DNA of 64,000 bases, taken from assembly GCF_963921235.1 (NCBI RefSeq), contig NC_086118.1, positions 33,728,001 through 33,792,000 of the forward strand, in the 5' to 3' direction. Numbering within the stretch: the first letter of the stretch is position 1; each line of letters begins with the position of its first letter. Made by a program: the position numbers and the translations under genes. Below are positions 1 through 64,000 of this stretch, piece by piece. The notes under the pieces were generated by a model. It had not been told where the DNA came from and did not search any database. It saw only the letters and a program-made list of their open reading frames with translations. Source of the DNA: Mobula hypostoma. Lineage: Eukaryota.

Positions 1-1300
1 CATTTCAACCAGCAGTTTGATTTCTTTTAAAATATACCTCCCGTCACTATTTCAAATCACACAGTATTTTGAGAACTAATCTACAGACTATAAATAAAAG
101 TACCAATTCCTCCCAAACTAATGGCATCATAAACATCCCCTTCCATAAAACTGACTGCCTTTTAAAAATCTGCTCTGCAGTGCAAAGCTTTCAATTGACA
201 ACCATGAGCAACAACGAGACTAAAATCCAGAGAGCGACTCAAAATATCCTGGAAGAAATTCAGCTGACTACTGCAGGCAGGAACAAGACAGGAACAAAGC
301 ATCGTACCCTTCTGCACAAAATAGACTCTTGAGTGAACACCAGCTCAAGTTGAAATACAAACATCCTATTTGTTGACAGAAGCCAGATATTTATAGTTAA
401 ATCGTTAACTAGAATATTTATGCATCGTGTTTTTTTTTAAACCCTATCATTTGGCATCTGCACATAATTCCTTGGCTATAAAGCTTTGAGGCAGCTTGCT
501 CTCAATCTGCCTGGAAATCTGTGCTACTACCGGAAGGCGCAGCATAGCAGCCAAAAAATAAACTCCATCTCCCTCACTGCAGGAAACCTTTACTCTGCTT
601 CAAGGGCCAGACTTCCTAAGCTTCAACTCCTCACAAATCAAACAGCCTCTCTCTTATTCAGTTCCCAAAGCCATTCATTGTTAGTTCCTTATTTACCTTC
701 TATCATCTTGTCTCTTACTACCTCCCTAATGCTTTGTAATTCCCTTCAACTCCATATACATTAAGCCAAAGCCTACATTCCTGGCCTCATAAGCACCTTC
801 CTCCCTCCATTGTCCCAGTGTCAGCCATCTTGATTTCACACTCCGAATTCCCCTCGAGTAACCTCTTATTTCTTTTCTTTCTTTAGAACTTCTCAAAATT
901 GTGTTGTGACTGACCAAGCTATTGCTCACCCTGACTAAAAATTAGCTTTTGTCTTCTTGTATCTCTATGTACGAACCTGGGAGGGATTTCTACTTCTGAT
1001 AGTCTGCACAGCTGCATATTACGATGGCAGCTACCGTAAGCTAACAAAGTTAAAACGTGCACCCATTATCACCACCCTCTACCTGCATCATCTTCCACAC
1101 AACCCTGCACAAACCTTCCACATCATTTATCTGATGCCTGGCACTAAATGAACAGAAAATGCCATCAATTAAATACTAGTTAAGAGCAAAGTCGTCATCT
1201 TTGGTCAACAGCCACTGACTGCATCCCTTTCCTTGGTGCCTAGCTTAAAGTGGCACCAGCCCATTTGCAACCTTGGTACAAAATAAATCACTTTACTCAC

Positions 1301-1455
1301 ACTCAAGTGATTTTCAATGTTAATCAGCCATCCGTCAAACTGAAAGTACTGTGCAATCATCACAAGCTTCTCCACCAATGCACAGAAAGACTCCTCATTT
1401 TCCAAGAATGCCTCACAGATTGCAGCCCCATCTTTCCACTCTGTGATGAAAGTTC
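1301..1455 (-). CDS. ENGASE: ENGASE coding exon 5 (GTFITEW...FDGWLINIENHLS) with the catalytic N-x-E motif; gene continues beyond the window start
   Basis: GH85 catalytic motif FDGWLINIE; ttacag acceptor, gtgagt donor; 155 bp. Confidence 0.97.
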
Positions 1456-1640
1456 CTGTAACCAAAACACAAGGATCAAAACACTTTGCCTTTCAAAATA
1501 GTAACAATTTTCCCTGTTTAGTCACAGGGCAAAGACATTTAAAGTTGTACTAATCCGCATACCTAGCTAAAATGTAGATGCCCTATTATTTCTGCAATAG
1601 TACAATAATGCTTTTTTTTCTCAAGTTAGAAATCAAAATG

Positions 1641-4307
1641 GCTATGTAACGTTTTTAGGGATGCAGCTTCAATAGGTAAATTACCACAATCTTTCTATCG
1701 AGCTTCTATTTCCGTAATTAAAAAAGATAAGGATCCTACTGAAATGTGCATCTTATAGGCCTATATCTTTGCTGAATGTGCATTCTAAGATTTTTTCTAA
1801 AATATTGGCAACGAGATCGGAGAATGTATTACCCCAAATTATTTCTGCTGATCAATCTGGATTTATTAAAAATCGTTACTCTTTTTTTAATATTAGGAGA
1901 TTAATGAATATCATTTATACGCCTTCACCCAAAATTCCAGAATGCGTCGTTTCATCGGATGCTGAAAAAGCTTTTGATAGAGTTGAATGGGCATATTTAT
2001 TTAATACCCTTGAGAAATTCAATTTTAGTCCGATATTCATTTCCTGGATTAAACTGATATATTTTACCCCTTCGGCCTCAGTATTTACTAACAACCAAAT
2101 ATCCCCCTTCTTTCATTTATTTTGCGGTACTAGGCAGGGTTGCCCTCTTAGTCCATTACTATTTGATATTGCTTTGGAACCGTTAGCTATTGCCATTCGT
2201 GACTCCCCTAATATATTTGGTATTACTCGTGGAAATGAGACTCATAAATTATCACTATATGCAGATGATCTACTATTATATATTTCTAACCCAGGAAAAT
2301 CTATTCCGGCAGTATTAACTTTGCTTGCTCAGTTTAGTAGCTTTTCTGGTTATAAACTGAACCTAAGTAAGAGCGAACTCTTTCCATTAAATATGCAGGT
2401 TCCTATTTATAGAAATTCTCCATTTAGATTGATTACTGATTATTTTACTTATTTGGGAGTTAAAATTACTAAGAGACATAAGGATCTATTCAATTTCAAC
2501 CTTTTACCATTAATTAATCAGGTTAAACAACTGATTACCAAATGGTCCCCTTTGTCTCTATCATTGATTGGCCGTATTAATGCTATTAAAATGATTATTT
2601 TACCCAAATTTTTATATTTATTTCAAGTGATACCGATTTTTATTCCTAAATCTTTTTTTGATATTATTGACTCTAAAATTTCTTCTTATATATGGCAAAA
2701 TAGAAATCCCAGATTAAGTAAAAAAAACTTACAGAAATCTAAGAAAGAAGGTGGTTTGGCATTGCCTGTCCTAAGATTTTATTACTGGGCAATTAATATC
2801 TGATACTTAATATTTTGGACACAAGATTGGAATATAACTCCAAGCCCACATTGGGTAAACCTTGAAGGCCATTCTGTACAAGGGTTTTCTTTAGCCTCCA
2901 TTTTAGGAACTTCATTGCCCTTTGCACTATCTAAACTGAATAAACAAATCTTCAACCCTATAGTTAAACATACATTGCGAATATGGTTTCAATTTCGTAA
3001 ATTTTTTGGCCTGAATAAATTTATGTTATCAAGTCTTATTAGGTCTAATTTTTTTTTCCAACCTTCGGTAATGGACCAAGCCTTTTTGATATGGAAAACG
3101 AAAGGCATAATATGTTTTCGTGATTTATTTTTGGATAACTGCTTTATGTCTTTTGAGCAGTTATCTGAGAAATTTGATTTGCCTAGATTCCACTTTTTTA
3201 GATACTTACAAATAAGAAATTTTTTAAATATTACGTTGCCTACCTTTCCGACTTCCAATCCTTCTGGCACTCTTGATAAAATTTTAGGCTTTAATCCTTT
3301 GCAGAAGGGATTAATAGCAATAATTTATGATATAATTATGAAATTACAGCCAGATATATCTGATAAAATTAAAAATGAATGGGAAAGGGAACTTCAGCTT
3401 TCCCTACCTACAGAGAAATGGGAAAAAATTTTTCAATTAGTTAGTACTTCTTGTATATGTGCTAAACATACCTTAATACAAATTAAAGTAGTACACAGAG
3501 CTCATATGTCCAAAGATAAACTAGCTCGTTCTTATTCCCATATAAACCCTACTTGTGATAGATGTCACTCTGAAGTGGCTTCTTTAACTCATATGTTTTG
3601 GTCCTGTCCACTTTTGAAAAATATTGGAAAGACATTTTTGATATTATTTCAACAATTCTATGCTTTGATTTAAAACCCCATCCTATTACGGCAATCTTTG
3701 GATTGCCAATGGTAGAACATAGATCTTTGTCTTCTTCAGCCTGTCGAATGATAGCTTTTGTTACTTTAATGGCGAGAAGATCTATTTTGTTGAACTGGAA
3801 GGAAACTAATCCTCCAACTACATTCCAATGGTTTTCTCAAACCATATTAAGTTTAAATCTGGAAAAAATTAGAAGTGATATTTTTGACCCTTCGGTTAAA
3901 TTTGAAGAAACTTGGAAACCTTTTATGCAACATTTTCATATGATGTAATCTGACCTTTCCGAATCTTTTTTCTAAACTTGAATTATATGAGGAGAGGAGC
4001 AGAGTTAATGACATTGTTGAACATGTTCGATATAAGCTGTTGGTCTAGCCCTGTTTTGTTTTTTTTTCCTTGGGGTTTTTTTTTCTTTTTTTTCTTTTGG
4101 GGTTTTTTTTTGTTTATATATATATTTTCTTTTTATTTCTTTTTTAATGTTTAATCTCATTATGAGTTTGGAAGTCTTTTATATCTGTGTTACTTAAAAT
4201 TCATTTTATATATGTTGATGAACATTTTTCCAATCTCTGTACCAACTTTGTTATTGAGTTTGTAATTTTGAAAATTAATAAAAAGATTTTTGAAAAAAAA
4301 GAAAGAA
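1641..4307 (+). mobile_element. 5'-truncated L1-clade LINE ORF2 (RT + CCHC) in ENGASE intron 4, antisense to the gene
   Basis: DAEKAFD, GTRQGCPLSP, YADD and CDRC..H..WSC motifs; A-rich tail; 13-bp TSD AGAAATCAAAATG (1628-1640 and 4308-4320); disabled by a stop at 2801 and a frameshift near 3615. Confidence 0.92.
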
Positions 4308-4859
4308 AGAAATCAAAATGAGTACCGTACAAGAGATCTAAAGAAGATAACTAGAACCACTCAGCGATATTTACAGTCAGTTGGGAAAGAAATTAAAACT
4401 TCCAACCCAATGTTTGCATTGAAAATGGTTCAGAGATTGCACTCCAGTCCATGAAGACAGCAATTAAAATAAGCTAAAAGTCAAAGGGAAAAAAAATTCC
4501 CTCTGAACCATGCCAGCCATAATTCAGTAGTAGTTGGACCAATTTTAGATCAACTAGTAACACTCTAGCTTCTAATCTCAAAAATCTAAGCTAATGTTAC
4601 ACTCAGCTCTCAGGGACTGCTTCCCAATTTAGAGGAATTGCCTTATTGTTCTTCCTTTGACAGAAACGACACCACAAAAATATTTTGAAGAATCGGGAAG
4701 TTTCTCCTGGTATCCTGTGGTTATTATTTATCCACCAATCAACTAAAATAAGAAATGGCTTTCTATGGGAGCCCATTGTTCTCAACTTTACATTTTGAAT
4801 GGATTATACTTGTACTAAATACAGCTCAATAAGATGTCATTTAATTGCAAGTCCTTTGT

Positions 4860-5218
4860 GTCCAAGCTGTCCAAGTTGCATGCCATCTTGGACAATTTCT
4901 CCCATCCACTACATAATATTCTGGTTGGGCACAGGAGTACATTCAGCCAGAGACTCATTCCACCGAGATGCAACACAGAGCGTCATAGGAAGTCATTCCT
5001 GCCTGTGGCCATCAAACTTTACAACTCCTCCCTTGGAGGGTCAGACACCCTGAGCCAATAGGCTGGTCCTGGACTTATTTCATGATTTACTGGCATAATT
5101 TACATATTACTATTTAACTATTTATCATTTTATTACTATTTAATTATTTATGGTGCAACTGTAATGAAAACCAATTCCCCCAGGATCAGTAAAGTATGAC
5201 TATGACTACTATGACTAT
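4860..5218 (+). mobile_element. Rex-Babar LINE 3' end
   Basis: HPLH...TERHRKSFLPVAIKLYN C-terminus; (ACTATG)n tail. Confidence 0.75.
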
Positions 5219-5300
5219 TGTCTTCACATTGAGAAACGTGTTCTTTTATGGCTAAGTGATGCACGGCTGCATTTTAGTTGCGAAATCCATCAATATTTAC

Positions 5301-5449
5301 CTAGAACAGCAACACCGTGTTTATGTGCAGCATTGGTCCAGCAGACCGGTGGGATTGTCACCATTTGGTGACTGAAGTATACGAAGATGTCTATATACAC
5401 CCAATGGTAAAAGGTGAAAGGATTCTCATCAGACGTGCCTTGTATATAC
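5301..5449 (-). CDS. ENGASE: ENGASE coding exon 4 (YIQG...FYHWVYIDIFVYFSH...WTNAAHKHGVAVL)
   Basis: Strong match to the GH85 motifs FVYFSH and IPPxxWTNxAHxHGV; ttttcag acceptor, gtaaat donor; 149 bp. Confidence 0.97.
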
Positions 5450-5679
5450 CTGAAAATAAAGCAATGCATTAGCACCAAAACTGTCAGGAGTTTAAAGAGA
5501 AAATTTGAGATGGATATGATGCTGCATCTAAACATATAACTGCATTGTTTGATAACATGGAGCTGCAATATATGACAAATAACACTATTGCTACCTTGGA
5601 TTAAAATGGAAGTAGAATTGTTTTTCTTTTCAAAGTAAGTGGCAGCAGCACAATGGGAGGGCACATGTGATCAGCAAAT

Positions 5680-6540
5680 CTGCAGAAGACACCAAGATTG
5701 GGGGTGTGGTGGACAATGAGGGAGGCTGTCAAAGCTGGCAGTGTGATCTCAATCAGCTGGGGAAATGGGCTGAAAAATAGCAGGTGGATTTTAATTCATG
5801 TAAGTGTGAGATGTTGCACTTTGGAAGGACGAAACAAGGTAAAACATACAGTGTCTTATGGTAAGGCTTCGAACAAGGAAACTTGGGAATATAGATTCCT
5901 AATACCTTGAAAGTGGTATGACAGGCAGAGAGGTTCATAAAGAGCTTTTGGCACATTTGGGCTTCTTAAGTCAAGGCACTGAGTACAGGAGTTAGGATGT
6001 TATGTATAAGTTGTATAAGACATTGGTGAAGCCAAATTTGGAGTATTGTGTGCAATTCTGGTCACCTACCTAGAGAAAAGATACAAGATTGAAAGAGTAA
6101 ATTTACAAGGTGTTGCTGGGACTTAAGCACCTGAGTTATCGGGAAAGGATGAACAGGTTAGGACGTTATCCCCTGGAGTGTAGGAGAATGGAGGAAGATC
6201 TTACAGAGGTATACAAGATTATGAGGGGCATAGACAGGGTGAATGCATGCAGGCTTTTGTCTCCAGAACTAGAGGTCACAGGTTCAGGATGAAGGGTAAA
6301 ACTTTTTAAAGGGAATCTGAGGGGAACTTCCTCAGAGGGTGGTATGAGTATGGAAGGAGTTACTATCATAAGTGGTAGATGCAAGTTCACTTGTTACATT
6401 TAGGAGAAGTTTAGATAGGAACATGGATTGAGGGGTGGGGGGGCATAGAGAGCTATGATCCAGGTGCAGATTGAAGGGATCAGACTGAAGACCAGGCAAG
6501 CACAAACCAGATGGGCCAAAGGTACTCTATGACTCTATGA
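5680..6540 (+). mobile_element. Degraded CR1 LINE 3' fragment
   Basis: LSYRERMNRLG..LECRRM..DLTEVYKIMRGID remnant; CR1 3' UTR. Confidence 0.8.
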
Positions 6541-6595
6541 CAACATAGGTATTTTTCTCCATCTATTACCAAACCTCGATACTAAAGACCGTCTG

Positions 6596-6751
6596 CTTAC
6601 TAGCTCTTCCTTCAGTTAGTCCTGACGAGGGGTCTCGGCCCGAAACGTCGACTGTACCTCTTCCTAGAGATGCTGCCTGGCCTGCTGCGTTCACCAGCTA
6701 CCTTTATGTGTTTTGCTTGAAATTCCAGCATCTGCAGATTTCCTCGTGTTT
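6596..6751 (+). mobile_element. Penelope-like element terminal repeat fragment
   Basis: Same family as the copies at 7707, 21869, 33463 and 50962; contains a hammerhead core. Confidence 0.75.
6618..6653 (+). ncRNA. Minimal type I hammerhead ribozyme
   Basis: agtc-CUGACGA-GGG(gucucgg)CCC-GAAA-CGUC-gacu: both conserved core boxes, stems I and II, palindromic ACGU stem III, GUC cleavage triplet. Confidence 0.75.
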
Positions 6752-7706
6752 ACTGTAATTATTGCCTATCAAGGAAGATTCTAGTTATAATTTATTAGTA
6801 TTTCTTGCCTGAAGAATCCAAATGAATATTACTTTATAAAAATACCTCTTAAAAAGGTATTCCAAAAATAAAGTATGCTCTGGATGAAGTGCATCTTTGA
6901 AATTCTGGGCCATTGGGTAAAGAATTGTTTGGATTTTCTTTTAAAAACTGTTTGGTGAGTGAAGCACTGAAATGGCAAGGGAGGATATTTTAGGATATCT
7001 GGTGTTTGCAGAGGTCACTGTGTGCTGCAAATCAAGGTAAGAAAATAGGTAAAGAAATGCTGTGTACGTAGCAAGGGTACATTAAAAAGGTCCCTTACAA
7101 AATCAACAGGTAAATCAGCAAAGAGAAGTCTGAACCTTCTGTAAAGGAGAGTATTTTACTCAATTCTTGAAAGTATAGAGAAAAATTTATATTCCTCAGG
7201 TTTTTGGATTTTAAAAAGAAACTCTCAAGCAGTTAGTTTTGCCTTTTTTCCTACATTGAAGGACCTACAGATCCAATATTTCTCCTCAAAAGGAAAAACA
7301 CTGATAAACTATTTCCACTTGCTCCAGCCCTTTAAAATCTCTACCCTGATAGAAATCACCTCCTCTACTATCCCAAGCTAAAAACACATGCACTCTTGCC
7401 TTCAACAATGTTCATTATTAATATCACTTAAGTGAGCTCTTAATTCTCCTCTCTGCCATTGAGCAAAAAGTCCGTACTAACTGCCTACTTTACTCCACTA
7501 ATTCAAAGGTAAAGTTATTTCATTGCAACTTGTTGCACGATATGCACGTCATTGGACTAGCAATCCAGAGGGCTGGACCAACACGGCAGCAGTTCAAATC
7601 TGACCACCACAATTAGAAACTTTAAATTTAGGTAAGTACATTTAAAAATAAAGAAAACCTATATTAATAACCAGGATTAGGAACTCACCAGACTGCCATA
7701 AACATC

Positions 7707-7921
7707 CAACACACATCAAAGTTGCTGGTGAACGCAGCAGGCCAGGCAGCATCTATAGGAAGAGGCGCAGTCGACGTTTCAGGCCGAGACCCCTGACGAA
7801 GGGTCTCGGCCTGAAACGTCGACTGCGCCTCTTCCTATAGATGCTGCCTGGCCTGCTGCGTTCACCAGCAACTTTGATGTGTGTTGCTTGAATTTCCAGC
7901 ATCTGCAGAATTCCTGTTGTT
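7707..7921 (+). mobile_element. Fold-back Penelope-type insertion: perfect 86-bp inverted repeat plus 35-nt tail
   Basis: 7707-7792 is the exact reverse complement of 7801-7886, loop CTGACGAA; TSD TGCCATAAACATCCA (7694-7708 and 7922-7936). Confidence 0.88.
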
Positions 7922-8159
7922 TGCCATAAACATCCATCAGGTTTACAATTTCCTTCAGGATTGAAACTATACCATTACCCAGCTTGGCCTCGGTAGGACT
8001 CCTGCTGTCTCCTGAAGTGGCTCAGTAGCTATTCAGCACAAGGGAAATTAAAAATTGGCAATAACTCCTGGCCTTGCCAGAGGTACCAACATTCCACTGG
8101 ATAAATTACTAAGGAGAACATATCAAAAATAATATTTACACACAAACATAGCTAAGTTA

Positions 8160-9425
8160 CAGTGAGCAACAGGGGACTGAGGATTGCAATAGAACAGAGG
8201 GATCTGGGAATATAGATCTATAATATCGTTAAAGTGGCATCATAGGTTGATAGGGTCCTAAAGAGAGCTGTTGGCACATTGGCCTTCATAAGTTGGGGCA
8301 TTAAGTACAGGAGTTGGGATGTTATGCTGATGTTGTATAAGACGTAGGTGACGCAAATTTGGAGAATCTATCCAGTCAGGACTTCCTGTTAGATAGCAGC
8401 ATGGTCTGACTCAGCGGCTTCTACAGGATCGACAAAAGGTGTGATTAACTTTTTTAAACATTTTTTCCCCCAAATCACAAGACCTTGCTGGATGTTGGTG
8501 GTGTGGAATATTGCAAGTCCAATTCCTTGGTTTATTGGTGAACGTGGATTGTAGTGAGGACTACGCCTCAAATCACCCGCTTGCAGCCATCCCGAAGGAG
8601 ACATCGGAGCCGAGCGCTCCACTGGAGGGCCACAGACAGAGTGGCGTGGCATCCATGCTGGAGTCGGTGATACCTCCCAGAGTTCACTTAGCAGAAGCTC
8701 AGCTACATTGTGTTTGACTATGGACTACTGCAGCATTCATGGACTCAAGGACTTCCGCTATATTTCTGTATTTTACTGCCATCTTACATCTGCTATGTAT
8801 GACTTGCACTGTATGTGATTGTTGGTACTGTGCTTTGTACCTTGGCCCTGGAGTAATGCTGATTCGTTTGACTGCATTCATGGGAATTCATGCAGGGTTG
8901 AATGACTATTAAACTTGAACTTGAATATTGTGTGGCATTTCTGATCACCTACATGAAAGGTGATCACCTACATAAGGTAGAAAGAGTACTGAGAAAATTT
9001 ACAAGTATGGTGCCGGGACTTGAGGACACAAGTTCTGAAGAAAGGTTGAATGAGGTAGGACTTTTTCCTCCTGGAGTGTAGGAGAATGATTTGATAGAGG
9101 TAAATTATGAGGGGTATAGATGGGGTAAATACAAACAGGCTTTTTTTTTTAACTGAGGTTGTGTAAGGCTAGAATGAGAGGTTAAGGGTGAAAGGTGAAA
9201 TATGTAAGGGGAACCGGAGGAGGAACGTCTTCACTCGGTGGACAGAGTGTGGAACCAGCCATCAACGGAAGTGGTAGATGCGGGTTCAATAGCAGCAGTT
9301 AAGAAAAATTTGAATAAGTACCTGGATGGGAGGGGTATGGTCCAGATGTGGTCGATGGAACTAGTTTGGTACTGATTAGGTGGGCCGAAGGGCCTGCGTC
9401 TGTGCTGTAGTGCTTTATGACGCTA
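8160..9425 (+). mobile_element. Degraded CR1 3' fragment interrupted by another repeat (about 8370-8925, (AACTTG)n tail)
   Basis: CR1 RT C-terminal remnants and 3' UTR on both sides of the insert. Confidence 0.65.
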
Positions 9426-9595
9426 CATATTAGTCATGCAGATTAATATAAAATCACCGACGTTATCAACACCACCATAACAATCCATTTTTGTGTTAAG
9501 GGACAGATTACTTGGGTTCACTATAAAACAGTGCGAAGTGAATTACACACTCACTCTCAGGCCAATGACCAGACATGGTATGTTTACAGACGCAC

Positions 9596-9800
9596 CTGTC
9601 ACTCAGGTATCCGCCAGCCATATCATGACAGACCAGCGTCCTTGGCCGATTACACTGCAGAGGAGGCTGTCGCGGAGCTAAGGGGATAACGGCTCTGTTG
9701 AATTGATCGTCTTGAATAGAGGGCTGCCACAATTTCAGTTGCTCGAGTGATGGAATGTAAAAGCTGACTGGTACAGTGGTGTCAGGGTCGTAGCAAAAGC
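9596..9800 (-). CDS. ENGASE: ENGASE coding exon 3 (FCYDPDTT...PRTLVCHDMAGGYLSD)
   Basis: GH85 motif CHDMxGGY; ag/gt boundaries; 205 bp, phase 1/2. Confidence 0.95.
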
Positions 9801-10254
9801 CTACACGTAACAAAGAATTCAAAACAATTAGTAGCCTTATCTCTAATTTACACATGGCAGTACACCTTAAACACTAGAATGATTTATTAAAATTCATAGC
9901 AATACATCAAGACCAGGATGAGGTGACCTGCAAGCACAATGTCCTTGAACCAGGCTTTAGGCATTGCCCATACAATATTAAAGTTTCTTTTCTCTATTGG
10001 ATACAATCTTACTTCATGAAAAGAGCTGAATATATTCGGCCTAGAAAACAAATGCATTTTCTCAACCTTCCAGCCCTTGAAGTTAAACAAATTCAAAGAC
10101 AACAACATTTCAAATGCAAGTAGCTCAGAAATTCACAATACATGGATTTCCATCACAGGTCAGATTTCTTCAAAATGTTCCTGTTTCTGCTCCTCGGATT
10201 GGAGAAACTTGTCCCAAATGCCACCAGGACACAGCAGCTGGTGTAAGGGTGACA

Positions 10255-10620
10255 TTCCAGTCCTGATGAAGGGTATGAGCCCAAAACATCAACTCTTTAT
10301 TCCCCTCCATAGATGCTGCCTGACTTCCAACATTTCCTCCAATGGTGTTCCTCCTCCATTTTGTATGTGTTACTCTGGATTTCCAGCAAATACAGAACCT
10401 CTTCTGAAAAAGGATCTAGTGCTTTCTCGGCGTATACGATGAATACACTCTTCTCGGGTTTCATGCCAGCTACAGGTATCAATTAAGATCGATGTTTCAA
10501 TGACAAAACTCTGCCATCTTCAGCAGAGAAGATGCCTGGGCACGTCTAGTCCGGTGGTATTTATACCCCCTTAGTCCATCCCTCCTGATTGGTTAGTCCT
10601 CATCTCTTCTGCTTACCGTC
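10255..10620. mobile_element. Two old Penelope-like terminal fragments with degenerate hammerhead motifs (10263 on +; about 10488-10530 on -)
   Basis: CTGATGA..AAAACATC on +; CTGAAGA-TGGCA..TGTCA-TT-GAAACATC on -. Confidence 0.5.
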
Positions 10621-11397
10621 AGCCAAGCAAATCACATTCACAGCACAGAACGGGCACAGCTAGTACTGACGTCACACAGCGCCAGAGGCCCAAGTTCAAT
10701 CCTGAGCTCGGCCACTGTTCTTGTGGAGTTTGCATGTTCTTCCTGTGATCACGTGGGTTTGATGTGGCGAAACGTAGATTGTTCACTTCTCTCCATAGAT
10801 GGTGCCTGACCCTCTGAGCTCCCCCACCATTTTGTGTGTGTTGATCTGGATTCTCCCGTTTCCTCACACGTCTCAAAGGCATGGAAGTTAGTAACTGGTG
10901 GTAGCTGAATGGTAGAATCTGAGGGCAGTTGATGAGAAGATGGGAAAAATAATAATGAGATGAGTGTAGCTGGACACTTGCTTGGACATATTTCTCCTCC
11001 CTATTCAACTAACCCCAGGGCGGCCCAAGTACCTTTCTTTCAGTCCCACCTCTTCCTCAACCACAAGCACCTCGCTGTCAGCACCATTCCTTGATTAAGT
11101 TAAATTCCGTGTGAATATTACTCACAGCCAGATGTATCTCTTCACAAACTTGGAGATGAAGGTAAAGGAGGACAAGGGGCCATGCATTGGGAGTGATATG
11201 AAGAATGGACCCAGGGCCCTTCAGATCAGCAAAGAGAGGGGACAAAATACAGATTATCTAATAATCAGGAAAATAATTAACTAATTTAAAAGAATTTCAA
11301 ACTATCACCCATTACAAATCAAATTATTCAACTATTTCAATCTGGTTCTTCACTCAGGTAATGGATACAACTAGTTATTACTTACGTAATATTAAGA

Positions 11398-14360
11398 TAG
11401 AACATAGAACATAGAACAGTACAGCACAGTACAGGCCCTTCGGCCCACAATGTTGTGCTGACCCTTAAACCCTGCCTCCCATATAACCCCCCACCTGAAA
11501 TTCCTCCATATACCTGTCTTGTAGTCTCTTAAATTTCACTAGTGTATCTGTCTCCACCACTGACTCGGGCAGTGCATTCCACGCACGAACCACTCTCTGA
11601 GTAAAAAACCTTCCTCTAATATACCCCTTGAACTTCTCATGTCTTACTTTAAAGCCATGTCCTCTCGTATTGAGCAGTGATGCCCTGGGGAAGAGGTGCT
11701 GACTGTCCACTCTATCTATTCCTCTTAATATCTTGTTTACCTCTATCATGTCTCCTCTCATTCTCCTTCTCTCCAGAGGGTAAAGCCCTAGCTCCCTTAA
11801 TCTCTGATCATAAAGAATACTTTCTAAACCAGGCAGCATTCTGGTAAATTTCCTCTGTACCCTTTCCAATGCTTCCACATCCTTCCTATAGTGAGGCGAC
11901 CAGAACTGGGCACAGTACTCCAAGTGTGGCCTAACCAGAGTTTTATAGAGCTGCATCATTATATCGCGACTCTATCCTTCGACTTATGAAAGCTAACACC
12001 CCATAAGCTTTCTTAACTACCCTATCTACCTGTGAGGCAACTTTCAGGGATCTGTGTACAGGTACCCCCAGATCCTTCTGCTCCTCCACACTTCCAAGTA
12101 TCCTGCCATTCACTTTGTACTCTGCCTTGGAGTTTGGACTTCCAAAGTGTACCACCTCACACTTCTCCGGGTTGAACTCCATCTGCCACTTCTCAGCCCA
12201 CTTCTGCATCCCATCAATGTCTCTCTGTAATCTGTGACAATCCTCTACACTATCCACAACACCACCAACCTTTGTGTCGTCTGCAAACTTGCCAACCCAC
12301 CCCACATCCAGGTCGTTAATAAAAATCACAAAAAGTAGAGCTCCAAGAACCGATCCTTGTGGGACACCACGAGTCACAATCCTCCAATCTGAATGTACTC
12401 CCTCCACCACCACCCTCTGCCTTCTGCAGGCAAGCCAATCCTGAATCCACCTGGCCAAACTTCCCTGGATCCCATGCCTTCTAACTTTCTGAATAAGCCT
12501 ACCGTGTGGAACCTTGTCAAATGCCTTACTAAAATCTATATAGATCACATCCACTGCACTACCCTCATCTATATGCCTGGTCACCTCCTCAAAGAACTCT
12601 ATCAGGCTTGTTAGACACGATCTGCCCTTCACAAAGCCACGCTGACTGTCCCTGATCAGACCATGATTCTCTAAATACCCAGAGATCCTATCTCTAAGAA
12701 TCTTTTCCAACAACTTTCCCACCACAGACATAAAGCTCACTGGTCTATAATTACCCAGACTATTCCTACTACCTTTTTTGAACAAGGGGACAACATTCGT
12801 CTCCCTCCAATCCTCCGGTACCATTCCCGTGGACAACGAGGACAGAAAGATCCTATCCAGAGGCTCAGCAAGCTCTTCCCTTACCGCGTGGAGCAGCCTC
12901 AGCAATATTCCGTCAGGCACCAGGGGCTTATCCATCCTAATGTATTTTAACAACTCCAACACCTCCTCTCCCTTAATATCAACATGCTCCAGAACATCAA
13001 CCTCACTCATATTATCCTCACCATCATCAAGTTCCAAACAGAAGTATTCATTGAGGATCTCACTCACTTCCACAGCCTCCAGACACATCTTCCCACCTTT
13101 ATCTCTAATTGGTCCTATCTTCACTCCTGTCATCCTTTTGTTCTTCACATAATTGAAGAATGCCTTGGGGTTTTCCTTTACCCTACTCACCAAGGCCTTC
13201 TCATGCCCCCTTCTTGCTCTCCTCAGCCCCTTCTTAAGCTCCTTTCTTGCTACCCTATATTCCTCAATAGACCCATCTGATCCTTGCTTCCTAAACCTCA
13301 TGTATGCTGCCTTCTTCCACCTGACTAGATTCTCCACCTCACTTGTCACCCATGGTTCCTTCACCCTACTAGTCTTTATCTTCCTCACCAGGACAAATTT
13401 ATCCCTAACGTCCTGCAAGAGATCCCTAAACATTAACCACATGTCCATAGTACATTTCCCTGCAAGAACTTCATCCCAATTCACACCAGCAAGTTCTAGC
13501 CTTATAGCCTCATAATTTGCCCTTCCCCAATTAAAAATTCTCCTGTTCTCTCTGATTCTATCCTTTTCCATGATAATGTTAAAGGCCAGTGGTCACTGTC
13601 CCCCAGATGCTCACCCACTGAGAGATCTGCGACCTGACCCAGTTCGTTACCTAATACTAGATCTAGTATGGCATTCCCCCGGTCGGCCTGTCAACATACT
13701 GTGACAGGAATCCGTCCTGGACACACTTAACAAACTCTGCCCCATCTAAACCATTGGAACAAATCAGGTGCCAATCAATATGAGGGAAGTTAAAGTCACC
13801 CATGATAACAACCCTGTTATTTTTGCACCTTTCCAAAATCTGCCTCCCAATCTGCTCCTTGGAATCTCTGCTGCTACCGGGGGGCCTATAGAATACTCCC
13901 AACAGAGTAACTGCTCCCTTCCTGTTCCTGACTTCCACCCATACTGACTCAAAGGAGGATCCTTCTACATTACCCACCCTTTCTGTAGCTGTAATAGTAT
14001 CCCTGACCAGTAATGCCACCCCTCCTCCCCTCCGCCCCCCCATCCCTTTTAAAGCACTGAAATCCAGCAATATTGAGAATCCAATCCTGCCCTGGTGCCA
14101 GCCAAGTCTCTGTAATGGCCACTACATCATAATTCCATGTAGGTATCCAAGCTCTCAGTTCATCACCTTTGTTCCTGATGCTTCTTGCATTGAGGTACAT
14201 GCACTTTAGCCCTTCTACCTTACTACCTTTACACGCCTTTCATCAAAGCCTCTTTGTAATTTAGATCTGGCTTTACTCCATGCACTACACTTGCAGTTCT
14301 CGCATGACCTTTATCCTCCTCCACCTCACTATCTGCTCTAACACTCTGGTTCCCCTCCCC
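11398..14360 (-). mobile_element. CR1 LINE ORF2 (APE endonuclease + RT), frameshifted, in ENGASE intron 2
   Basis: YLNARSI, ITETWL, GDFNFP, DFSKAFD, GVPQGS and KFADD motifs; (TTCTATG)n tail. Confidence 0.93.
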
Positions 14361-15051
14361 CGATACAATCCAAAAATGCCATCTATTCTAAATCATTGAT
14401 TCTGATGCCTAGCATCCTTATTTTTCAAAACAATTCCCTAAACCTCATCAAAAGATTACTTATTTAATGTTAAAATTGCCAGCAAGTTATTTCTTCCTTA
14501 CAAATAACTTCTGTTTAGAGCCTGAAACTTGAGTCACAATTCCACTGTTGTCCACAATTTGTAATGTGACTTCAAGACAGAGTCACTGACAGACGGAGAA
14601 GGAAACAAACTATTTCCGCTACAGATCCTACATTTTAGCCACCATTTTAAGAGCTCATTCCATACACTAAACATATCGTACATAGACATTCATCAGATCA
14701 AATATGTTTATTCAGAAGATCAAATATTCTTACAAGGTACGTGATAGTACCGATATAACTGAAGCATACAGATATTCTTACAGCAGTTCAATTTGGACAG
14801 TATGTTCACCGCACCTTGAATATTTAACAGTATATCAGGTAATATATTTACTGGTTGCAACAAACGGGAAAGGAATGAAGGTTCCTTCACCTCAGGTAAT
14901 ATTCGAAATAAGCACTGTTTCTCAAGTGGATTTTGTATGATCAAAAACAGGGTCACAAATACAATCTCTTGTTAATGTTTGAGTGTAATTATGTCGTTCA
15001 CACAAAATTACTGTGCTTCACCGCCATTCTGTTGAAGTTACAGATACTTAC

Positions 15052-15119
15052 TGGGGAGTGGAGGAGCTTCATACTGAATCACATGATCAACTTGATGCCC
15101 CTCTGGACTAAGAGCAACT
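15052..15119 (-). CDS. ENGASE: ENGASE coding exon 2 (68 bp; VALSPEGHQVDHVIQYEAPPLP)
   Basis: tcttgcag acceptor and gtaagt donor; phase 2/1 fits both neighbours; resembles human 'REVVSFSPDPLP'. Not in the ORF track. Confidence 0.85.
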
Positions 15120-15270
15120 CTGCAAGACACATATGCAGGAATGACAAATTGCAAGTTTATGATCTTTCACATTAAACCAAAATCCGTTGGTAATTACACG
15201 TGGCATGTGAATGAACAGAAAAACTCATATTGGAAAAGCCATTTGAGTATACAAGGAACATAATTAACTC

Positions 15271-16700
15271 GAGTAACATATACAAAATGCTGGAGGAAGT
15301 CAGCAGATCAGACAGCATCTCAGGAAAGGAATAAACTGTCTATGTTTCGAGCCGAGACCCTTCATCAGGACTGGAAAGGAAGGGAGGGGAGGGAGCCAGA
15401 ATAAGATGGGGAGAGGGGAAGGATTACAAACTAAAAGGTGATGTGGGGGGGGGGGAGTTTGAAAGGTGGGGGAGAGGTGAAGTGAGAAGCTGGGAGCTGA
15501 TAGGTGGAAAAGGTGAAGGACTGAAGGAGAAGAAATCTAAACACAGAATAATCTGCAGATGCTGGGATCAAAGCGACACTCACAACACGCTGGAGGAACT
15601 CAGCAGGTCGGGCAGCATCCATGGAGAAGAAATCTGACAGGAGGAGAGGGGATCATGGGAGATAGGGAAGGAGCAGAGGCACCAGGGGCAGGTGAGGAGA
15701 TAAGAGGGGAGCCAGAACGGGAAGGGGGAAGGGGCAAAAAATTACTGTAAGTTAAAGTCATCAAGTTAGGGCCACACAGGCGGAATGAGTTGCTGCTTCT
15801 CCAACCTGAGAGTGGCCTCTTTATGGTAGTACAGGAGGCTATGGACCGACAAGTCAGAATGGGAATGGGGATTGAAATTAAAATCGTTGACCTTCAGGAA
15901 ATCCGCCTTGTGGCAGACGGAGTGAAGGTGCTCAGCAAAGCAGCCCCCAATCTACACTGAATCTCACTGATGTCGAGGGGGCCACATCAGAAGCACTCAG
16001 TACAATAGATGACGCTGACGGACTCACCTAGAAAGACTGGTTGGACCCTGAACATTTCGGGGATAAGTGCCAGGAGGGACGTTAGTGGGGAGGGAAAAAT
16101 AGACAAGGGAATCATGGAGGGAGCAATCCCTCTGGAAAGCAGAGAGTGTGGGGGGGGTATGTAAAGATGTGTTTGGTGGTAGGACGCCTTTGAAAATGGC
16201 AGAAATTGCGGAGAATTATGTGCTAGATGTGGAGGCATCATAGAGTGGTAGGTAAGAACAAGAGGAACTCTATCCCTGTTAAGGCAGATGAAAGGTGGCG
16301 TAAGCATGGATGTCCAGGAAGTGGAGGAAGGCAAACCCCGTTCTTTGGAGAAGGAAGACAGCCCTGATGTTTGGAAAGGAAAGTCAAGCCTCATCCTGGG
16401 AACAAATGAGGTGGAGACAGGGGAAATCAGGAAAAGGAATGGCATTTTTACAGGTAACAAGGTGGGAAGTAGTCAAGTCAAGATAGCTGTGAGAGTCAGT
16501 AGGTTTATAAAAGATATTGGTAAATAGAAATGGAGTCAGAGAGATCGAGAAAGAGGAGAGAGGTATCAAAAATGGACTAAGTAAACTTAAGGGCAGGGTA
16601 GAAGCTGAAGGCAAAGTTGATAAAATTGTCAAGCTCAGCATGGGTACATGAAGCAGCACCAATGAGGTCATCGATTTAGCACAGGAAGAGCTAGGGAGTG
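15271..16700 (-). mobile_element. Degraded Penelope-like element (RT thumb, GIY-YIG remnant, 3' repeat with hammerhead at 15336-15372)
   Basis: IDD remnant, YKPTDSHSYLD, DRVPLVLTYH and VIYC remnants; pyrimidine-rich 3' UTR; CUGAUGA...GAAA core. Confidence 0.82.
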
Positions 16701-17655
16701 TTACATCTTATATTTTAGACATAAGAGAGAAACACAAAATCATTGAGAGGACTCAGATGTTACATCTTGCTTTTTTTAAAGAAGCGAATTTTGAACAAAA
16801 TGCTTTAATTTCACGAACAGATGTTTTCTTCAGTGGCTATCCCTTTTTAATTGTATCAGTGGTGTAATATCAAACAATTATCATTCTGGTTATTCAAAAT
16901 TTAAGCTGCAGTTACTCATTGAGGTGCAAAACAATCATTTGTTCCATGACAACATCAGGGCTGCAAAATTTCACACTAAATTAAATCTTAAGTGATTTAT
17001 TAATAAAAGGTGACAAGATTTCAAATTCAATTCTCTGCTGAATTAACTGATCTTGATTAGACTGGCTTCAAGGATAGTACCAATCAACTGATTGGACAGG
17101 AAATGAACTTCATGGACACTGAATGAAAATGCTGAGCAAAAACAGGTTTCAAAGGGTTGCATGGTTAATGAAACATACTGGCAGCCAATAGTAGTCTTAT
17201 GGCACAATTGCTATAGGTTTTATATTTTATTTAAACACTCAAGATAAACAGAGTAAGTCATCAAAAGAAACCATTTACTGTATCATGCATCCCTCCTGGT
17301 CTCCTACACTACCCGACCCCTCCTTCACCTTCACCCTTCTTCCTTCTCACCTCCTGCACCACTCACCCTTCCTACCCTCATTGCTATCTCCCACAGCCCT
17401 TTCGTAGGTGAACCATCCCTCTTCTCCTCCCCTATTCCTTCACCCCATATCACCCACACCCTTCCTGTCACTCTACCACCCCCGTTGGTACCATACACCA
17501 CTCTTTTGTACCTTACTCTTCACCCTCTCCTGCATCCCTTTCTCCCTCCTCTCTCCTTCCGTACCATGCACCCTTCTCTCGCACCTTCTCCCTTCCTCCT
17601 TCTGTATCATCCTTACCCATCCGTAACTGTACCACTCCCCATCACTTCCCCATCC

Positions 17656-18222
17656 NNNNNNNNNNNNNNNNNNNNNNNNNNNNNNNNNNNNNNNNNNNNN
17701 NNNNNNNNNNNNNNNNNNNNNNNNNNNNNNNNNNNNNNNNNNNNNNNNNNNNNNNNNNNNNNNNNNNNNNNNNNNNNNNNNNNNNNNNNNNNNNNNNNNN
17801 NNNNNNNNNNNNNNNNNNNNNNNNNNNNNNNNNNNNNNNNNNNNNNNNNNNNNNNNNNNNNNNNNNNNNNNNNNNNNNNNNNNNNNNNNNNNNNNNNNNN
17901 NNNNNNNNNNNNNNNNNNNNNNNNNNNNNNNNNNNNNNNNNNNNNNNNNNNNNNNNNNNNNNNNNNNNNNNNNNNNNNNNNNNNNNNNNNNNNNNNNNNN
18001 NNNNNNNNNNNCCCCCCTCCCCCTCTCCTTCCCCCCCTCCCCCTNNNNNNNNNNNNNNNNNNNNNNNNNNNNNNNNNNNNNNNNNNNNNNNNNNNNNNNN
18101 NNNNNNNNNNNNNNNNNNNNNNNNNNNNNNNNNNNNNNNNNNNNNNNNNNNNNNNNNNNNNNNNNNNNNNNNNNNNNNNNNNNNNNNNNNNNNNNNNNNN
18201 NNNNNNNNNNNNNNNNNNNNNN
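17656..18222. other. Assembly gaps (N runs 17656-18011 and 18045-18222) within a C-rich low-complexity tract in ENGASE intron 1
   Basis: N bases with flanking polypyrimidine sequence. Confidence 0.99.
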
Positions 18223-18370
18223 CCCACTGCCGTATCACAAACCCACCCCCTTACCACACCCTCCACTCCTCCCTTCCTACATCGTTCATATTCAGGCGGC
18301 AACACTGTTATCCCTGCAGCCGGTGCTCAATCCCACAGTCAGTGCCTGCAGCCTTTTTTCCTCAACTCAC

Positions 18371-18486
18371 TCGCTGCTCTTCAGGCTCTTCCTGCTGCCG
18401 TCCCCAGTCACGGTATCAGCTGCCACCTCCAATTCTGCTGCTCTCTTAGCTGAAACTATCTCTTTTTCCCCATCTTTGCTTTCCAT
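18371..18486 (-). CDS. ENGASE: ENGASE coding exon 1 (MESKDGEKEIVSAKRAAELEVAADTVTGDGSRKSLKSS)
   Basis: ATG in good Kozak context (AAGATGG); GA|gtgagt donor in phase 2 matches exon 2; GC-rich first-exon context. The N-terminus is poorly conserved, so the call rests on phase and position. Confidence 0.75.
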
Positions 18487-19102
18487 CTTCTCGGCAGCTC
18501 TTCCGGGAATCCCACCGGAGCTCTTTGGGGACAATCTGCACCAAACCACCTCGAAACGCGTTGCTCAAAAACTGTCAAAAATAGCAAAGAATACTTTGCT
18601 GATAATTTACTTCTAGTTCATTTTCAAACTCGTTGATACTGCAGTGAACAGTCTCTTGGGAGAATTAATAAAAATGGTTAAAACACTAAATTACTTTGCT
18701 GAAAGAGGGTGGTAGAAAACCATACTTTAATACAAAGTACATAGATTTACCCAAATTCACAGCCATGCAAACTGCTAATGAAAATGAAATGGAAACAGAA
18801 AATATGGAAATTCTGTCAGACAGAATCTATGGAGAGAGAATCAGAGTTAACATCTCATGATAATATGAAAATATGACTCCTGCTTCTATGAATAGAATAT
18901 ACCAGACCATTCACACTACCTACCTTTGTCTGCTGTATACAGTATGTTTACATTTGATTTAAATCTCCTTTTATCTTGGTCCACCCTGGCCTATCTGTCC
19001 TGAATGTCATTCTTATTTGCCAAACTGCTTCCCCTGAAATGAATCAGTGTTATTTACCACAATTTTTTCATTTGGTTCTACCTTGAACAATCAAATTGTT
19101 CT

Positions 19103-21320
19103 ACATAGAACATAGAACATAGAATTGTGCAACACAGTACAGGCCCTTTGGCCCACAATGTTGTGCCCACCCTCAAACCCTGCCTCCCATATAAACCCCC
19201 AACTTAAATTCCTCCATATACCTGTCTAGTAGTCTCTTAAACTTCACTAGTGTATCCGCCTCCACCACTTACTCAGGCAGTGCATTCCACGTACCAACCA
19301 CTCTCTGAGTAAAAAACCTTCCTCTAATATCCCCCTTGAACTTCCCACCCCTTACCTTAAAGCCATGTCCTTTTGTATTGAGCAGTGGTGCCCTGGGGAA
19401 GAGGTGCTGGCTACCCACTCTATCTATTCCTCTTAATATCTTGTACACCTCTATCATGTGTCCTCTCATCCTCCTTCTCTCCAAAGAGTAAAGCCCTAGC
19501 TCCCTTAATCTCTGATCATAATGCATACTCTCTAAACCAGGCAGCATCCTGGGAAATCTCCTCTGTACCCTTTCCAATGCTTCCACATCCTTCCTATAAT
19601 GAGGTTACCAGAACTGGACACAGTACTCCAAGTGTGGCCTAACCAGAGTTTTATAGAGCTGCATCATTACATTGCGACTCTTAAACTCTATCCATCGACT
19701 TATGAAAGCTAACACCCCATAAACTTTCTTAACTACCCTATCTACCTGTGAGGCAACTTTCAGGGTTCTGTGGACATGTACCCCCAGATCCCTCTGCTCC
19801 TCCACACTACCAAGTATCCTGCCACTTACTTTGTACTCTGCCTTGGAGTTTGTCCTTCCAAAGTGTACCACTTCACACTTCTCTTGGTTGAACTCCATCT
19901 GCCACTTCTCAGCCCACTTCTGCATCCTATCAATGTTTCTCTGCAATCTTTGACAATCCTCTACACTACCTACAACACCACCAACCTATGTGTCATCTGC
20001 AAACTTGCCAACCCACCCTTCTACCCCCACATCCAGGTTGTTAATAAAAATCACAAAAAGTAGAGGTCCCAGAACAGATCCTTGTGGGACACCACTAGTC
20101 ACAATCCTCCAATCTGAATGTACTCCCTCCACCACCACCCTCTGCCTTCTGCAGGCAAGCCAATTCTGAATCCACCTGGCCAAACTTCCCTGGATGCCTT
20201 CTGACTTTCTGAATAAGCCTACCGTGTGGAACCTTGTCATATGCCTTACTAAAACCCATATAGATCACATCCACTGCACTACCCTCATCTACATGCCTGG
20301 TCACCTCCTCAAAGAACTCTATCAGGCTTGTTAGACATGATCTGCCCTTCACAAAGCCACGCTGACTGTCCCTGATCAGACCATGATTCTCTAAATGCCC
20401 AGAGATCCTATCTCTAAAAATCTTTTCCAACAGCTTTCCCACCACAGATGTAAGGCTCACTGGTCTACAATTACCCGGACTATCCCTACTACCTTTTTTG
20501 AACAAGGGGACAACATTCGCCTCCCTCCAATCCTCCGGTACCATTCCCGTGGACAACGAGGACAGAAAGATCCTAGGCAGAGGCTCAGTAATCTCTTCCC
20601 TCACCTCATGGAGCAGCCTCAGGAATATTCCATCAAGCCCCGGGGACTTATCCATCCTAATGTATTTTAACAACTCTTAACACCTCCTCTCCCTTAATAT
20701 CAACATGCTCCAGAACATCAACCTCACTCATATTGTCCTCACCATCATCAAGTTCCCTCTCATTGGTGAATACCAAAGAGAAGTATTCACTGAGGACCTC
20801 GCTCACTTCCACAGCCTCCAGGCACATCTTCCCACCTTTATCTCTAATCAGTCCTACCTTCACTCCTGTCATCCTTTTTCTCTTCACATAAATGAAGAAT
20901 GCCTTGGGGTTTTCCTTTACCCTACTCGCCAAGGCCTTCTCATGCCCCCTTCTTGCTCTTCTCAGCCCCTTCTTAAGCTCCTTTCTTGCTTCCCTATATT
21001 CCTCAATAGACCCATCTGATCCTTGCTTCCTAAACCTCATGTATGCTGCCTTCTTCCACCTGACTAGATTTTCCACCTCACTTGTCACCCATGGTTCCTT
21101 CACCCTACCATTCTTTATCTTCCTCACGGGGACAAATTTATCCCTAACATCCCACAAGAGATCTCTAAACATCGACCACATGTCCGTAGTACATTTCCCT
21201 GCAAAAACATCATCCCAATTCACACCCGCAAGTTCTAGCCTTATAGCCTCATAATTTGCCCTTCCCCAATTAAAAATTTTCCTGTCCTCTCTGATTCTAT
21301 CCTTTTCCATGATAATGCTA
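19103..21320 (-). mobile_element. 5'-truncated CR1 LINE, same subfamily as 11398-14360
   Basis: RT ORF fragments nearly identical in protein sequence (MEKDRIRE...); same tail repeat. Confidence 0.93.
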
Positions 21321-21868
21321 AGAGGGATATTTACTGAATTTATTTGCAGCTATGGCCTGTTGTTCTAAATATCGCGTAAGTAAGATGTAACAAGAGAAAT
21401 GTATCTCCAGCCAACAGTATTTCTTCATATCCCCCCAACAGTTGCATTCACCTCACAGATTTTGTTTTATTGAAGCCAGCCGAAATGAATGTATAGGGCG
21501 AACATAATCAGCAACCAATATCCTCACGCCCATTCAATACAAGTAACCAGGGCAACAATTTCTCCCCATAGGCCCTTCCACAGGCATACACTGCATTGCA
21601 AAATTAGCATTATGACATGGGCGTAATCATCTTGGATGGGACAATGGTCTTGAGTGGAACCACTATTCACCTGTTCAAAGATGAGCAGTCCTGGACGTTG
21701 CCCACTCTAGGACTAACAGATAGACTTGGAGGTCTAGTTATTCTTAGCTCTTGCCTTAATGGCTACTTCTTTTAAACAAGTCCATACCTGCAAAACAACA
21801 TTTATATGGCTCTAGTTCCATGCCTATGCTGCTACAGCTGTTGAAACACAAAACAAAGAGACTTTACT

Positions 21869-22099
21869 GCAACACACATAAAAGTTGCTGGTGAATGCAG
21901 CCCGCCAGGCAGCATCTATAGGAAGAGGTACAGTCGATGTTTCAGGCCGAAACCCTTCGACCCTAGTCCTGACGAAGGGTTTCGGCCCGAAACATCAACT
22001 GTACCTCTTCCTATAGATGCTGCCTGGCCTGCTGCGTTCACCTGCATTTTTTTATGTATGTTGCTTGAATTTCCAGCATCTGCAGACTTCCTCATGCTT
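21869..22099 (+). mobile_element. Fold-back Penelope-type insertion with hammerhead (about 21965-22000)
   Basis: Imperfect ~90-bp inverted arms plus tail; TSD GAGACTT(T/C)ACTGCAA (21858-21872 and 22100-22114). Confidence 0.82.
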
Positions 22100-22370
22100 G
22101 AGACTTCACTGCAAAGCAACTTTTAAACACATCTTTCACTGTGTTATCATGCATGGTACCAGTGGAGGGCTTTAGTAGAGTCTTTCAGATCAGCACAGAC
22201 TTCCGCAAGTTTCGCAACTCAACTCTCAGACAAGGAGAATCTTCCCTCTGAGCTTGTGCAAAATTTAATATATTTTTTAAATATTAACTTTATTTTTAAT
22301 AGTTCTCAGGTGATTTTGAAATTTTTGTGTACCAATCAAAGTCAAAACACTTTCAAATATTCAACTGTAG

Positions 22371-22884
22371 TGTGAGACAGTGAACCAGAGGATTTGGGTG
22401 TTTGAAACCAATGCTTTTAATAATACTTTTTATAAGTTTTGTGCTTTTTAACAAACTCATGTATTTTTCACACTCACCGACAGAAAGCAGTATAGCAGCT
22501 AAACTAATGTATTATCACCTTTCTGATTTTTCATTGGCTAAGTGTTAGCATTTAGTCCACATGATGTAACTGTTTTCATTATGTAACTAATTAGCTAGTT
22601 TATTCCCTAGCTAGGATATTTCTCTTATCTATAAAACTGATGGATTTTCCAGAGGCACCATCGTGACTTCTTCTTTATTCCATTGTCTCCGCATCCATTC
22701 AACTCTTAGCATCGTTTCTCAGCTCTTTATTTAGTTTGCTTAGCATTTGTATGTTTGTTTGCACTCTAAAATAAACTGAAATCTTGGAATTAAGACTGCT
22801 CTTCATTCCTGACTCCCAAAAGGACCCTCGGGATCAGAAAATAAACAGAGATCCAACAGGGACAAGATTGCACCACCTGTCACA
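22371..22884 (+). mobile_element. Possible solo LTR
   Basis: TG...CA ends with a weak inverted repeat, internal TATAAA and AATAAA; no clean TSD. Confidence 0.3.
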
Positions 22885-25800
22885 TGTGCCGAACCATGAA
22901 GTGGTCTTTCACACTGGCAGAAGGGTTGTTGGATGGTATACTGCACTTGGGCTGTGCCAATGCAATGGCAGCTGGCCATCCGGTGAAAGGCTGTGCCCAT
23001 GACCATGAAGGAATAAATTGCATTGTCCATGGCCAGTGATCTCAGAGTTAATTGAAGATCTGTCCCAGTTTTTCTAATGGATTGTTTACTTGTATTTTGA
23101 GCTTTCTTTGGTAGTTTTTTAAATAATTATTTACATGTTTTTAAAATGTCCCAGAGTACCAGAGATTTTTGGAGAAATAATAAAATAACATAGAGAGAAT
23201 TCGAAGCTCTGCCTCACCCTTTGTCAAACCGGTCTGGGGCACTTCATACAAGATCTTTGCACTGCACCAGCCCCAGGCTGGTCTCTGTCCAGATCTTAGC
23301 AAAGGACTCAGTGGAACAGAGAGCCGGTGATATTTGCATTCAACATCCAGACTGGAGATGCGGGGGTGTGCTGAGTGCAGGCTGTGGCCTGTTTCAACAC
23401 AATCCAGTCAATGCATCCTTCCACTCTTATCGTGCTTCCCTCCATCTCCATTCAAGGCATTTGGCTTTGTCTTGCTGTAGAGCAGATCAAACACAGATCT
23501 AGGTATGCATCACAATTCAAAATCCATGCAGCATGCAGCAAACGGCGCAAAGGACTTGATTTTTTTACATTTTTAAAAATATGAATATCTGTAAAACAAA
23601 CTCTTGCATGAAATCTGTTTCGATGGGTTGTTAAGGACTGGGTCTAGTGGTCAATGTTGTTTTGAAAAACTCCGATGACATCAACTTTGAGCTCAATCAA
23701 CCTCACCCAACATCTTTACCTTCATAGTCCTAATTCGATTTAACAGATAGTATCAGATTTACCTTTTACTCTCTTGCTAGAGAAAGTTAAGTCAACTATA
23801 TTGCAGTCACAGTGTCTAAAGTAGCTCCTTGGCCCTGACAAATGACTAACTCTAAAAACCATAAGACCTTCAGATATAGGAGCAGAATGAGGCCGTTTGG
23901 CCCTTCAAGTCTGCTCCGTCATCTCATCATGGCTGATCCATTTCACCGTCATCCGCAGTCTCCTGCCTTCTGCTCATAACTCTTCATGCTCTGACTAATC
24001 AAGAATCTGTCAACTGCTGCCTTAAGTATACCCAAGGACTTGGCCTCCACAGCCATCTGTGGCAGTGAATTCCACAGATATACCACTCTCTAGCTAAAGA
24101 AATTCCTCATCATCGCCATTCTAAGTAGACTCCCTTCTATTCTGAGGTTGTGCCCTCTGGTCCTAGATTCCCCCACCAAAGGAAATACATTCCCCACATC
24201 CACTCTGTTGAGGCCTTTCAGCATTCGATAGGTTGCAATGAAATCCCCCTTCATTCTTCTGAATTCCAGTGAGTACAGGCCCAGAGCCATCAATCAGCTC
24301 TCATACGATAACCCTCCCATTCCCAGAATCAGTCTCGTGAAGCTCCTCTGAACCCTCTCAAACATCAGCGCATCCTTTCTTAGATAAGGGACCCAAAACT
24401 GTTCATAATACTCCAAGTGAATGACTTATAAAGCCTCCACATTACATCCTTGCTTTTATATTCTAGTCCTCTCAAAATAAATGCAAGTATTACATTTGCC
24501 TTCCTCACCACAGACTCAACCTGCAAACTAACCTTTAGGAAATCCTGCATGAGGGCTCCCAAGTCCCTTTGCACCTCAGATTTTTTGAACTTTTTCTCTG
24601 TTTAGAAGATAGTCTATGCTTTTATTTCTTCTACTTATTTCTTATTTCTTCTACCAAAGTGTATGAACATACACTTCCTGTATTCCATCTGCCACATCTT
24701 TTCCCATTCTCCTAATCTCTCGAAGTCCTTCTGCCGTCTCCCTGCTTTGCCAACACTACCTGCCCCTCCACCTATCTTTGTATTGTCTGCAAACCTGGCC
24801 ATAAACCCATCAATTCCGTAATCCAAAATTATTGACATCTAATGTAAAGGTACAGTCCCAGCACAGATCCTTGCAGAACACCACTAGTCACCAGCAGCCA
24901 ACCAGAAAAGGCTCCATTTATTCCCACTATTTGCTTCTGCCTATCAGCTAATGCTCTATCCATGCTAGTATCTTTCCTGTCTTATGTATCCTAGTCAAAG
25001 GCCTTCTGAAAATCCAAGTATGAAACATGCACCAATTCTCCTTTGTCTATCCTGCGTGTCACTTCTCCAAAGAATTCCAATAGATTTGTCAGGCAAGATT
25101 TTTCTTTAAGGAAACCATGCCGACTAGGGCCTATTTTATCATGCACCTCCAAGTACCCTGAAACCACATCTTTAATAATCAACTTCAACATCTTCCCAAG
25201 CACTGAGGTTGGATAACTGGCCTATAATTTCCTTTCTTCTGCTTCTCCCCTTCTTGAGAAGTGGAGTGACATTTGCAATTTTCCAGTCGTTTGGAACCAT
25301 GCCAAAATCTATTGATTCTTGAAAGATCATTACTAATGCCTCCTCAATCTCTTCAGCCATCTCTTTCAGAGCCCTGGGGTGTAGATCATGTGGTCCAGGT
25401 GATTTATCTACCTTCAGACCTTTCAGTTTTCCAAGCACTTCTCCCTAATAATGGTAGCTTCACTCACTTCTGCATGGCTGACAGTTCCAAACTTCCACCA
25501 TACTGCTCATGTCTTCCACAGTGAAGGCTGATGCAAAATGCTTATTCAGTTCATCTGCCATTTCCTTCTCCCCCAGTACTCCAGCATCATTTTTCAGCAT
25601 ACCGTATCTACTCTCACCTCTCTTTTACTCTTTATATAACTTTTGGCACCTTCTTTAATAATATTGGCTAGCTTACATCTGTTCCCATTTTATGACATTT
25701 TAGTTGCCTTCTGTTGGTTTTTAAAAGCTTCCCAATCCTCTAATTTCCACTCATTTTTGCTTCTTTATATGCCCTCTCTTCGGCTTTTATATTGGCTTTG

Positions 25801-25926
25801 ACTTCATTGTCAGCTACGGTTGCATCACCCTGCCTTTAGAATATTTATTCTTCTTCTTTGTGAGGTACATATCCTGAGCCTTTTGAATTGTTTCCAGAAA
25901 TTCCAACCATTACAAATTCCAACCAA

Positions 25927-26338
25927 CATAGAATTCTCCAACTTCCGGTAACATAGTATTCTCCAACTTCTGGTAATTCCCTCCCCCTCCCTTCCCCTAT
26001 CCCTATGTCACTCTGCCCCCTCCCCCAGCTGCCTACCTCCTCCCTCTTGGTTCCACCTCCTTTTACTACCCATTGTGTTTTCCCCTATTCTTTCTTCACC
26101 TTTCCTGACTATCACCTCCCTGCCTCCCTTCCCCCACCCCTTTATCTTTCCCCTTACTGATTTTTCACCTGGAACCTACCAGCCTTCTCCTTCCCACCCT
26201 CCCCCTCCACCTTCTTTGCAGGGCCTCTGCCCCTTCCCCCTACAGTCCTGACGAAGGGTTCCGGCCCGAAACGTCGACAGATCTTTTCCACGGATGCTGC
26301 CCAACCTGCTGAGCTCCTCCAGCGTGTTGTGAGTATTG
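25927..26338 (+). mobile_element. Penelope-like 3' end nested in CR1, with hammerhead at 26243-26280
   Basis: NIEFSNFR* C-terminus, pyrimidine-rich UTR, gtc-CUGACGA...GAAA-CGUC-gac; flanking repeat TTCCAACCA. Confidence 0.8.
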
Positions 26339-27022
26339 TTCCAACCATTACTGCTCTGCCGTTATCCCTGCTAGTATCCCCATCCAATCAGTTTTGGCCA
26401 GCTCCTCTCTCATGCCTCTGTAATTGCCATTACTCCACGATAATACTGATACAACTGACTTTAGCTTCCCCCTCTCAAAATGCAGGGTGACTTCTATCAC
26501 GTTATTATCACTATCCCGTAAGGGTTCCTTTACCTTAAGCTCTCTAATCAGCTCTGGTTCATTGTACAATACCCAATCTAGAATAGCTGATCCCCTAACG
26601 GATTCAACCACAAGCTGCTCTAAAAAGCCATCTTGTAGCATTCTACAAATCCCTCCCTCCCTTGAGATCCAGCACCAACCTGATTTTCCCAATCTACCTA
26701 CACATTGAAATCCCCCATGATTATCATAGCATTGCCCTCTTGACATGCCTTTTCTAATTCCTGTATATAATGCCCATCATGGTCTTCTTAAACTTGAGAT
26801 TTCTTAACTCTATCCACAAGGATTCTGCATCTTCCAATCATATGTCACATCTTTTTAAGGATTTTTTTTACCAACAGAGCCACTCCATCCCCCTTGCCTA
26901 TCTCCCTGTGCTTTTGATACAATGTTTATTCGTGGATGTTAAGCTCCCAGCTATAATCTTCCCTCAGCCATGATTCAGTGATGTCCACAATGTCATTCCT
27001 GCCAATCTGTAACTGTGCTACA

Positions 27023-27370
27023 TGTCTATCCCAACATGTGAAGACAGACTCCGGTGGATTGAGCGGACGAGACCAATGGAAGGTCCAACGGTCAAGAAGG
27101 CAGTCTGTGCAAGCGTCATGGAACATGTAGAGCACGACAAGACACAGAATATGTCCTAGTCATCCACTGCGCCTAATCCCATCTCCAACCATCTCAACTC
27201 TCGTCTTGCCACTGGATCCAGATGGGAATTGGGAAGAGAGAGTGAGACTGACGCTGTGCAACTCTCCCTCACTTAAATCCAAATCATGCGCTAGTCTCGA
27301 CACTATCATCATCATTTAAGTGACTAATGGTGTCGAGGTCTTCATTGACAATGATAGACGAACATGAAAA
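27023..27370 (+). mobile_element. RTE-related short retroposon nested in CR1
   Basis: 12-bp TSD AACTGTGCTACA (27011-27022 and 27371-27382); RTE-type 3' sequence (family assignment from recall). Confidence 0.65.
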
Positions 27371-28515
27371 AACTGTGCTACAAGTTTATCTACCTTATTC
27401 ATATACTGCATGCATTCAAATATAACACCTTCAGTCTAGTATTCATCACCCTGTTCGATTTTGTCCCCCTTTTACACTGAAACTCAACCTGTTGTGTGCA
27501 ATGTTACCTATCATCAGCCTGTTGTTGCCAGCAGTCTCACTGCCTCTCCTTTAAACCAAGTGCCCCATCCTCAGCCTATCACTCTGGTTCCCATCCCCTT
27601 GTCAAATTAGCCTGCGAGAATATTGGATCCCCTCCGGTTCAGGTGTAACCCGTCCCTTTTGTACAGGTCATACCTTCCCCAGAAGAGATTCCAATGATCC
27701 AGAAATCTGAAACCTTACCCCCTGCACCAGTTCTTCAGCCACGCACTCACCTACCAAACTTTCCTATTCTTACCCTCACTGGTGCGTGGCACAGGCAGCA
27801 ATCCAGAGATTACTACCCTGGCAGTCCTGCTTTTCAGCTTTCTACCTAACTCCCTAAATCTCTCTTCAGGATCTCTTTGCCTTTCCTACCTGTGTCATTG
27901 ATGCCAATATGTACCTAGACTTCTGGCTGCCCGCCCTCCCCCTTAGAATGTCATGGCCCCGATCCAAGACATGCCTGACCCTGACACCTGGAAGGCAACA
28001 TACTTTCATATTGTCTCTTTTGTGTCCACAGAATCTTGTCTCTTTTCCTCTCACTATGGCACCTCCTTTCGCCGCTGCGATCCCTCTTCACCTCTCTTCT
28101 CTTCTGAGACATACTCGGTTCCAGAGACCCAGTCACCACGGCTCCCCACCGGTGGGTCGTGCCCCTCAACAGCATACAAAACAGTATATTTGTTATTGAG
28201 GGGTACTCCAGGCTGGATGTCCATTTCCCTTCCTTCTCCTGACAGTCACCCAGTTACCTGCCGCCAGCAGCCTGGGAGTGACTCCCTCCCTGTAGCTCCA
28301 ACCTATGACTTCCTCAGTCTCCCATATGAGCCGACAGTCATCGAGCTGCAGCTTCAGTTCCTTAATATGTCACAGCAGAGCTATAAATCTATCCAACAAT
28401 ACAGGAGAACCATAAATCCATCCAACAGCATTAAACTGCAAAGTTCTATTTTAATTTTCTAGATTGGCACACTGAAAGCAAAATATTTATGTTTTATGCA
28501 CCTGAGTATAAAGTG

Positions 28516-28821
28516 TTGGCACGTAGCCAAGTGGTTAAGGCGTTCATCTACTGATCTGAAGGTCGCTAGTTCGAGCCTAGGCTGAGGTAACGTGTTGTGT
28601 CCTTGAGCAAGGCACTTAACCACACATTGCTCTGCGACAACACTGGTGCCAAGCTGTATGGGTCCTATTGCCCTTCCCTTGGACAACATCGGTGGCATGG
28701 AGAGGGGAGACTTGCAGCATGGGCAACTGCTGGTCTTCCATACAACCTTGCCAAGGCCTGCACCCTGGAAGCCTCCCAAAGGCGCAAATCTATGGTCTCA
28801 TGAGACTAACAGATGCCTATA
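28516..28821 (+). mobile_element. tRNA-derived SINE
   Basis: A box TAGCCAAGTGG, B box GTTCGAGCC, central TGTGTCCTTGAGCAAGGCACTT domain. Confidence 0.8.
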
Positions 28822-29101
28822 AGAAAATAAAGCTTTGTTGTGGGAAATTAATTTTCATCTGAATAAATTAATTCCTTCTCTACATACTGGAATATTGATT
28901 TACTTCTGCAACTTCTGAAGTTATGTTAAATGAACCAATTCTAACTTTTCATTTCTATTTGTTGTTTTTGTTTTACACAAGGGCAAATCATGCTTGTTGT
29001 ACCCAGTAAGATACTGTACATCTCAATAAGACTCAGCTCTGGAATAATTCGTCAGGAAAAAGGTGTTAACAAGATGAACAATTTATAACATTTATAAAAT
29101 A

Positions 29102-29605
29102 CACTCAGTAGCCACTTTATTAGCTATAGCTGTACACCTGCTTGTTAATGAAAATATCTAATCAGCTAATCATGTGGCAGCAACTCAATTCATAAAAGCA
29201 TACAGACATGGTCAAGAGGTTCAGTTGTTGTTCAGGCCAAACATCATAATGGGGAAAAAATATGACCTAAGTGACTTGGTCTGTGGAGTGATCGTTGGTG
29301 CCAGATGGGGTGATTTAATATCTTACAAACTGTTCATCTCCTGTGATTTTCATTCATAACTGATTTACAGAAAATGGCGCGAAAAACGAAAAAAAAATCC
29401 AGTGAGCAACAGTTCTATGATTGAAAATGCCTTGTTAATGAGAGAGGTCAGAGGAGAATGGGCAGACTGGTTCAAGCTGACAGGAAGGTGACAATAACTC
29501 AAATAACAACACGGTACAGCAAACAAGTGCAAAGGAGTGCCTCTGAATGCACAACTCGTCGAACCTCGAAGTAGATGGGCTACCTAATAAAGTAGCCATC
29601 GAGTG
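29102..29605 (+). mobile_element. Non-autonomous Tc1/mariner DNA transposon
   Basis: TIRs CACTCAGTAGCCACTTTATTAG / CTAATAAAGTAGCCATCGAGTG; TA flanks; transposase N-terminal remnant MGKKYDLSD..GVIVGAR. Confidence 0.85.
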
Positions 29606-29823
29606 TATGATGCACATTCAATAAATTGTACTTTTTCTGTCATAATGAAGATATGAAACACCAATCACCAGAAACGAACAGAAGTCGACATCTGTGGAGA
29701 ATCTACTTCGAATAAGGATATGTTCTGCAGGATTTACAATTGGCTTCATTCTATCATCTGTATTCAATGTGGTCAAAATGGTGAATTTTAGTCATTTTAC
29801 AGTTATACTATAAAATTCTACAT

Positions 29824-32800
29824 CATCATCAGGTGCCATGCCCAGTTTGAGCTTTGACTGCCATGGCCCACACACGCCTGTTTCCGGTCAAGTGGATCAA
29901 TTCATTGGTATTCATTTCCAGTTCTCTGCTTGCTGTCTCCATCATCATTTCTCTTTGTTTTTCTCTTGCTTTCTTCCCTTCAATCTTTCCCATAATTACC
30001 ATGCATTCTAACTCCTCTTTCCTAATCACATATCCAATGAAGTCACGTTGCCTTTTCATGATCTCATACATTATTTATCTTTTTGTGTTTGCTCTGTTCA
30101 TGACATCGTTGTTAGATATTCGTTTCATCCATGATATTCTTTGCATCCTCCTCAAAAACTATATCTCTGCTGCTACAATTCATTTCCTTATGTTACCAGA
30201 TATTGTCCAACATTCTGAGCCATATAACATAACTGGATAAACGTAACATTTCAGTACTCTGAGGCGGGTTGTCATGCCTAGTTTAGTATTTGTCAGTATA
30301 CTCTTCATTCTCATAAAGGTGTCTTTTGCCATCCCTATTCTTCTTTTGATGTCCAAGTCGCACCTGCCATCTGATGTCACCCAGCTTCCTAAATAGCAAA
30401 AGTTCTGTACTTGTTTTATGTCTTCCCCATTTATTCTCAGCCTGCAGATAGGATTCACCTTCTTTTTGGATATCACCATACATTCTGTCTTTTTGCAATT
30501 GATAGTTACACCCATTTTCGCACTTTCTTCAACAATTATATCAATTAAGTTTTGTAGTTCTTCCTTCGTACTTGCAATTAACAGAGTGTCATCTGCATAT
30601 CTGAAATTATTGATGCTTTCACTGCCAACTTTGATTCCCAAGGTGTCTCTTATTTTTTGTAATATTGTTTCACTGTACACATTAAATAAATCAGGGGAGA
30701 AAACACACCCTTGTCTAACTCCTCACTTGATTTTCATAAACTGACTCACTTCTCTATCTATTCTTACAGTAGCAGTTTGTTCCCAGTACAGATTTCTGAT
30801 TAGGCCGAGGTCTTTCGAATCTAGATCTAGGGTTTCCTGTAACATTTCAAATAATTTATTGTGCTTCACTTTATCAAATGCTTTTGTGTAGTCGATAAAA
30901 CAAACAAACAAATCTTTTTGCACTTGAATAGCTTGTTCTGATAGTATCCTTAACATCAATATTGGGTTTCTTGTACCTTTGTCTTTCACAAAACCACATT
31001 GTTCTTTGCCTATTTCAGCTTGTATCTTACTTTTAGCTCTTGTCATCAAAATTCTTAGAAGTATCTTGGTGATATGACTCATTAAACTTATGGTCCTATG
31101 TAACTCACATTCTATTGCTCCACCTTTCTTAGGAAGAGTGATAAATACTGATTTTTTAATCTCTTCTGGTATTATTCCAGTCTCATAAATGTCATTGATT
31201 ACATCACTAGGTTTAGATTAGATTATGAGGACACTCAGTCCTTGTTTATTGTCATTTAGAAATGCATGCATTAAAAAATGATACAATGTTCCTCCAGAAT
31301 GATATCATAAGAAATCATTCTAATCTAATCTAATTTTTTCAATTCCATAAACTTCAAGGGCAATGATTTGTTCTATTACTAATTCATCAGGACCTGCTAC
31401 CTTTCCTTTCTTCATCTTATTTATTGCATTACGAACATCAGATTTTAAAATACTTGGACCTTCAATGATTTTCTTAAATTTCTAGTATTTTGCCTCAATC
31501 ATCTTCAAACAATTCCTGAATATACTCAGTCCATCTGCTCATAATCTCATTTTTTTCCATGATAATGGCACCGTCCTTTGCTTTCAAACATGCACTTGAA
31601 GAACAGAGGAGATTTTTACCAGTGATATTCTTGATTTGTTCATGTAACTTTTTTGGATCAGTAATAGGGATTCTTTCTATTTGCTCACATTCCTAGTTTA
31701 ACTGTTCTTCTTTGGCTTTTTGACATATACTTTTAACTTTTTTATCTAAGGACTTATATTCTATAGGATTTGCTTTCTTCCCTCTCCTTTCTTCCATTAG
31801 ATTTTTGATTTCATCTGTCATCCATTTATTCTTTGTGCTTTTTTTCTTTCTTAGGAATCACTGACTTTGCTGATTCTACCAAGGCATCCTTCAGAGAGTT
31901 AAATTTCATTTCTACATGATTGTATTCATCTTCAACAGATTCTATTTCTAGACTTTGAAATCTATTTCCTTACTTCAATTGTAAATTTTTGTCTTAAGTT
32001 TTCTTCTTTAATTAATTGCAAGTAGGCAAGGGATTGTTCAGGTTTTTGCTTCTTCAGTTTTTTAAGTTTTACTTTTACATGACATACTACTGGGTTATGG
32101 TCACTATTACAGTCTGCACCTGGATGTGTTTTGCATTGAGTCACTGAGTTTCTAAATCTTTGGTTTATAGTAATAAAGTCAATTTGATTTCTAGTGTTAT
32201 CACCTGGACTTTTCCAGGTCCACAAGTGTCTTGGATGGTTTTTAAAGCAGGTATTCATAATGACCTGATTATTCATCTTTCACTATTCTACCCATTTCTC
32301 ACCTCTTTCATTTCTTTCTCCTAGTCCAAATTTTCCTATGGTATTTCCATCAGCACCTTGTCCTACTTTAACATTTAGATCTCCCATGACAATAACAATA
32401 TCTTGAGATTTGCTTGTTCAAGCTCTTCATAGAATATATCTAAATCTTCATTTGTTCCAGGTGCATATACCTGTATAATTGCTAAATCAAATGGTTGTCC
32501 TCTGAATCTTACAAGGAGCATTCTTTCTGATATTGCCCAATGTCCTAAAACACTTTTTGCCATGTTTTCATCCATAAGAATTCCTATTCCATTAGTATGG
32601 GATGTTCCACAAGAATAAACTAGTGTTTTATTTCTAATCTGACATGTTCCAGCAACTATCCAATGAACTTTGCTAATTCCCATGATGTTCATCTTCAGTC
32701 TTTCCATTTTATTTATCACATTGTCCAATCTTCCTGCTTGATATACTTCCTGCTTACATTCCAAGTGGCAATAATTTTCTTTCGTGTTACTTTAATTTTA

Positions 32801-33110
32801 TGAGCAGTAGCTTGATGATGGTCCGGGATCCCCTGCTGGCCAGAATCAACCCTATTGAGTGAAACATCTTCAGAGTTGTCTTTTTGCACTTGAATAGCTC
32901 ATTCTGATAGTATCCTTAACATCAATATTGCGTTTCTTGTACCTTTGTCTTTCACAAAACCACATTGTTCTTTGCGTATTTCAGCTTGTTTATTACTTTT
33001 AACTCTTGTTATCAAAATTCTTAGAAGTATCTTGGTAATATGACTCATTATGGTCCTATGTAATTCACATTCTATTGCTCCATCTTTTTTAGGAAGAGTG
33101 ATAAATACTG
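29824..33110 (-). mobile_element. Near full-length RTE-clade LINE (APE + RT) with a chimeric 5' end
   Basis: IIQVYAP, WTWKSPGD..NQIDFI, SDHNPV, FIDYTKAFD and RYADD motifs; (GAT)n tail; TSD ATTCTACAT (29815-29823 and 33111-33119). Confidence 0.9.
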
Positions 33111-33462
33111 ATTCTACATACTATCCTGAAACAATCTAAATCTTTGTTTGGCTGTTCAATGTAGGAACCCAATTCAGTTGAACATTTCCGTGATGAAATG
33201 ATTTTGTCATGAGCTGACAAGCAAATCTATCAATTGGAACTTTGGATCATTTCATAATGTAGTGGATTAGTTTCAAGATATGAAAATCTCCTCCTGCAAT
33301 TAAGAGGACAAAAGATCTTCTTTCTCTGATATTAATTTGAGATAAACTTTAATTGCTAACGGTGAACTGGCTGCCTTTCCAATTAAAATCTTATCCACCA
33401 CTACAGCTATTTCTTGGGATCCCAACCAATCATGGTCCCACAGAAGGAGGCAAAGATATTTG

Positions 33463-33635
33463 AACAACAGGAATTCTGCAGATGCTGGAAATTCAAGCAA
33501 CACACATCAAAGTTGCTGGTGAACGCAGCAGGCCAGGCAGCATCTATAGGAAGAGGCGCAGTCGACGTTTCAGGCCGAGACCCTTCGTCAGGACTAACTG
33601 AAGGAAGAGTGAGTAAGGGATTTGAAAGCTGGAGG
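33463..33635 (-). mobile_element. Penelope-like terminal repeat with intact hammerhead (33560-33595)
   Basis: Minus strand reads agtc-CUGACGA-AGG(gucucgg)CCU-GAAA-CGUC-gacu; matches the 7707 copy. Confidence 0.8.
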
Positions 33636-33679
33636 CTGTTTGGAAGAGTAGATGGAAATCCATAATCCACAGGGTTACC

Positions 33680-34325
33680 AATCAGAGTCAGAATCAGAAT
33701 CAGGTTTATTATCACTGACATAGTGTATGTCATCAAATTTGTTGTTTTGCAGCAGCAGAACAATACAACACATAAAAATTACTATATATTACAATAAGAA
33801 ATACTTCTAAAATAATAAAGTAGTGCAAAAAGAGAGCGAAATAGTCAGGTACTGTTCATTGGTTCGTGGGCCGTTCAGAAATCTGATGGTGGAAGAGAAA
33901 AAGCTACTCCTAAAATGTTGAGTGGGTGTCCTCAGACTCCTGTACCTCCTGTCTGACAGTAGCAATGAGAAGGGGGCATGTCCTGGAAGGGGGTGGGGGT
34001 CATTAATGATGGATGCTGCCCTTTTGAGGCATCACCTTTTGAATATTTTCTCAATGTGGTGGGGAGACGTGCGCCCTTGATGGAGCTGGCTGAGTTTACA
34101 ACTCTCTGCAGCTTTTGCCAACCTTGTGCTTTGGCACCTCCCTACTAGACGGTGATGCGACCAGCTAGAATGGTACATCTGTAGCAATTTGCTAGAGTCT
34201 TCAGTGTCGCAGTAAATCTCCTCGAACTATGAATGAAATGTAGCCACAGGTGTGCCTTCTTCATAATCGCATCAATACGCTGGCCCCAGGATGGAACTTC
34301 AGAAATGTTGATACCCAGGAACGAA
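33680..34325 (-). mobile_element. Rex-Babar LINE 3' fragment
   Basis: (TCTGAT)n tail and degraded RT C-terminus. Confidence 0.65.
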
Positions 34326-34486
34326 GATTCAGGATAGCAAAAGTCAGGGCTGTGAATTGCCTAAGCAATTCCATTTTTGGCCACATAGGGCTCAATTGCC
34401 TCCTCCTGTGCTTTTTTTGCTTCTAAGACATAATTAATGGTGGTATAGTGACACAGCAGGTAGCATCAGAGCTTCATGGATCCATC

Positions 34487-34721
34487 TGTTGGGTATTTCA
34501 CTAATATTTGAGTAATCTTGAATAAATATATATAGCATTATTGTTTGTTTAAATAATTTATTATGAGCTATGTGCAAGATACAAGAATAACATACGTCAT
34601 CACACTACCATGTGATATGCACATGCCTCGCTTACAGTAAAGCCAAAGCCAGACCCACATACCCTGACTCTTCTGTCTTCCTTGGAATTAGTTTAACGTT
34701 TAGAAGTTACAAGACACAACA
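34487..34721. mobile_element. Solo LTR nested in a SINE remnant (about 34430-34920)
   Basis: TGTTG...CAACA termini; 5-bp flanks CCATC / CCAGC. Confidence 0.6.
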
Positions 34722-35164
34722 CCAGCATCTCAGATTGAATCTAAGTCTCCTGAATTCCCTGCATGGACCTTATACATCCTCCCTGTAACCAGGCGGGCAT
34801 CCTCTGTGTGCAGGAGTTTTCCTCCTACATCCAAAAGTTGTGGTGGTTGCCATTTGCTGTGTATTACTCCTGGGGTGTTGAGTTAAGCCGATGGGCATGT
34901 GGGAGGAAATGGCTAACAAGGAAGCTTTGGAGCTGGTGACTGTCTCCCAGCCCCAAAATTTGCTACCCTCTTGCTCACTTAGTTTACATGCCCATGACCC
35001 GTTGCAGAGACTTTTATCACAGACTTTTAAATGAGCAGCAAACATGGACACTGCACTCAGGATGTGACTTCCTCATCTGAGATCATTGGCACAAGAGATT
35101 ATTAAGGCACAGCTTTAAATTTAACACTGATCGATCTGCAGTTTCTTTGGCGGGAGATAAGTAC

Positions 35165-38100
35165 TGACCTTTGATCATCTGTTACTCCAGGCAGACGTGG
35201 AGTGTGCTCTGAACATACTGTATGCCAACATCAGTGAACTTGAGACCAGGTATCCGGAGGCTTTGCTCATTACAGCTGGGGACTTTAACCAGGCCAACCT
35301 CAGAAAGGTGCTGCCAAAGTTATACCAACATGTCTCCTGCCACCCTAGAGGCCCGAATATACTTGACCACTGCTATACAGCAGTCAAGGATGCCTACCAT
35401 TCCGTCCCACGACCTCACTTCAGAAAATTGGACCATCAGGCCGTACTCCTCCTCCTGGCTTACAAACAGAAACTGAAGCGGGAGGTCACGGTGTCAAAAG
35501 TAGCGTCGCCTTGGACGGAGGAAACGATGAGGTCCTCCATGACTGCTTTGAATCAGTGGACAAGTATTCAAGGACTCGGCAGCTAACCTCGATGAGTATG
35601 CCTCAGCTGTGACGGACTTTATTTGGAAATGCATGGAGGACTGTGGGTCTCACAAGACAATCCGGGTATTCCCTAACCAGAAACTTTGGATGAATTATGA
35701 GATCAAGGGCATGACTTAAGGATTGAAGGGCGCCCATTCAGAACAGAAATGCGAAGAAATTTTTTTAGTCAGAGGGTGGTGAATCTATGGAATTTGTTGC
35801 CACGGGCAGCAGTGGAGGCCAAGTCATTGGGTGTATTTAAGGTAGAGATTGATAGGTATCTGAGTAGCCAGGGCATCAAAGGTTATGGTGAGAAGGCGGG
35901 GGAGTGGGGCTAAATAGGAGAATGGATCAGCTCATGATAAAATGGCAGAGCAGACTCGATGGGCCGAATGGTCTACTTCTGCTCCTTTGTTTTATGGTCT
36001 TATGGTCTTAAGTCCCTTTTGAAGGCTAGAGCTGCAGCTTTTAGGTCTGGGAATACCAGTCGCTACACGGAATCCAAGGCATGAACTCCGGAAAGCCATT
36101 AAGGGTGCCAAGAGGCAATATCGAGCCAAGTTGGAAACCCAGGCTAAGCAGAGGGATGCCAGTAGACTATGGCAGGGTCTAAATGAGATCACTGGGCGCA
36201 AAGAAAAGGCTAGGAATGTCAATAACTGTGGTGCTTCTCTTCCTGACGAACTTAATGTATTCTACGCAAGATTGGAACAGAAGAGGAGCGTCCCACTCCC
36301 TCCGGATGAACCGGACCTGGTGGCGCCGAGATTCATCGTCACCAAGGAGGACGAAAGGCCTTCCTGAAGATAAATCCAACAAAGGCGACAGGCCCAGAAG
36401 GCGTCCCAGGACAGGTTCTCCGGGCCTGTGCAAGCGAGCTAGCTGGAGTGTTTGCTGACATCTTCAACTGCTCCTTGCTTCAGTCTAAGATCCCTCGTGT
36501 TTTAAGAAGGCAACGATAATCCCAGTGCCGAAGAAGAGCAAGGTGGCATGCCTGAATGACTATCGATCTGTGGCTCTGACATCAATTGCTATGAAGTGCT
36601 CCGAGAGATTGGTTATGGCACACATCAACCACAGCCTACCGGACAACCTCGATGCTTTGCCATTGGCCTACTGGAGCAACAGGTCAATGGCAGATGCCAT
36701 CTCTCCGGCCCTACATTCCTCCTTGGAACACCTGGAGAATAAAGACGCATACGTAAGGTTCCTTTTCATTGACTATAGCTCCACCTTTAATACCATCATT
36801 CCAAATAAACAGATCCTTAAGCTCTGGAACCTGGGCCTTAGCACTTAGATCTGCAGCTGGATCTTCAACCTCCTCACAGACAGGACCCAGGCTGTAAATG
36901 TAGGGGACAAGCTCTCCTCTACAATCACTCTGAGCACCGGTGCCCCACAGGGCTGTGTACTCAGCCCCCTGCTGTACTCACTGTACACCCATGATTGTGT
37001 AGCCAAGTTTCCATCAAACTCAATATATAAGTTCGCTGATGACACAACAATTGTAGGCCGTCTCTCGGGTAATGATGAGTTTGAGTACAGAGAGGAAATT
37101 AAGAACCTGGTGGCATGGTGCGAAGACAATAACCTATCCCTCAACGTCAGCAAGACAAAGGAATTGGTTGTTGACTTCAGAAGGAGTAGCGGACCGTACG
37201 ACCCAATTTACATCTGTGGTGCACAAGTGGAACAGGTCAAAAGCTTTAAGTTCCTCCGGGTCATTATCACAAATGACCTGACTTGGTCCAACCAAGCAGA
37301 ATCCACTGCCAAGAAGGCCCCCAGCGCCTTTACTTCCTGAGAAAACTGAAGAAATTTGGCCTGTCCCCATATTACTATTTATTGTAATCATAAATTATAT
37401 TCGAGCCCCCCATGAGGATGATTTGGATGTTTTTGTCAACACCATCAGACAGAAAACCTGACGGTGGTGACAAAAACACACTCTTTTACATGACATGCAT
37501 GAGTTGTATACAGGGGCCATCTTGTTTTCCCTCTGTTGCTAGCTGCCTCTAGCCTCTACTTAAAATGCATAAATTTATGTCATAATTTAAAATAATTCTT
37601 CCTATACAAAAGAGAAAGTGTTGAGACATCATGGTTGTGACAGTAGCAATATCAATAAATATGTAAATATTATTGAAAAAATAGCAAACTTACAGGAGCT
37701 TGTTTGACCTTGTTGCATTTAGCAGATGTGAAGGGTGAAAAGGGGGTCCTCAGGAATATAGTTGACCATGTGGTTGCCTGATTTTATTGTTTTTTAAATA
37801 AATATCTTGATGGTGTTGACAAAAACTTAGGACACATTGGAACTTGTGCAAGTGGAACAAGTCAAAAGCTTTAAGTTCCTCAGGGTCAATATCACAAATG
37901 ACCTGATTTGGTCCATCCAAGCAGAGCTCACTGCCAAGAAGGCCCACCAGTGCCTTAACTTCCTGAGAAAACTGAAGAAGTTTGGCCTGTCCCCTAAAAC
38001 CCTCACTAATTTTTATAGATGCACCGTAGAAAGCATTCTTCTAGGGTGCATCACAACCTGGTATGGAAGTTGTCCTGTCCAAGACCAGAAGAAGCTGCAG

Positions 38101-38565
38101 AAGATCGTGAGCACGGCGCAGCACATCACACAAACCAATCTTCCGTCCTTGGACTCACTTTACACCGCACGCTATCAGAGCAGTGCTGCCAGGATAATCA
38201 AGGACACAACCCAACCAGCCAACACACTTTCCGTCCCTCTTCCCTCCAGGAGAAGTTTCAGGAGCTTGAAGACTTGTACGGCAAGATTTGGGAACAGTTT
38301 CTTTCCAACTGTGATAAGACTGCTGAACGGATCCTGACCCGAATCTGGGCCGTACCCTCCAAATATCCGGACCTGCCTCTCGGTTTTTTTTGCACTACCT
38401 TACTTTCCATTTTTCTATTTTCTATTTATGATTTATAAATTAAATTTTTAATATTTACTATCGATTTTTTTCAGGGAGCAGGAAGCGCAGAATCAAATGT
38501 CGCTGTGATGATTGTGCATTCTAGTATCAATTGTTTGACGACAATAAAGAATGAAGTATAAAGTA
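35165..38565 (+). mobile_element. Rex-Babar LINE (APE + RT), interrupted by a CR1 3' end (about 35703-36008) and a 480-bp insert (37369-37847)
   Basis: [36 protein letters not shown] and KFADD motifs. Confidence 0.88.
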
Positions 38566-38616
38566 TCTGTCAAAATGAACTTGGAGCTCTTAATGCATCT
38601 TTGTCTTTCATTTTTG

Positions 38617-38770
38617 AACATAGAGCATAGAATAGCACAGTACAGGCCCTGCAGCCTATAATGTTGTGCTGACCTTAATAACCTACTCCATGATTAATCT
38701 AATCCCTCCCTCCTACACAGCCCATAACCCTCCGTTTCTCTTCCAGCAATGTGTCAATGTAAGAGAAGCA
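38617..38770 (-). mobile_element. CR1 3' terminal fragment
   Basis: Same 3' UTR and tail as the 11398 element. Confidence 0.6.
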
Positions 38771-40100
38771 TTTCCAAAACCCTTTGACAGTCTAAGTTGC
38801 TTTTTCCCATATCAAACATGAATTACAAGTTCATAGCTGTTTTATATGAACAGGTAGTTCCATAAGAAACATCTTGGCCCCAATATTGCTGTTGTAATGA
38901 TGGAAAACTATTCATGTTCATCAGTGTGAAAATGAAGAAAGTTACAACAACTTGTAATCTGCAAATTCCAACACTGCAGACAATGTTTTCAGCTTTTTTT
39001 TCAGGCAACTGTCCTCATCGCAATCAAAAGAAATTAGTTGAATCGATGGGTCTTCAAGGCTGTTAAATTAATTCCTTGAGCTTAATTTCATTGTTCCTTT
39101 CTCCCTTGTTTTCTTGATGAGAGTTCATTACCATCAAAGCTAAAGTTCAAATTCCAGCCACTGCTTTGCCTGTTATGGAGACATTCTGGGGTGTTCGAAG
39201 TGGCAGGTCGACCAGAAAAGGTTAGTGGATGCCAAAAATGAGCACAAGAGGGGAGACAGACATATGATGTTTGGAAAGGATTATTTAGGGAACGGGATGC
39301 CAATTAGGTCCAGTCTGTAGTTGGAAAGCAGACCCTGAAAAGGAGGGTGATTGGGTGTTAACAAGAGAGAAAAGGGCGGTTTCAATGCGGATGAGTGGAA
39401 GAATGCGTTATCAGATCGGAAGTGGATAGTGCGATCAGGGAAGTGAGGAAGGAGGACAGGTGACTAGGAAAGGCATGCTGACGGAAATGGGGCAAAGACA
39501 ACAGCAAAACAAAAGTGATCAGAGGAGGAACGGATTGGTGGGGGACACCCAAATAAATGGAGGAGATCAGGAGTTGAGTGTAAGGGATGAGGTGACGATG
39601 ATCTTTTTGGGAATTGGAGTGAAAGAATGCAAGACGAAAGGATGGTGACACTCAGTGGTGAGGATAGGAGGAGTTGAGGATTAAACAACAAATAGGAGTT
39701 TTGACATTAAATACATAAGAAAGAATCAGCATGGCACTTAATTCAGGCACAAATTTGAATACTTATTTCTTTCTCCGCACTAATTTAATCAACAATTCAC
39801 TTTCATACTTCCCATGTTCAAGGCTGGGCAAAACCTGTTGTCCAGCCCCATTGATCTCAACGGGAACACAAGAACAAGATTTATAGGGGAATGGGGAAAA
39901 TATACTACTTCCGATAAGTTGCTGTACTTTAATGTTGCTATTAATAAGTGTTTAGGTAGAGTCAAATTTTTGTTATTTACTTTGATTTTAATAGGTTCTA
40001 ATTGTCTTTGAATGCCACAGACATTCAAAGCCCGTTACGACTAACTTAAAAACACAAGAGTTTCTGCAGATGCTGAAAATCCAGAATAACACATTCAATG

Positions 40101-42093
40101 TTCGTACTTATTGCAACTAACTTAAAGTTTTTATAGCCAGGAAACCCTGGTGGTCAGCCTTGTCAGTTGTCAGGGATGTTCCAGCAGAGTAGCATCCTCG
40201 GTGCACTGTGACTCACCGTGGCTCACAAGTGGACCATGGGAAATAGAGGCCCATTGAGCAAAGCCCCACACAATTGGACAGGTTAAGTGAGGGTATGAAT
40301 GGACAGTTCATCACAATTCCGAAGTGGGAGATCAAACCCAAAGCACGGCCAATTATGTTCAAGGCCAACAAGTCCGGGTGCATGGTGATCAGAAAGGGCA
40401 AAGTTACTAACAAGTTTAGCCTCCAAGTTCAGGGTGAGGTCATCCCTTCCATCGAAGGTAACCCCATAAAATGCTTGGGGAAGTGGTTTAATGTGTCACT
40501 GACAGATGGGGCCAATGTCACCAATGCTGTGAATCAGGCAGACGAATGGCTGAAGAAGATCGACAAATCCGGACTTCCGGGTAAATTCAAGACCTGGCTG
40601 TACTAATACGGCATTCTGCCCAGGCTTCTCTGGCTCTTCACACTTTATGAGTTCCCCATGACTGCTGTAGAGGGCATCGAGAGGAAAACCAACAAGCACC
40701 TGCGGAGATGGTTGGTAGTTGTCCCAAGCTTCTCTTCAGTGGGCCTCTACATTCATTCTGGGCATCTTGGGCTTCCCCTGTCATCTGTTTTGGAGGAATT
40801 CAAGGTGGCAAAATGCAGAGCCTTGTTAAGCTTGAGAGATTCCAATGATGACTTGGTAAAGCAAGCAGGTGTTACAACCAGATCTGGGCGCAAGTGGGCA
40901 GCCAACGCAGCTGTGGAGGAGGCAGTGTGTTCTCTGAAGCTGCGAGATATCATCGGCAACCCCTGCGTCGAGTGGCAAGGCCTCAGCTCAGTTGACTTCC
41001 AGAAGTGGGGAAACGCAAGCATTAGGAACAGGCGAGACATGATACAGGCAGAAGTACGGATCCGTGAGGAAGAGAAGCGGATTTCAAAGGCAGTGGAACA
41101 AGCATCCCAGGGTGCCTGGACAAAATGGGATCTGCCTAAGCGCAAGATCTCTTGGGCAGAGTTATGGAGACTGGAGCCCTTCCGTATTTCCTTCCTCTTG
41201 CGATCCATGTATGACACCCTTCCTTCGCCATTACATCTATACACATGGGGGATGAGAGAGGACCTGAACTGTAAGCTCTGTGGTCAAAAGGAGACACTGG
41301 CTCATATACCGTCCGGGTGTAAAACAGCTCTAACTCAAGGATGGTATAGGGGCGCCATGATAAGGTGCTTCTGACTCTTGCTGACACACTAGAGCGGGAG
41401 AGATGCAAGAAGAGGACGGCTGGCACAGATTTGAGGAAGGCCGTCACCTTCATCAAAGAGGGAGCTAGCCCTTTCGTAACCAAACAACCAAAGCCCAGTC
41501 TGCTGCTAATAGCCAGGTCCTGGGATATGAGGGTCGAAGTGGGAAGGAGGTTGCAGTTTCTGGATGTGGTGCACACAACCCTACGCCTGGACATTGTACT
41601 GTGGTCAACCGAAGACAAGAAAATAATTCTGGTTGAGCTGACTGTGCCATGGGAGGAGGGATGGGAAGAGGCCCACGAGAGAAAGGCCTTGAAGTACCAG
41701 CCGTTACTGCAGGAGTGTAAAGACGAGGGATGGCAGGCATGGTTGTTCCCTGTGGAGATCGGCTGCAGAGGTTTCCCAGACAAATCGGCATGGCGGTTGT
41801 TGTCAGATCTGGGCCTGGACGAAAGGAGCAAAAAACAAACAGTTCGTAGGTGGGGGAAGAGGCAGAACGAGCCTCTTGTTGGATTTGGAGTAGGCGAGAG
41901 GAGGGGAGCTGGAAGCCAGGAGGAGATGGGCAGTGATTTGGCCACCACTGCCGGCCCACCAACTGGAGAGTGTCGTGGTTAAGGGTCAAAACACTCGGTG
42001 AAGGTTGGGAACCACCTGATGACATCTGCTCCTGGCTGAAGGCTACGGTTACCTTATAAGGTAACTGGAGAATGCACCCTAACAGGTGTGATT
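40101..42093 (+). mobile_element. HERO/NeSL-like non-LTR retrotransposon (R2 superfamily, restriction-like endonuclease), truncated or internally deleted
   Basis: PIKCLGKWF and IDKSGLPGKFKTW RT thumb; CKLC..H..SGC knuckle; RHD, RxDIVLW, ELTVPWEE..AHERKALKY endonuclease motifs. Boundaries approximate. Confidence 0.85.
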
Positions 42094-42564
42094 AATGCTC
42101 CTTACATGGGATCCCACTTCCAATTCTTCTATCTGCTATTCTATTTCTTTCATACTTGTTCCAACTATTTTCTTTCTGGGATTCTTACATTATGGGTCAG
42201 AAAGGAGTTCTGCATAAGGTATAAAAATCCCCTTTTTCACACCCTTCCTTGTTACCTTATTCAATGTTAAGTAAAAATGCCCACGATTACGATTCTATTT
42301 TTATATTGAATTGTCTCTATATTTCTCCCTCCACTTCATTCTACTTTGCTGTAACTTAAAATGTTTCAATAGACTGAGTAATCTCTTTCTATCCTTCATT
42401 ATCTATCTCCATATGTGTAATTATGGTATCTTTGCCTAATGAAAGATATATTTGTCTCAGAGGGGTGTAACAATGGTTTATGAGATTGATTCCTGAATGA
42501 GGGGACTGCCCTACGTGAGATTAAATCGATCAGTCACAGAGGTTAGAAGATTCAGAAGTGATAT

Positions 42565-45500
42565 TGCAGGGTAAAGTAATGGGGAGAAATGTACATAATT
42601 CACAACCACCAACACTGAATGCGGGTTTTACTTTAAGAGGCTGGTCTGTCGTAATGATGTTATTATGTAAAGAGTTCTTAGTGCACTTTTGTGTTTAGGT
42701 TTTGGAATTCTATAAAATGTGTTACAAGTTTCAATAAACAAAGAACGCCTCTCTTCATTTTATTCGCAAAAACCTTCATTGGTGGCCTGGATGCTGTCGG
42801 ATGATTCCAGTTATTGAGTACGTCAACCAATGCAGTCGCTTTGAAACTGTCAGAGCTTTGGGAGCAAAATGCCGTTGCTTGGTTTGTACAAGCCAAGGCT
42901 TAATTCACACTGCAAGGAACCACTGCCGACGGCGCCAAAATTCTACTATGAGGTAGAGTCACTCAGCAATTCCACAGCTGCGAGAGTGGTGAGTCTGCTT
43001 GAACACCCTCCTGAACACAATAAATACCAATCACTGAAAACTCACCTATTACAGACTTCAGGACTAACAGAGTCTGAGTGGGCCAAACAGTTGCTCTCCT
43101 TACCCAGTCTCGGTGATGCTAGGCCTCTGGAGCTAATGGACCACATGCTGTCTCTCCTGGGAAATCACCATCCGCATTTTATTTTTAAAGAACTCTTTGT
43201 GCAGCATATGTCTGATCAAGTTCACATAGCCTTCACTAATGCACCCGTGAAGGACTATAGGGAGCTGCTAAAACTTCTCTCGTTTTGGTACAAATGCTAG
43301 GAAGTGCCAACACCCTTGCAGCTTTGCCAGCACATCGGGACATCAGAGCTCTGTGACACCATGGGTTCCAGCTGTCAGGGTCATCTACTGCTCATTACAG
43401 ACACCCTTTCAGGGTGACGCTTCCTGTGTGACAGTGGTGGTCAAATGAGTGTCCTGCCAGCATCACCTATTGATGAGAAGGCAAAGAGCAACAAAAACCC
43501 ACTGGAAGCTGCCAACGGCAGAGGGATCAGTTGGTCAGAGAGTGTGTGGCAGCTGCTCACCTCCCAAAAGGAAGTACAGCACCTTTGACCGTGAGCTCCT
43601 CAGTCTCCATCTGGCTGTTCACCATTTTTGTTTTCTTCTAGAGGGTTGACATTTCATAGCATTCATTAGCCTCGTGCATGCGATGGCCAAAGTATCAGAC
43701 CCTTGGTCTGCATGGCAGCGAACACCACCTGGCCTATATATCCGTGTTCACAACAGATATTCAATATGTCAAGGGAAAAAGTAATGCTGTGGCTGATTGC
43801 CTCTGATGGCCAGTTGTTGAGGCCGTACGTATAGGAGTAGATTATGTCGGCATGACAGCTGACCGAGCTACTGACCTAGAGGTTCGGGTTTACTCAGGCA
43901 TGCAGTTGGCTGACATTAATTTCGGTGAAGCTAGAGTTTCTTTCCTGTGCGACATCTCAACCGGTTGCCCTCACCCCATCATGCCCTCAACTGCAGACGT
44001 ACTGTTTTTGACTCCGTGCATGGGCCTCTCATCTCCGGGCCAGAAGGCCTCACAGAAGCAGATTGCAGCTTTGTGTGGAGTGCCAGCAGGCAAAAATTAA
44101 CTGTAATGTTCATGCACCATTGGCACCTTATGAGATCCCTGAGCGACAGTCAGACTATGTCAATCTGGAACTTGTTGGTCCTCTTCCCCCCCCCCCCACC
44201 CGCCCCCCGCGTTTTCACGAACTTTCTTACTGTAATACCCTGGTACATATTTTCTACCGTTGTGCTGTATGTATTTCATTTTATGCAGTTCTGTATGAGC
44301 TGCTTGTTTTCAGCTATATATGGGTTATTGTTGAAGATAAGGGATGAGGAGACGTGTCTGCCATCCAATTAGGATCGTCAAATTGGAGGGGAGGTTTCCT
44401 TGGTGAGAGACACTAAGGCTGGGCTTGGGGTTTTTTTTGGGTGTGGTTCGAGAGAGAGGAAGAGGGAAGAGGTCCTAGGATTTGACCCAGAGCAGGACCA
44501 TGATCCAATGGAGCCCGGGGTAAGATCAATTGAGGATCAGTTACTTGGGGAAACCGTGAGCTCCAACTTGAGCACATTAGACTGTTTCATTAAACTGGGC
44601 CCTTTTCTTTTTTTTTGTTCTTTTCATTACCAACCCTTTAGTCAAATTAAGAATGATAAAGCTAAATCTTATAATTGTGTGCGTTGTGCTGTCTGTTATT
44701 TCCTGGCACTCGGTTGTAACAGGGTAACGAATTACACAGCATCCACACAAACGGGGGGTTTTGAGGTGGGCTCGCACCTCAGTCTCACACGTTTGGCGGG
44801 GCCAGAGTTTGTTTTCCCTAGACTTACGCAGCCAAGGAAACCAGATGTTTCATTACCACGGTGGACCGTACCACCAGGTAACCAGAGGTCGTCCCTCTAG
44901 CATCAATGACGGTCGCAGACGTGGCTCGGGCGTTCATCAGCACCTGGGTTGCTCGGTTTGGCACCCAACTGACATTTCATCTGACCGCAGTCCCCAATTC
45001 ATTTCTGACCTCTGGGCTGCGATGGCTCAGAACCTCGGCGTTAGGCAGCATTACACGCAGTCCAATGGCCTATCTGAGTGGTTTCACCACTGCTTAAAGG
45101 CTGCTCTGAGGGCTTCCCTAATGGATGCATGTTAGCATGATCACCTCCCACGGGTCCTGCTCAGAACTGTTCCAAAAGAGGCCCTGCAGTCATCTGTGGC
45201 GATGTCGGCATGCGGGTGGCCATTACGAGTGCCAGGTGACCTCAATCCTGATGCCATGGCTGGCTGGTCAGTCTCCCAACAGTGTTCCACGCTCCTCAAT
45301 AAATTCAATTGTTTTTCACCTATTCCTACCTCCGATTACGGCGTACAGCGTTCTTGGGTTCCTGTCGACTTACATTCCGCCTGGTTTGTTTTTGTCCGCC
45401 ATGATGCACACCAACATCCCCTTAGGCCCTCCCCTACGATGGCCCGTTCTGTATTTTGGAACGGGGAGAAAAGACTTTTATCATAAATAAGAAGGGTAAA

Positions 45501-45925
45501 CCTGAACTTCTTTCGGTGGATCGCCTTAAACCGGCCCACTAAGGTTCCGAGTATTTCACTGCCAGGCCCCTAGCATCACAACATGACCATGAGCATGTCA
45601 ACACATCTGCTGTTCCTCCAGCCATGGAATACAGGACCCAAGCCAGGCAGCTCAGCTGAGCTCCTGACAGGCTCACAATGCTGGTTTTAGCAAATTCTGG
45701 GGGAGGGGGGCCCGTGTAGGGTAACATCATGTGGAGAAACGTACATCATTCACAACCACCAGCACTGAGTGGGGTTTCAATTTAAGAGGCTGGTCTGACG
45801 TGATGACATTACTATGTAAAGATTTTTAGCGCACTCCTGTGCTTAGGTTTTGGAGTTCAATAAAATGTGTTATGGGCTTCATAGAGCATAAAATGCCTCA
45901 CTTCATTTTATTTGGAAAACCTACA
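42565..45925 (+). mobile_element. Degraded Ty3/Gypsy LTR retrotransposon (LTRs 42565-42778 and 45715-45925)
   Basis: TG..CA LTRs; PBS TGGTG at 42780; PPT GGGGGAGGGGGG; TSD ATAT; gag, RNase H (KYSTFDRELL) and integrase (SSDRSPQFIS) remnants; RT largely deleted. Confidence 0.9.
44231..44852. mobile_element. Solo LTR nested in the Gypsy integrase
   Basis: TG...CA termini; TSD TTAC; the integrase frame (FLT|TVDRTTR) resumes after it. Confidence 0.8.
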
Positions 45926-47002
45926 ATATTATTGAAATTTCACCTCCTTTGTCTTCATCCGCCATGATGCTTCCGATCAAGATGGCCACTGCGTAAAATG
46001 CTCCTTCAGCCATCGTATCTTCCATGGAACCATTTGAAACATGAATTTTTGAACAGAATTGCTCTCAAGGTGGTCAACGAAGTGTTGCTGCAGTGTATTT
46101 TGTAGCTAGTTTATGCAGCCACTGTACACTGGAGCAATAGAAGAATGAGTGTTTATGGTGTTAATTGAACAGGATGCCTTATCTTAGAATGTTTCTGGTT
46201 CAATTGTTGTTGATCGAGTGGAGACTCCTGACTTGTTCTCCAATTTCCTGTTCCACAACCAAACTCCTTTAAGCATTCTGAGTGCCAAGTTTTAGGAATA
46301 ATTCAATCCAAACAAAAATATTTCCTCCTGCACCCTGTTGTTTTAACAGTGTGTTTCTGCATATTTCTGCATTGGAATATGCATTCAAGTCAAGCCAACT
46401 ATTGATTGATTTCAGTCTTGAATTGAGAAGCCTTTGCTTTCCAGTTGCACTGATCATAACACGACAAATATTTTTTACTCAATCACACCATACCAAAAAA
46501 TGTAGCCAGCCAGTAATAACCAGCTAGCATTAGTTACTTAAGCATCCAACTCTGATCTGAACTTGGTCTGTGTTGGATGAAGATGCTGATGGGAAAGAGA
46601 CCTCTTACAATATTAAACACCAGCAATGGTCTGAAACTGATCTGAAATAAAGTCCAATGCATATTGAATCACTCTGCTGCTGTGATCATGCAATAGCCAT
46701 ATTTCTGTGGTTTTTCTTGTTTCTGATTTTCATCCAGGCTCCAGCAGCTGCTGTTGGAGAAAACAGTGACATAATTCCGAAGGAAGCCATAAGCTGATTT
46801 CCCAAATGTTGGAAAGGAATATAGAAATATCAGGGATAGTCAAATTGCTGAAACTCCAGTAGGCAAAATTGAAGGAATAAGTGTGTGAAAAGACTGAACT
46901 CAATTGAGTTCAATTTAGCACAACTTAGAATTTAACTCTATGAAGCTCAGACATGTGCATGCTGTAAATTTGAGGCTTTTTTGCTACACATATTAAAATT
47001 CA

Positions 47003-47098
47003 AGTAACACACTCAAAATGCTAGAGGAACTCAGCAGGTCAGGCAGCATCTATGAAGAGAAATATGCAGTCGACATTTCAGGCCAGGCACCTTCATCA
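47003..47098 (-). mobile_element. Old Penelope-like terminal fragment
   Basis: Diverged copy of the hammerhead-bearing repeat. Confidence 0.55.
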
Positions 47099-49066
47099 CC
47101 TTCATGAAGTTGTAACAGACTTTATTAAAACAGTTGTAGATGAGTGTGTCCTCATTAAGTCATTTAGAGTCTTTCCCAGTCAGAAGCCCTGGATGAACCA
47201 AGAGATCCAAAACCTGCAGAGGGCCAGATCTGATGCATTCAAAGTCTGGCGACCAAGAAAACTACAAGAGGTCCAGGTATGATCTCCAGAAAACCATTTC
47301 AAGCGCAAAGTGGAAATTCCAGTCCAAGCTTGAGTCAACGGGGGATGCTCAAGAGCTGTGGCAGGGCTTGAATGCTATCATCTCCAAATTAAACCAAGCG
47401 ACGTGGGAGGCAGGAGGGCTTTGCTTCCAGATGAGCTCAATGCTTTCTATGCTCACTTTGACTGTCTGTGCATGGAGGAACCATGTCGAACCCCAACGTC
47501 CCCCAATAATCCTATGATCTCAGCCTCTGAAGCTGACATGTGGGCTGCCTTCAGGAGCAGGAATCCACGGAAAGCATCCAGACTGGACCGGATACCTGGC
47601 CACGTACGAAAAGACCTGTGCCGACCAACTGGCTGGTGTGTTCACTGAGATCTTTAACCTTTCATTTCAGCAGTGTGCGGTACCCACCTGCTTCAAGCAG
47701 GCTTCAATTATACTGGTACCCAAGAAGAGTATGGTGACCTGCCTTAATGACTATCACCAAGTAGCACTTACATTCACAGTGAAGAAGTGCTTTGAGAGGT
47801 TGGTGATGAACCATATCAGCTCCTTGCCCGAGAGGCGACTTGGATCTGTTCCAATTTGCCTACTGAGTCAACAGGTCCACAGTAAATGCCATCTCACTGG
47901 CTTTGCACTCAATCCTGGAACATCTGGACAGCAAAGATGCATATATCTGGATGTTCTTTATTGACTATAGCTCAGCATTCAATGCCATCATACCCTCAAA
48001 ACTAATCTATAAGCTCCAAGACCTTAGCCTCAATTCCTCCTTGTGCAATTAGATCCTGGATTTCCTCACCTGTGAACTTAATTCAGTTTGGAATGGCAAT
48101 AACATCTCCTCCAAGATTTCCATCAGGACAGGTGCCCCACAAGACTACGTGCTTAACCCCCCCGATCTACACCAATGGCTGTGTGGTTAAACGTAGCTCC
48201 AATGTCATATTCAAATTTGCTGATGGTTCCATTGTTTCCAGCCAAATCAAAGGTGGTGATGAATCAGCATACAGGAGGGAGATTGAAAATTTGGCTGAGT
48301 GGTGTCAGAACAACAACCTCTCACTCAATGTCAGCAAGTTCAAGGAACTGATTATGGACTTCAGGAGAGGGAAACCAGGGGTCCATGAGCCAGTCCTCAT
48401 CAGAGGATCAGAGGTGGAGAGAGTTAGCAACTTTAAATTCCTGGGTGTCACTATTTCAGAGGACCCGTCCTCAAACAGCACATACGTGTAATTGCAAAGA
48501 AAGCACGGCAGCACCTCTACTTCCTTAGCAGTCTGCAGAGAGTCAGCATGTCATCTAAAACTTTGACCAACTTCTAGTGTAGTGAAAAGTTTATTAACTG
48601 GATCCATCATGGCCTGGTATGGAAACACCAGCGCACTTGAGTGGAAAATCCTACAAAAGATGGTGGATTATACGCATTACATCATGAGTAAAACCCTCCC
48701 AACCACTGAGCATATCTACATGAAACGCTGTCGTAGGAAAGCTGCATCCATCATCAGAGATGCCCGCCACCCGGATCATGCTCTCTTCGCTTTTCTGCCA
48801 TTAGGTAGAAGGTACAACAGCCTCAGAACTCACACCATCAGGTTCAGGAACCATTTCTACTCCTCAGCCAGCAGATCCTTGAGTAAAAGGGGAGAGCTAC
48901 ACTCACTTGCCCTATCAGTGAAATGCTCCCACAACCAGTGATCTCACTTTAAGGACACTATCTCATTATCTCTTGTTCTCATTATTTATTGCTATTCATT
49001 TATATTTGCATGTGCAGTGTTTGTTGACTTCAGCACTCTGGTTGATCTTTCATTGATCCTGTTATA
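47099..49066 (+). mobile_element. Degraded Rex-Babar LINE
   Basis: FPSQKPW, VPTCFK, LNDY and FKFADG remnants. Confidence 0.8.
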
Positions 49067-52000
49067 GTTACAGGTTTTGGATCTTTTCACTCAGAACTGT
49101 AGGGATGATTGCGTTAAACACTGAGCTGTAGTCAATAAACAACATATCTGACGTAAGCATTAATATTGTCCCTGTCACCCAAAGCCGCGTGAAGAGCCAA
49201 TGAGATCGCATCCACTGTAAGCCTATTGTGGCATTAGGCAAATTGCAGTGGGTCCAGGTCCTTTCTGAGTCAGAAGATGATTCTAGCCATAACCAACCTC
49301 TCAAAGCACTTCATTACCGTAGACGTAAGTGCTACCGGACGGTAGTCATTAAGGCAGCTCACTCTGCTCTTTCTAGACACGGGTATGATTGTTCTCCTTT
49401 TAAGGCCAGGTTTCTGAAGCAGCTGTTGCCTGTCATAACAGTTGTCGTCCTAATGTCACAATACCTCCTGCCTGATGGTAGGGGGGAGTCCAAGACATTG
49501 CTGGATGAATTGGAGGGATCATTGACAATGCCGAGGGCCCTGTGTAAACCGAGCCCCTGATAAATATCTCTAATGGGTGGAGGAGAGACCCCGATGATCC
49601 TCTCAGCATTCCATGAGATTCTTTGTAGGAACGTTGTCAGATTCTTTGATATTCGCGCACGAGACAGTGACGCAGCTGGTCAGAACACTCTCAATGGTGC
49701 TGCTGTAAAAATTGGTTAGAATGGGGGGAGGAGACTCTCTCACCTCAGACTCCTCAGGAAGAGGAAACTGCAATGTTTTCTCGATGTGGTGTTGAGGGAC
49801 CAGGTGTGATCATCTGTTATGTGCATTCCCAGAAACCCAGTGCTCCTAACTCTCTCCACGGAGGACCCATGTATCTGCAGTGGGGAGTGGTCAGTCTGCA
49901 TCTTCCTAAAGTCCACAATCATCTCGTTGGCCTTGTCCATGTTGCAACACAATTTGTTGTGCTCACACCATTCTACCAGCCTCTCTTCCACCTCTCCATA
50001 CACCATCTTGTCATTGCTGTTGATGAGGCCATCCACTGTAGTGCCGTCGGCAAACTTGACGAATCGATTTGAACGGGATCCAGCTGTAACAATTCAGCAG
50101 TGTGAACGCAGTGGGGTGACTACACATTCCTAGCTCCCAGTGCGATGGAGCTGGAGATGCTTCAGCGTACACGGACTGACTGTGGCCTTTCTAGCAAGAT
50201 GTCCAGGATCCAGTTACAATGCGAGGTGTTGAGTCCTAACAAGGACAGTCTACCCACCAGCTTCTGAGGGTTGATCGTACTAACTGGAAAGCTGAAGTCG
50301 AAAAAAGCATCCTGGCATATGAGGCACTATTTTTCATTTGGGACAGGATGGAATGGAATACAGAGGCTCTGGCATCCTCAGTGGACGGTCTTGAGCGATA
50401 AGCAAATTGGAAAGGGTCCACTGTAGCAGGAAGATGGGATTTCATTTGAGCCATAATTAGCCACCCAAGCCGTTTCATTATCGTTGATGTCAGTGCCGTT
50501 GAGGCAGACTATTGTCACCCTTTTGGGCACTGGGATGGCGGAGGCTGCCTTGAAGTCCAAGGGGACAGTGGAGTTTTCCAGAGAAACGTTGACGATGTCT
50601 TTCAGAACCTCCATTAACTGGGATGCGCAGCCCCTCAGCAGCTGACCCACGTACGTTATCAGGCCCCACAGATTTACGTGGGTTGACTCTGGGTAGGTCT
50701 TCCTCATACCAGCTGCGTCCGGACAGAACACCTTCTCCTTGGGGGGGAGGGGGGTGTTCCTCGCCAGCACATCATACATGTAAAAGACATTCAGCCTATC
50801 AGGGAGAGAAGCATCACTGTCATCGACATGCAAGGTGGACTTGTAGTCCGTCATGGTCCAAATGTCCTGCCTCATGTCTCGGGTGTCACAGAAATGGCTG
50901 TATATTCCCTGCGGATAATCCCATTTTGCCTTCCTGATGGTGCAGGAATTCTGATCTGAGAACGTAAACACAAGGAATTCTGCAGATGCTGGAAATTCAA
51001 GCAACACACATCAAAGTTGCTGGTGAATGCAGCAGGCCAGGCAGCATCTCTAGGAAGAGGAACAGTCGACGTTTCGGGCCGAGACCCTTCCCGAAACGTC
51101 GACTATATCTCTTCCTAGAAATGCTGCCTGGCCTGCTGCGTTCACCAGCAACTTTGATGTGCGATGCTGATCTGAGAGCTGTCTTATCCCCCGATCTGAA
51201 GGCAGCATCTCAGTCTCTCAGCCGTGCCCAGAACTCTGCTGTCAGCCATGGCTCCTGATTTACCTTCACAGAGATATATTTAATAACAGTAAAATCCTCA
51301 GTGCACTTCTCTGTGTTGCCACTCATAGATTTCACGTCTTCATTAATGTTAATGTGATGGTCGCAAGTAGCTGCCTGCCTAAACATGTACCAGTCCCTGT
51401 TTTCAAAACAGTCCTGCACCGCTGAGCTTGTGCCTTCTAGTCAGGTCTTAACCTCCCTTTGAAGTGGTTTAATGGTTTAATCAGTGGTCGGTATGTGGGA
51501 ACTAGCATTACAGATAAGTGGTCAGAGAATCCAAGGTCAGGACTGAGAGCAGTTTTGTTTGCACCAGAGATGTTGGTGGAAAGCAGGTCTAATGTGTTCT
51601 CATCTCTAGCAGCAAAGCCGATGAACTGATATGACTTAGCGGGGCTGTTTTGAAGTCACCAGCAACAATAAAGAAAACATCAGGGTATGTGGTTTGCAAG
51701 TCACTGATGGCTCTGTAGATCTCAAGCAGCTCTTTGCCAGCATTACCATAGGGGGAGATGTGTACAGCCACAATCATTATAGCTGTGAACCCCCCTTGGT
51801 AAGTAGAAGGGCCTGCACTTCACCATTAAGAACTCCACCGCGGGCAAACAGAGGATCATTACTACCAAAGTGTTCACACACCAGTTCTTATGAACATAGA
51901 TAGATATACCCCCACCACAGGTCTTGCCAGAGATCGCAGGAATTCTGTCGGCCCAAGAGGAGATGAAACCCTCCAGCTGGATGGCTGCTTCAGGAGTGGT

Positions 52001-52330
52001 ATACTCCATGTTTCCATCAGAATGAGCACACAGCCGTCCTTCACCTCGCGCTGAATCAGTCTCAAACGCAGGTAATCTCGTTTATTTTCTAGCATTCAAA
52101 CGCTTGAAAGCAGAATTGATGGGAGAGCCGGCCTGCAGGTTTTGCCTTTAATCTTGCACGAATACCAGCTCACTTCCCGCACTTTTGGCTATAGCAGGTG
52201 ACAACACGGAACACAATAAGCCCATGCTGCGGAGCTAATCTGCAATCCCACAACTCGCTGGCGAGGTAGACTTCCAGTACTTGGTGTTCTTAATATTCAG
52301 AGCATCTTACAATCATATGAAAGACATAAG
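49067..52330 (-). mobile_element. Degraded Rex-Babar LINE(s), minus strand
   Basis: APE (GGGISIYV, AGDF) and RT (DPFQFAYR) remnants; a separate fragment at about 49067-49400. Confidence 0.78.
50962..51166 (-). mobile_element. Fold-back Penelope-type insertion nested in Rex-Babar
   Basis: ~75-bp inverted arms plus tail; TSD CTGATCTGAGA (50951-50961 and 51167-51177). Confidence 0.82.
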
Positions 52331-53027
52331 GAACGAATGATTACATGATTAGTTGGAGCCGGATTGTGTTGCCAGCCTGGAGAAAAACTGTTCCTCACTC
52401 TATCTTTACAATCATGCAAGGAGCTCAATCCTGATTCAATGAAGGGTGTCAAAGGCTTGTCAGGAGCAACTCCGATGGACCTAATAGCGATGAGGCGTCA
52501 TCCTAGAGAAGGCACAATACAAGATTACTTGCATGGTAAGCAAGATAGAAGGCTTGCAATAGACAGAGTTGAAGAACGTCACAATGAGTCTCTGCAACCT
52601 CCAACGGCAATGTTGGGAAGTAGAAGAGCTAATGGGAATGGACTGCTCTAAGAGTATAAACACCTTCAACAGTAGCAGGGCCCAGAATAAGAGTGCTGAA
52701 GAAAAGGCTGAAATACAGTATTTGTAATCATGTTTGACCAGAAGAACAAAATAGATGATTCATCCCTGTTCCTTCCTGAGATCTCCAATTCAATTCTCTC
52801 AATGCGATATGAAGTTTCTGAGCTCAAATTTGTTTTGATAGCGATCTTAATTTTTTTTGCATAAGTTATTGGAATGCAAGTCTGAGCTTTTCTGGAACTG
52901 GGTGTCAAGCCTTGTAAGAATTGCGCATACTTCAAAGAGATCTGCTCTCACTCTTTCAAATTCCAGAGGATGCAGGACTATTCTACTCAGTATCTTCTTA
53001 TAACAAACCTCTGGAACCAGTGTAGTA

Positions 53028-54105
53028 ATCAGAATCAGAATCAGGTTTAATATCATTGGCGTATGTCGTGAAATTTGTTAACTATGCAGCAGCAGTACAA
53101 CACAATACGTGATAGATATTTTTTAAAAAAACGGGAATTACAGTGTGTGTGTGAGATGGAGCTGACTAATTTAACAACTCTCTGCCGCTTACTTTTATCC
53201 TGTGCAAGAGCCCCACCACACCAGATGGTGATGCAGCCAGTCAGAATGCTCTCCGTGATACATCTGTAGAAATTTTCCAATGTTTTAGGTGACAAACCAA
53301 ATCTCCTCAAACTCCTAATGAAATATATCTGCTGTCTTGTCTTCTTTATAGCTGCACTGATCTGTTGGGACCAGGTTAGGACTTCAGTGATATTAACAGC
53401 CAGGAACTTGAAATTGTTCACTCTCTCCACCTCTGATCCCTCTCAGTATTGGTGTGTGTTCCTTCATCTTACCATTTCTGAAGTCCACAATCAGCTCTTG
53501 GGCCTTACTGACGCTGAGTGCGAGGTTGTTGCTGCAAAGCCACTCAACTAGCTGGTAATCTCACTCCTGTACGCCCTCTCATCAGCATCTGAGATTCTGG
53601 CAACAATGGTTGAATCACCAGCAAATTTATAGATGGCATTTGAACTGTGCTTAGCCACACAGTCATGGGTGTAGAGAGAGTAGAGCAGTGGGCTAAACAC
53701 ACACCCCTGAGGTGCGCCAGTGTTGATTGTTAGCGAGGTGGAGATGTTATCACCAATCCGCATGGATTGTGGTCTTTCGCTTAGGAAGTGCAGGATCCAA
53801 TTGCAGAGGGAGGTACAGAAGCTCAGGATCTGTAGCTTTTTGATCAGGACTGCAGGTACGATGGTGTTAAACGCTGAGCTATAGTCAATAAACAGCATTC
53901 TAACATAGATCTTTGTATTGCCCAAGTGATCTAAGGCCGCATGGACAGCCATTGAAATCATGTCTGCTGTAGACCTATTGTGGCAATAGGCAAAATGCAG
54001 TGGGTCCAGGTACTCACTGAGGCAAGAGTTGATTTTAGCCATGACCAACTTCTCAAAGCCCTTCATCACTGTGGTACTGGACAATAGTTGTTAAGGCAGT
54101 TCACA
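53028..54105 (-). mobile_element. Rex-Babar RT fragment (duplication copy 1)
   Basis: [11 protein letters not shown] and [10 protein letters not shown]; (TCTGAT)n tail. Confidence 0.85.
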
Positions 54106-54806
54106 GCAAATCCTCTAAGTCAAGCATATTCTCTTTTTAGGTAGGAAAACTATAAACTGTACAAAATACTCCAGGTGCTGTTCAATAAAGGTTCATATAA
54201 TTGCCGTAAAAAATTTTTACACTGCACTCAAGTCTTCTTGTATTGATGGCTAACATATCACTTATCTCTATCAAAGGCCTCAACTATCTTAAAAATTACA
54301 TGTTGCACATCAAATTCAAATTTCCCTTTAATCATTAAGATTTATCCTACATTTCAGCCCTTAAAGTCACTAACATGACATTGAAATTAATGAACTTCCT
54401 CCTTTTTTAACTAACAGAGACACTAGATCAAATAAACCATTTGTGTGCTCAAAGTTTCCATAATTCAGTGATAAATCAGATTTAATGAAATCATGAATAC
54501 ATCAGGAAAGTAAACAATGTGGCACTTTTAAATTGATGCTGGTGGGTTGTTGCATGTTTAGTGCACGTATCATGGAAGAAGTAGAGGACTTTGAATGACT
54601 CGTATTGATTTTGTGATCATAGCTGTGTTGTAGAAAGATGGTGACAAGGAAAAAGGGTGGTAATCTCGTAACTAATCATCTTTTCCCTACTGTGATATGG
54701 TATGTTAAATCTGGCAGAGTTTTGGATTATATTCACAACCTTTCCTCTTACCAGCCAGATTGCATGGTGCAGAATCAAAGTTTAAAAAGGAATACATATT
54801 GGTGAT

Positions 54807-54884
54807 ACTGCACAATATCAGTGTTAATTATTAAACTTCTCAAACATCTATTAATAGATTTCTAGATATGGTTAAGACTATAAA
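54807..54884 (+). promoter_or_regulatory. fabp1 copy 1 proximal promoter: HNF1-like site GTTAATTATTAAA (54823-54835) and TATA box (54879-54884)
   Basis: 12/13 match to the HNF1 consensus GTTAATNATTAAC; TATAAA about 55 bp upstream of the ATG. Confidence 0.7.
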
Positions 54885-54936
54885 GCAAAGTAGAAAGCCA
54901 TCACATTTTACATCCACTGCAAAAGGAGCTGCCAAA

Positions 54937-55003
54937 ATGTCCTTCTCAGGAAAATATGAGCTTCAGAGCAGAGAGAACTTTGAGCCATTCATGAAAGCCA
55001 TTG
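54937..55003 (+). CDS. fabp1: FABP1-like gene copy 1, exon 1 (MSFSGKYELQSRENFEPFMKAIG)
   Basis: Near-identical to the FABP1 N-terminus [23 protein letters not shown]; 67 bp, G|gtaagt donor. Confidence 0.93.
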
Positions 55004-55794
55004 GTAAGTTAAATATACAGCTCCTGAGCTGAGCAGAATTTCAATAAAATAAAGTGTGCTTTTCTTAATCAAAACTGATTTGAGCTGCTACTTGATCCAA
55101 AACTTAGCAGAAGAAGTATTTTATCAATTAGAAGATATTGTTCAGAATATCATTCATGACATAAACAGAACATTTCAACCGCTTCATCTAAGATAATAAT
55201 AAATAATTTATCCATTCTATATGATTGAGGATAAAATTTTGTCTTTTTAAATATAAGTGTTTGTAATTTTAAATTTCTCCTCCTCATCAATTACCAGGAA
55301 AACGCTCTGAACTGCGTAAAAATCGATTTGCTAATGCTAAGTATTCACGGGAAGGATCTGAATGCAGCTATTGACCTACACAATATTTTAAAAGCCAGTG
55401 CTATAAACTAACTGCATAAATATTGTTTAATTCAACTTTGCTTAAAATTAAACACCAAGTTTTTTAATAAATCTCTTTACTTCAAGTGTTTACACTAGCA
55501 CCATTAATTCCTTTCTCTGAGCCACTTTTAAAAATGGGTTATCACCTTACTCAAGAATAAGTGAAAGAGATAATATCTAATTAAAACTGCTGCTACCTTT
55601 GAACACAATCACACTTTAACCAGGAGGAATTAGGAAGCCATTTCGATGTTACGAAACAAACACTAAGACATACCGACCTTCCTGAGAACAAAACACATTT
55701 ACTTCATATTTCTCTGAATCTAATGTTTTAGTTGAAAAGATAACAAAAGTTTGGATCCAAATTCTCAAATTTTCTCGTTTTATGTTTTTCTCAG

Positions 55795-55967
55795 GAACCT
55801 CAGATGAAGTGATTCAAAAATACAAAGACGTGAAAAGTATCACAGAGATCATTCAAAATGGAAATCACTTTGATTGCAAAATCACAACTGGAGATAATGT
55901 GATTCACAACGTATTTACCATAGGACAAGAAGCTGAGTTTGGAACACTCGCAGTCAGTAAGCTGAAG
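55795..55967 (+). CDS. fabp1: FABP1-like copy 1, exon 2 (173 bp)
   Basis: TSDEVIQKYKDVKSITEIIQNGNHF...NVFTIGQEAEF aligns ungapped to FABP1; ag/gt boundaries. Confidence 0.93.
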
Positions 55968-57155
55968 GTACAGTTTGCAGCCTCGCTGTTCACGCAGGAT
56001 TAGAAGTAATTGTTTCAGGTCGCCGAAGTTAGGCAGATCAAAGAATTTCTCAGTGCACAATGTGATACAAAATGGCAAACCTATTCGTAAAGAGCAACTT
56101 CACCTCCTGAAGTTGGGCAGCAAATCAACCCCTGCTGCTTTCGCGGTCTCTTTAAGCATCTTTTAACTATGGCTTTCTGCCTTAGGACAATACGACTCTA
56201 GTATTCTGCCTACAGCTTGAGTTAATTTGTATCTGTCAGTTGGTGCTGAGGGCTAGCCTCTTTATCTTGTTTATTTTCCTTAATTTTCATTTGCACCCAT
56301 CTCATCTTAAAACACAACAGCATATTATAAATAAATACACAAAATTATGTTTGTGGAGATGGGGAAGAAGAGAGAAAGCCAATGAGGAAGTCTTTCCATC
56401 TCATGCATCGTTTTCTGGATTTTCAGTCACCTTAGGTTATTTTTTTGTAGGACACCAACACTGCAAATTTCAACTTGGAAGGTCCGCTTTCTGCTTCTTA
56501 ATATCTATAATGATTTCTTGTTTTGATAGAATGACAGCTCTGGGCCCCAAAGTATCTCACACCAATTAATCTCATCAGTAGGTTGGAAAGATTGAGGTCT
56601 TCATATCATAAGAAACAAGGAACCGTTGTGTTGTCAGCTGTAGAACTGAAGAGCCAGTGAGCCTCTCCAGAGAGAGTTAGAGTCAGTGAGCCAGATGTCT
56701 GCATTTAACTCATGCCTCAACAGCTCAGTCCGACCCATGAATAGTTTCAAAATAAAATAAATTACAAAGCAAGGCCTATCTAAGGTACAAGTAACCATAG
56801 CTGCCAGCCTACTCTGAACCCCTTCACTCAGGGCCTATATATTGATTTCTCCTCTGGGTCTTTGCGTGGACTTCTAGCAAGCCGACTAGCGGGCATCTAT
56901 GACTGGGTAACCATCCAGGATCTATCACCAGGCTTCCGCTCAGGGCCAATTCATAGATCTCCATCAGCTGAGCTGTACTGATCTGCTTCAGGACCTTATG
57001 TTCTATCGACAATCTGCTGATGCAATCAAATAAGCAAAATCCCAAGATCTCTTGGCTGCCCAGATCTTAAAAGGGACTAAAAGGATTTATCCATATATTC
57101 AAATTCCAATGGATTTTTTTTGCAATCGTTAAATTCTAATATTATTTTTCTTCAG

Positions 57156-57248
57156 TCCACAGCAAATTTTGATGGTCCAAACAAGATTGTTGTCAAATTG
57201 GATGCAATAACATTGGTTACAGAACTGAATGAGGACAAACTAATTAAT
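57156..57248 (+). CDS. fabp1: FABP1-like copy 1, exon 3 (93 bp; STANFDGPNKIVVKLDAITLVTELNEDKLIN)
   Basis: ttcttcag acceptor, gtaagt donor; VTELN motif; phase 0/0. Confidence 0.92.
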
Positions 57249-57439
57249 GTAAGTGCCTCTCTATTCTTCTATTAGTTTAAGTGGGTTTCTGCCCCTGCAA
57301 TCTGAGTAGAAATTTCAAATGCCAACTAAGTAATTGCTAACCTATTGTCATGTTTTTTAGAAAGTTGAATTTATTTCTGCATGGTTTTAATTCATACATT
57401 AATACATTGGGCTTTGTATACCTGTGTATTAGACATTTA

Positions 57440-57860
57440 GCTGGGATGCTTTCTTTCTGAGTATAAGGAGAGATTCGATTGGATTCCCTGGAGTGAGCAG
57501 AGGCAGAGAGTTACTGCAAAGAGGTTTATAAGATTATAAGGGGCACAGGTAATCACAATCTTTTTTCCAGAGAAGAAAGTCTAAAATTAAAGGGCATGGA
57601 TTTAAGGCGAGAGAGGAAAGATTTAGAAGGCACCAGAGGAACAACTTTTTCACGAAGAGTGGGATGGGTAAAGGGAACAAACTGCCAGAGAAGCGGTGGA
57701 GACAGGCACAATTACAACATTTTAAAAAACATTTGGACAGGGAAGGTTTAAAAGGGATATAGCCCAAACATAGGTAGATGGGATAAGCATTGATTGGCAT
57801 CTGAGTCAGCACGGATGAGATGGGCCGAAGTCCCTCTTTCCATGCTGTGTTGCTATGAAG
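57440..57860 (+). mobile_element. CR1 3' fragment in fabp1 intron 3
   Basis: Degraded CR1 C-terminus and UTR. Confidence 0.6.
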
Positions 57861-58503
57861 CTGTAACAGTCAGAATCAGAGTCTGGTTTAGTATCACTGA
57901 CATCTATGTCATGAAAATTGTTGTTTTATGACAGAGGTTCAATGCAGAGACACTAAATTTCTATAAATTACAAAATAAATAAATAGTGTAAAAAAAGTGA
58001 CAAAATAATATTCATGGACTCATGGCAGAGTGGAAGAAGCTACTCCTACAGTATCTACAGAAAGCCACGATAATCCTTGAGGGTCTGTCTCAGCACGTAA
58101 TTCACTGGAGGAACTCAGTAAATCAGGCAGTGTCTGTGGTCCACATGGAGGGTCTGAACCCAAAATATCAACCATCCATTTCTCTCCATAGATGCTGCCT
58201 GGCCCTTTGAGATCCTCCAGCATATTGTGTGTTGCTCCAGACTCCAACGCTTGTCTCTTTGGGGTCCGGTTGATATTAAATTGAAAGTCCAGTTTCCAAA
58301 GGACTACATTGGAAAGTCAATGGAAATTATGTGTCAAAGTATATTTATAGAGAAACTTACTCATATATAATTACTTTTAATGAAAGTTATAATATATTTG
58401 TCATTAAGATTTGAACTTGTATTAGGTCTTCATAAAGAATACTTGAAACAAATCTGAAAGATGTTCCATTTGGATAAACTTCAGTATCTTGTTGTTCTTT
58501 CAG

Positions 58504-58554
58504 AAACTAACGGCTGGAAATATCATCTACACAAGTATCAGTAAAAAAATATAA
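58504..58554 (+). CDS. fabp1: FABP1-like copy 1, exon 4 (KLTAGNIIYTSISKKI*); spliced CDS is 384 bp = 127 aa
   Basis: ttctttcag acceptor; ISKKI C-terminus; total length equals the 127 aa of FABP1. Confidence 0.92.
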   Translation, partial: KLTAGNIIYTSISKKI

Positions 58555-58569
58555 AATGCTTTGTCTTGA

Positions 58570-58608
58570 AATAAACATACTTGTCTTGTCTGAGTCACTT
58601 CAAATAAA
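58570..58608 (+). terminator. Two AATAAA polyadenylation signals of fabp1 copy 1 (58570, 58603)
   Basis: Both lie immediately 3' of the stop codon and are followed by GT-rich sequence. Confidence 0.65.
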
Positions 58609-59714
58609 ATGCAACGGTTGGAAAAAGTCGTTTTATGTTGTCATTTGTCGAAACTAGGGATATGTTGATTTGGCTGCAGTAATAACTAAATGATTCCTAG
58701 CTATAGCTGTTCAAATCTTCATCTGGATGTAAACCTAATAGTTTGAACTCAATTGTCAGCTTTTATCTCTGGTTGTGTGTGGATTATTATATTAATTATA
58801 GAAACCCAAAAGGATTTTGTTATGTTGTTGTGGAAAAGAAAACTGTGTGTCATCAAACTGTGGGACAGGGTGGGTTACTATCAACAGCCCATTGAGTAAG
58901 CTAAATGCAATATATATATTTATATATAAACTCCCATTTTCAAACCCCATCTGAAGCGAATGCCTGTTATTATTCATTCAAGGCATGTGGGTTTTCCTGC
59001 AAAGGCTGTTGATCCCTATTGGGCCTTGAGAAGATGATAGAGAAGAACTGAGGTGCTTTTAGTAGGTGCATATTGGTAAAGACTTCCATAATTTAGACAA
59101 ATGATGAAGAAACATAAGGCCACTATGACTTACAATTCAGAAGAATCTTGTGAATGCTACTACCCCATGTATCTGCAACTATTTCCTCCTACATGGCAAA
59201 GAACATAGTGCTGGGAAGTCTTACGTTGGCGAGTACCATCAGCCATCATGTACGGCCTCTTTTAACTTGCATCACAAGAGAAGTTTTGAGACATCCTTCT
59301 TAAATTTGACTATCCTCATTAACACAGCTGCTATATTATTGTATGCTCTCTGTGATCTAAAGCAATGGACTATATCTCAGTCAAGCAAGGCTGTACCGTT
59401 ATCACATTATTTTCTTCAATCTTTCTAGCTGTGATTTCTCACCTTGCCTCAAACATACTTCAAGCTGGAGTGAAGCTAATCAATCCAACATGCTTAGTAA
59501 TTTGTCCACTCCCAAACTAATCTCTGTCATCAAGTGCAATATGCAGATGATGCACATTTTCATCTTTGCAGTTCTACTTTCCATACCTCAGGAACCACCC
59601 ATCAATATAAGCATACATCGGTAACGAAATAAAACATTTCCTTCAGTTCATTATCATTGTCTTTGCTTGTCCGAGGAAAATCACGATCTTTAACAGGCAA
59701 ATGTTGAACTGGGC

Positions 59715-60168
59715 AGAACATAGGAACTAGAAAAAGAATATTTGGAAACGTCATTCATCAACACAAGGCCAATTTCTACCTAATTGCCATTGTCCTGCAT
59801 CATCCCCATATCCTTTGATACCTTTACAGCAAGAAATCCATCAATCTCTCTTTGGACTGAACTTAATAACTGAGTTTCCACAGCCAAATGCAACATAGAA
59901 TTCAAAAGTTTCATACTGTCTACAAGAAGCAATTTCTCCTCACTTCAGTTCTAAATGGTTTACCCCTAATTCTCAGACTATGACCTCTGACTGGAGTGTT
60001 AGTCTAGACTGGTCAGCCAGGGGAAACATCCTCCTTTGGTCTAGCCTGTCAAGCCTTGTAAGAATTGTGTATACTTCAAAGAGATCTGCTTTCACTCTTT
60101 CAAATTCCAGAGAATGCAGGACTATTCTACTCAATATCTTCTTATAACAAACCTCTGGAACCAGTGTA
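59715..60168 (-). mobile_element. CR1 3' fragment spanning the copy 1/copy 2 homology boundary
   Basis: LHSLEFERVKADLFEVYTILTRLDRLD..MFPL remnant. Confidence 0.7.
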
Positions 60169-61245
60169 GTAATCAGAATCAGAATCAGGTTTAATATCAT
60201 CAGCGTATGTCGTGAAATTTGTTAACTATGCAGCAGCAGTACAACACAATACGTGATAGATATTTTTTAAAAAACAGGAATTACAGTGTGTGTGTGAGAT
60301 GGAGCTGACTAATTTAACAACTCTCTGCAGCTTACTTTTATCCTGTGCAAGAGCCCCACCACACCATCATGCAGCCAGTCAGAATGCTCTCCGTGGTACA
60401 TCTGTAGAAATTTTCCAGTGTTTTAGGTGACAAACCAAATCTCCACAAACTCCTAATGAAATATATCTGCCGTCTTGCCTTCTTTATAGCTGCACTGATC
60501 TGTTGGAACCAGGTTAGGACTTCAGTGATATTAACAGCCAGGAACTTGAAATTGTTCACTCTCTCCACCTCTGATCCCTCTCAGTATTGGTGTGTGTTCC
60601 CTCATCTTACCATTTCTGAAGTCCACAATCAGCTCTTGGGCCTTACTGACGCTGAGTGCGAGGTTGTTGCTGCAAAGCCACTCAACTAGCTGGTAATCTC
60701 ACTCCTGTACGCCCTCTCATCAGCATCTGAGATTCTGGCAACAATGGTTGAATCACCAGCAAATTTATAGATGGCATTTGAACTGTGCTTAGCCACACAG
60801 TCATGGGTGTAGAGAGAGTAGAGCAGTGGGCTAAACACACACCCCTGAGGTGCGCCAGTGTTGATTGTTAGCGAGGTGGAGATGTTATCACCAATCCGCA
60901 TGGATTGTGGTCTTTCAGTTAGGAAGTGCAGGATCCAATTGCAGAGGGAGGTACAGAAGCTCAGGATCTGTAGCTTTTTGATCAGGACTGCAGGTACGAT
61001 GGTGTTAAACGCTGAGCTATAGTCAATAAACAGCATTCTAACATAGATCTTTGTATTGCCCAAGTGATCTAAGGCCGCATGAAGAGCCATAGAGATCACG
61101 TCTGCCATAGATCTATTGTGGCAATAGGCAAATTGCAGTGGGTCCAGGTACTCACTGAGGCAAGAGTTGATTTTAGCCATGACCAACTTCTCAAAGCCCT
61201 TCATCACTGTGGTACTGGACAATAGTTGTTAAGGCAGCTCACACA
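60169..61245 (-). mobile_element. Rex-Babar RT fragment (duplication copy 2)
   Basis: Paralog of 53028-54105. Confidence 0.85.
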
Positions 61246-61969
61246 GCAAATCTTCACAGCATATCCTCTAAGTCAAGCATGTTCTCTTTTTAGCTAGGAA
61301 AGCTAAAACTGTACAAAATACTCCAGGTGCTGTTTCAACAAGGCTTCATATAATTGCCGTAAAGTGTTTTTACACTGCACTCAAATCTTCTTGTATTAAT
61401 GGCTAACATACCACTTATCTCTATCAAAGGCCTCAACTATCTTAAAAATTACATGTTGCACATCAAATTCAAATTTCCCTTTAATCATTAAGATTTATGC
61501 TACATTTCAGCCCTTAAAATCTCTAATATGACGTTGAAATTAATGAACTTCCTCCTTTTTTAACTAACAGAGACACTAGATCAAACAAACCATTTTTGTG
61601 CTCAAAGTTTCCATGAATCAGTGATAAATCAGATTTAATGAAATCATGAATACATCAGGAAAGTAAACAATGTGGCACTTTTAATTTGATGCTGGTGGGT
61701 TGTTGCAAGTTTAGTGCACGTATCATGGAATAGGTAGAGGATTTTGAATGCTGTTGGACTCATTGATTTTGTGATCAAAACTGTGTTGCAGAAAGATGGT
61801 GACAAGGAAGAAGGGTGGTAATCTCGTAACTAATCATCTTTTCCCTACTGTGATATGGTATGTTAAATCTGGCAGAGTTTTGGATTATATTCACAACCTT
61901 TCCTCTTACCAGCCAGATTGCATGGTGCAGAATCAAAATTTAAAAAGGAATACATACAGTATTGGTGAT

Positions 61970-62047
61970 ATTGCATAATATCAGTGTTAATTATTAAACT
62001 TCTCAAACATTTATTAATAGATTTCTAGATATGGTTAAGACTATAAA
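61970..62047 (+). promoter_or_regulatory. fabp1 copy 2 promoter: C/EBP-like ATTGCATAAT, HNF1-like site (61986-61998), TATA box (62042-62047)
   Basis: Motif matches; paralogous to the copy 1 promoter. Confidence 0.65.
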
Positions 62048-62099
62048 GCAAAGTAGAAAGCCATCACATTTTACATCCACTGCAAAAGGAGCTGCCAAA

Positions 62100-62166
62100 A
62101 TGTCCTTCTCAGGAAAATATGAGCTTCAGAGCAGAGAGAACTTTGAGCCATTCATGAAAGCCATTG
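62100..62166 (+). CDS. fabp1: FABP1-like copy 2, exon 1 (any further exons lie beyond the window)
   Basis: Identical to 54937-55003 with an intact gtaagt donor. Confidence 0.85.
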
Positions 62167-62298
62167 GTAAGTTAAATATACAGCTCCTGAGCTGAGCAGA
62201 ATTTCAATAAAATAAAGTGTGCTTTTCTTAATCAAAACTGATTTGAGCTGCTACTTGATCCAAAACTTAGCAGAAGAGGTATTTTATCAATTAGAAGA

Positions 62299-64000
62299 CG
62301 GGGGAGATTTTGTACAATTTCTTTTCTTCGGTATTCACTAAGGAGAAGGATATTGAATTGTGTAAGGTGAAGGAAACAAGAAGGGTAGTTATGGAAAGTA
62401 TGACGATTAAAGAAGAGGAAGTACTGGCGCTTTTAAGGAATATAAAAGTGGATAAGTCTCCGGGTCCAGACAAGATATTCCCTAGGACCTTGAGGGAAGT
62501 TAGTGTGGAAATAGCAGGGGCTCTGACAGCAATATTTCAAATGTCATTAGAAATGGGGATGGTGCCAGAGGATTGGTGTATTGCTCATGTGGATCCATTG
62601 TTTAAAAAGAGTTCTAAGAGTAAACTTAGTAATTATCAGCCTGTGAGTTTGACGTCAGTGGTGGGTAATTTGATGGAAAGTATTCTTAGAGATGGTATAT
62701 ATAATTATCTGGATAGACAGGGTCTGATTAGGAACAGTCAACATGGATTTGTGCGTGGAAGGTCATGTTTGACAAATCTTATTGAATTTTTTGAAGAGGT
62801 TACTAGGAAAGTTGACGAGAGTAAAGTGGTAGATGTTGTCTATATGGACTTCAGTAAGGCCTTTGACAAGGTTCCATACGGAAGGTTAGTTAGGAAGGTT
62901 CAATCGTTAGGCATTAATATTGAAGTAGTAAAATGGATTCAGCAGTGGCTGGATAGGAGATGTCAGAGAGTAGTGGTGGATAACTGTGTGTCAGATTGGA
63001 GGACAGTGTGTAGCGGTGTGCCTCAGGGATCTGTACTGGGTTCAATGTTGTTTATCATATATATTAATGATCTGGATGATGGGGTGGTAAATTGGATTAG
63101 TAAGTATGCAGATGATACTAAGATAGATGGCGTTGTGGATAATGAAGTAGGTTTTCAATGCTTGCAGAGGGATTTAGGCCAGTTAGAAGAATGGGCTGAA
63201 AGATGGCAGATGGAGTTTAATGCTGAAAAATGTGAGGTGCTACATTTTGGTAGGACTAATCAAAATAGGACATACATGGTAAATGGTAGGGCATTGAAGA
63301 ATGCTGTAGAACAGAGGGATCTAGGAATAATGGTGCATAGTTCCCTGAAGGTGGAATCTCATGTGGATAGGGTGGTGAAGAAAGCTTTTGGTATGCTGGC
63401 CTTTATTAATCAGAGCGTTGAGTATAGGAGTTGGGATATAATGTTGAAATTGTATAAGGCATTGGTAAGGCCAAATTTGGAGTACTGTTTACAGTTCTGG
63501 TCACCAAATTATAGGAAAGATGTCAATAAAATTGAGAGAGTACAGAGGAGATTTACTAAAATGATGCCTGGGTTTCATCTCCTAAGTTACAGAGAAAGGT
63601 TGAACAAGTTAGGTCTTTATTCTTTGGAGCGTAGAAGGTTGAGGGGGGACTTGATAGAGGTGTTTAAAATTACGAGGGGGATTGATAAAGTTGATGTGGA
63701 TAGGCTTTTTCCATTGAGAATTGGGGAGATTTAAACAAGAGGACATGAGTTGAGAGATAAAGGGCAAAAGTTTAGGGGTAACATGAGGGGAAACGTCTTT
63801 ACTCAGAGAGTGGTAGCTGTGTAGAACGAGCTTCCAGCAGAAGTGGTTGAGGCAGGTTCGATGTTGTCATTTAAAGTTAAATTGGATAGATATATGGACA
63901 GGAAAGGAATGGAGGGTTATGGGCTGAGTGCAGGTCAGTGGGACTAGGTGAGAGTAAGAGTTCGGCACGGACTAGAAGGACCGAGATGGCCTGTTTTCGT
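62299..64000 (+). mobile_element. Young 5'-truncated CR1 LINE in intron 1 of fabp1 copy 2
   Basis: 474-aa open RT (DFSKAFD, GVPQGS, KYADD); absent from the paralogous site at 55135. Confidence 0.93.

What the first reader, a model, noticed from the sequence alone, without database searches (positions are those of the whole stretch)
54937..58554. Intact FABP1 paralog lacking the fatty-acid-anchoring Arg122
Seen: the spliced 127-aa protein aligns ungapped to FABP1 but ends IYTSISKKI rather than VFKRISKRI, i.e. R122S. It also shows G32Y, S39T and ELETMTG>EFGTLAV in the portal turn, while exon 1, the splice sites, TATA box, HNF1 site and polyA signals are intact. Established: Arg122 with Ser39/Ser124 binds the carboxylate of the buried fatty acid in FABP1, and FABP-family members have switched ligands before (bile acids, retinoids, bilirubin in eel UnaG). 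Inference: this may be a neofunctionalised binder of neutral or other ligands (e.g. bile alcohols, squalene, alkylglycerols, pigments) in a duplicated array.
Basis: partly seen in the sequence, partly recalled or inferred. Interest (0 to 1): 0.7.

Follow-up and report, generated by a model that had tools for sequence, protein, structure and literature searches.

The report
Devil-ray FABP1 duplicate without Arg122
One of two side-by-side copies of a liver-type fatty-acid-binding protein gene in the lesser devil ray is intact and transcribed, but has lost the buried arginine (and its aspartate neighbour) that normally grips a fatty acid's acid group, so its lipid preference has probably shifted, though this is untested.

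Summary
Window 54937-58554 holds an intact four-exon, 127-aa FABP1-type gene with Ser at position 122. It is annotated in NCBI as XP_062930477.1, "FABP1, liver-like", Mobula hypostoma.

- **Expression:** Contigs that behave as RNA remove exactly the three predicted introns, carry a poly(A) tail behind 58626, and agree with the AGT (Ser122) codon.
- **Duplication:** The gene is copy 1 of a two-copy tandem duplication with a 7.16-kb period, about 95.6% identical in flanking DNA. Copy 2 starts at 62100, runs off the window, and keeps Arg122. So do M. birostris and all other batoid and most shark orthologues.
- **Inherited features:** G32Y, S39T and most of the EF..T portal turn are shared by other batoid orthologues, so they are not special to this copy.
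- **Copy-1-specific changes:** These are G76V, D111N, T119I and R122S. Two of them hit near-invariant sites (G76 in 220 of 223 sequences, R122 in 214 of 223).
- **Coupled change:** Asp111 and Arg122 change together here (N+S). They also change together in Scyliorhinus canicula (A+M). The Callorhinchus tandem-array copy has S+S.
- **Frequency:** R122S is rare but recurrent; a teleost and a lizard entry also show it.

My best reading is an expressed duplicate whose inner carboxylate clamp has lost its charges. A relaxed-constraint duplicate is the main rival. Ligand specificity is untested.

The parts
52903..55135 (+). Left part of tandem duplication unit 1: upstream DNA, promoter, exon 1 and the start of intron 1. 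It is paralogous to 60047-62298.
   Evidence: blastn gives 95.6% identity over 2260 nt; repeat families have a spacing of 7138-7163.
54823..54835 (+). HNF1-like motif GTTAATTATTAAA, 114 nt upstream of the ATG.
   Evidence: It matches the consensus at 12 of 13 positions. There are only 2 matches in the window, one per gene copy, against 0.36 expected. Function is inferred, not tested.
54879..54885 (+). TATA box (TATAAAG).
   Evidence: Read from the sequence. RNA depth rises within 54836-54971, and a spliced contig starts at 54919.
54937..55003 (+). Exon 1 coding part (codons 1-22 plus 1 nt).
   Evidence: the spliced joint 55002/55003 to 55794/55795 is seen in RNA contigs.
55795..55967 (+). Exon 2 (173 nt). 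It contains Tyr32, Thr39 and the portal turn with Val76 (codon at 55953-55955).
   Evidence: (Pfam Lipocalin_7, E = 7.6e-08).
57156..57248 (+). Exon 3 (93 nt). Its last codon, 57246-57248, is Asn111, where the orthologues have Asp.
58504..58626 (+). Exon 4: coding 58504-58554 including the stop, Ser122 codon AGT at 58534-58536, 3'UTR with AATAAA at 58603-58608, and the poly(A) site behind 58626.
   Evidence: (poly(A) loose end in X2; no variant letters in exon 4) and 49.
60047..62298 (+). Start of tandem copy 2 (XP_062930478.1, which keeps Arg122). Exon 1 coding sequence is at 62100-62166; the rest of the gene lies beyond the window.
62299..64000 (+). LINE-type retroelement inserted in intron 1 of copy 2 (reverse-transcriptase ORF at 62310-63734).
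   Evidence: Homology between the copies ends at 62298; Pfam RVT_1 matches at 1.7e-27.

Best explanation
This is copy 1 of two tandem copies of the elasmobranch FABP1-like gene of Mobula hypostoma. I call its group 'lineage B': 127 aa, with Asp111 and Arg122 in almost all members. The gene is shown to be intact, spliced as predicted, polyadenylated and transcribed, and its protein models confidently as a liver-type FABP barrel. After the duplication, copy 1 replaced both members of what is probably a buried Asp111-Arg122 pair with uncharged polar residues (Asn111, Ser122). It also changed the near-invariant portal-turn Gly76 to Val. Copy 2 kept the ancestral residues. My inference is that copy 1 is still a working cytosolic lipid carrier. 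Its inner binding site no longer clamps a carboxylate electrostatically, and it offers a small polar cluster instead (Thr39, Asn111, Ser122, Ser124). By analogy with the rat L-FABP R122Q mutant, that should weaken fatty-acid anchoring moderately and favour bulkier or non-ionic ligands. The pair would then have divided or extended the ancestral ligand range. The gene model, the expression and the lineage-specific substitutions are shown. The salt bridge, the ligand shift and the adaptive value are inferred.
For: - **Gene model and expression:** The model rests. One search shows three GT..AG joints at the predicted borders, a poly(A) tail behind 58626, and summed contig depth in run X3 of roughly 7e3-1.8e5 in exon-containing bins against 13-230 in introns.
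- **Ser122 is real:** Exon 4 shows no variant letters, and its copy-1-specific words occur in RNA-like and DNA runs.
- **Identity and paralogue:** Searches identify the gene and its tandem neighbour.
- **Fold:** The model has pLDDT 94.7 and TM 0.96 with rmsd about 1 A to human L-FABP 3stk/3stm.
- **Phylogeny:** Copy 1 nests inside Mobula, within the batoids, with a short end branch of 0.038. The path to copy 2 is 0.051, so copy 1 is not accelerated.
- **Derived changes:** G76V, D111N, T119I and R122S are specific to copy 1. Gly76 is present in 220 of 223 and Arg122 in 214 of 223 well-formed FABP1-type proteins. All changes on the copy-2 lineage fall on variable columns.
- **Coupling of 111 and 122:** In lineage B, 11 sequences have Asp plus Arg, 2 have neither (Mobula copy 1 with N+S, S. 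canicula with A+M), and none is mixed.
- **Literature:** In human FABP1, Asn111 and Arg122 contact the same carboxylate. R122Q in rat FABP1 only moderately lowers fatty-acid binding and raises binding of bulkier ligands, and CRBP1, which binds non-acid ligands, has Gln at the equivalent site.
Against: - No binding data exist for this protein.
- Hitting two near-invariant sites is also what relaxed constraint on a redundant duplicate would produce.
- The two copies differ at 10 of 127 residues while flanking DNA differs by about 4.4%. That suggests a protein-level rate close to neutral for the pair as a whole.
- All RNA and DNA evidence comes from one species label, two studies and possibly one individual, so fixation in the population is not shown.
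- No copy-1 orthologue was found in M. birostris, where only one gene is called within 10 kb on either side.
- R122S also appears in single teleost and lizard entries, so the change may be tolerated without any special role.
- The tissue of the runs is not given, and contig depth is a poor measure of expression.
Confidence: 0.5

Rival explanations
1. Copy 1 is a redundant duplicate drifting under relaxed constraint. Copy 2, and possibly a lineage-A FABP1 elsewhere in the genome, carries the ancestral job. R122S, G76V and D111N would be mildly harmful or neutral changes that are tolerated. Copy 1 would then be an ordinary, somewhat weaker fatty-acid binder with no new role.
For: Two of the four copy-1-specific substitutions hit near-invariant positions, whereas none of the copy-2 changes do. 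The overall protein divergence between the copies (10 of 127 residues) is close to what the 4.4% flanking divergence would give without constraint. R122Q in rat FABP1 costs only a moderate loss of fatty-acid binding. No copy-1 orthologue is annotated in M. birostris. Sporadic R122S entries occur in other vertebrates.
Against: The reading frame, all splice sites, the promoter motifs and the poly(A) signal are intact, even though the duplication is probably old (about 4.4% divergence in flanking DNA). The transcript is spliced, and its summed contig depth is high in run X3, although the tool warns that depth is a poor measure of expression. The copy-1 branch is not longer than the copy-2 path. 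Positions 111 and 122 changed together, as they did independently in S. canicula; the Callorhinchus copy also has non-ancestral residues at both. That looks compensatory rather than random.
Confidence: 0.35
2. Ser122 is an individual-level allele, a gene-conversion mosaic or a somatic or assembly peculiarity of the sequenced animal. It would not be a fixed feature of the species.
For: All holders of the copy-1-specific exon-4 words carry one species label and come from two studies, one of which is flagged as the possible source sample. RNA contigs show mosaic combinations, such as X2 contig 6 with Phe95/Ala98 but a copy-1 exon 4. They also show a third exon-3 ending (TTTGAT) that matches neither annotated copy.
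Against: Independent library types (RNA-like runs X2 and X3, DNA runs X5-X8) agree on the sequence. No Arg-encoding variant of the copy-1 exon 4 was reported at the 10% threshold. Four linked derived substitutions across three exons define the copy. An outright assembly error is therefore excluded.
Confidence: 0.1

Closest known systems
[quoted passage not shown]
   Same: The length is the same (127 aa) and the alignment is ungapped at 52-53% identity. The predicted fold matches (TM 0.96), and the four-exon layout is the one I recall for FABP genes (not checked here). Ser124 and Asn111 are present, and position 39 keeps a hydroxyl side chain.
   Different: Arg122, the charged anchor of the inner fatty acid, is Ser. 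Gly76 in the portal turn is Val. Gly32 is Tyr, and the E-F turn reads EFGTLAV; the last two features are shared with other batoid orthologues.
Rat L-FABP R122Q site-directed mutant (Thumser et al. 1996, as summarised in PMC10197203)
   Same: The same position loses its charge in favour of a polar uncharged residue. It is the only experimental guide to what such a change does.
   Different: That is a laboratory single mutant in a mammalian background with Asn111. Here the change is natural, is to Ser, and is accompanied by D111N, G76V and T119I. I did not read the primary paper, only the review's summary.
Mobula hypostoma tandem copy 2 (XP_062930478.1) and the M. birostris FABP1-like gene (XP_072098352.1)
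   Same: They are 92% and 90% identical to copy 1. Copy 2 also shares the promoter motifs, and its exon 1 product is identical.
   Different: They keep Gly76, Asp111, Thr119 and Arg122, and they share Ser75, Phe95 and Thr123, which copy 1 lacks.
Callorhinchus milii FABP liver-like (NP_001279758.1), the middle gene of a three-gene tandem array (L001)
   Same: It is a FABP1-type gene in a tandem array of a cartilaginous fish, with Ser at position 122 and a non-ancestral residue at 111 (Ser). Its two neighbours keep Asn111 and Arg122.
   Different: It is only about 49% identical and is not the orthologue of Mobula copy 1. Its placement in the tree is unresolved, so this is an independent event.
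Zebrafish fabp1b.1/fabp1b.2 tandem duplicates
   Same: They are a precedent for tandem duplication of FABP1 by unequal crossing-over in a fish (PMC7193176).
   Different: It is a different lineage. The one fabp1b.1-like sequence examined here (from Chanos) keeps Arg122.
Cellular retinol-binding protein 1 (CRBP1)
   Same: It is an iLBP in which the beta-J arginine is replaced by an uncharged polar residue (Gln128) and which binds non-acid ligands. This is a working analogy for what loss of the arginine can mean.
   Different: It belongs to a different iLBP subfamily with low identity, and there is no evidence that the ray protein binds retinoids.

Membership tests
FABP1 / liver-type FABP (iLBP subfamily with FABP6 and FABP10) | Cytosolic FABP (lipocalin-like) domain spanning the whole ~127-aa protein | tested here: met
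   Pfam Lipocalin_7 matches exon 2 at E = 7.6e-08. PF14651 and PF00061 are precomputed for the annotated protein.
FABP1 / liver-type FABP (iLBP subfamily with FABP6 and FABP10) | Four exons and three introns at conserved positions (coding lengths 67/173/93/51 nt) | tested here: met
   all three junctions are confirmed in RNA contigs. The Callorhinchus paralogue has 67/173/93-nt exons as well. That this is the canonical FABP layout comes from my own knowledge.
FABP1 / liver-type FABP (iLBP subfamily with FABP6 and FABP10) | Ten-stranded beta-barrel capped by a helix-turn-helix | tested here: met
   The AlphaFold2 model has pLDDT 94.7, with 10 strands and 2 helices. Its best PDB matches are human and rat L-FABP at TM 0.95-0.97.
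FABP1 / liver-type FABP (iLBP subfamily with FABP6 and FABP10) | Closer to FABP1 than to FABP10 (Lb-FABP) or FABP6 by sequence and phylogeny | tested here: met
   Against the PDB, exon 2 scores 3.5e-16 to 2.7e-12 with FABP1, 1e-08 with zebrafish Lb-FABP and 1e-03 with FABP6. All full-length hits are named FABP1. FABP10 fragments fall outside the FABP1 clade with 100/100 support.
FABP1 / liver-type FABP (iLBP subfamily with FABP6 and FABP10) | Arg122 on strand beta-J anchoring the carboxylate of the buried ligand, helped by Ser39, Ser124 and Asn111 | tested here: not met
   Position 122 is Ser (codon AGT, 58534-58536), confirmed in RNA and DNA contigs. Ser124 is present, position 39 is Thr and position 111 is Asn. 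Arg122 is present in 214 of 223 relatives. The gene is a member by descent, but it lacks this functional hallmark.
FABP1 / liver-type FABP (iLBP subfamily with FABP6 and FABP10) | Binds two long-chain fatty acids, plus bulky ligands, in a large cavity | not testable with these tools
   This needs recombinant protein and binding assays or a structure with ligand.
FABP1 / liver-type FABP (iLBP subfamily with FABP6 and FABP10) | Liver and intestine expression driven by an HNF1-type promoter | tested here: inconclusive
   The HNF1-like motif and TATA box are present. Summed contig depth is high in run X3 and low in X1 and X4, but the tissues of the coded runs are not given.
FABP10 / liver basic FABP (bile-acid-binding protein) | Groups with Lb-FABP sequences and structures | tested here: not met
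   It is only 31-39% identical to the zebrafish, chicken and axolotl L-BABP structures, against 52-53% to FABP1. FABP10 fragments are the outgroup in the trees.

The most novel reading that the evidence does not exclude
Cartilaginous fishes, which keep several FABP1-like paralogues, have repeatedly converted one copy into a carrier without the carboxylate clamp. This would have happened through coupled changes at positions 111 and 122: Mobula copy 1 (N+S) and S. canicula (A+M) lost an Asp111-Arg122 pair, and the Callorhinchus array copy reads S+S. These copies would specialise in abundant non-acid or bulky lipids of the elasmobranch liver and gut, such as bile-alcohol sulfates, alkylglycerols or squalene. 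That would be a natural, convergent ligand-class switch within FABP1.
Probability: 0.15. Interest if true: 0.65.

Novelty: new variant of a known kind. Interest (0 to 1): 0.4.

Why it matters
FABP1 is among the best-studied lipid chaperones, and Arg122 is treated as its fixed carboxylate anchor. A naturally occurring, transcribed paralogue lacks both Arg122 and its Asp111 neighbour. Beside it sits a sister copy, 92% identical, that keeps both residues. Together they form a ready-made matched pair for asking what the anchor contributes in vivo and how FABP ligand ranges evolve after duplication. The recurrence of similar paired changes in a catshark and a chimaera hints at a repeatable route. 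It also touches the unusual lipid biology of elasmobranchs. If the change proves to be simple drift, the finding is an ordinary young duplicate.

Tried and rejected
- **Assembly or sequencing error for Ser122:** rejected. RNA-like and DNA contigs agree.
- **Pseudogene:** rejected. The frame, the splice sites, the promoter motifs and the poly(A) signal are intact, and spliced polyadenylated transcripts exist.
- **FABP10 or bile-acid-binding-protein identity:** rejected on sequence, structure and tree.
- **'The whole set of odd residues is unique to this gene':** rejected. Tyr32, Thr39 and most of the EF..T turn are shared with other batoid orthologues.
- **Codon-level dN/dS:** could not be done. 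The look-up of encoding contigs returned no DNA for copy 2, M. birostris, Hypanus or S. canicula because the files were too large. Only a rough count from RNA variants was possible: about 7 non-synonymous changes against 1 synonymous change seen in exons 1-3. I do not lean on this number.
- **Timing of the duplication:** the tree puts copy 2 with M. birostris (97-99 / 89-90 support). The AU test does not reject the two M. hypostoma copies being sisters (p = 0.07). Sites 28 and 34 favour the latter, perhaps through 5' gene conversion.
- **Looking for the Ser122 exon in other species' runs:** only the same species label holds it. With 2 sampled words this is no evidence of absence.
- **Earlier scan notes:** nothing beyond this same finding.
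- **My own error:** I mis-framed the partial upstream Callorhinchus gene, so its placement there is meaningless. The correct exon-4 reading (...VYTRQSKKI) comes.
- **Synteny with SMYD1/THNSL2:** not tested. No non-repeat ORFs were recognised elsewhere in the window.
- **Full-length query:** I avoided typing the spliced protein. I first searched with exon 2 by reference and then used P0105:24-150, which equals the 127-aa protein.
Full report
**1. What is in the sequence**

Reading 54600-58900 and assembling the exons gives a clean four-exon gene on the + strand.

- The exons are 54937-55003, 55795-55967, 57156-57248 and 58504-58554, with coding lengths of 67, 173, 93 and 51 nt.
- Every intron is GT..AG.
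- The product is 127 aa and ends ...GNIIYTSISKKI.
- Exon 2 alone hits Pfam Lipocalin_7.
- Among solved structures, exon 2 matches human FABP1 at about 4e-16 and rat FABP1 at about 3e-12. Zebrafish liver basic FABP is far weaker (1e-08) and FABP6 weaker still (1e-03).
- Codon 122 is AGT (58534-58536).
- Upstream lie TATAAAG (54879-54885) and GTTAATTATTAAA (54823-54835). The HNF1-like motif occurs only twice in the whole window, each time 114 nt before the ATG of a copy, against 0.36 expected by chance.

**2. It is transcribed, spliced as predicted, and Ser122 is real**

Four public runs of one study hold the gene. They are kept as contigs and their type is only guessed to be RNA. I laid them on 54700-58750.

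- The contigs skip exactly 55003|55795, 55967|57156 and 57248|58504, all GT..AG.
- One 440-nt contig (run X2) joins all four exons and ends in a run of A behind 58626. That is 18 nt past the second AATAAA (58603-58608). These features show that the runs contain cDNA.
- In run X3 the summed contig depth is about 7e3-1.8e5 in exon-containing bins, against 13-230 in the introns. The tool warns that contig depth is a poor measure of expression, so I take only a strong excess of mature mRNA from this.
- No alternative letter is reported anywhere in exon 4.
- A second search used a 66-nt probe in which every 31-mer is specific to copy 1. Its words occur in RNA-like runs X2 and X3 and in four DNA runs of the probable source sample.
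- All of this evidence comes from one species label and two studies, possibly one animal.

**3. Identity**

I searched by reference with the exon-2 reading frame and then with P0105:24-150.

- The gene is NCBI XP_062930477.1, 'fatty acid-binding protein 1, liver-like', of Mobula hypostoma.
- The NCBI model has 150 aa because it starts at an in-frame ATG at 54868. That ATG lies 9 nt upstream of the TATA box.
- RNA depth rises only within 54836-54971, and a spliced contig starts at 54919.
- The M. birostris model has 127 aa.
- The 23-residue extension is therefore probably an annotation artefact.

**4. The duplication**

- Region 52903-55135 matches 60047-62298 at 95.6% identity.
- A second exon 1, with an identical product, sits at 62100-62166.
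- Intron 1 of that second copy is interrupted at 62299 by a LINE with a reverse-transcriptase ORF, and the window then ends.
- NCBI calls exactly two FABP genes there, 7163 nt apart, with nothing else within 10 kb downstream of copy 2.
- Copy 2 (XP_062930478.1) ends ...GNITYTRTSKKL, so it keeps Arg122.
- RNA variants seen (N46D, L95F, I98A and exon 3 ending in GAT) match copy 2, so both copies are transcribed.

**5. Where the odd residues arose**

The orthologues examined come from Hemitrygon, Hypanus, Pristis, three skates, Carcharodon, Heterodontus and Scyliorhinus torazame. All of them keep Arg122.

- Tyr or Phe at 32, Thr39 and most of the EF..T turn are shared by other batoid orthologues. 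They are inherited, not features of this copy.
- A column-by-column comparison leaves four changes specific to copy 1: G76V, D111N, T119I and R122S.
- Copy 2 and M. birostris share A75S, L95F and I123T.
- In maximum-likelihood trees the batoid sequences follow the species tree. Copy 1 is sister to (copy 2, M. birostris) with 97-99/89-90 support, which would place the duplication before the two Mobula species split.
- An AU test does not reject the two M. hypostoma copies being sisters (p = 0.07).
- Sites 28 and 34, together with the 99%-identical promoter and exon 1 block, suggest 5' gene conversion.
- The end branch of copy 1 (0.038) is no longer than the path to copy 2 (0.051).

**6. How unusual the changes are**

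Val76 occurs only here.

Position 122 is not Arg in these cases:

| Sequence | Residue 111 | Residue 122 |
|---|---|---|
| Mobula copy 1 | Asn | Ser |
| Callorhinchus milii, two near-identical entries | Ser | Ser |
| Scyliorhinus canicula, lineage-B gene | Ala | Met |
| Highly divergent Scyliorhinus paralogue, two species | Glu | Lys |
| Leptodactylus | Asn | Lys |
| Collichthys | Asn | Ser |
| Phrynocephalus | Asn | Ser |

- Loss of Arg122 is therefore rare (about 4% of sequences) but recurrent.
- About four of the roughly seven events are in cartilaginous fishes, a minority of the sequences in the set.
- Every substitution on the copy-2 lineage falls on a variable column.

**7. Several FABP1-like lineages in cartilaginous fishes**

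A search with the Callorhinchus protein and the resulting tree show a second, well-supported group, which I call lineage A.

- Lineage A proteins have 128 aa and end ...YKRISKRIS. Members come from Pristis, Narcine, Chiloscyllium and Pristiophorus, and the group also takes in a Callorhinchus gene.
- The window gene belongs to a different group, lineage B.
- Pristis has both lineages, on different chromosome-scale contigs.
- Callorhinchus carries at least three FABP1-like genes in tandem (L001).
- Only the middle Callorhinchus gene has Ser122, together with Ser111. Its neighbours have Asn111 and Arg122.
- The window gene is thus a paralogue in two senses. It belongs to lineage B rather than lineage A, and it is one of two recent tandem copies.
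- I could not test whether M. hypostoma also has a lineage-A gene.

**8. A coupled change**

- Lineage B is marked by Asp at 111, where most other FABP1s have an uncharged residue (Asn, His or Ser).
- In human FABP1, Asn111 and Arg122 contact the same carboxylate, so the two side chains are neighbours in the cavity.
- Among the 13 lineage-B sequences, 11 have Asp111 plus Arg122 and two have neither (Mobula copy 1 with N+S, S. canicula with A+M). None has only one of the two.
- A naive 2x2 exact test gives p of about 0.013, but there are only two independent events.
- The Callorhinchus Ser122 copy also differs from its neighbours at 111.
- I infer a buried Asp111-Arg122 ion pair whose two halves are lost together.
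- That pattern is what a protein still selected to fold and function would show. It is the main reason I rank 'working protein with an altered site' above 'decaying copy'.

**9. Structure**

- With a 46-sequence alignment, AlphaFold2 gives a mean pLDDT of 94.7.
- The model has ten strands and the helix-turn-helix. The only softer block is residues 71-80, around Val76.
- Foldseek puts human and rat L-FABP first (TM 0.95-0.97, rmsd about 1 A, 127 columns). Bile-acid-binding proteins follow at 31-39% identity.
- Ser122 therefore occupies the Arg122 position on strand beta-J.
- Coordinates are not returned by the tool, so I could not measure side-chain contacts.

**10. Mechanism**

*Shown:*
- The gene is an intact, transcribed FABP1-type gene.
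- Its protein should fold like L-FABP.
- It lacks the charged anchor and has lost the neighbouring acidic residue.

*Inferred:*
- The inner site now offers only hydroxyl and amide groups (Thr39, Asn111, Ser122, Ser124).
[quoted passage not shown] It also notes that CRBP1, which binds non-acid ligands, has Gln at the equivalent position (PMC10197203).
- The most defensible prediction is therefore a shifted preference and weaker carboxylate anchoring, not abolished lipid binding.
- Val76 in the portal turn may further alter ligand entry.
- Specific ligands (bile alcohols, squalene, alkylglycerols, pigments) are speculation.

**11. Rivals**

- **Relaxed constraint on a redundant copy.** This fits the hits on conserved sites. 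It also fits the near-neutral overall protein divergence: 10 of 127 residues against about 4.4% in flanking DNA. My count from RNA variants, about 7 non-synonymous against 1 synonymous change in exons 1-3, is too small and too incomplete to use.
- **An allele that is not fixed.** This cannot be excluded with one animal. It is fed by two oddities: a mosaic contig and a third exon-3 ending (TTTGAT, giving Phe110-Asp111).
- **Assembly error.** This is excluded.

**12. Novelty and score**

- The gene is already annotated, tandem FABP1 duplicates are known in zebrafish (PMC7193176), and R122S appears sporadically elsewhere.
- Five full-text searches found no description of an Arg122-less FABP1 paralogue or of the 111/122 coupling in cartilaginous fishes. 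The searched library is incomplete.
- I class this as a new variant of a known kind. It is a useful natural matched pair for FABP biochemistry.
- Interest is moderate (0.4).

Noticed in passing
window 54868-54936: The NCBI protein model (150 aa) starts at an in-frame ATG at 54868, which lies 9 nt upstream of the TATA box. RNA depth rises only within 54836-54971, and a spliced contig begins at 54919. The 23-residue N-terminal extension, also present on the copy 2 model, is probably an annotation artefact; the M. birostris model has 127 aa.
   Followed up: partly
window 57242-57248 (exon 3 end), run X3: RNA contigs show three different exon-3 endings joined to exon 4: AAT (copy 1, Asn111), GAT (copy 2, Asp111) and TTTGAT (Phe110-Asp111). 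The third matches neither annotated copy. It could be an allele or an unassembled third copy.
   Followed up: no
window 54974-58626, run X2 contig 6: A 440-nt spliced, polyadenylated contig combines copy-2-like exon 3 letters (Phe95, Ala98) with Asn46, Asn111 and a copy-1 exon 4. It could be a chimeric assembly of two near-identical paralogues, or a gene-conversion allele.
   Followed up: no
window 62299-64000 (ORF 62310-63734): A LINE-type retroelement with a 474-aa reverse-transcriptase ORF is inserted in intron 1 of copy 2 and is absent from copy 1. Other RT-bearing ORFs lie at 1769-2803 (with a weak zf-RVT match at 2915-3673), 11943-13571 (-), a weak zf-RVT match at 40658-41374, and 53548-54084 (-). 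The last has a same-length counterpart at 60686-61222 (-), which lies inside the duplicated unit.
   Followed up: partly
L001 1-23217 (Callorhinchus milii, MU249832.1): Three FABP1-like genes lie in tandem. The upstream gene (exon 4 at 3201-3257, ...VYTRQSKKI) keeps Arg122. The middle gene (10001-13217) has Ser111 and Ser122. The downstream gene (15957-20843, 136 aa with a 9-residue C-terminal tail) keeps Arg122 and groups with lineage A.
   Followed up: partly
P0260 (Scyliorhinus canicula) versus P0261 (S. torazame): The S. canicula lineage-B FABP1-like protein has Ala111 and Met122, where its close relative S. torazame has Asp111 and Arg122. This is a second independent paired loss. Both catsharks also carry a very divergent paralogue (P0071, P0229) ending ...ITARKIRKKI.
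   Followed up: partly
P0291 (Collichthys lucidus), P0316 (Phrynocephalus forsythii): Single FABP1 entries of a teleost and a lizard also read Ser at position 122 (...YKSPSKRM and ...YKSISKRI). I did not check whether these are real or are sequence or annotation errors.
   Followed up: no
window 12001-28000: Strongly negative GC skew (about -0.34 to -0.41) occurs in most 2-kb bins between 12 and 28 kb, without large tandem repeats. The region contains minus-strand LINE ORFs and the N runs at 17656-18011 and 18045-18222, which I left untouched.
   Followed up: no
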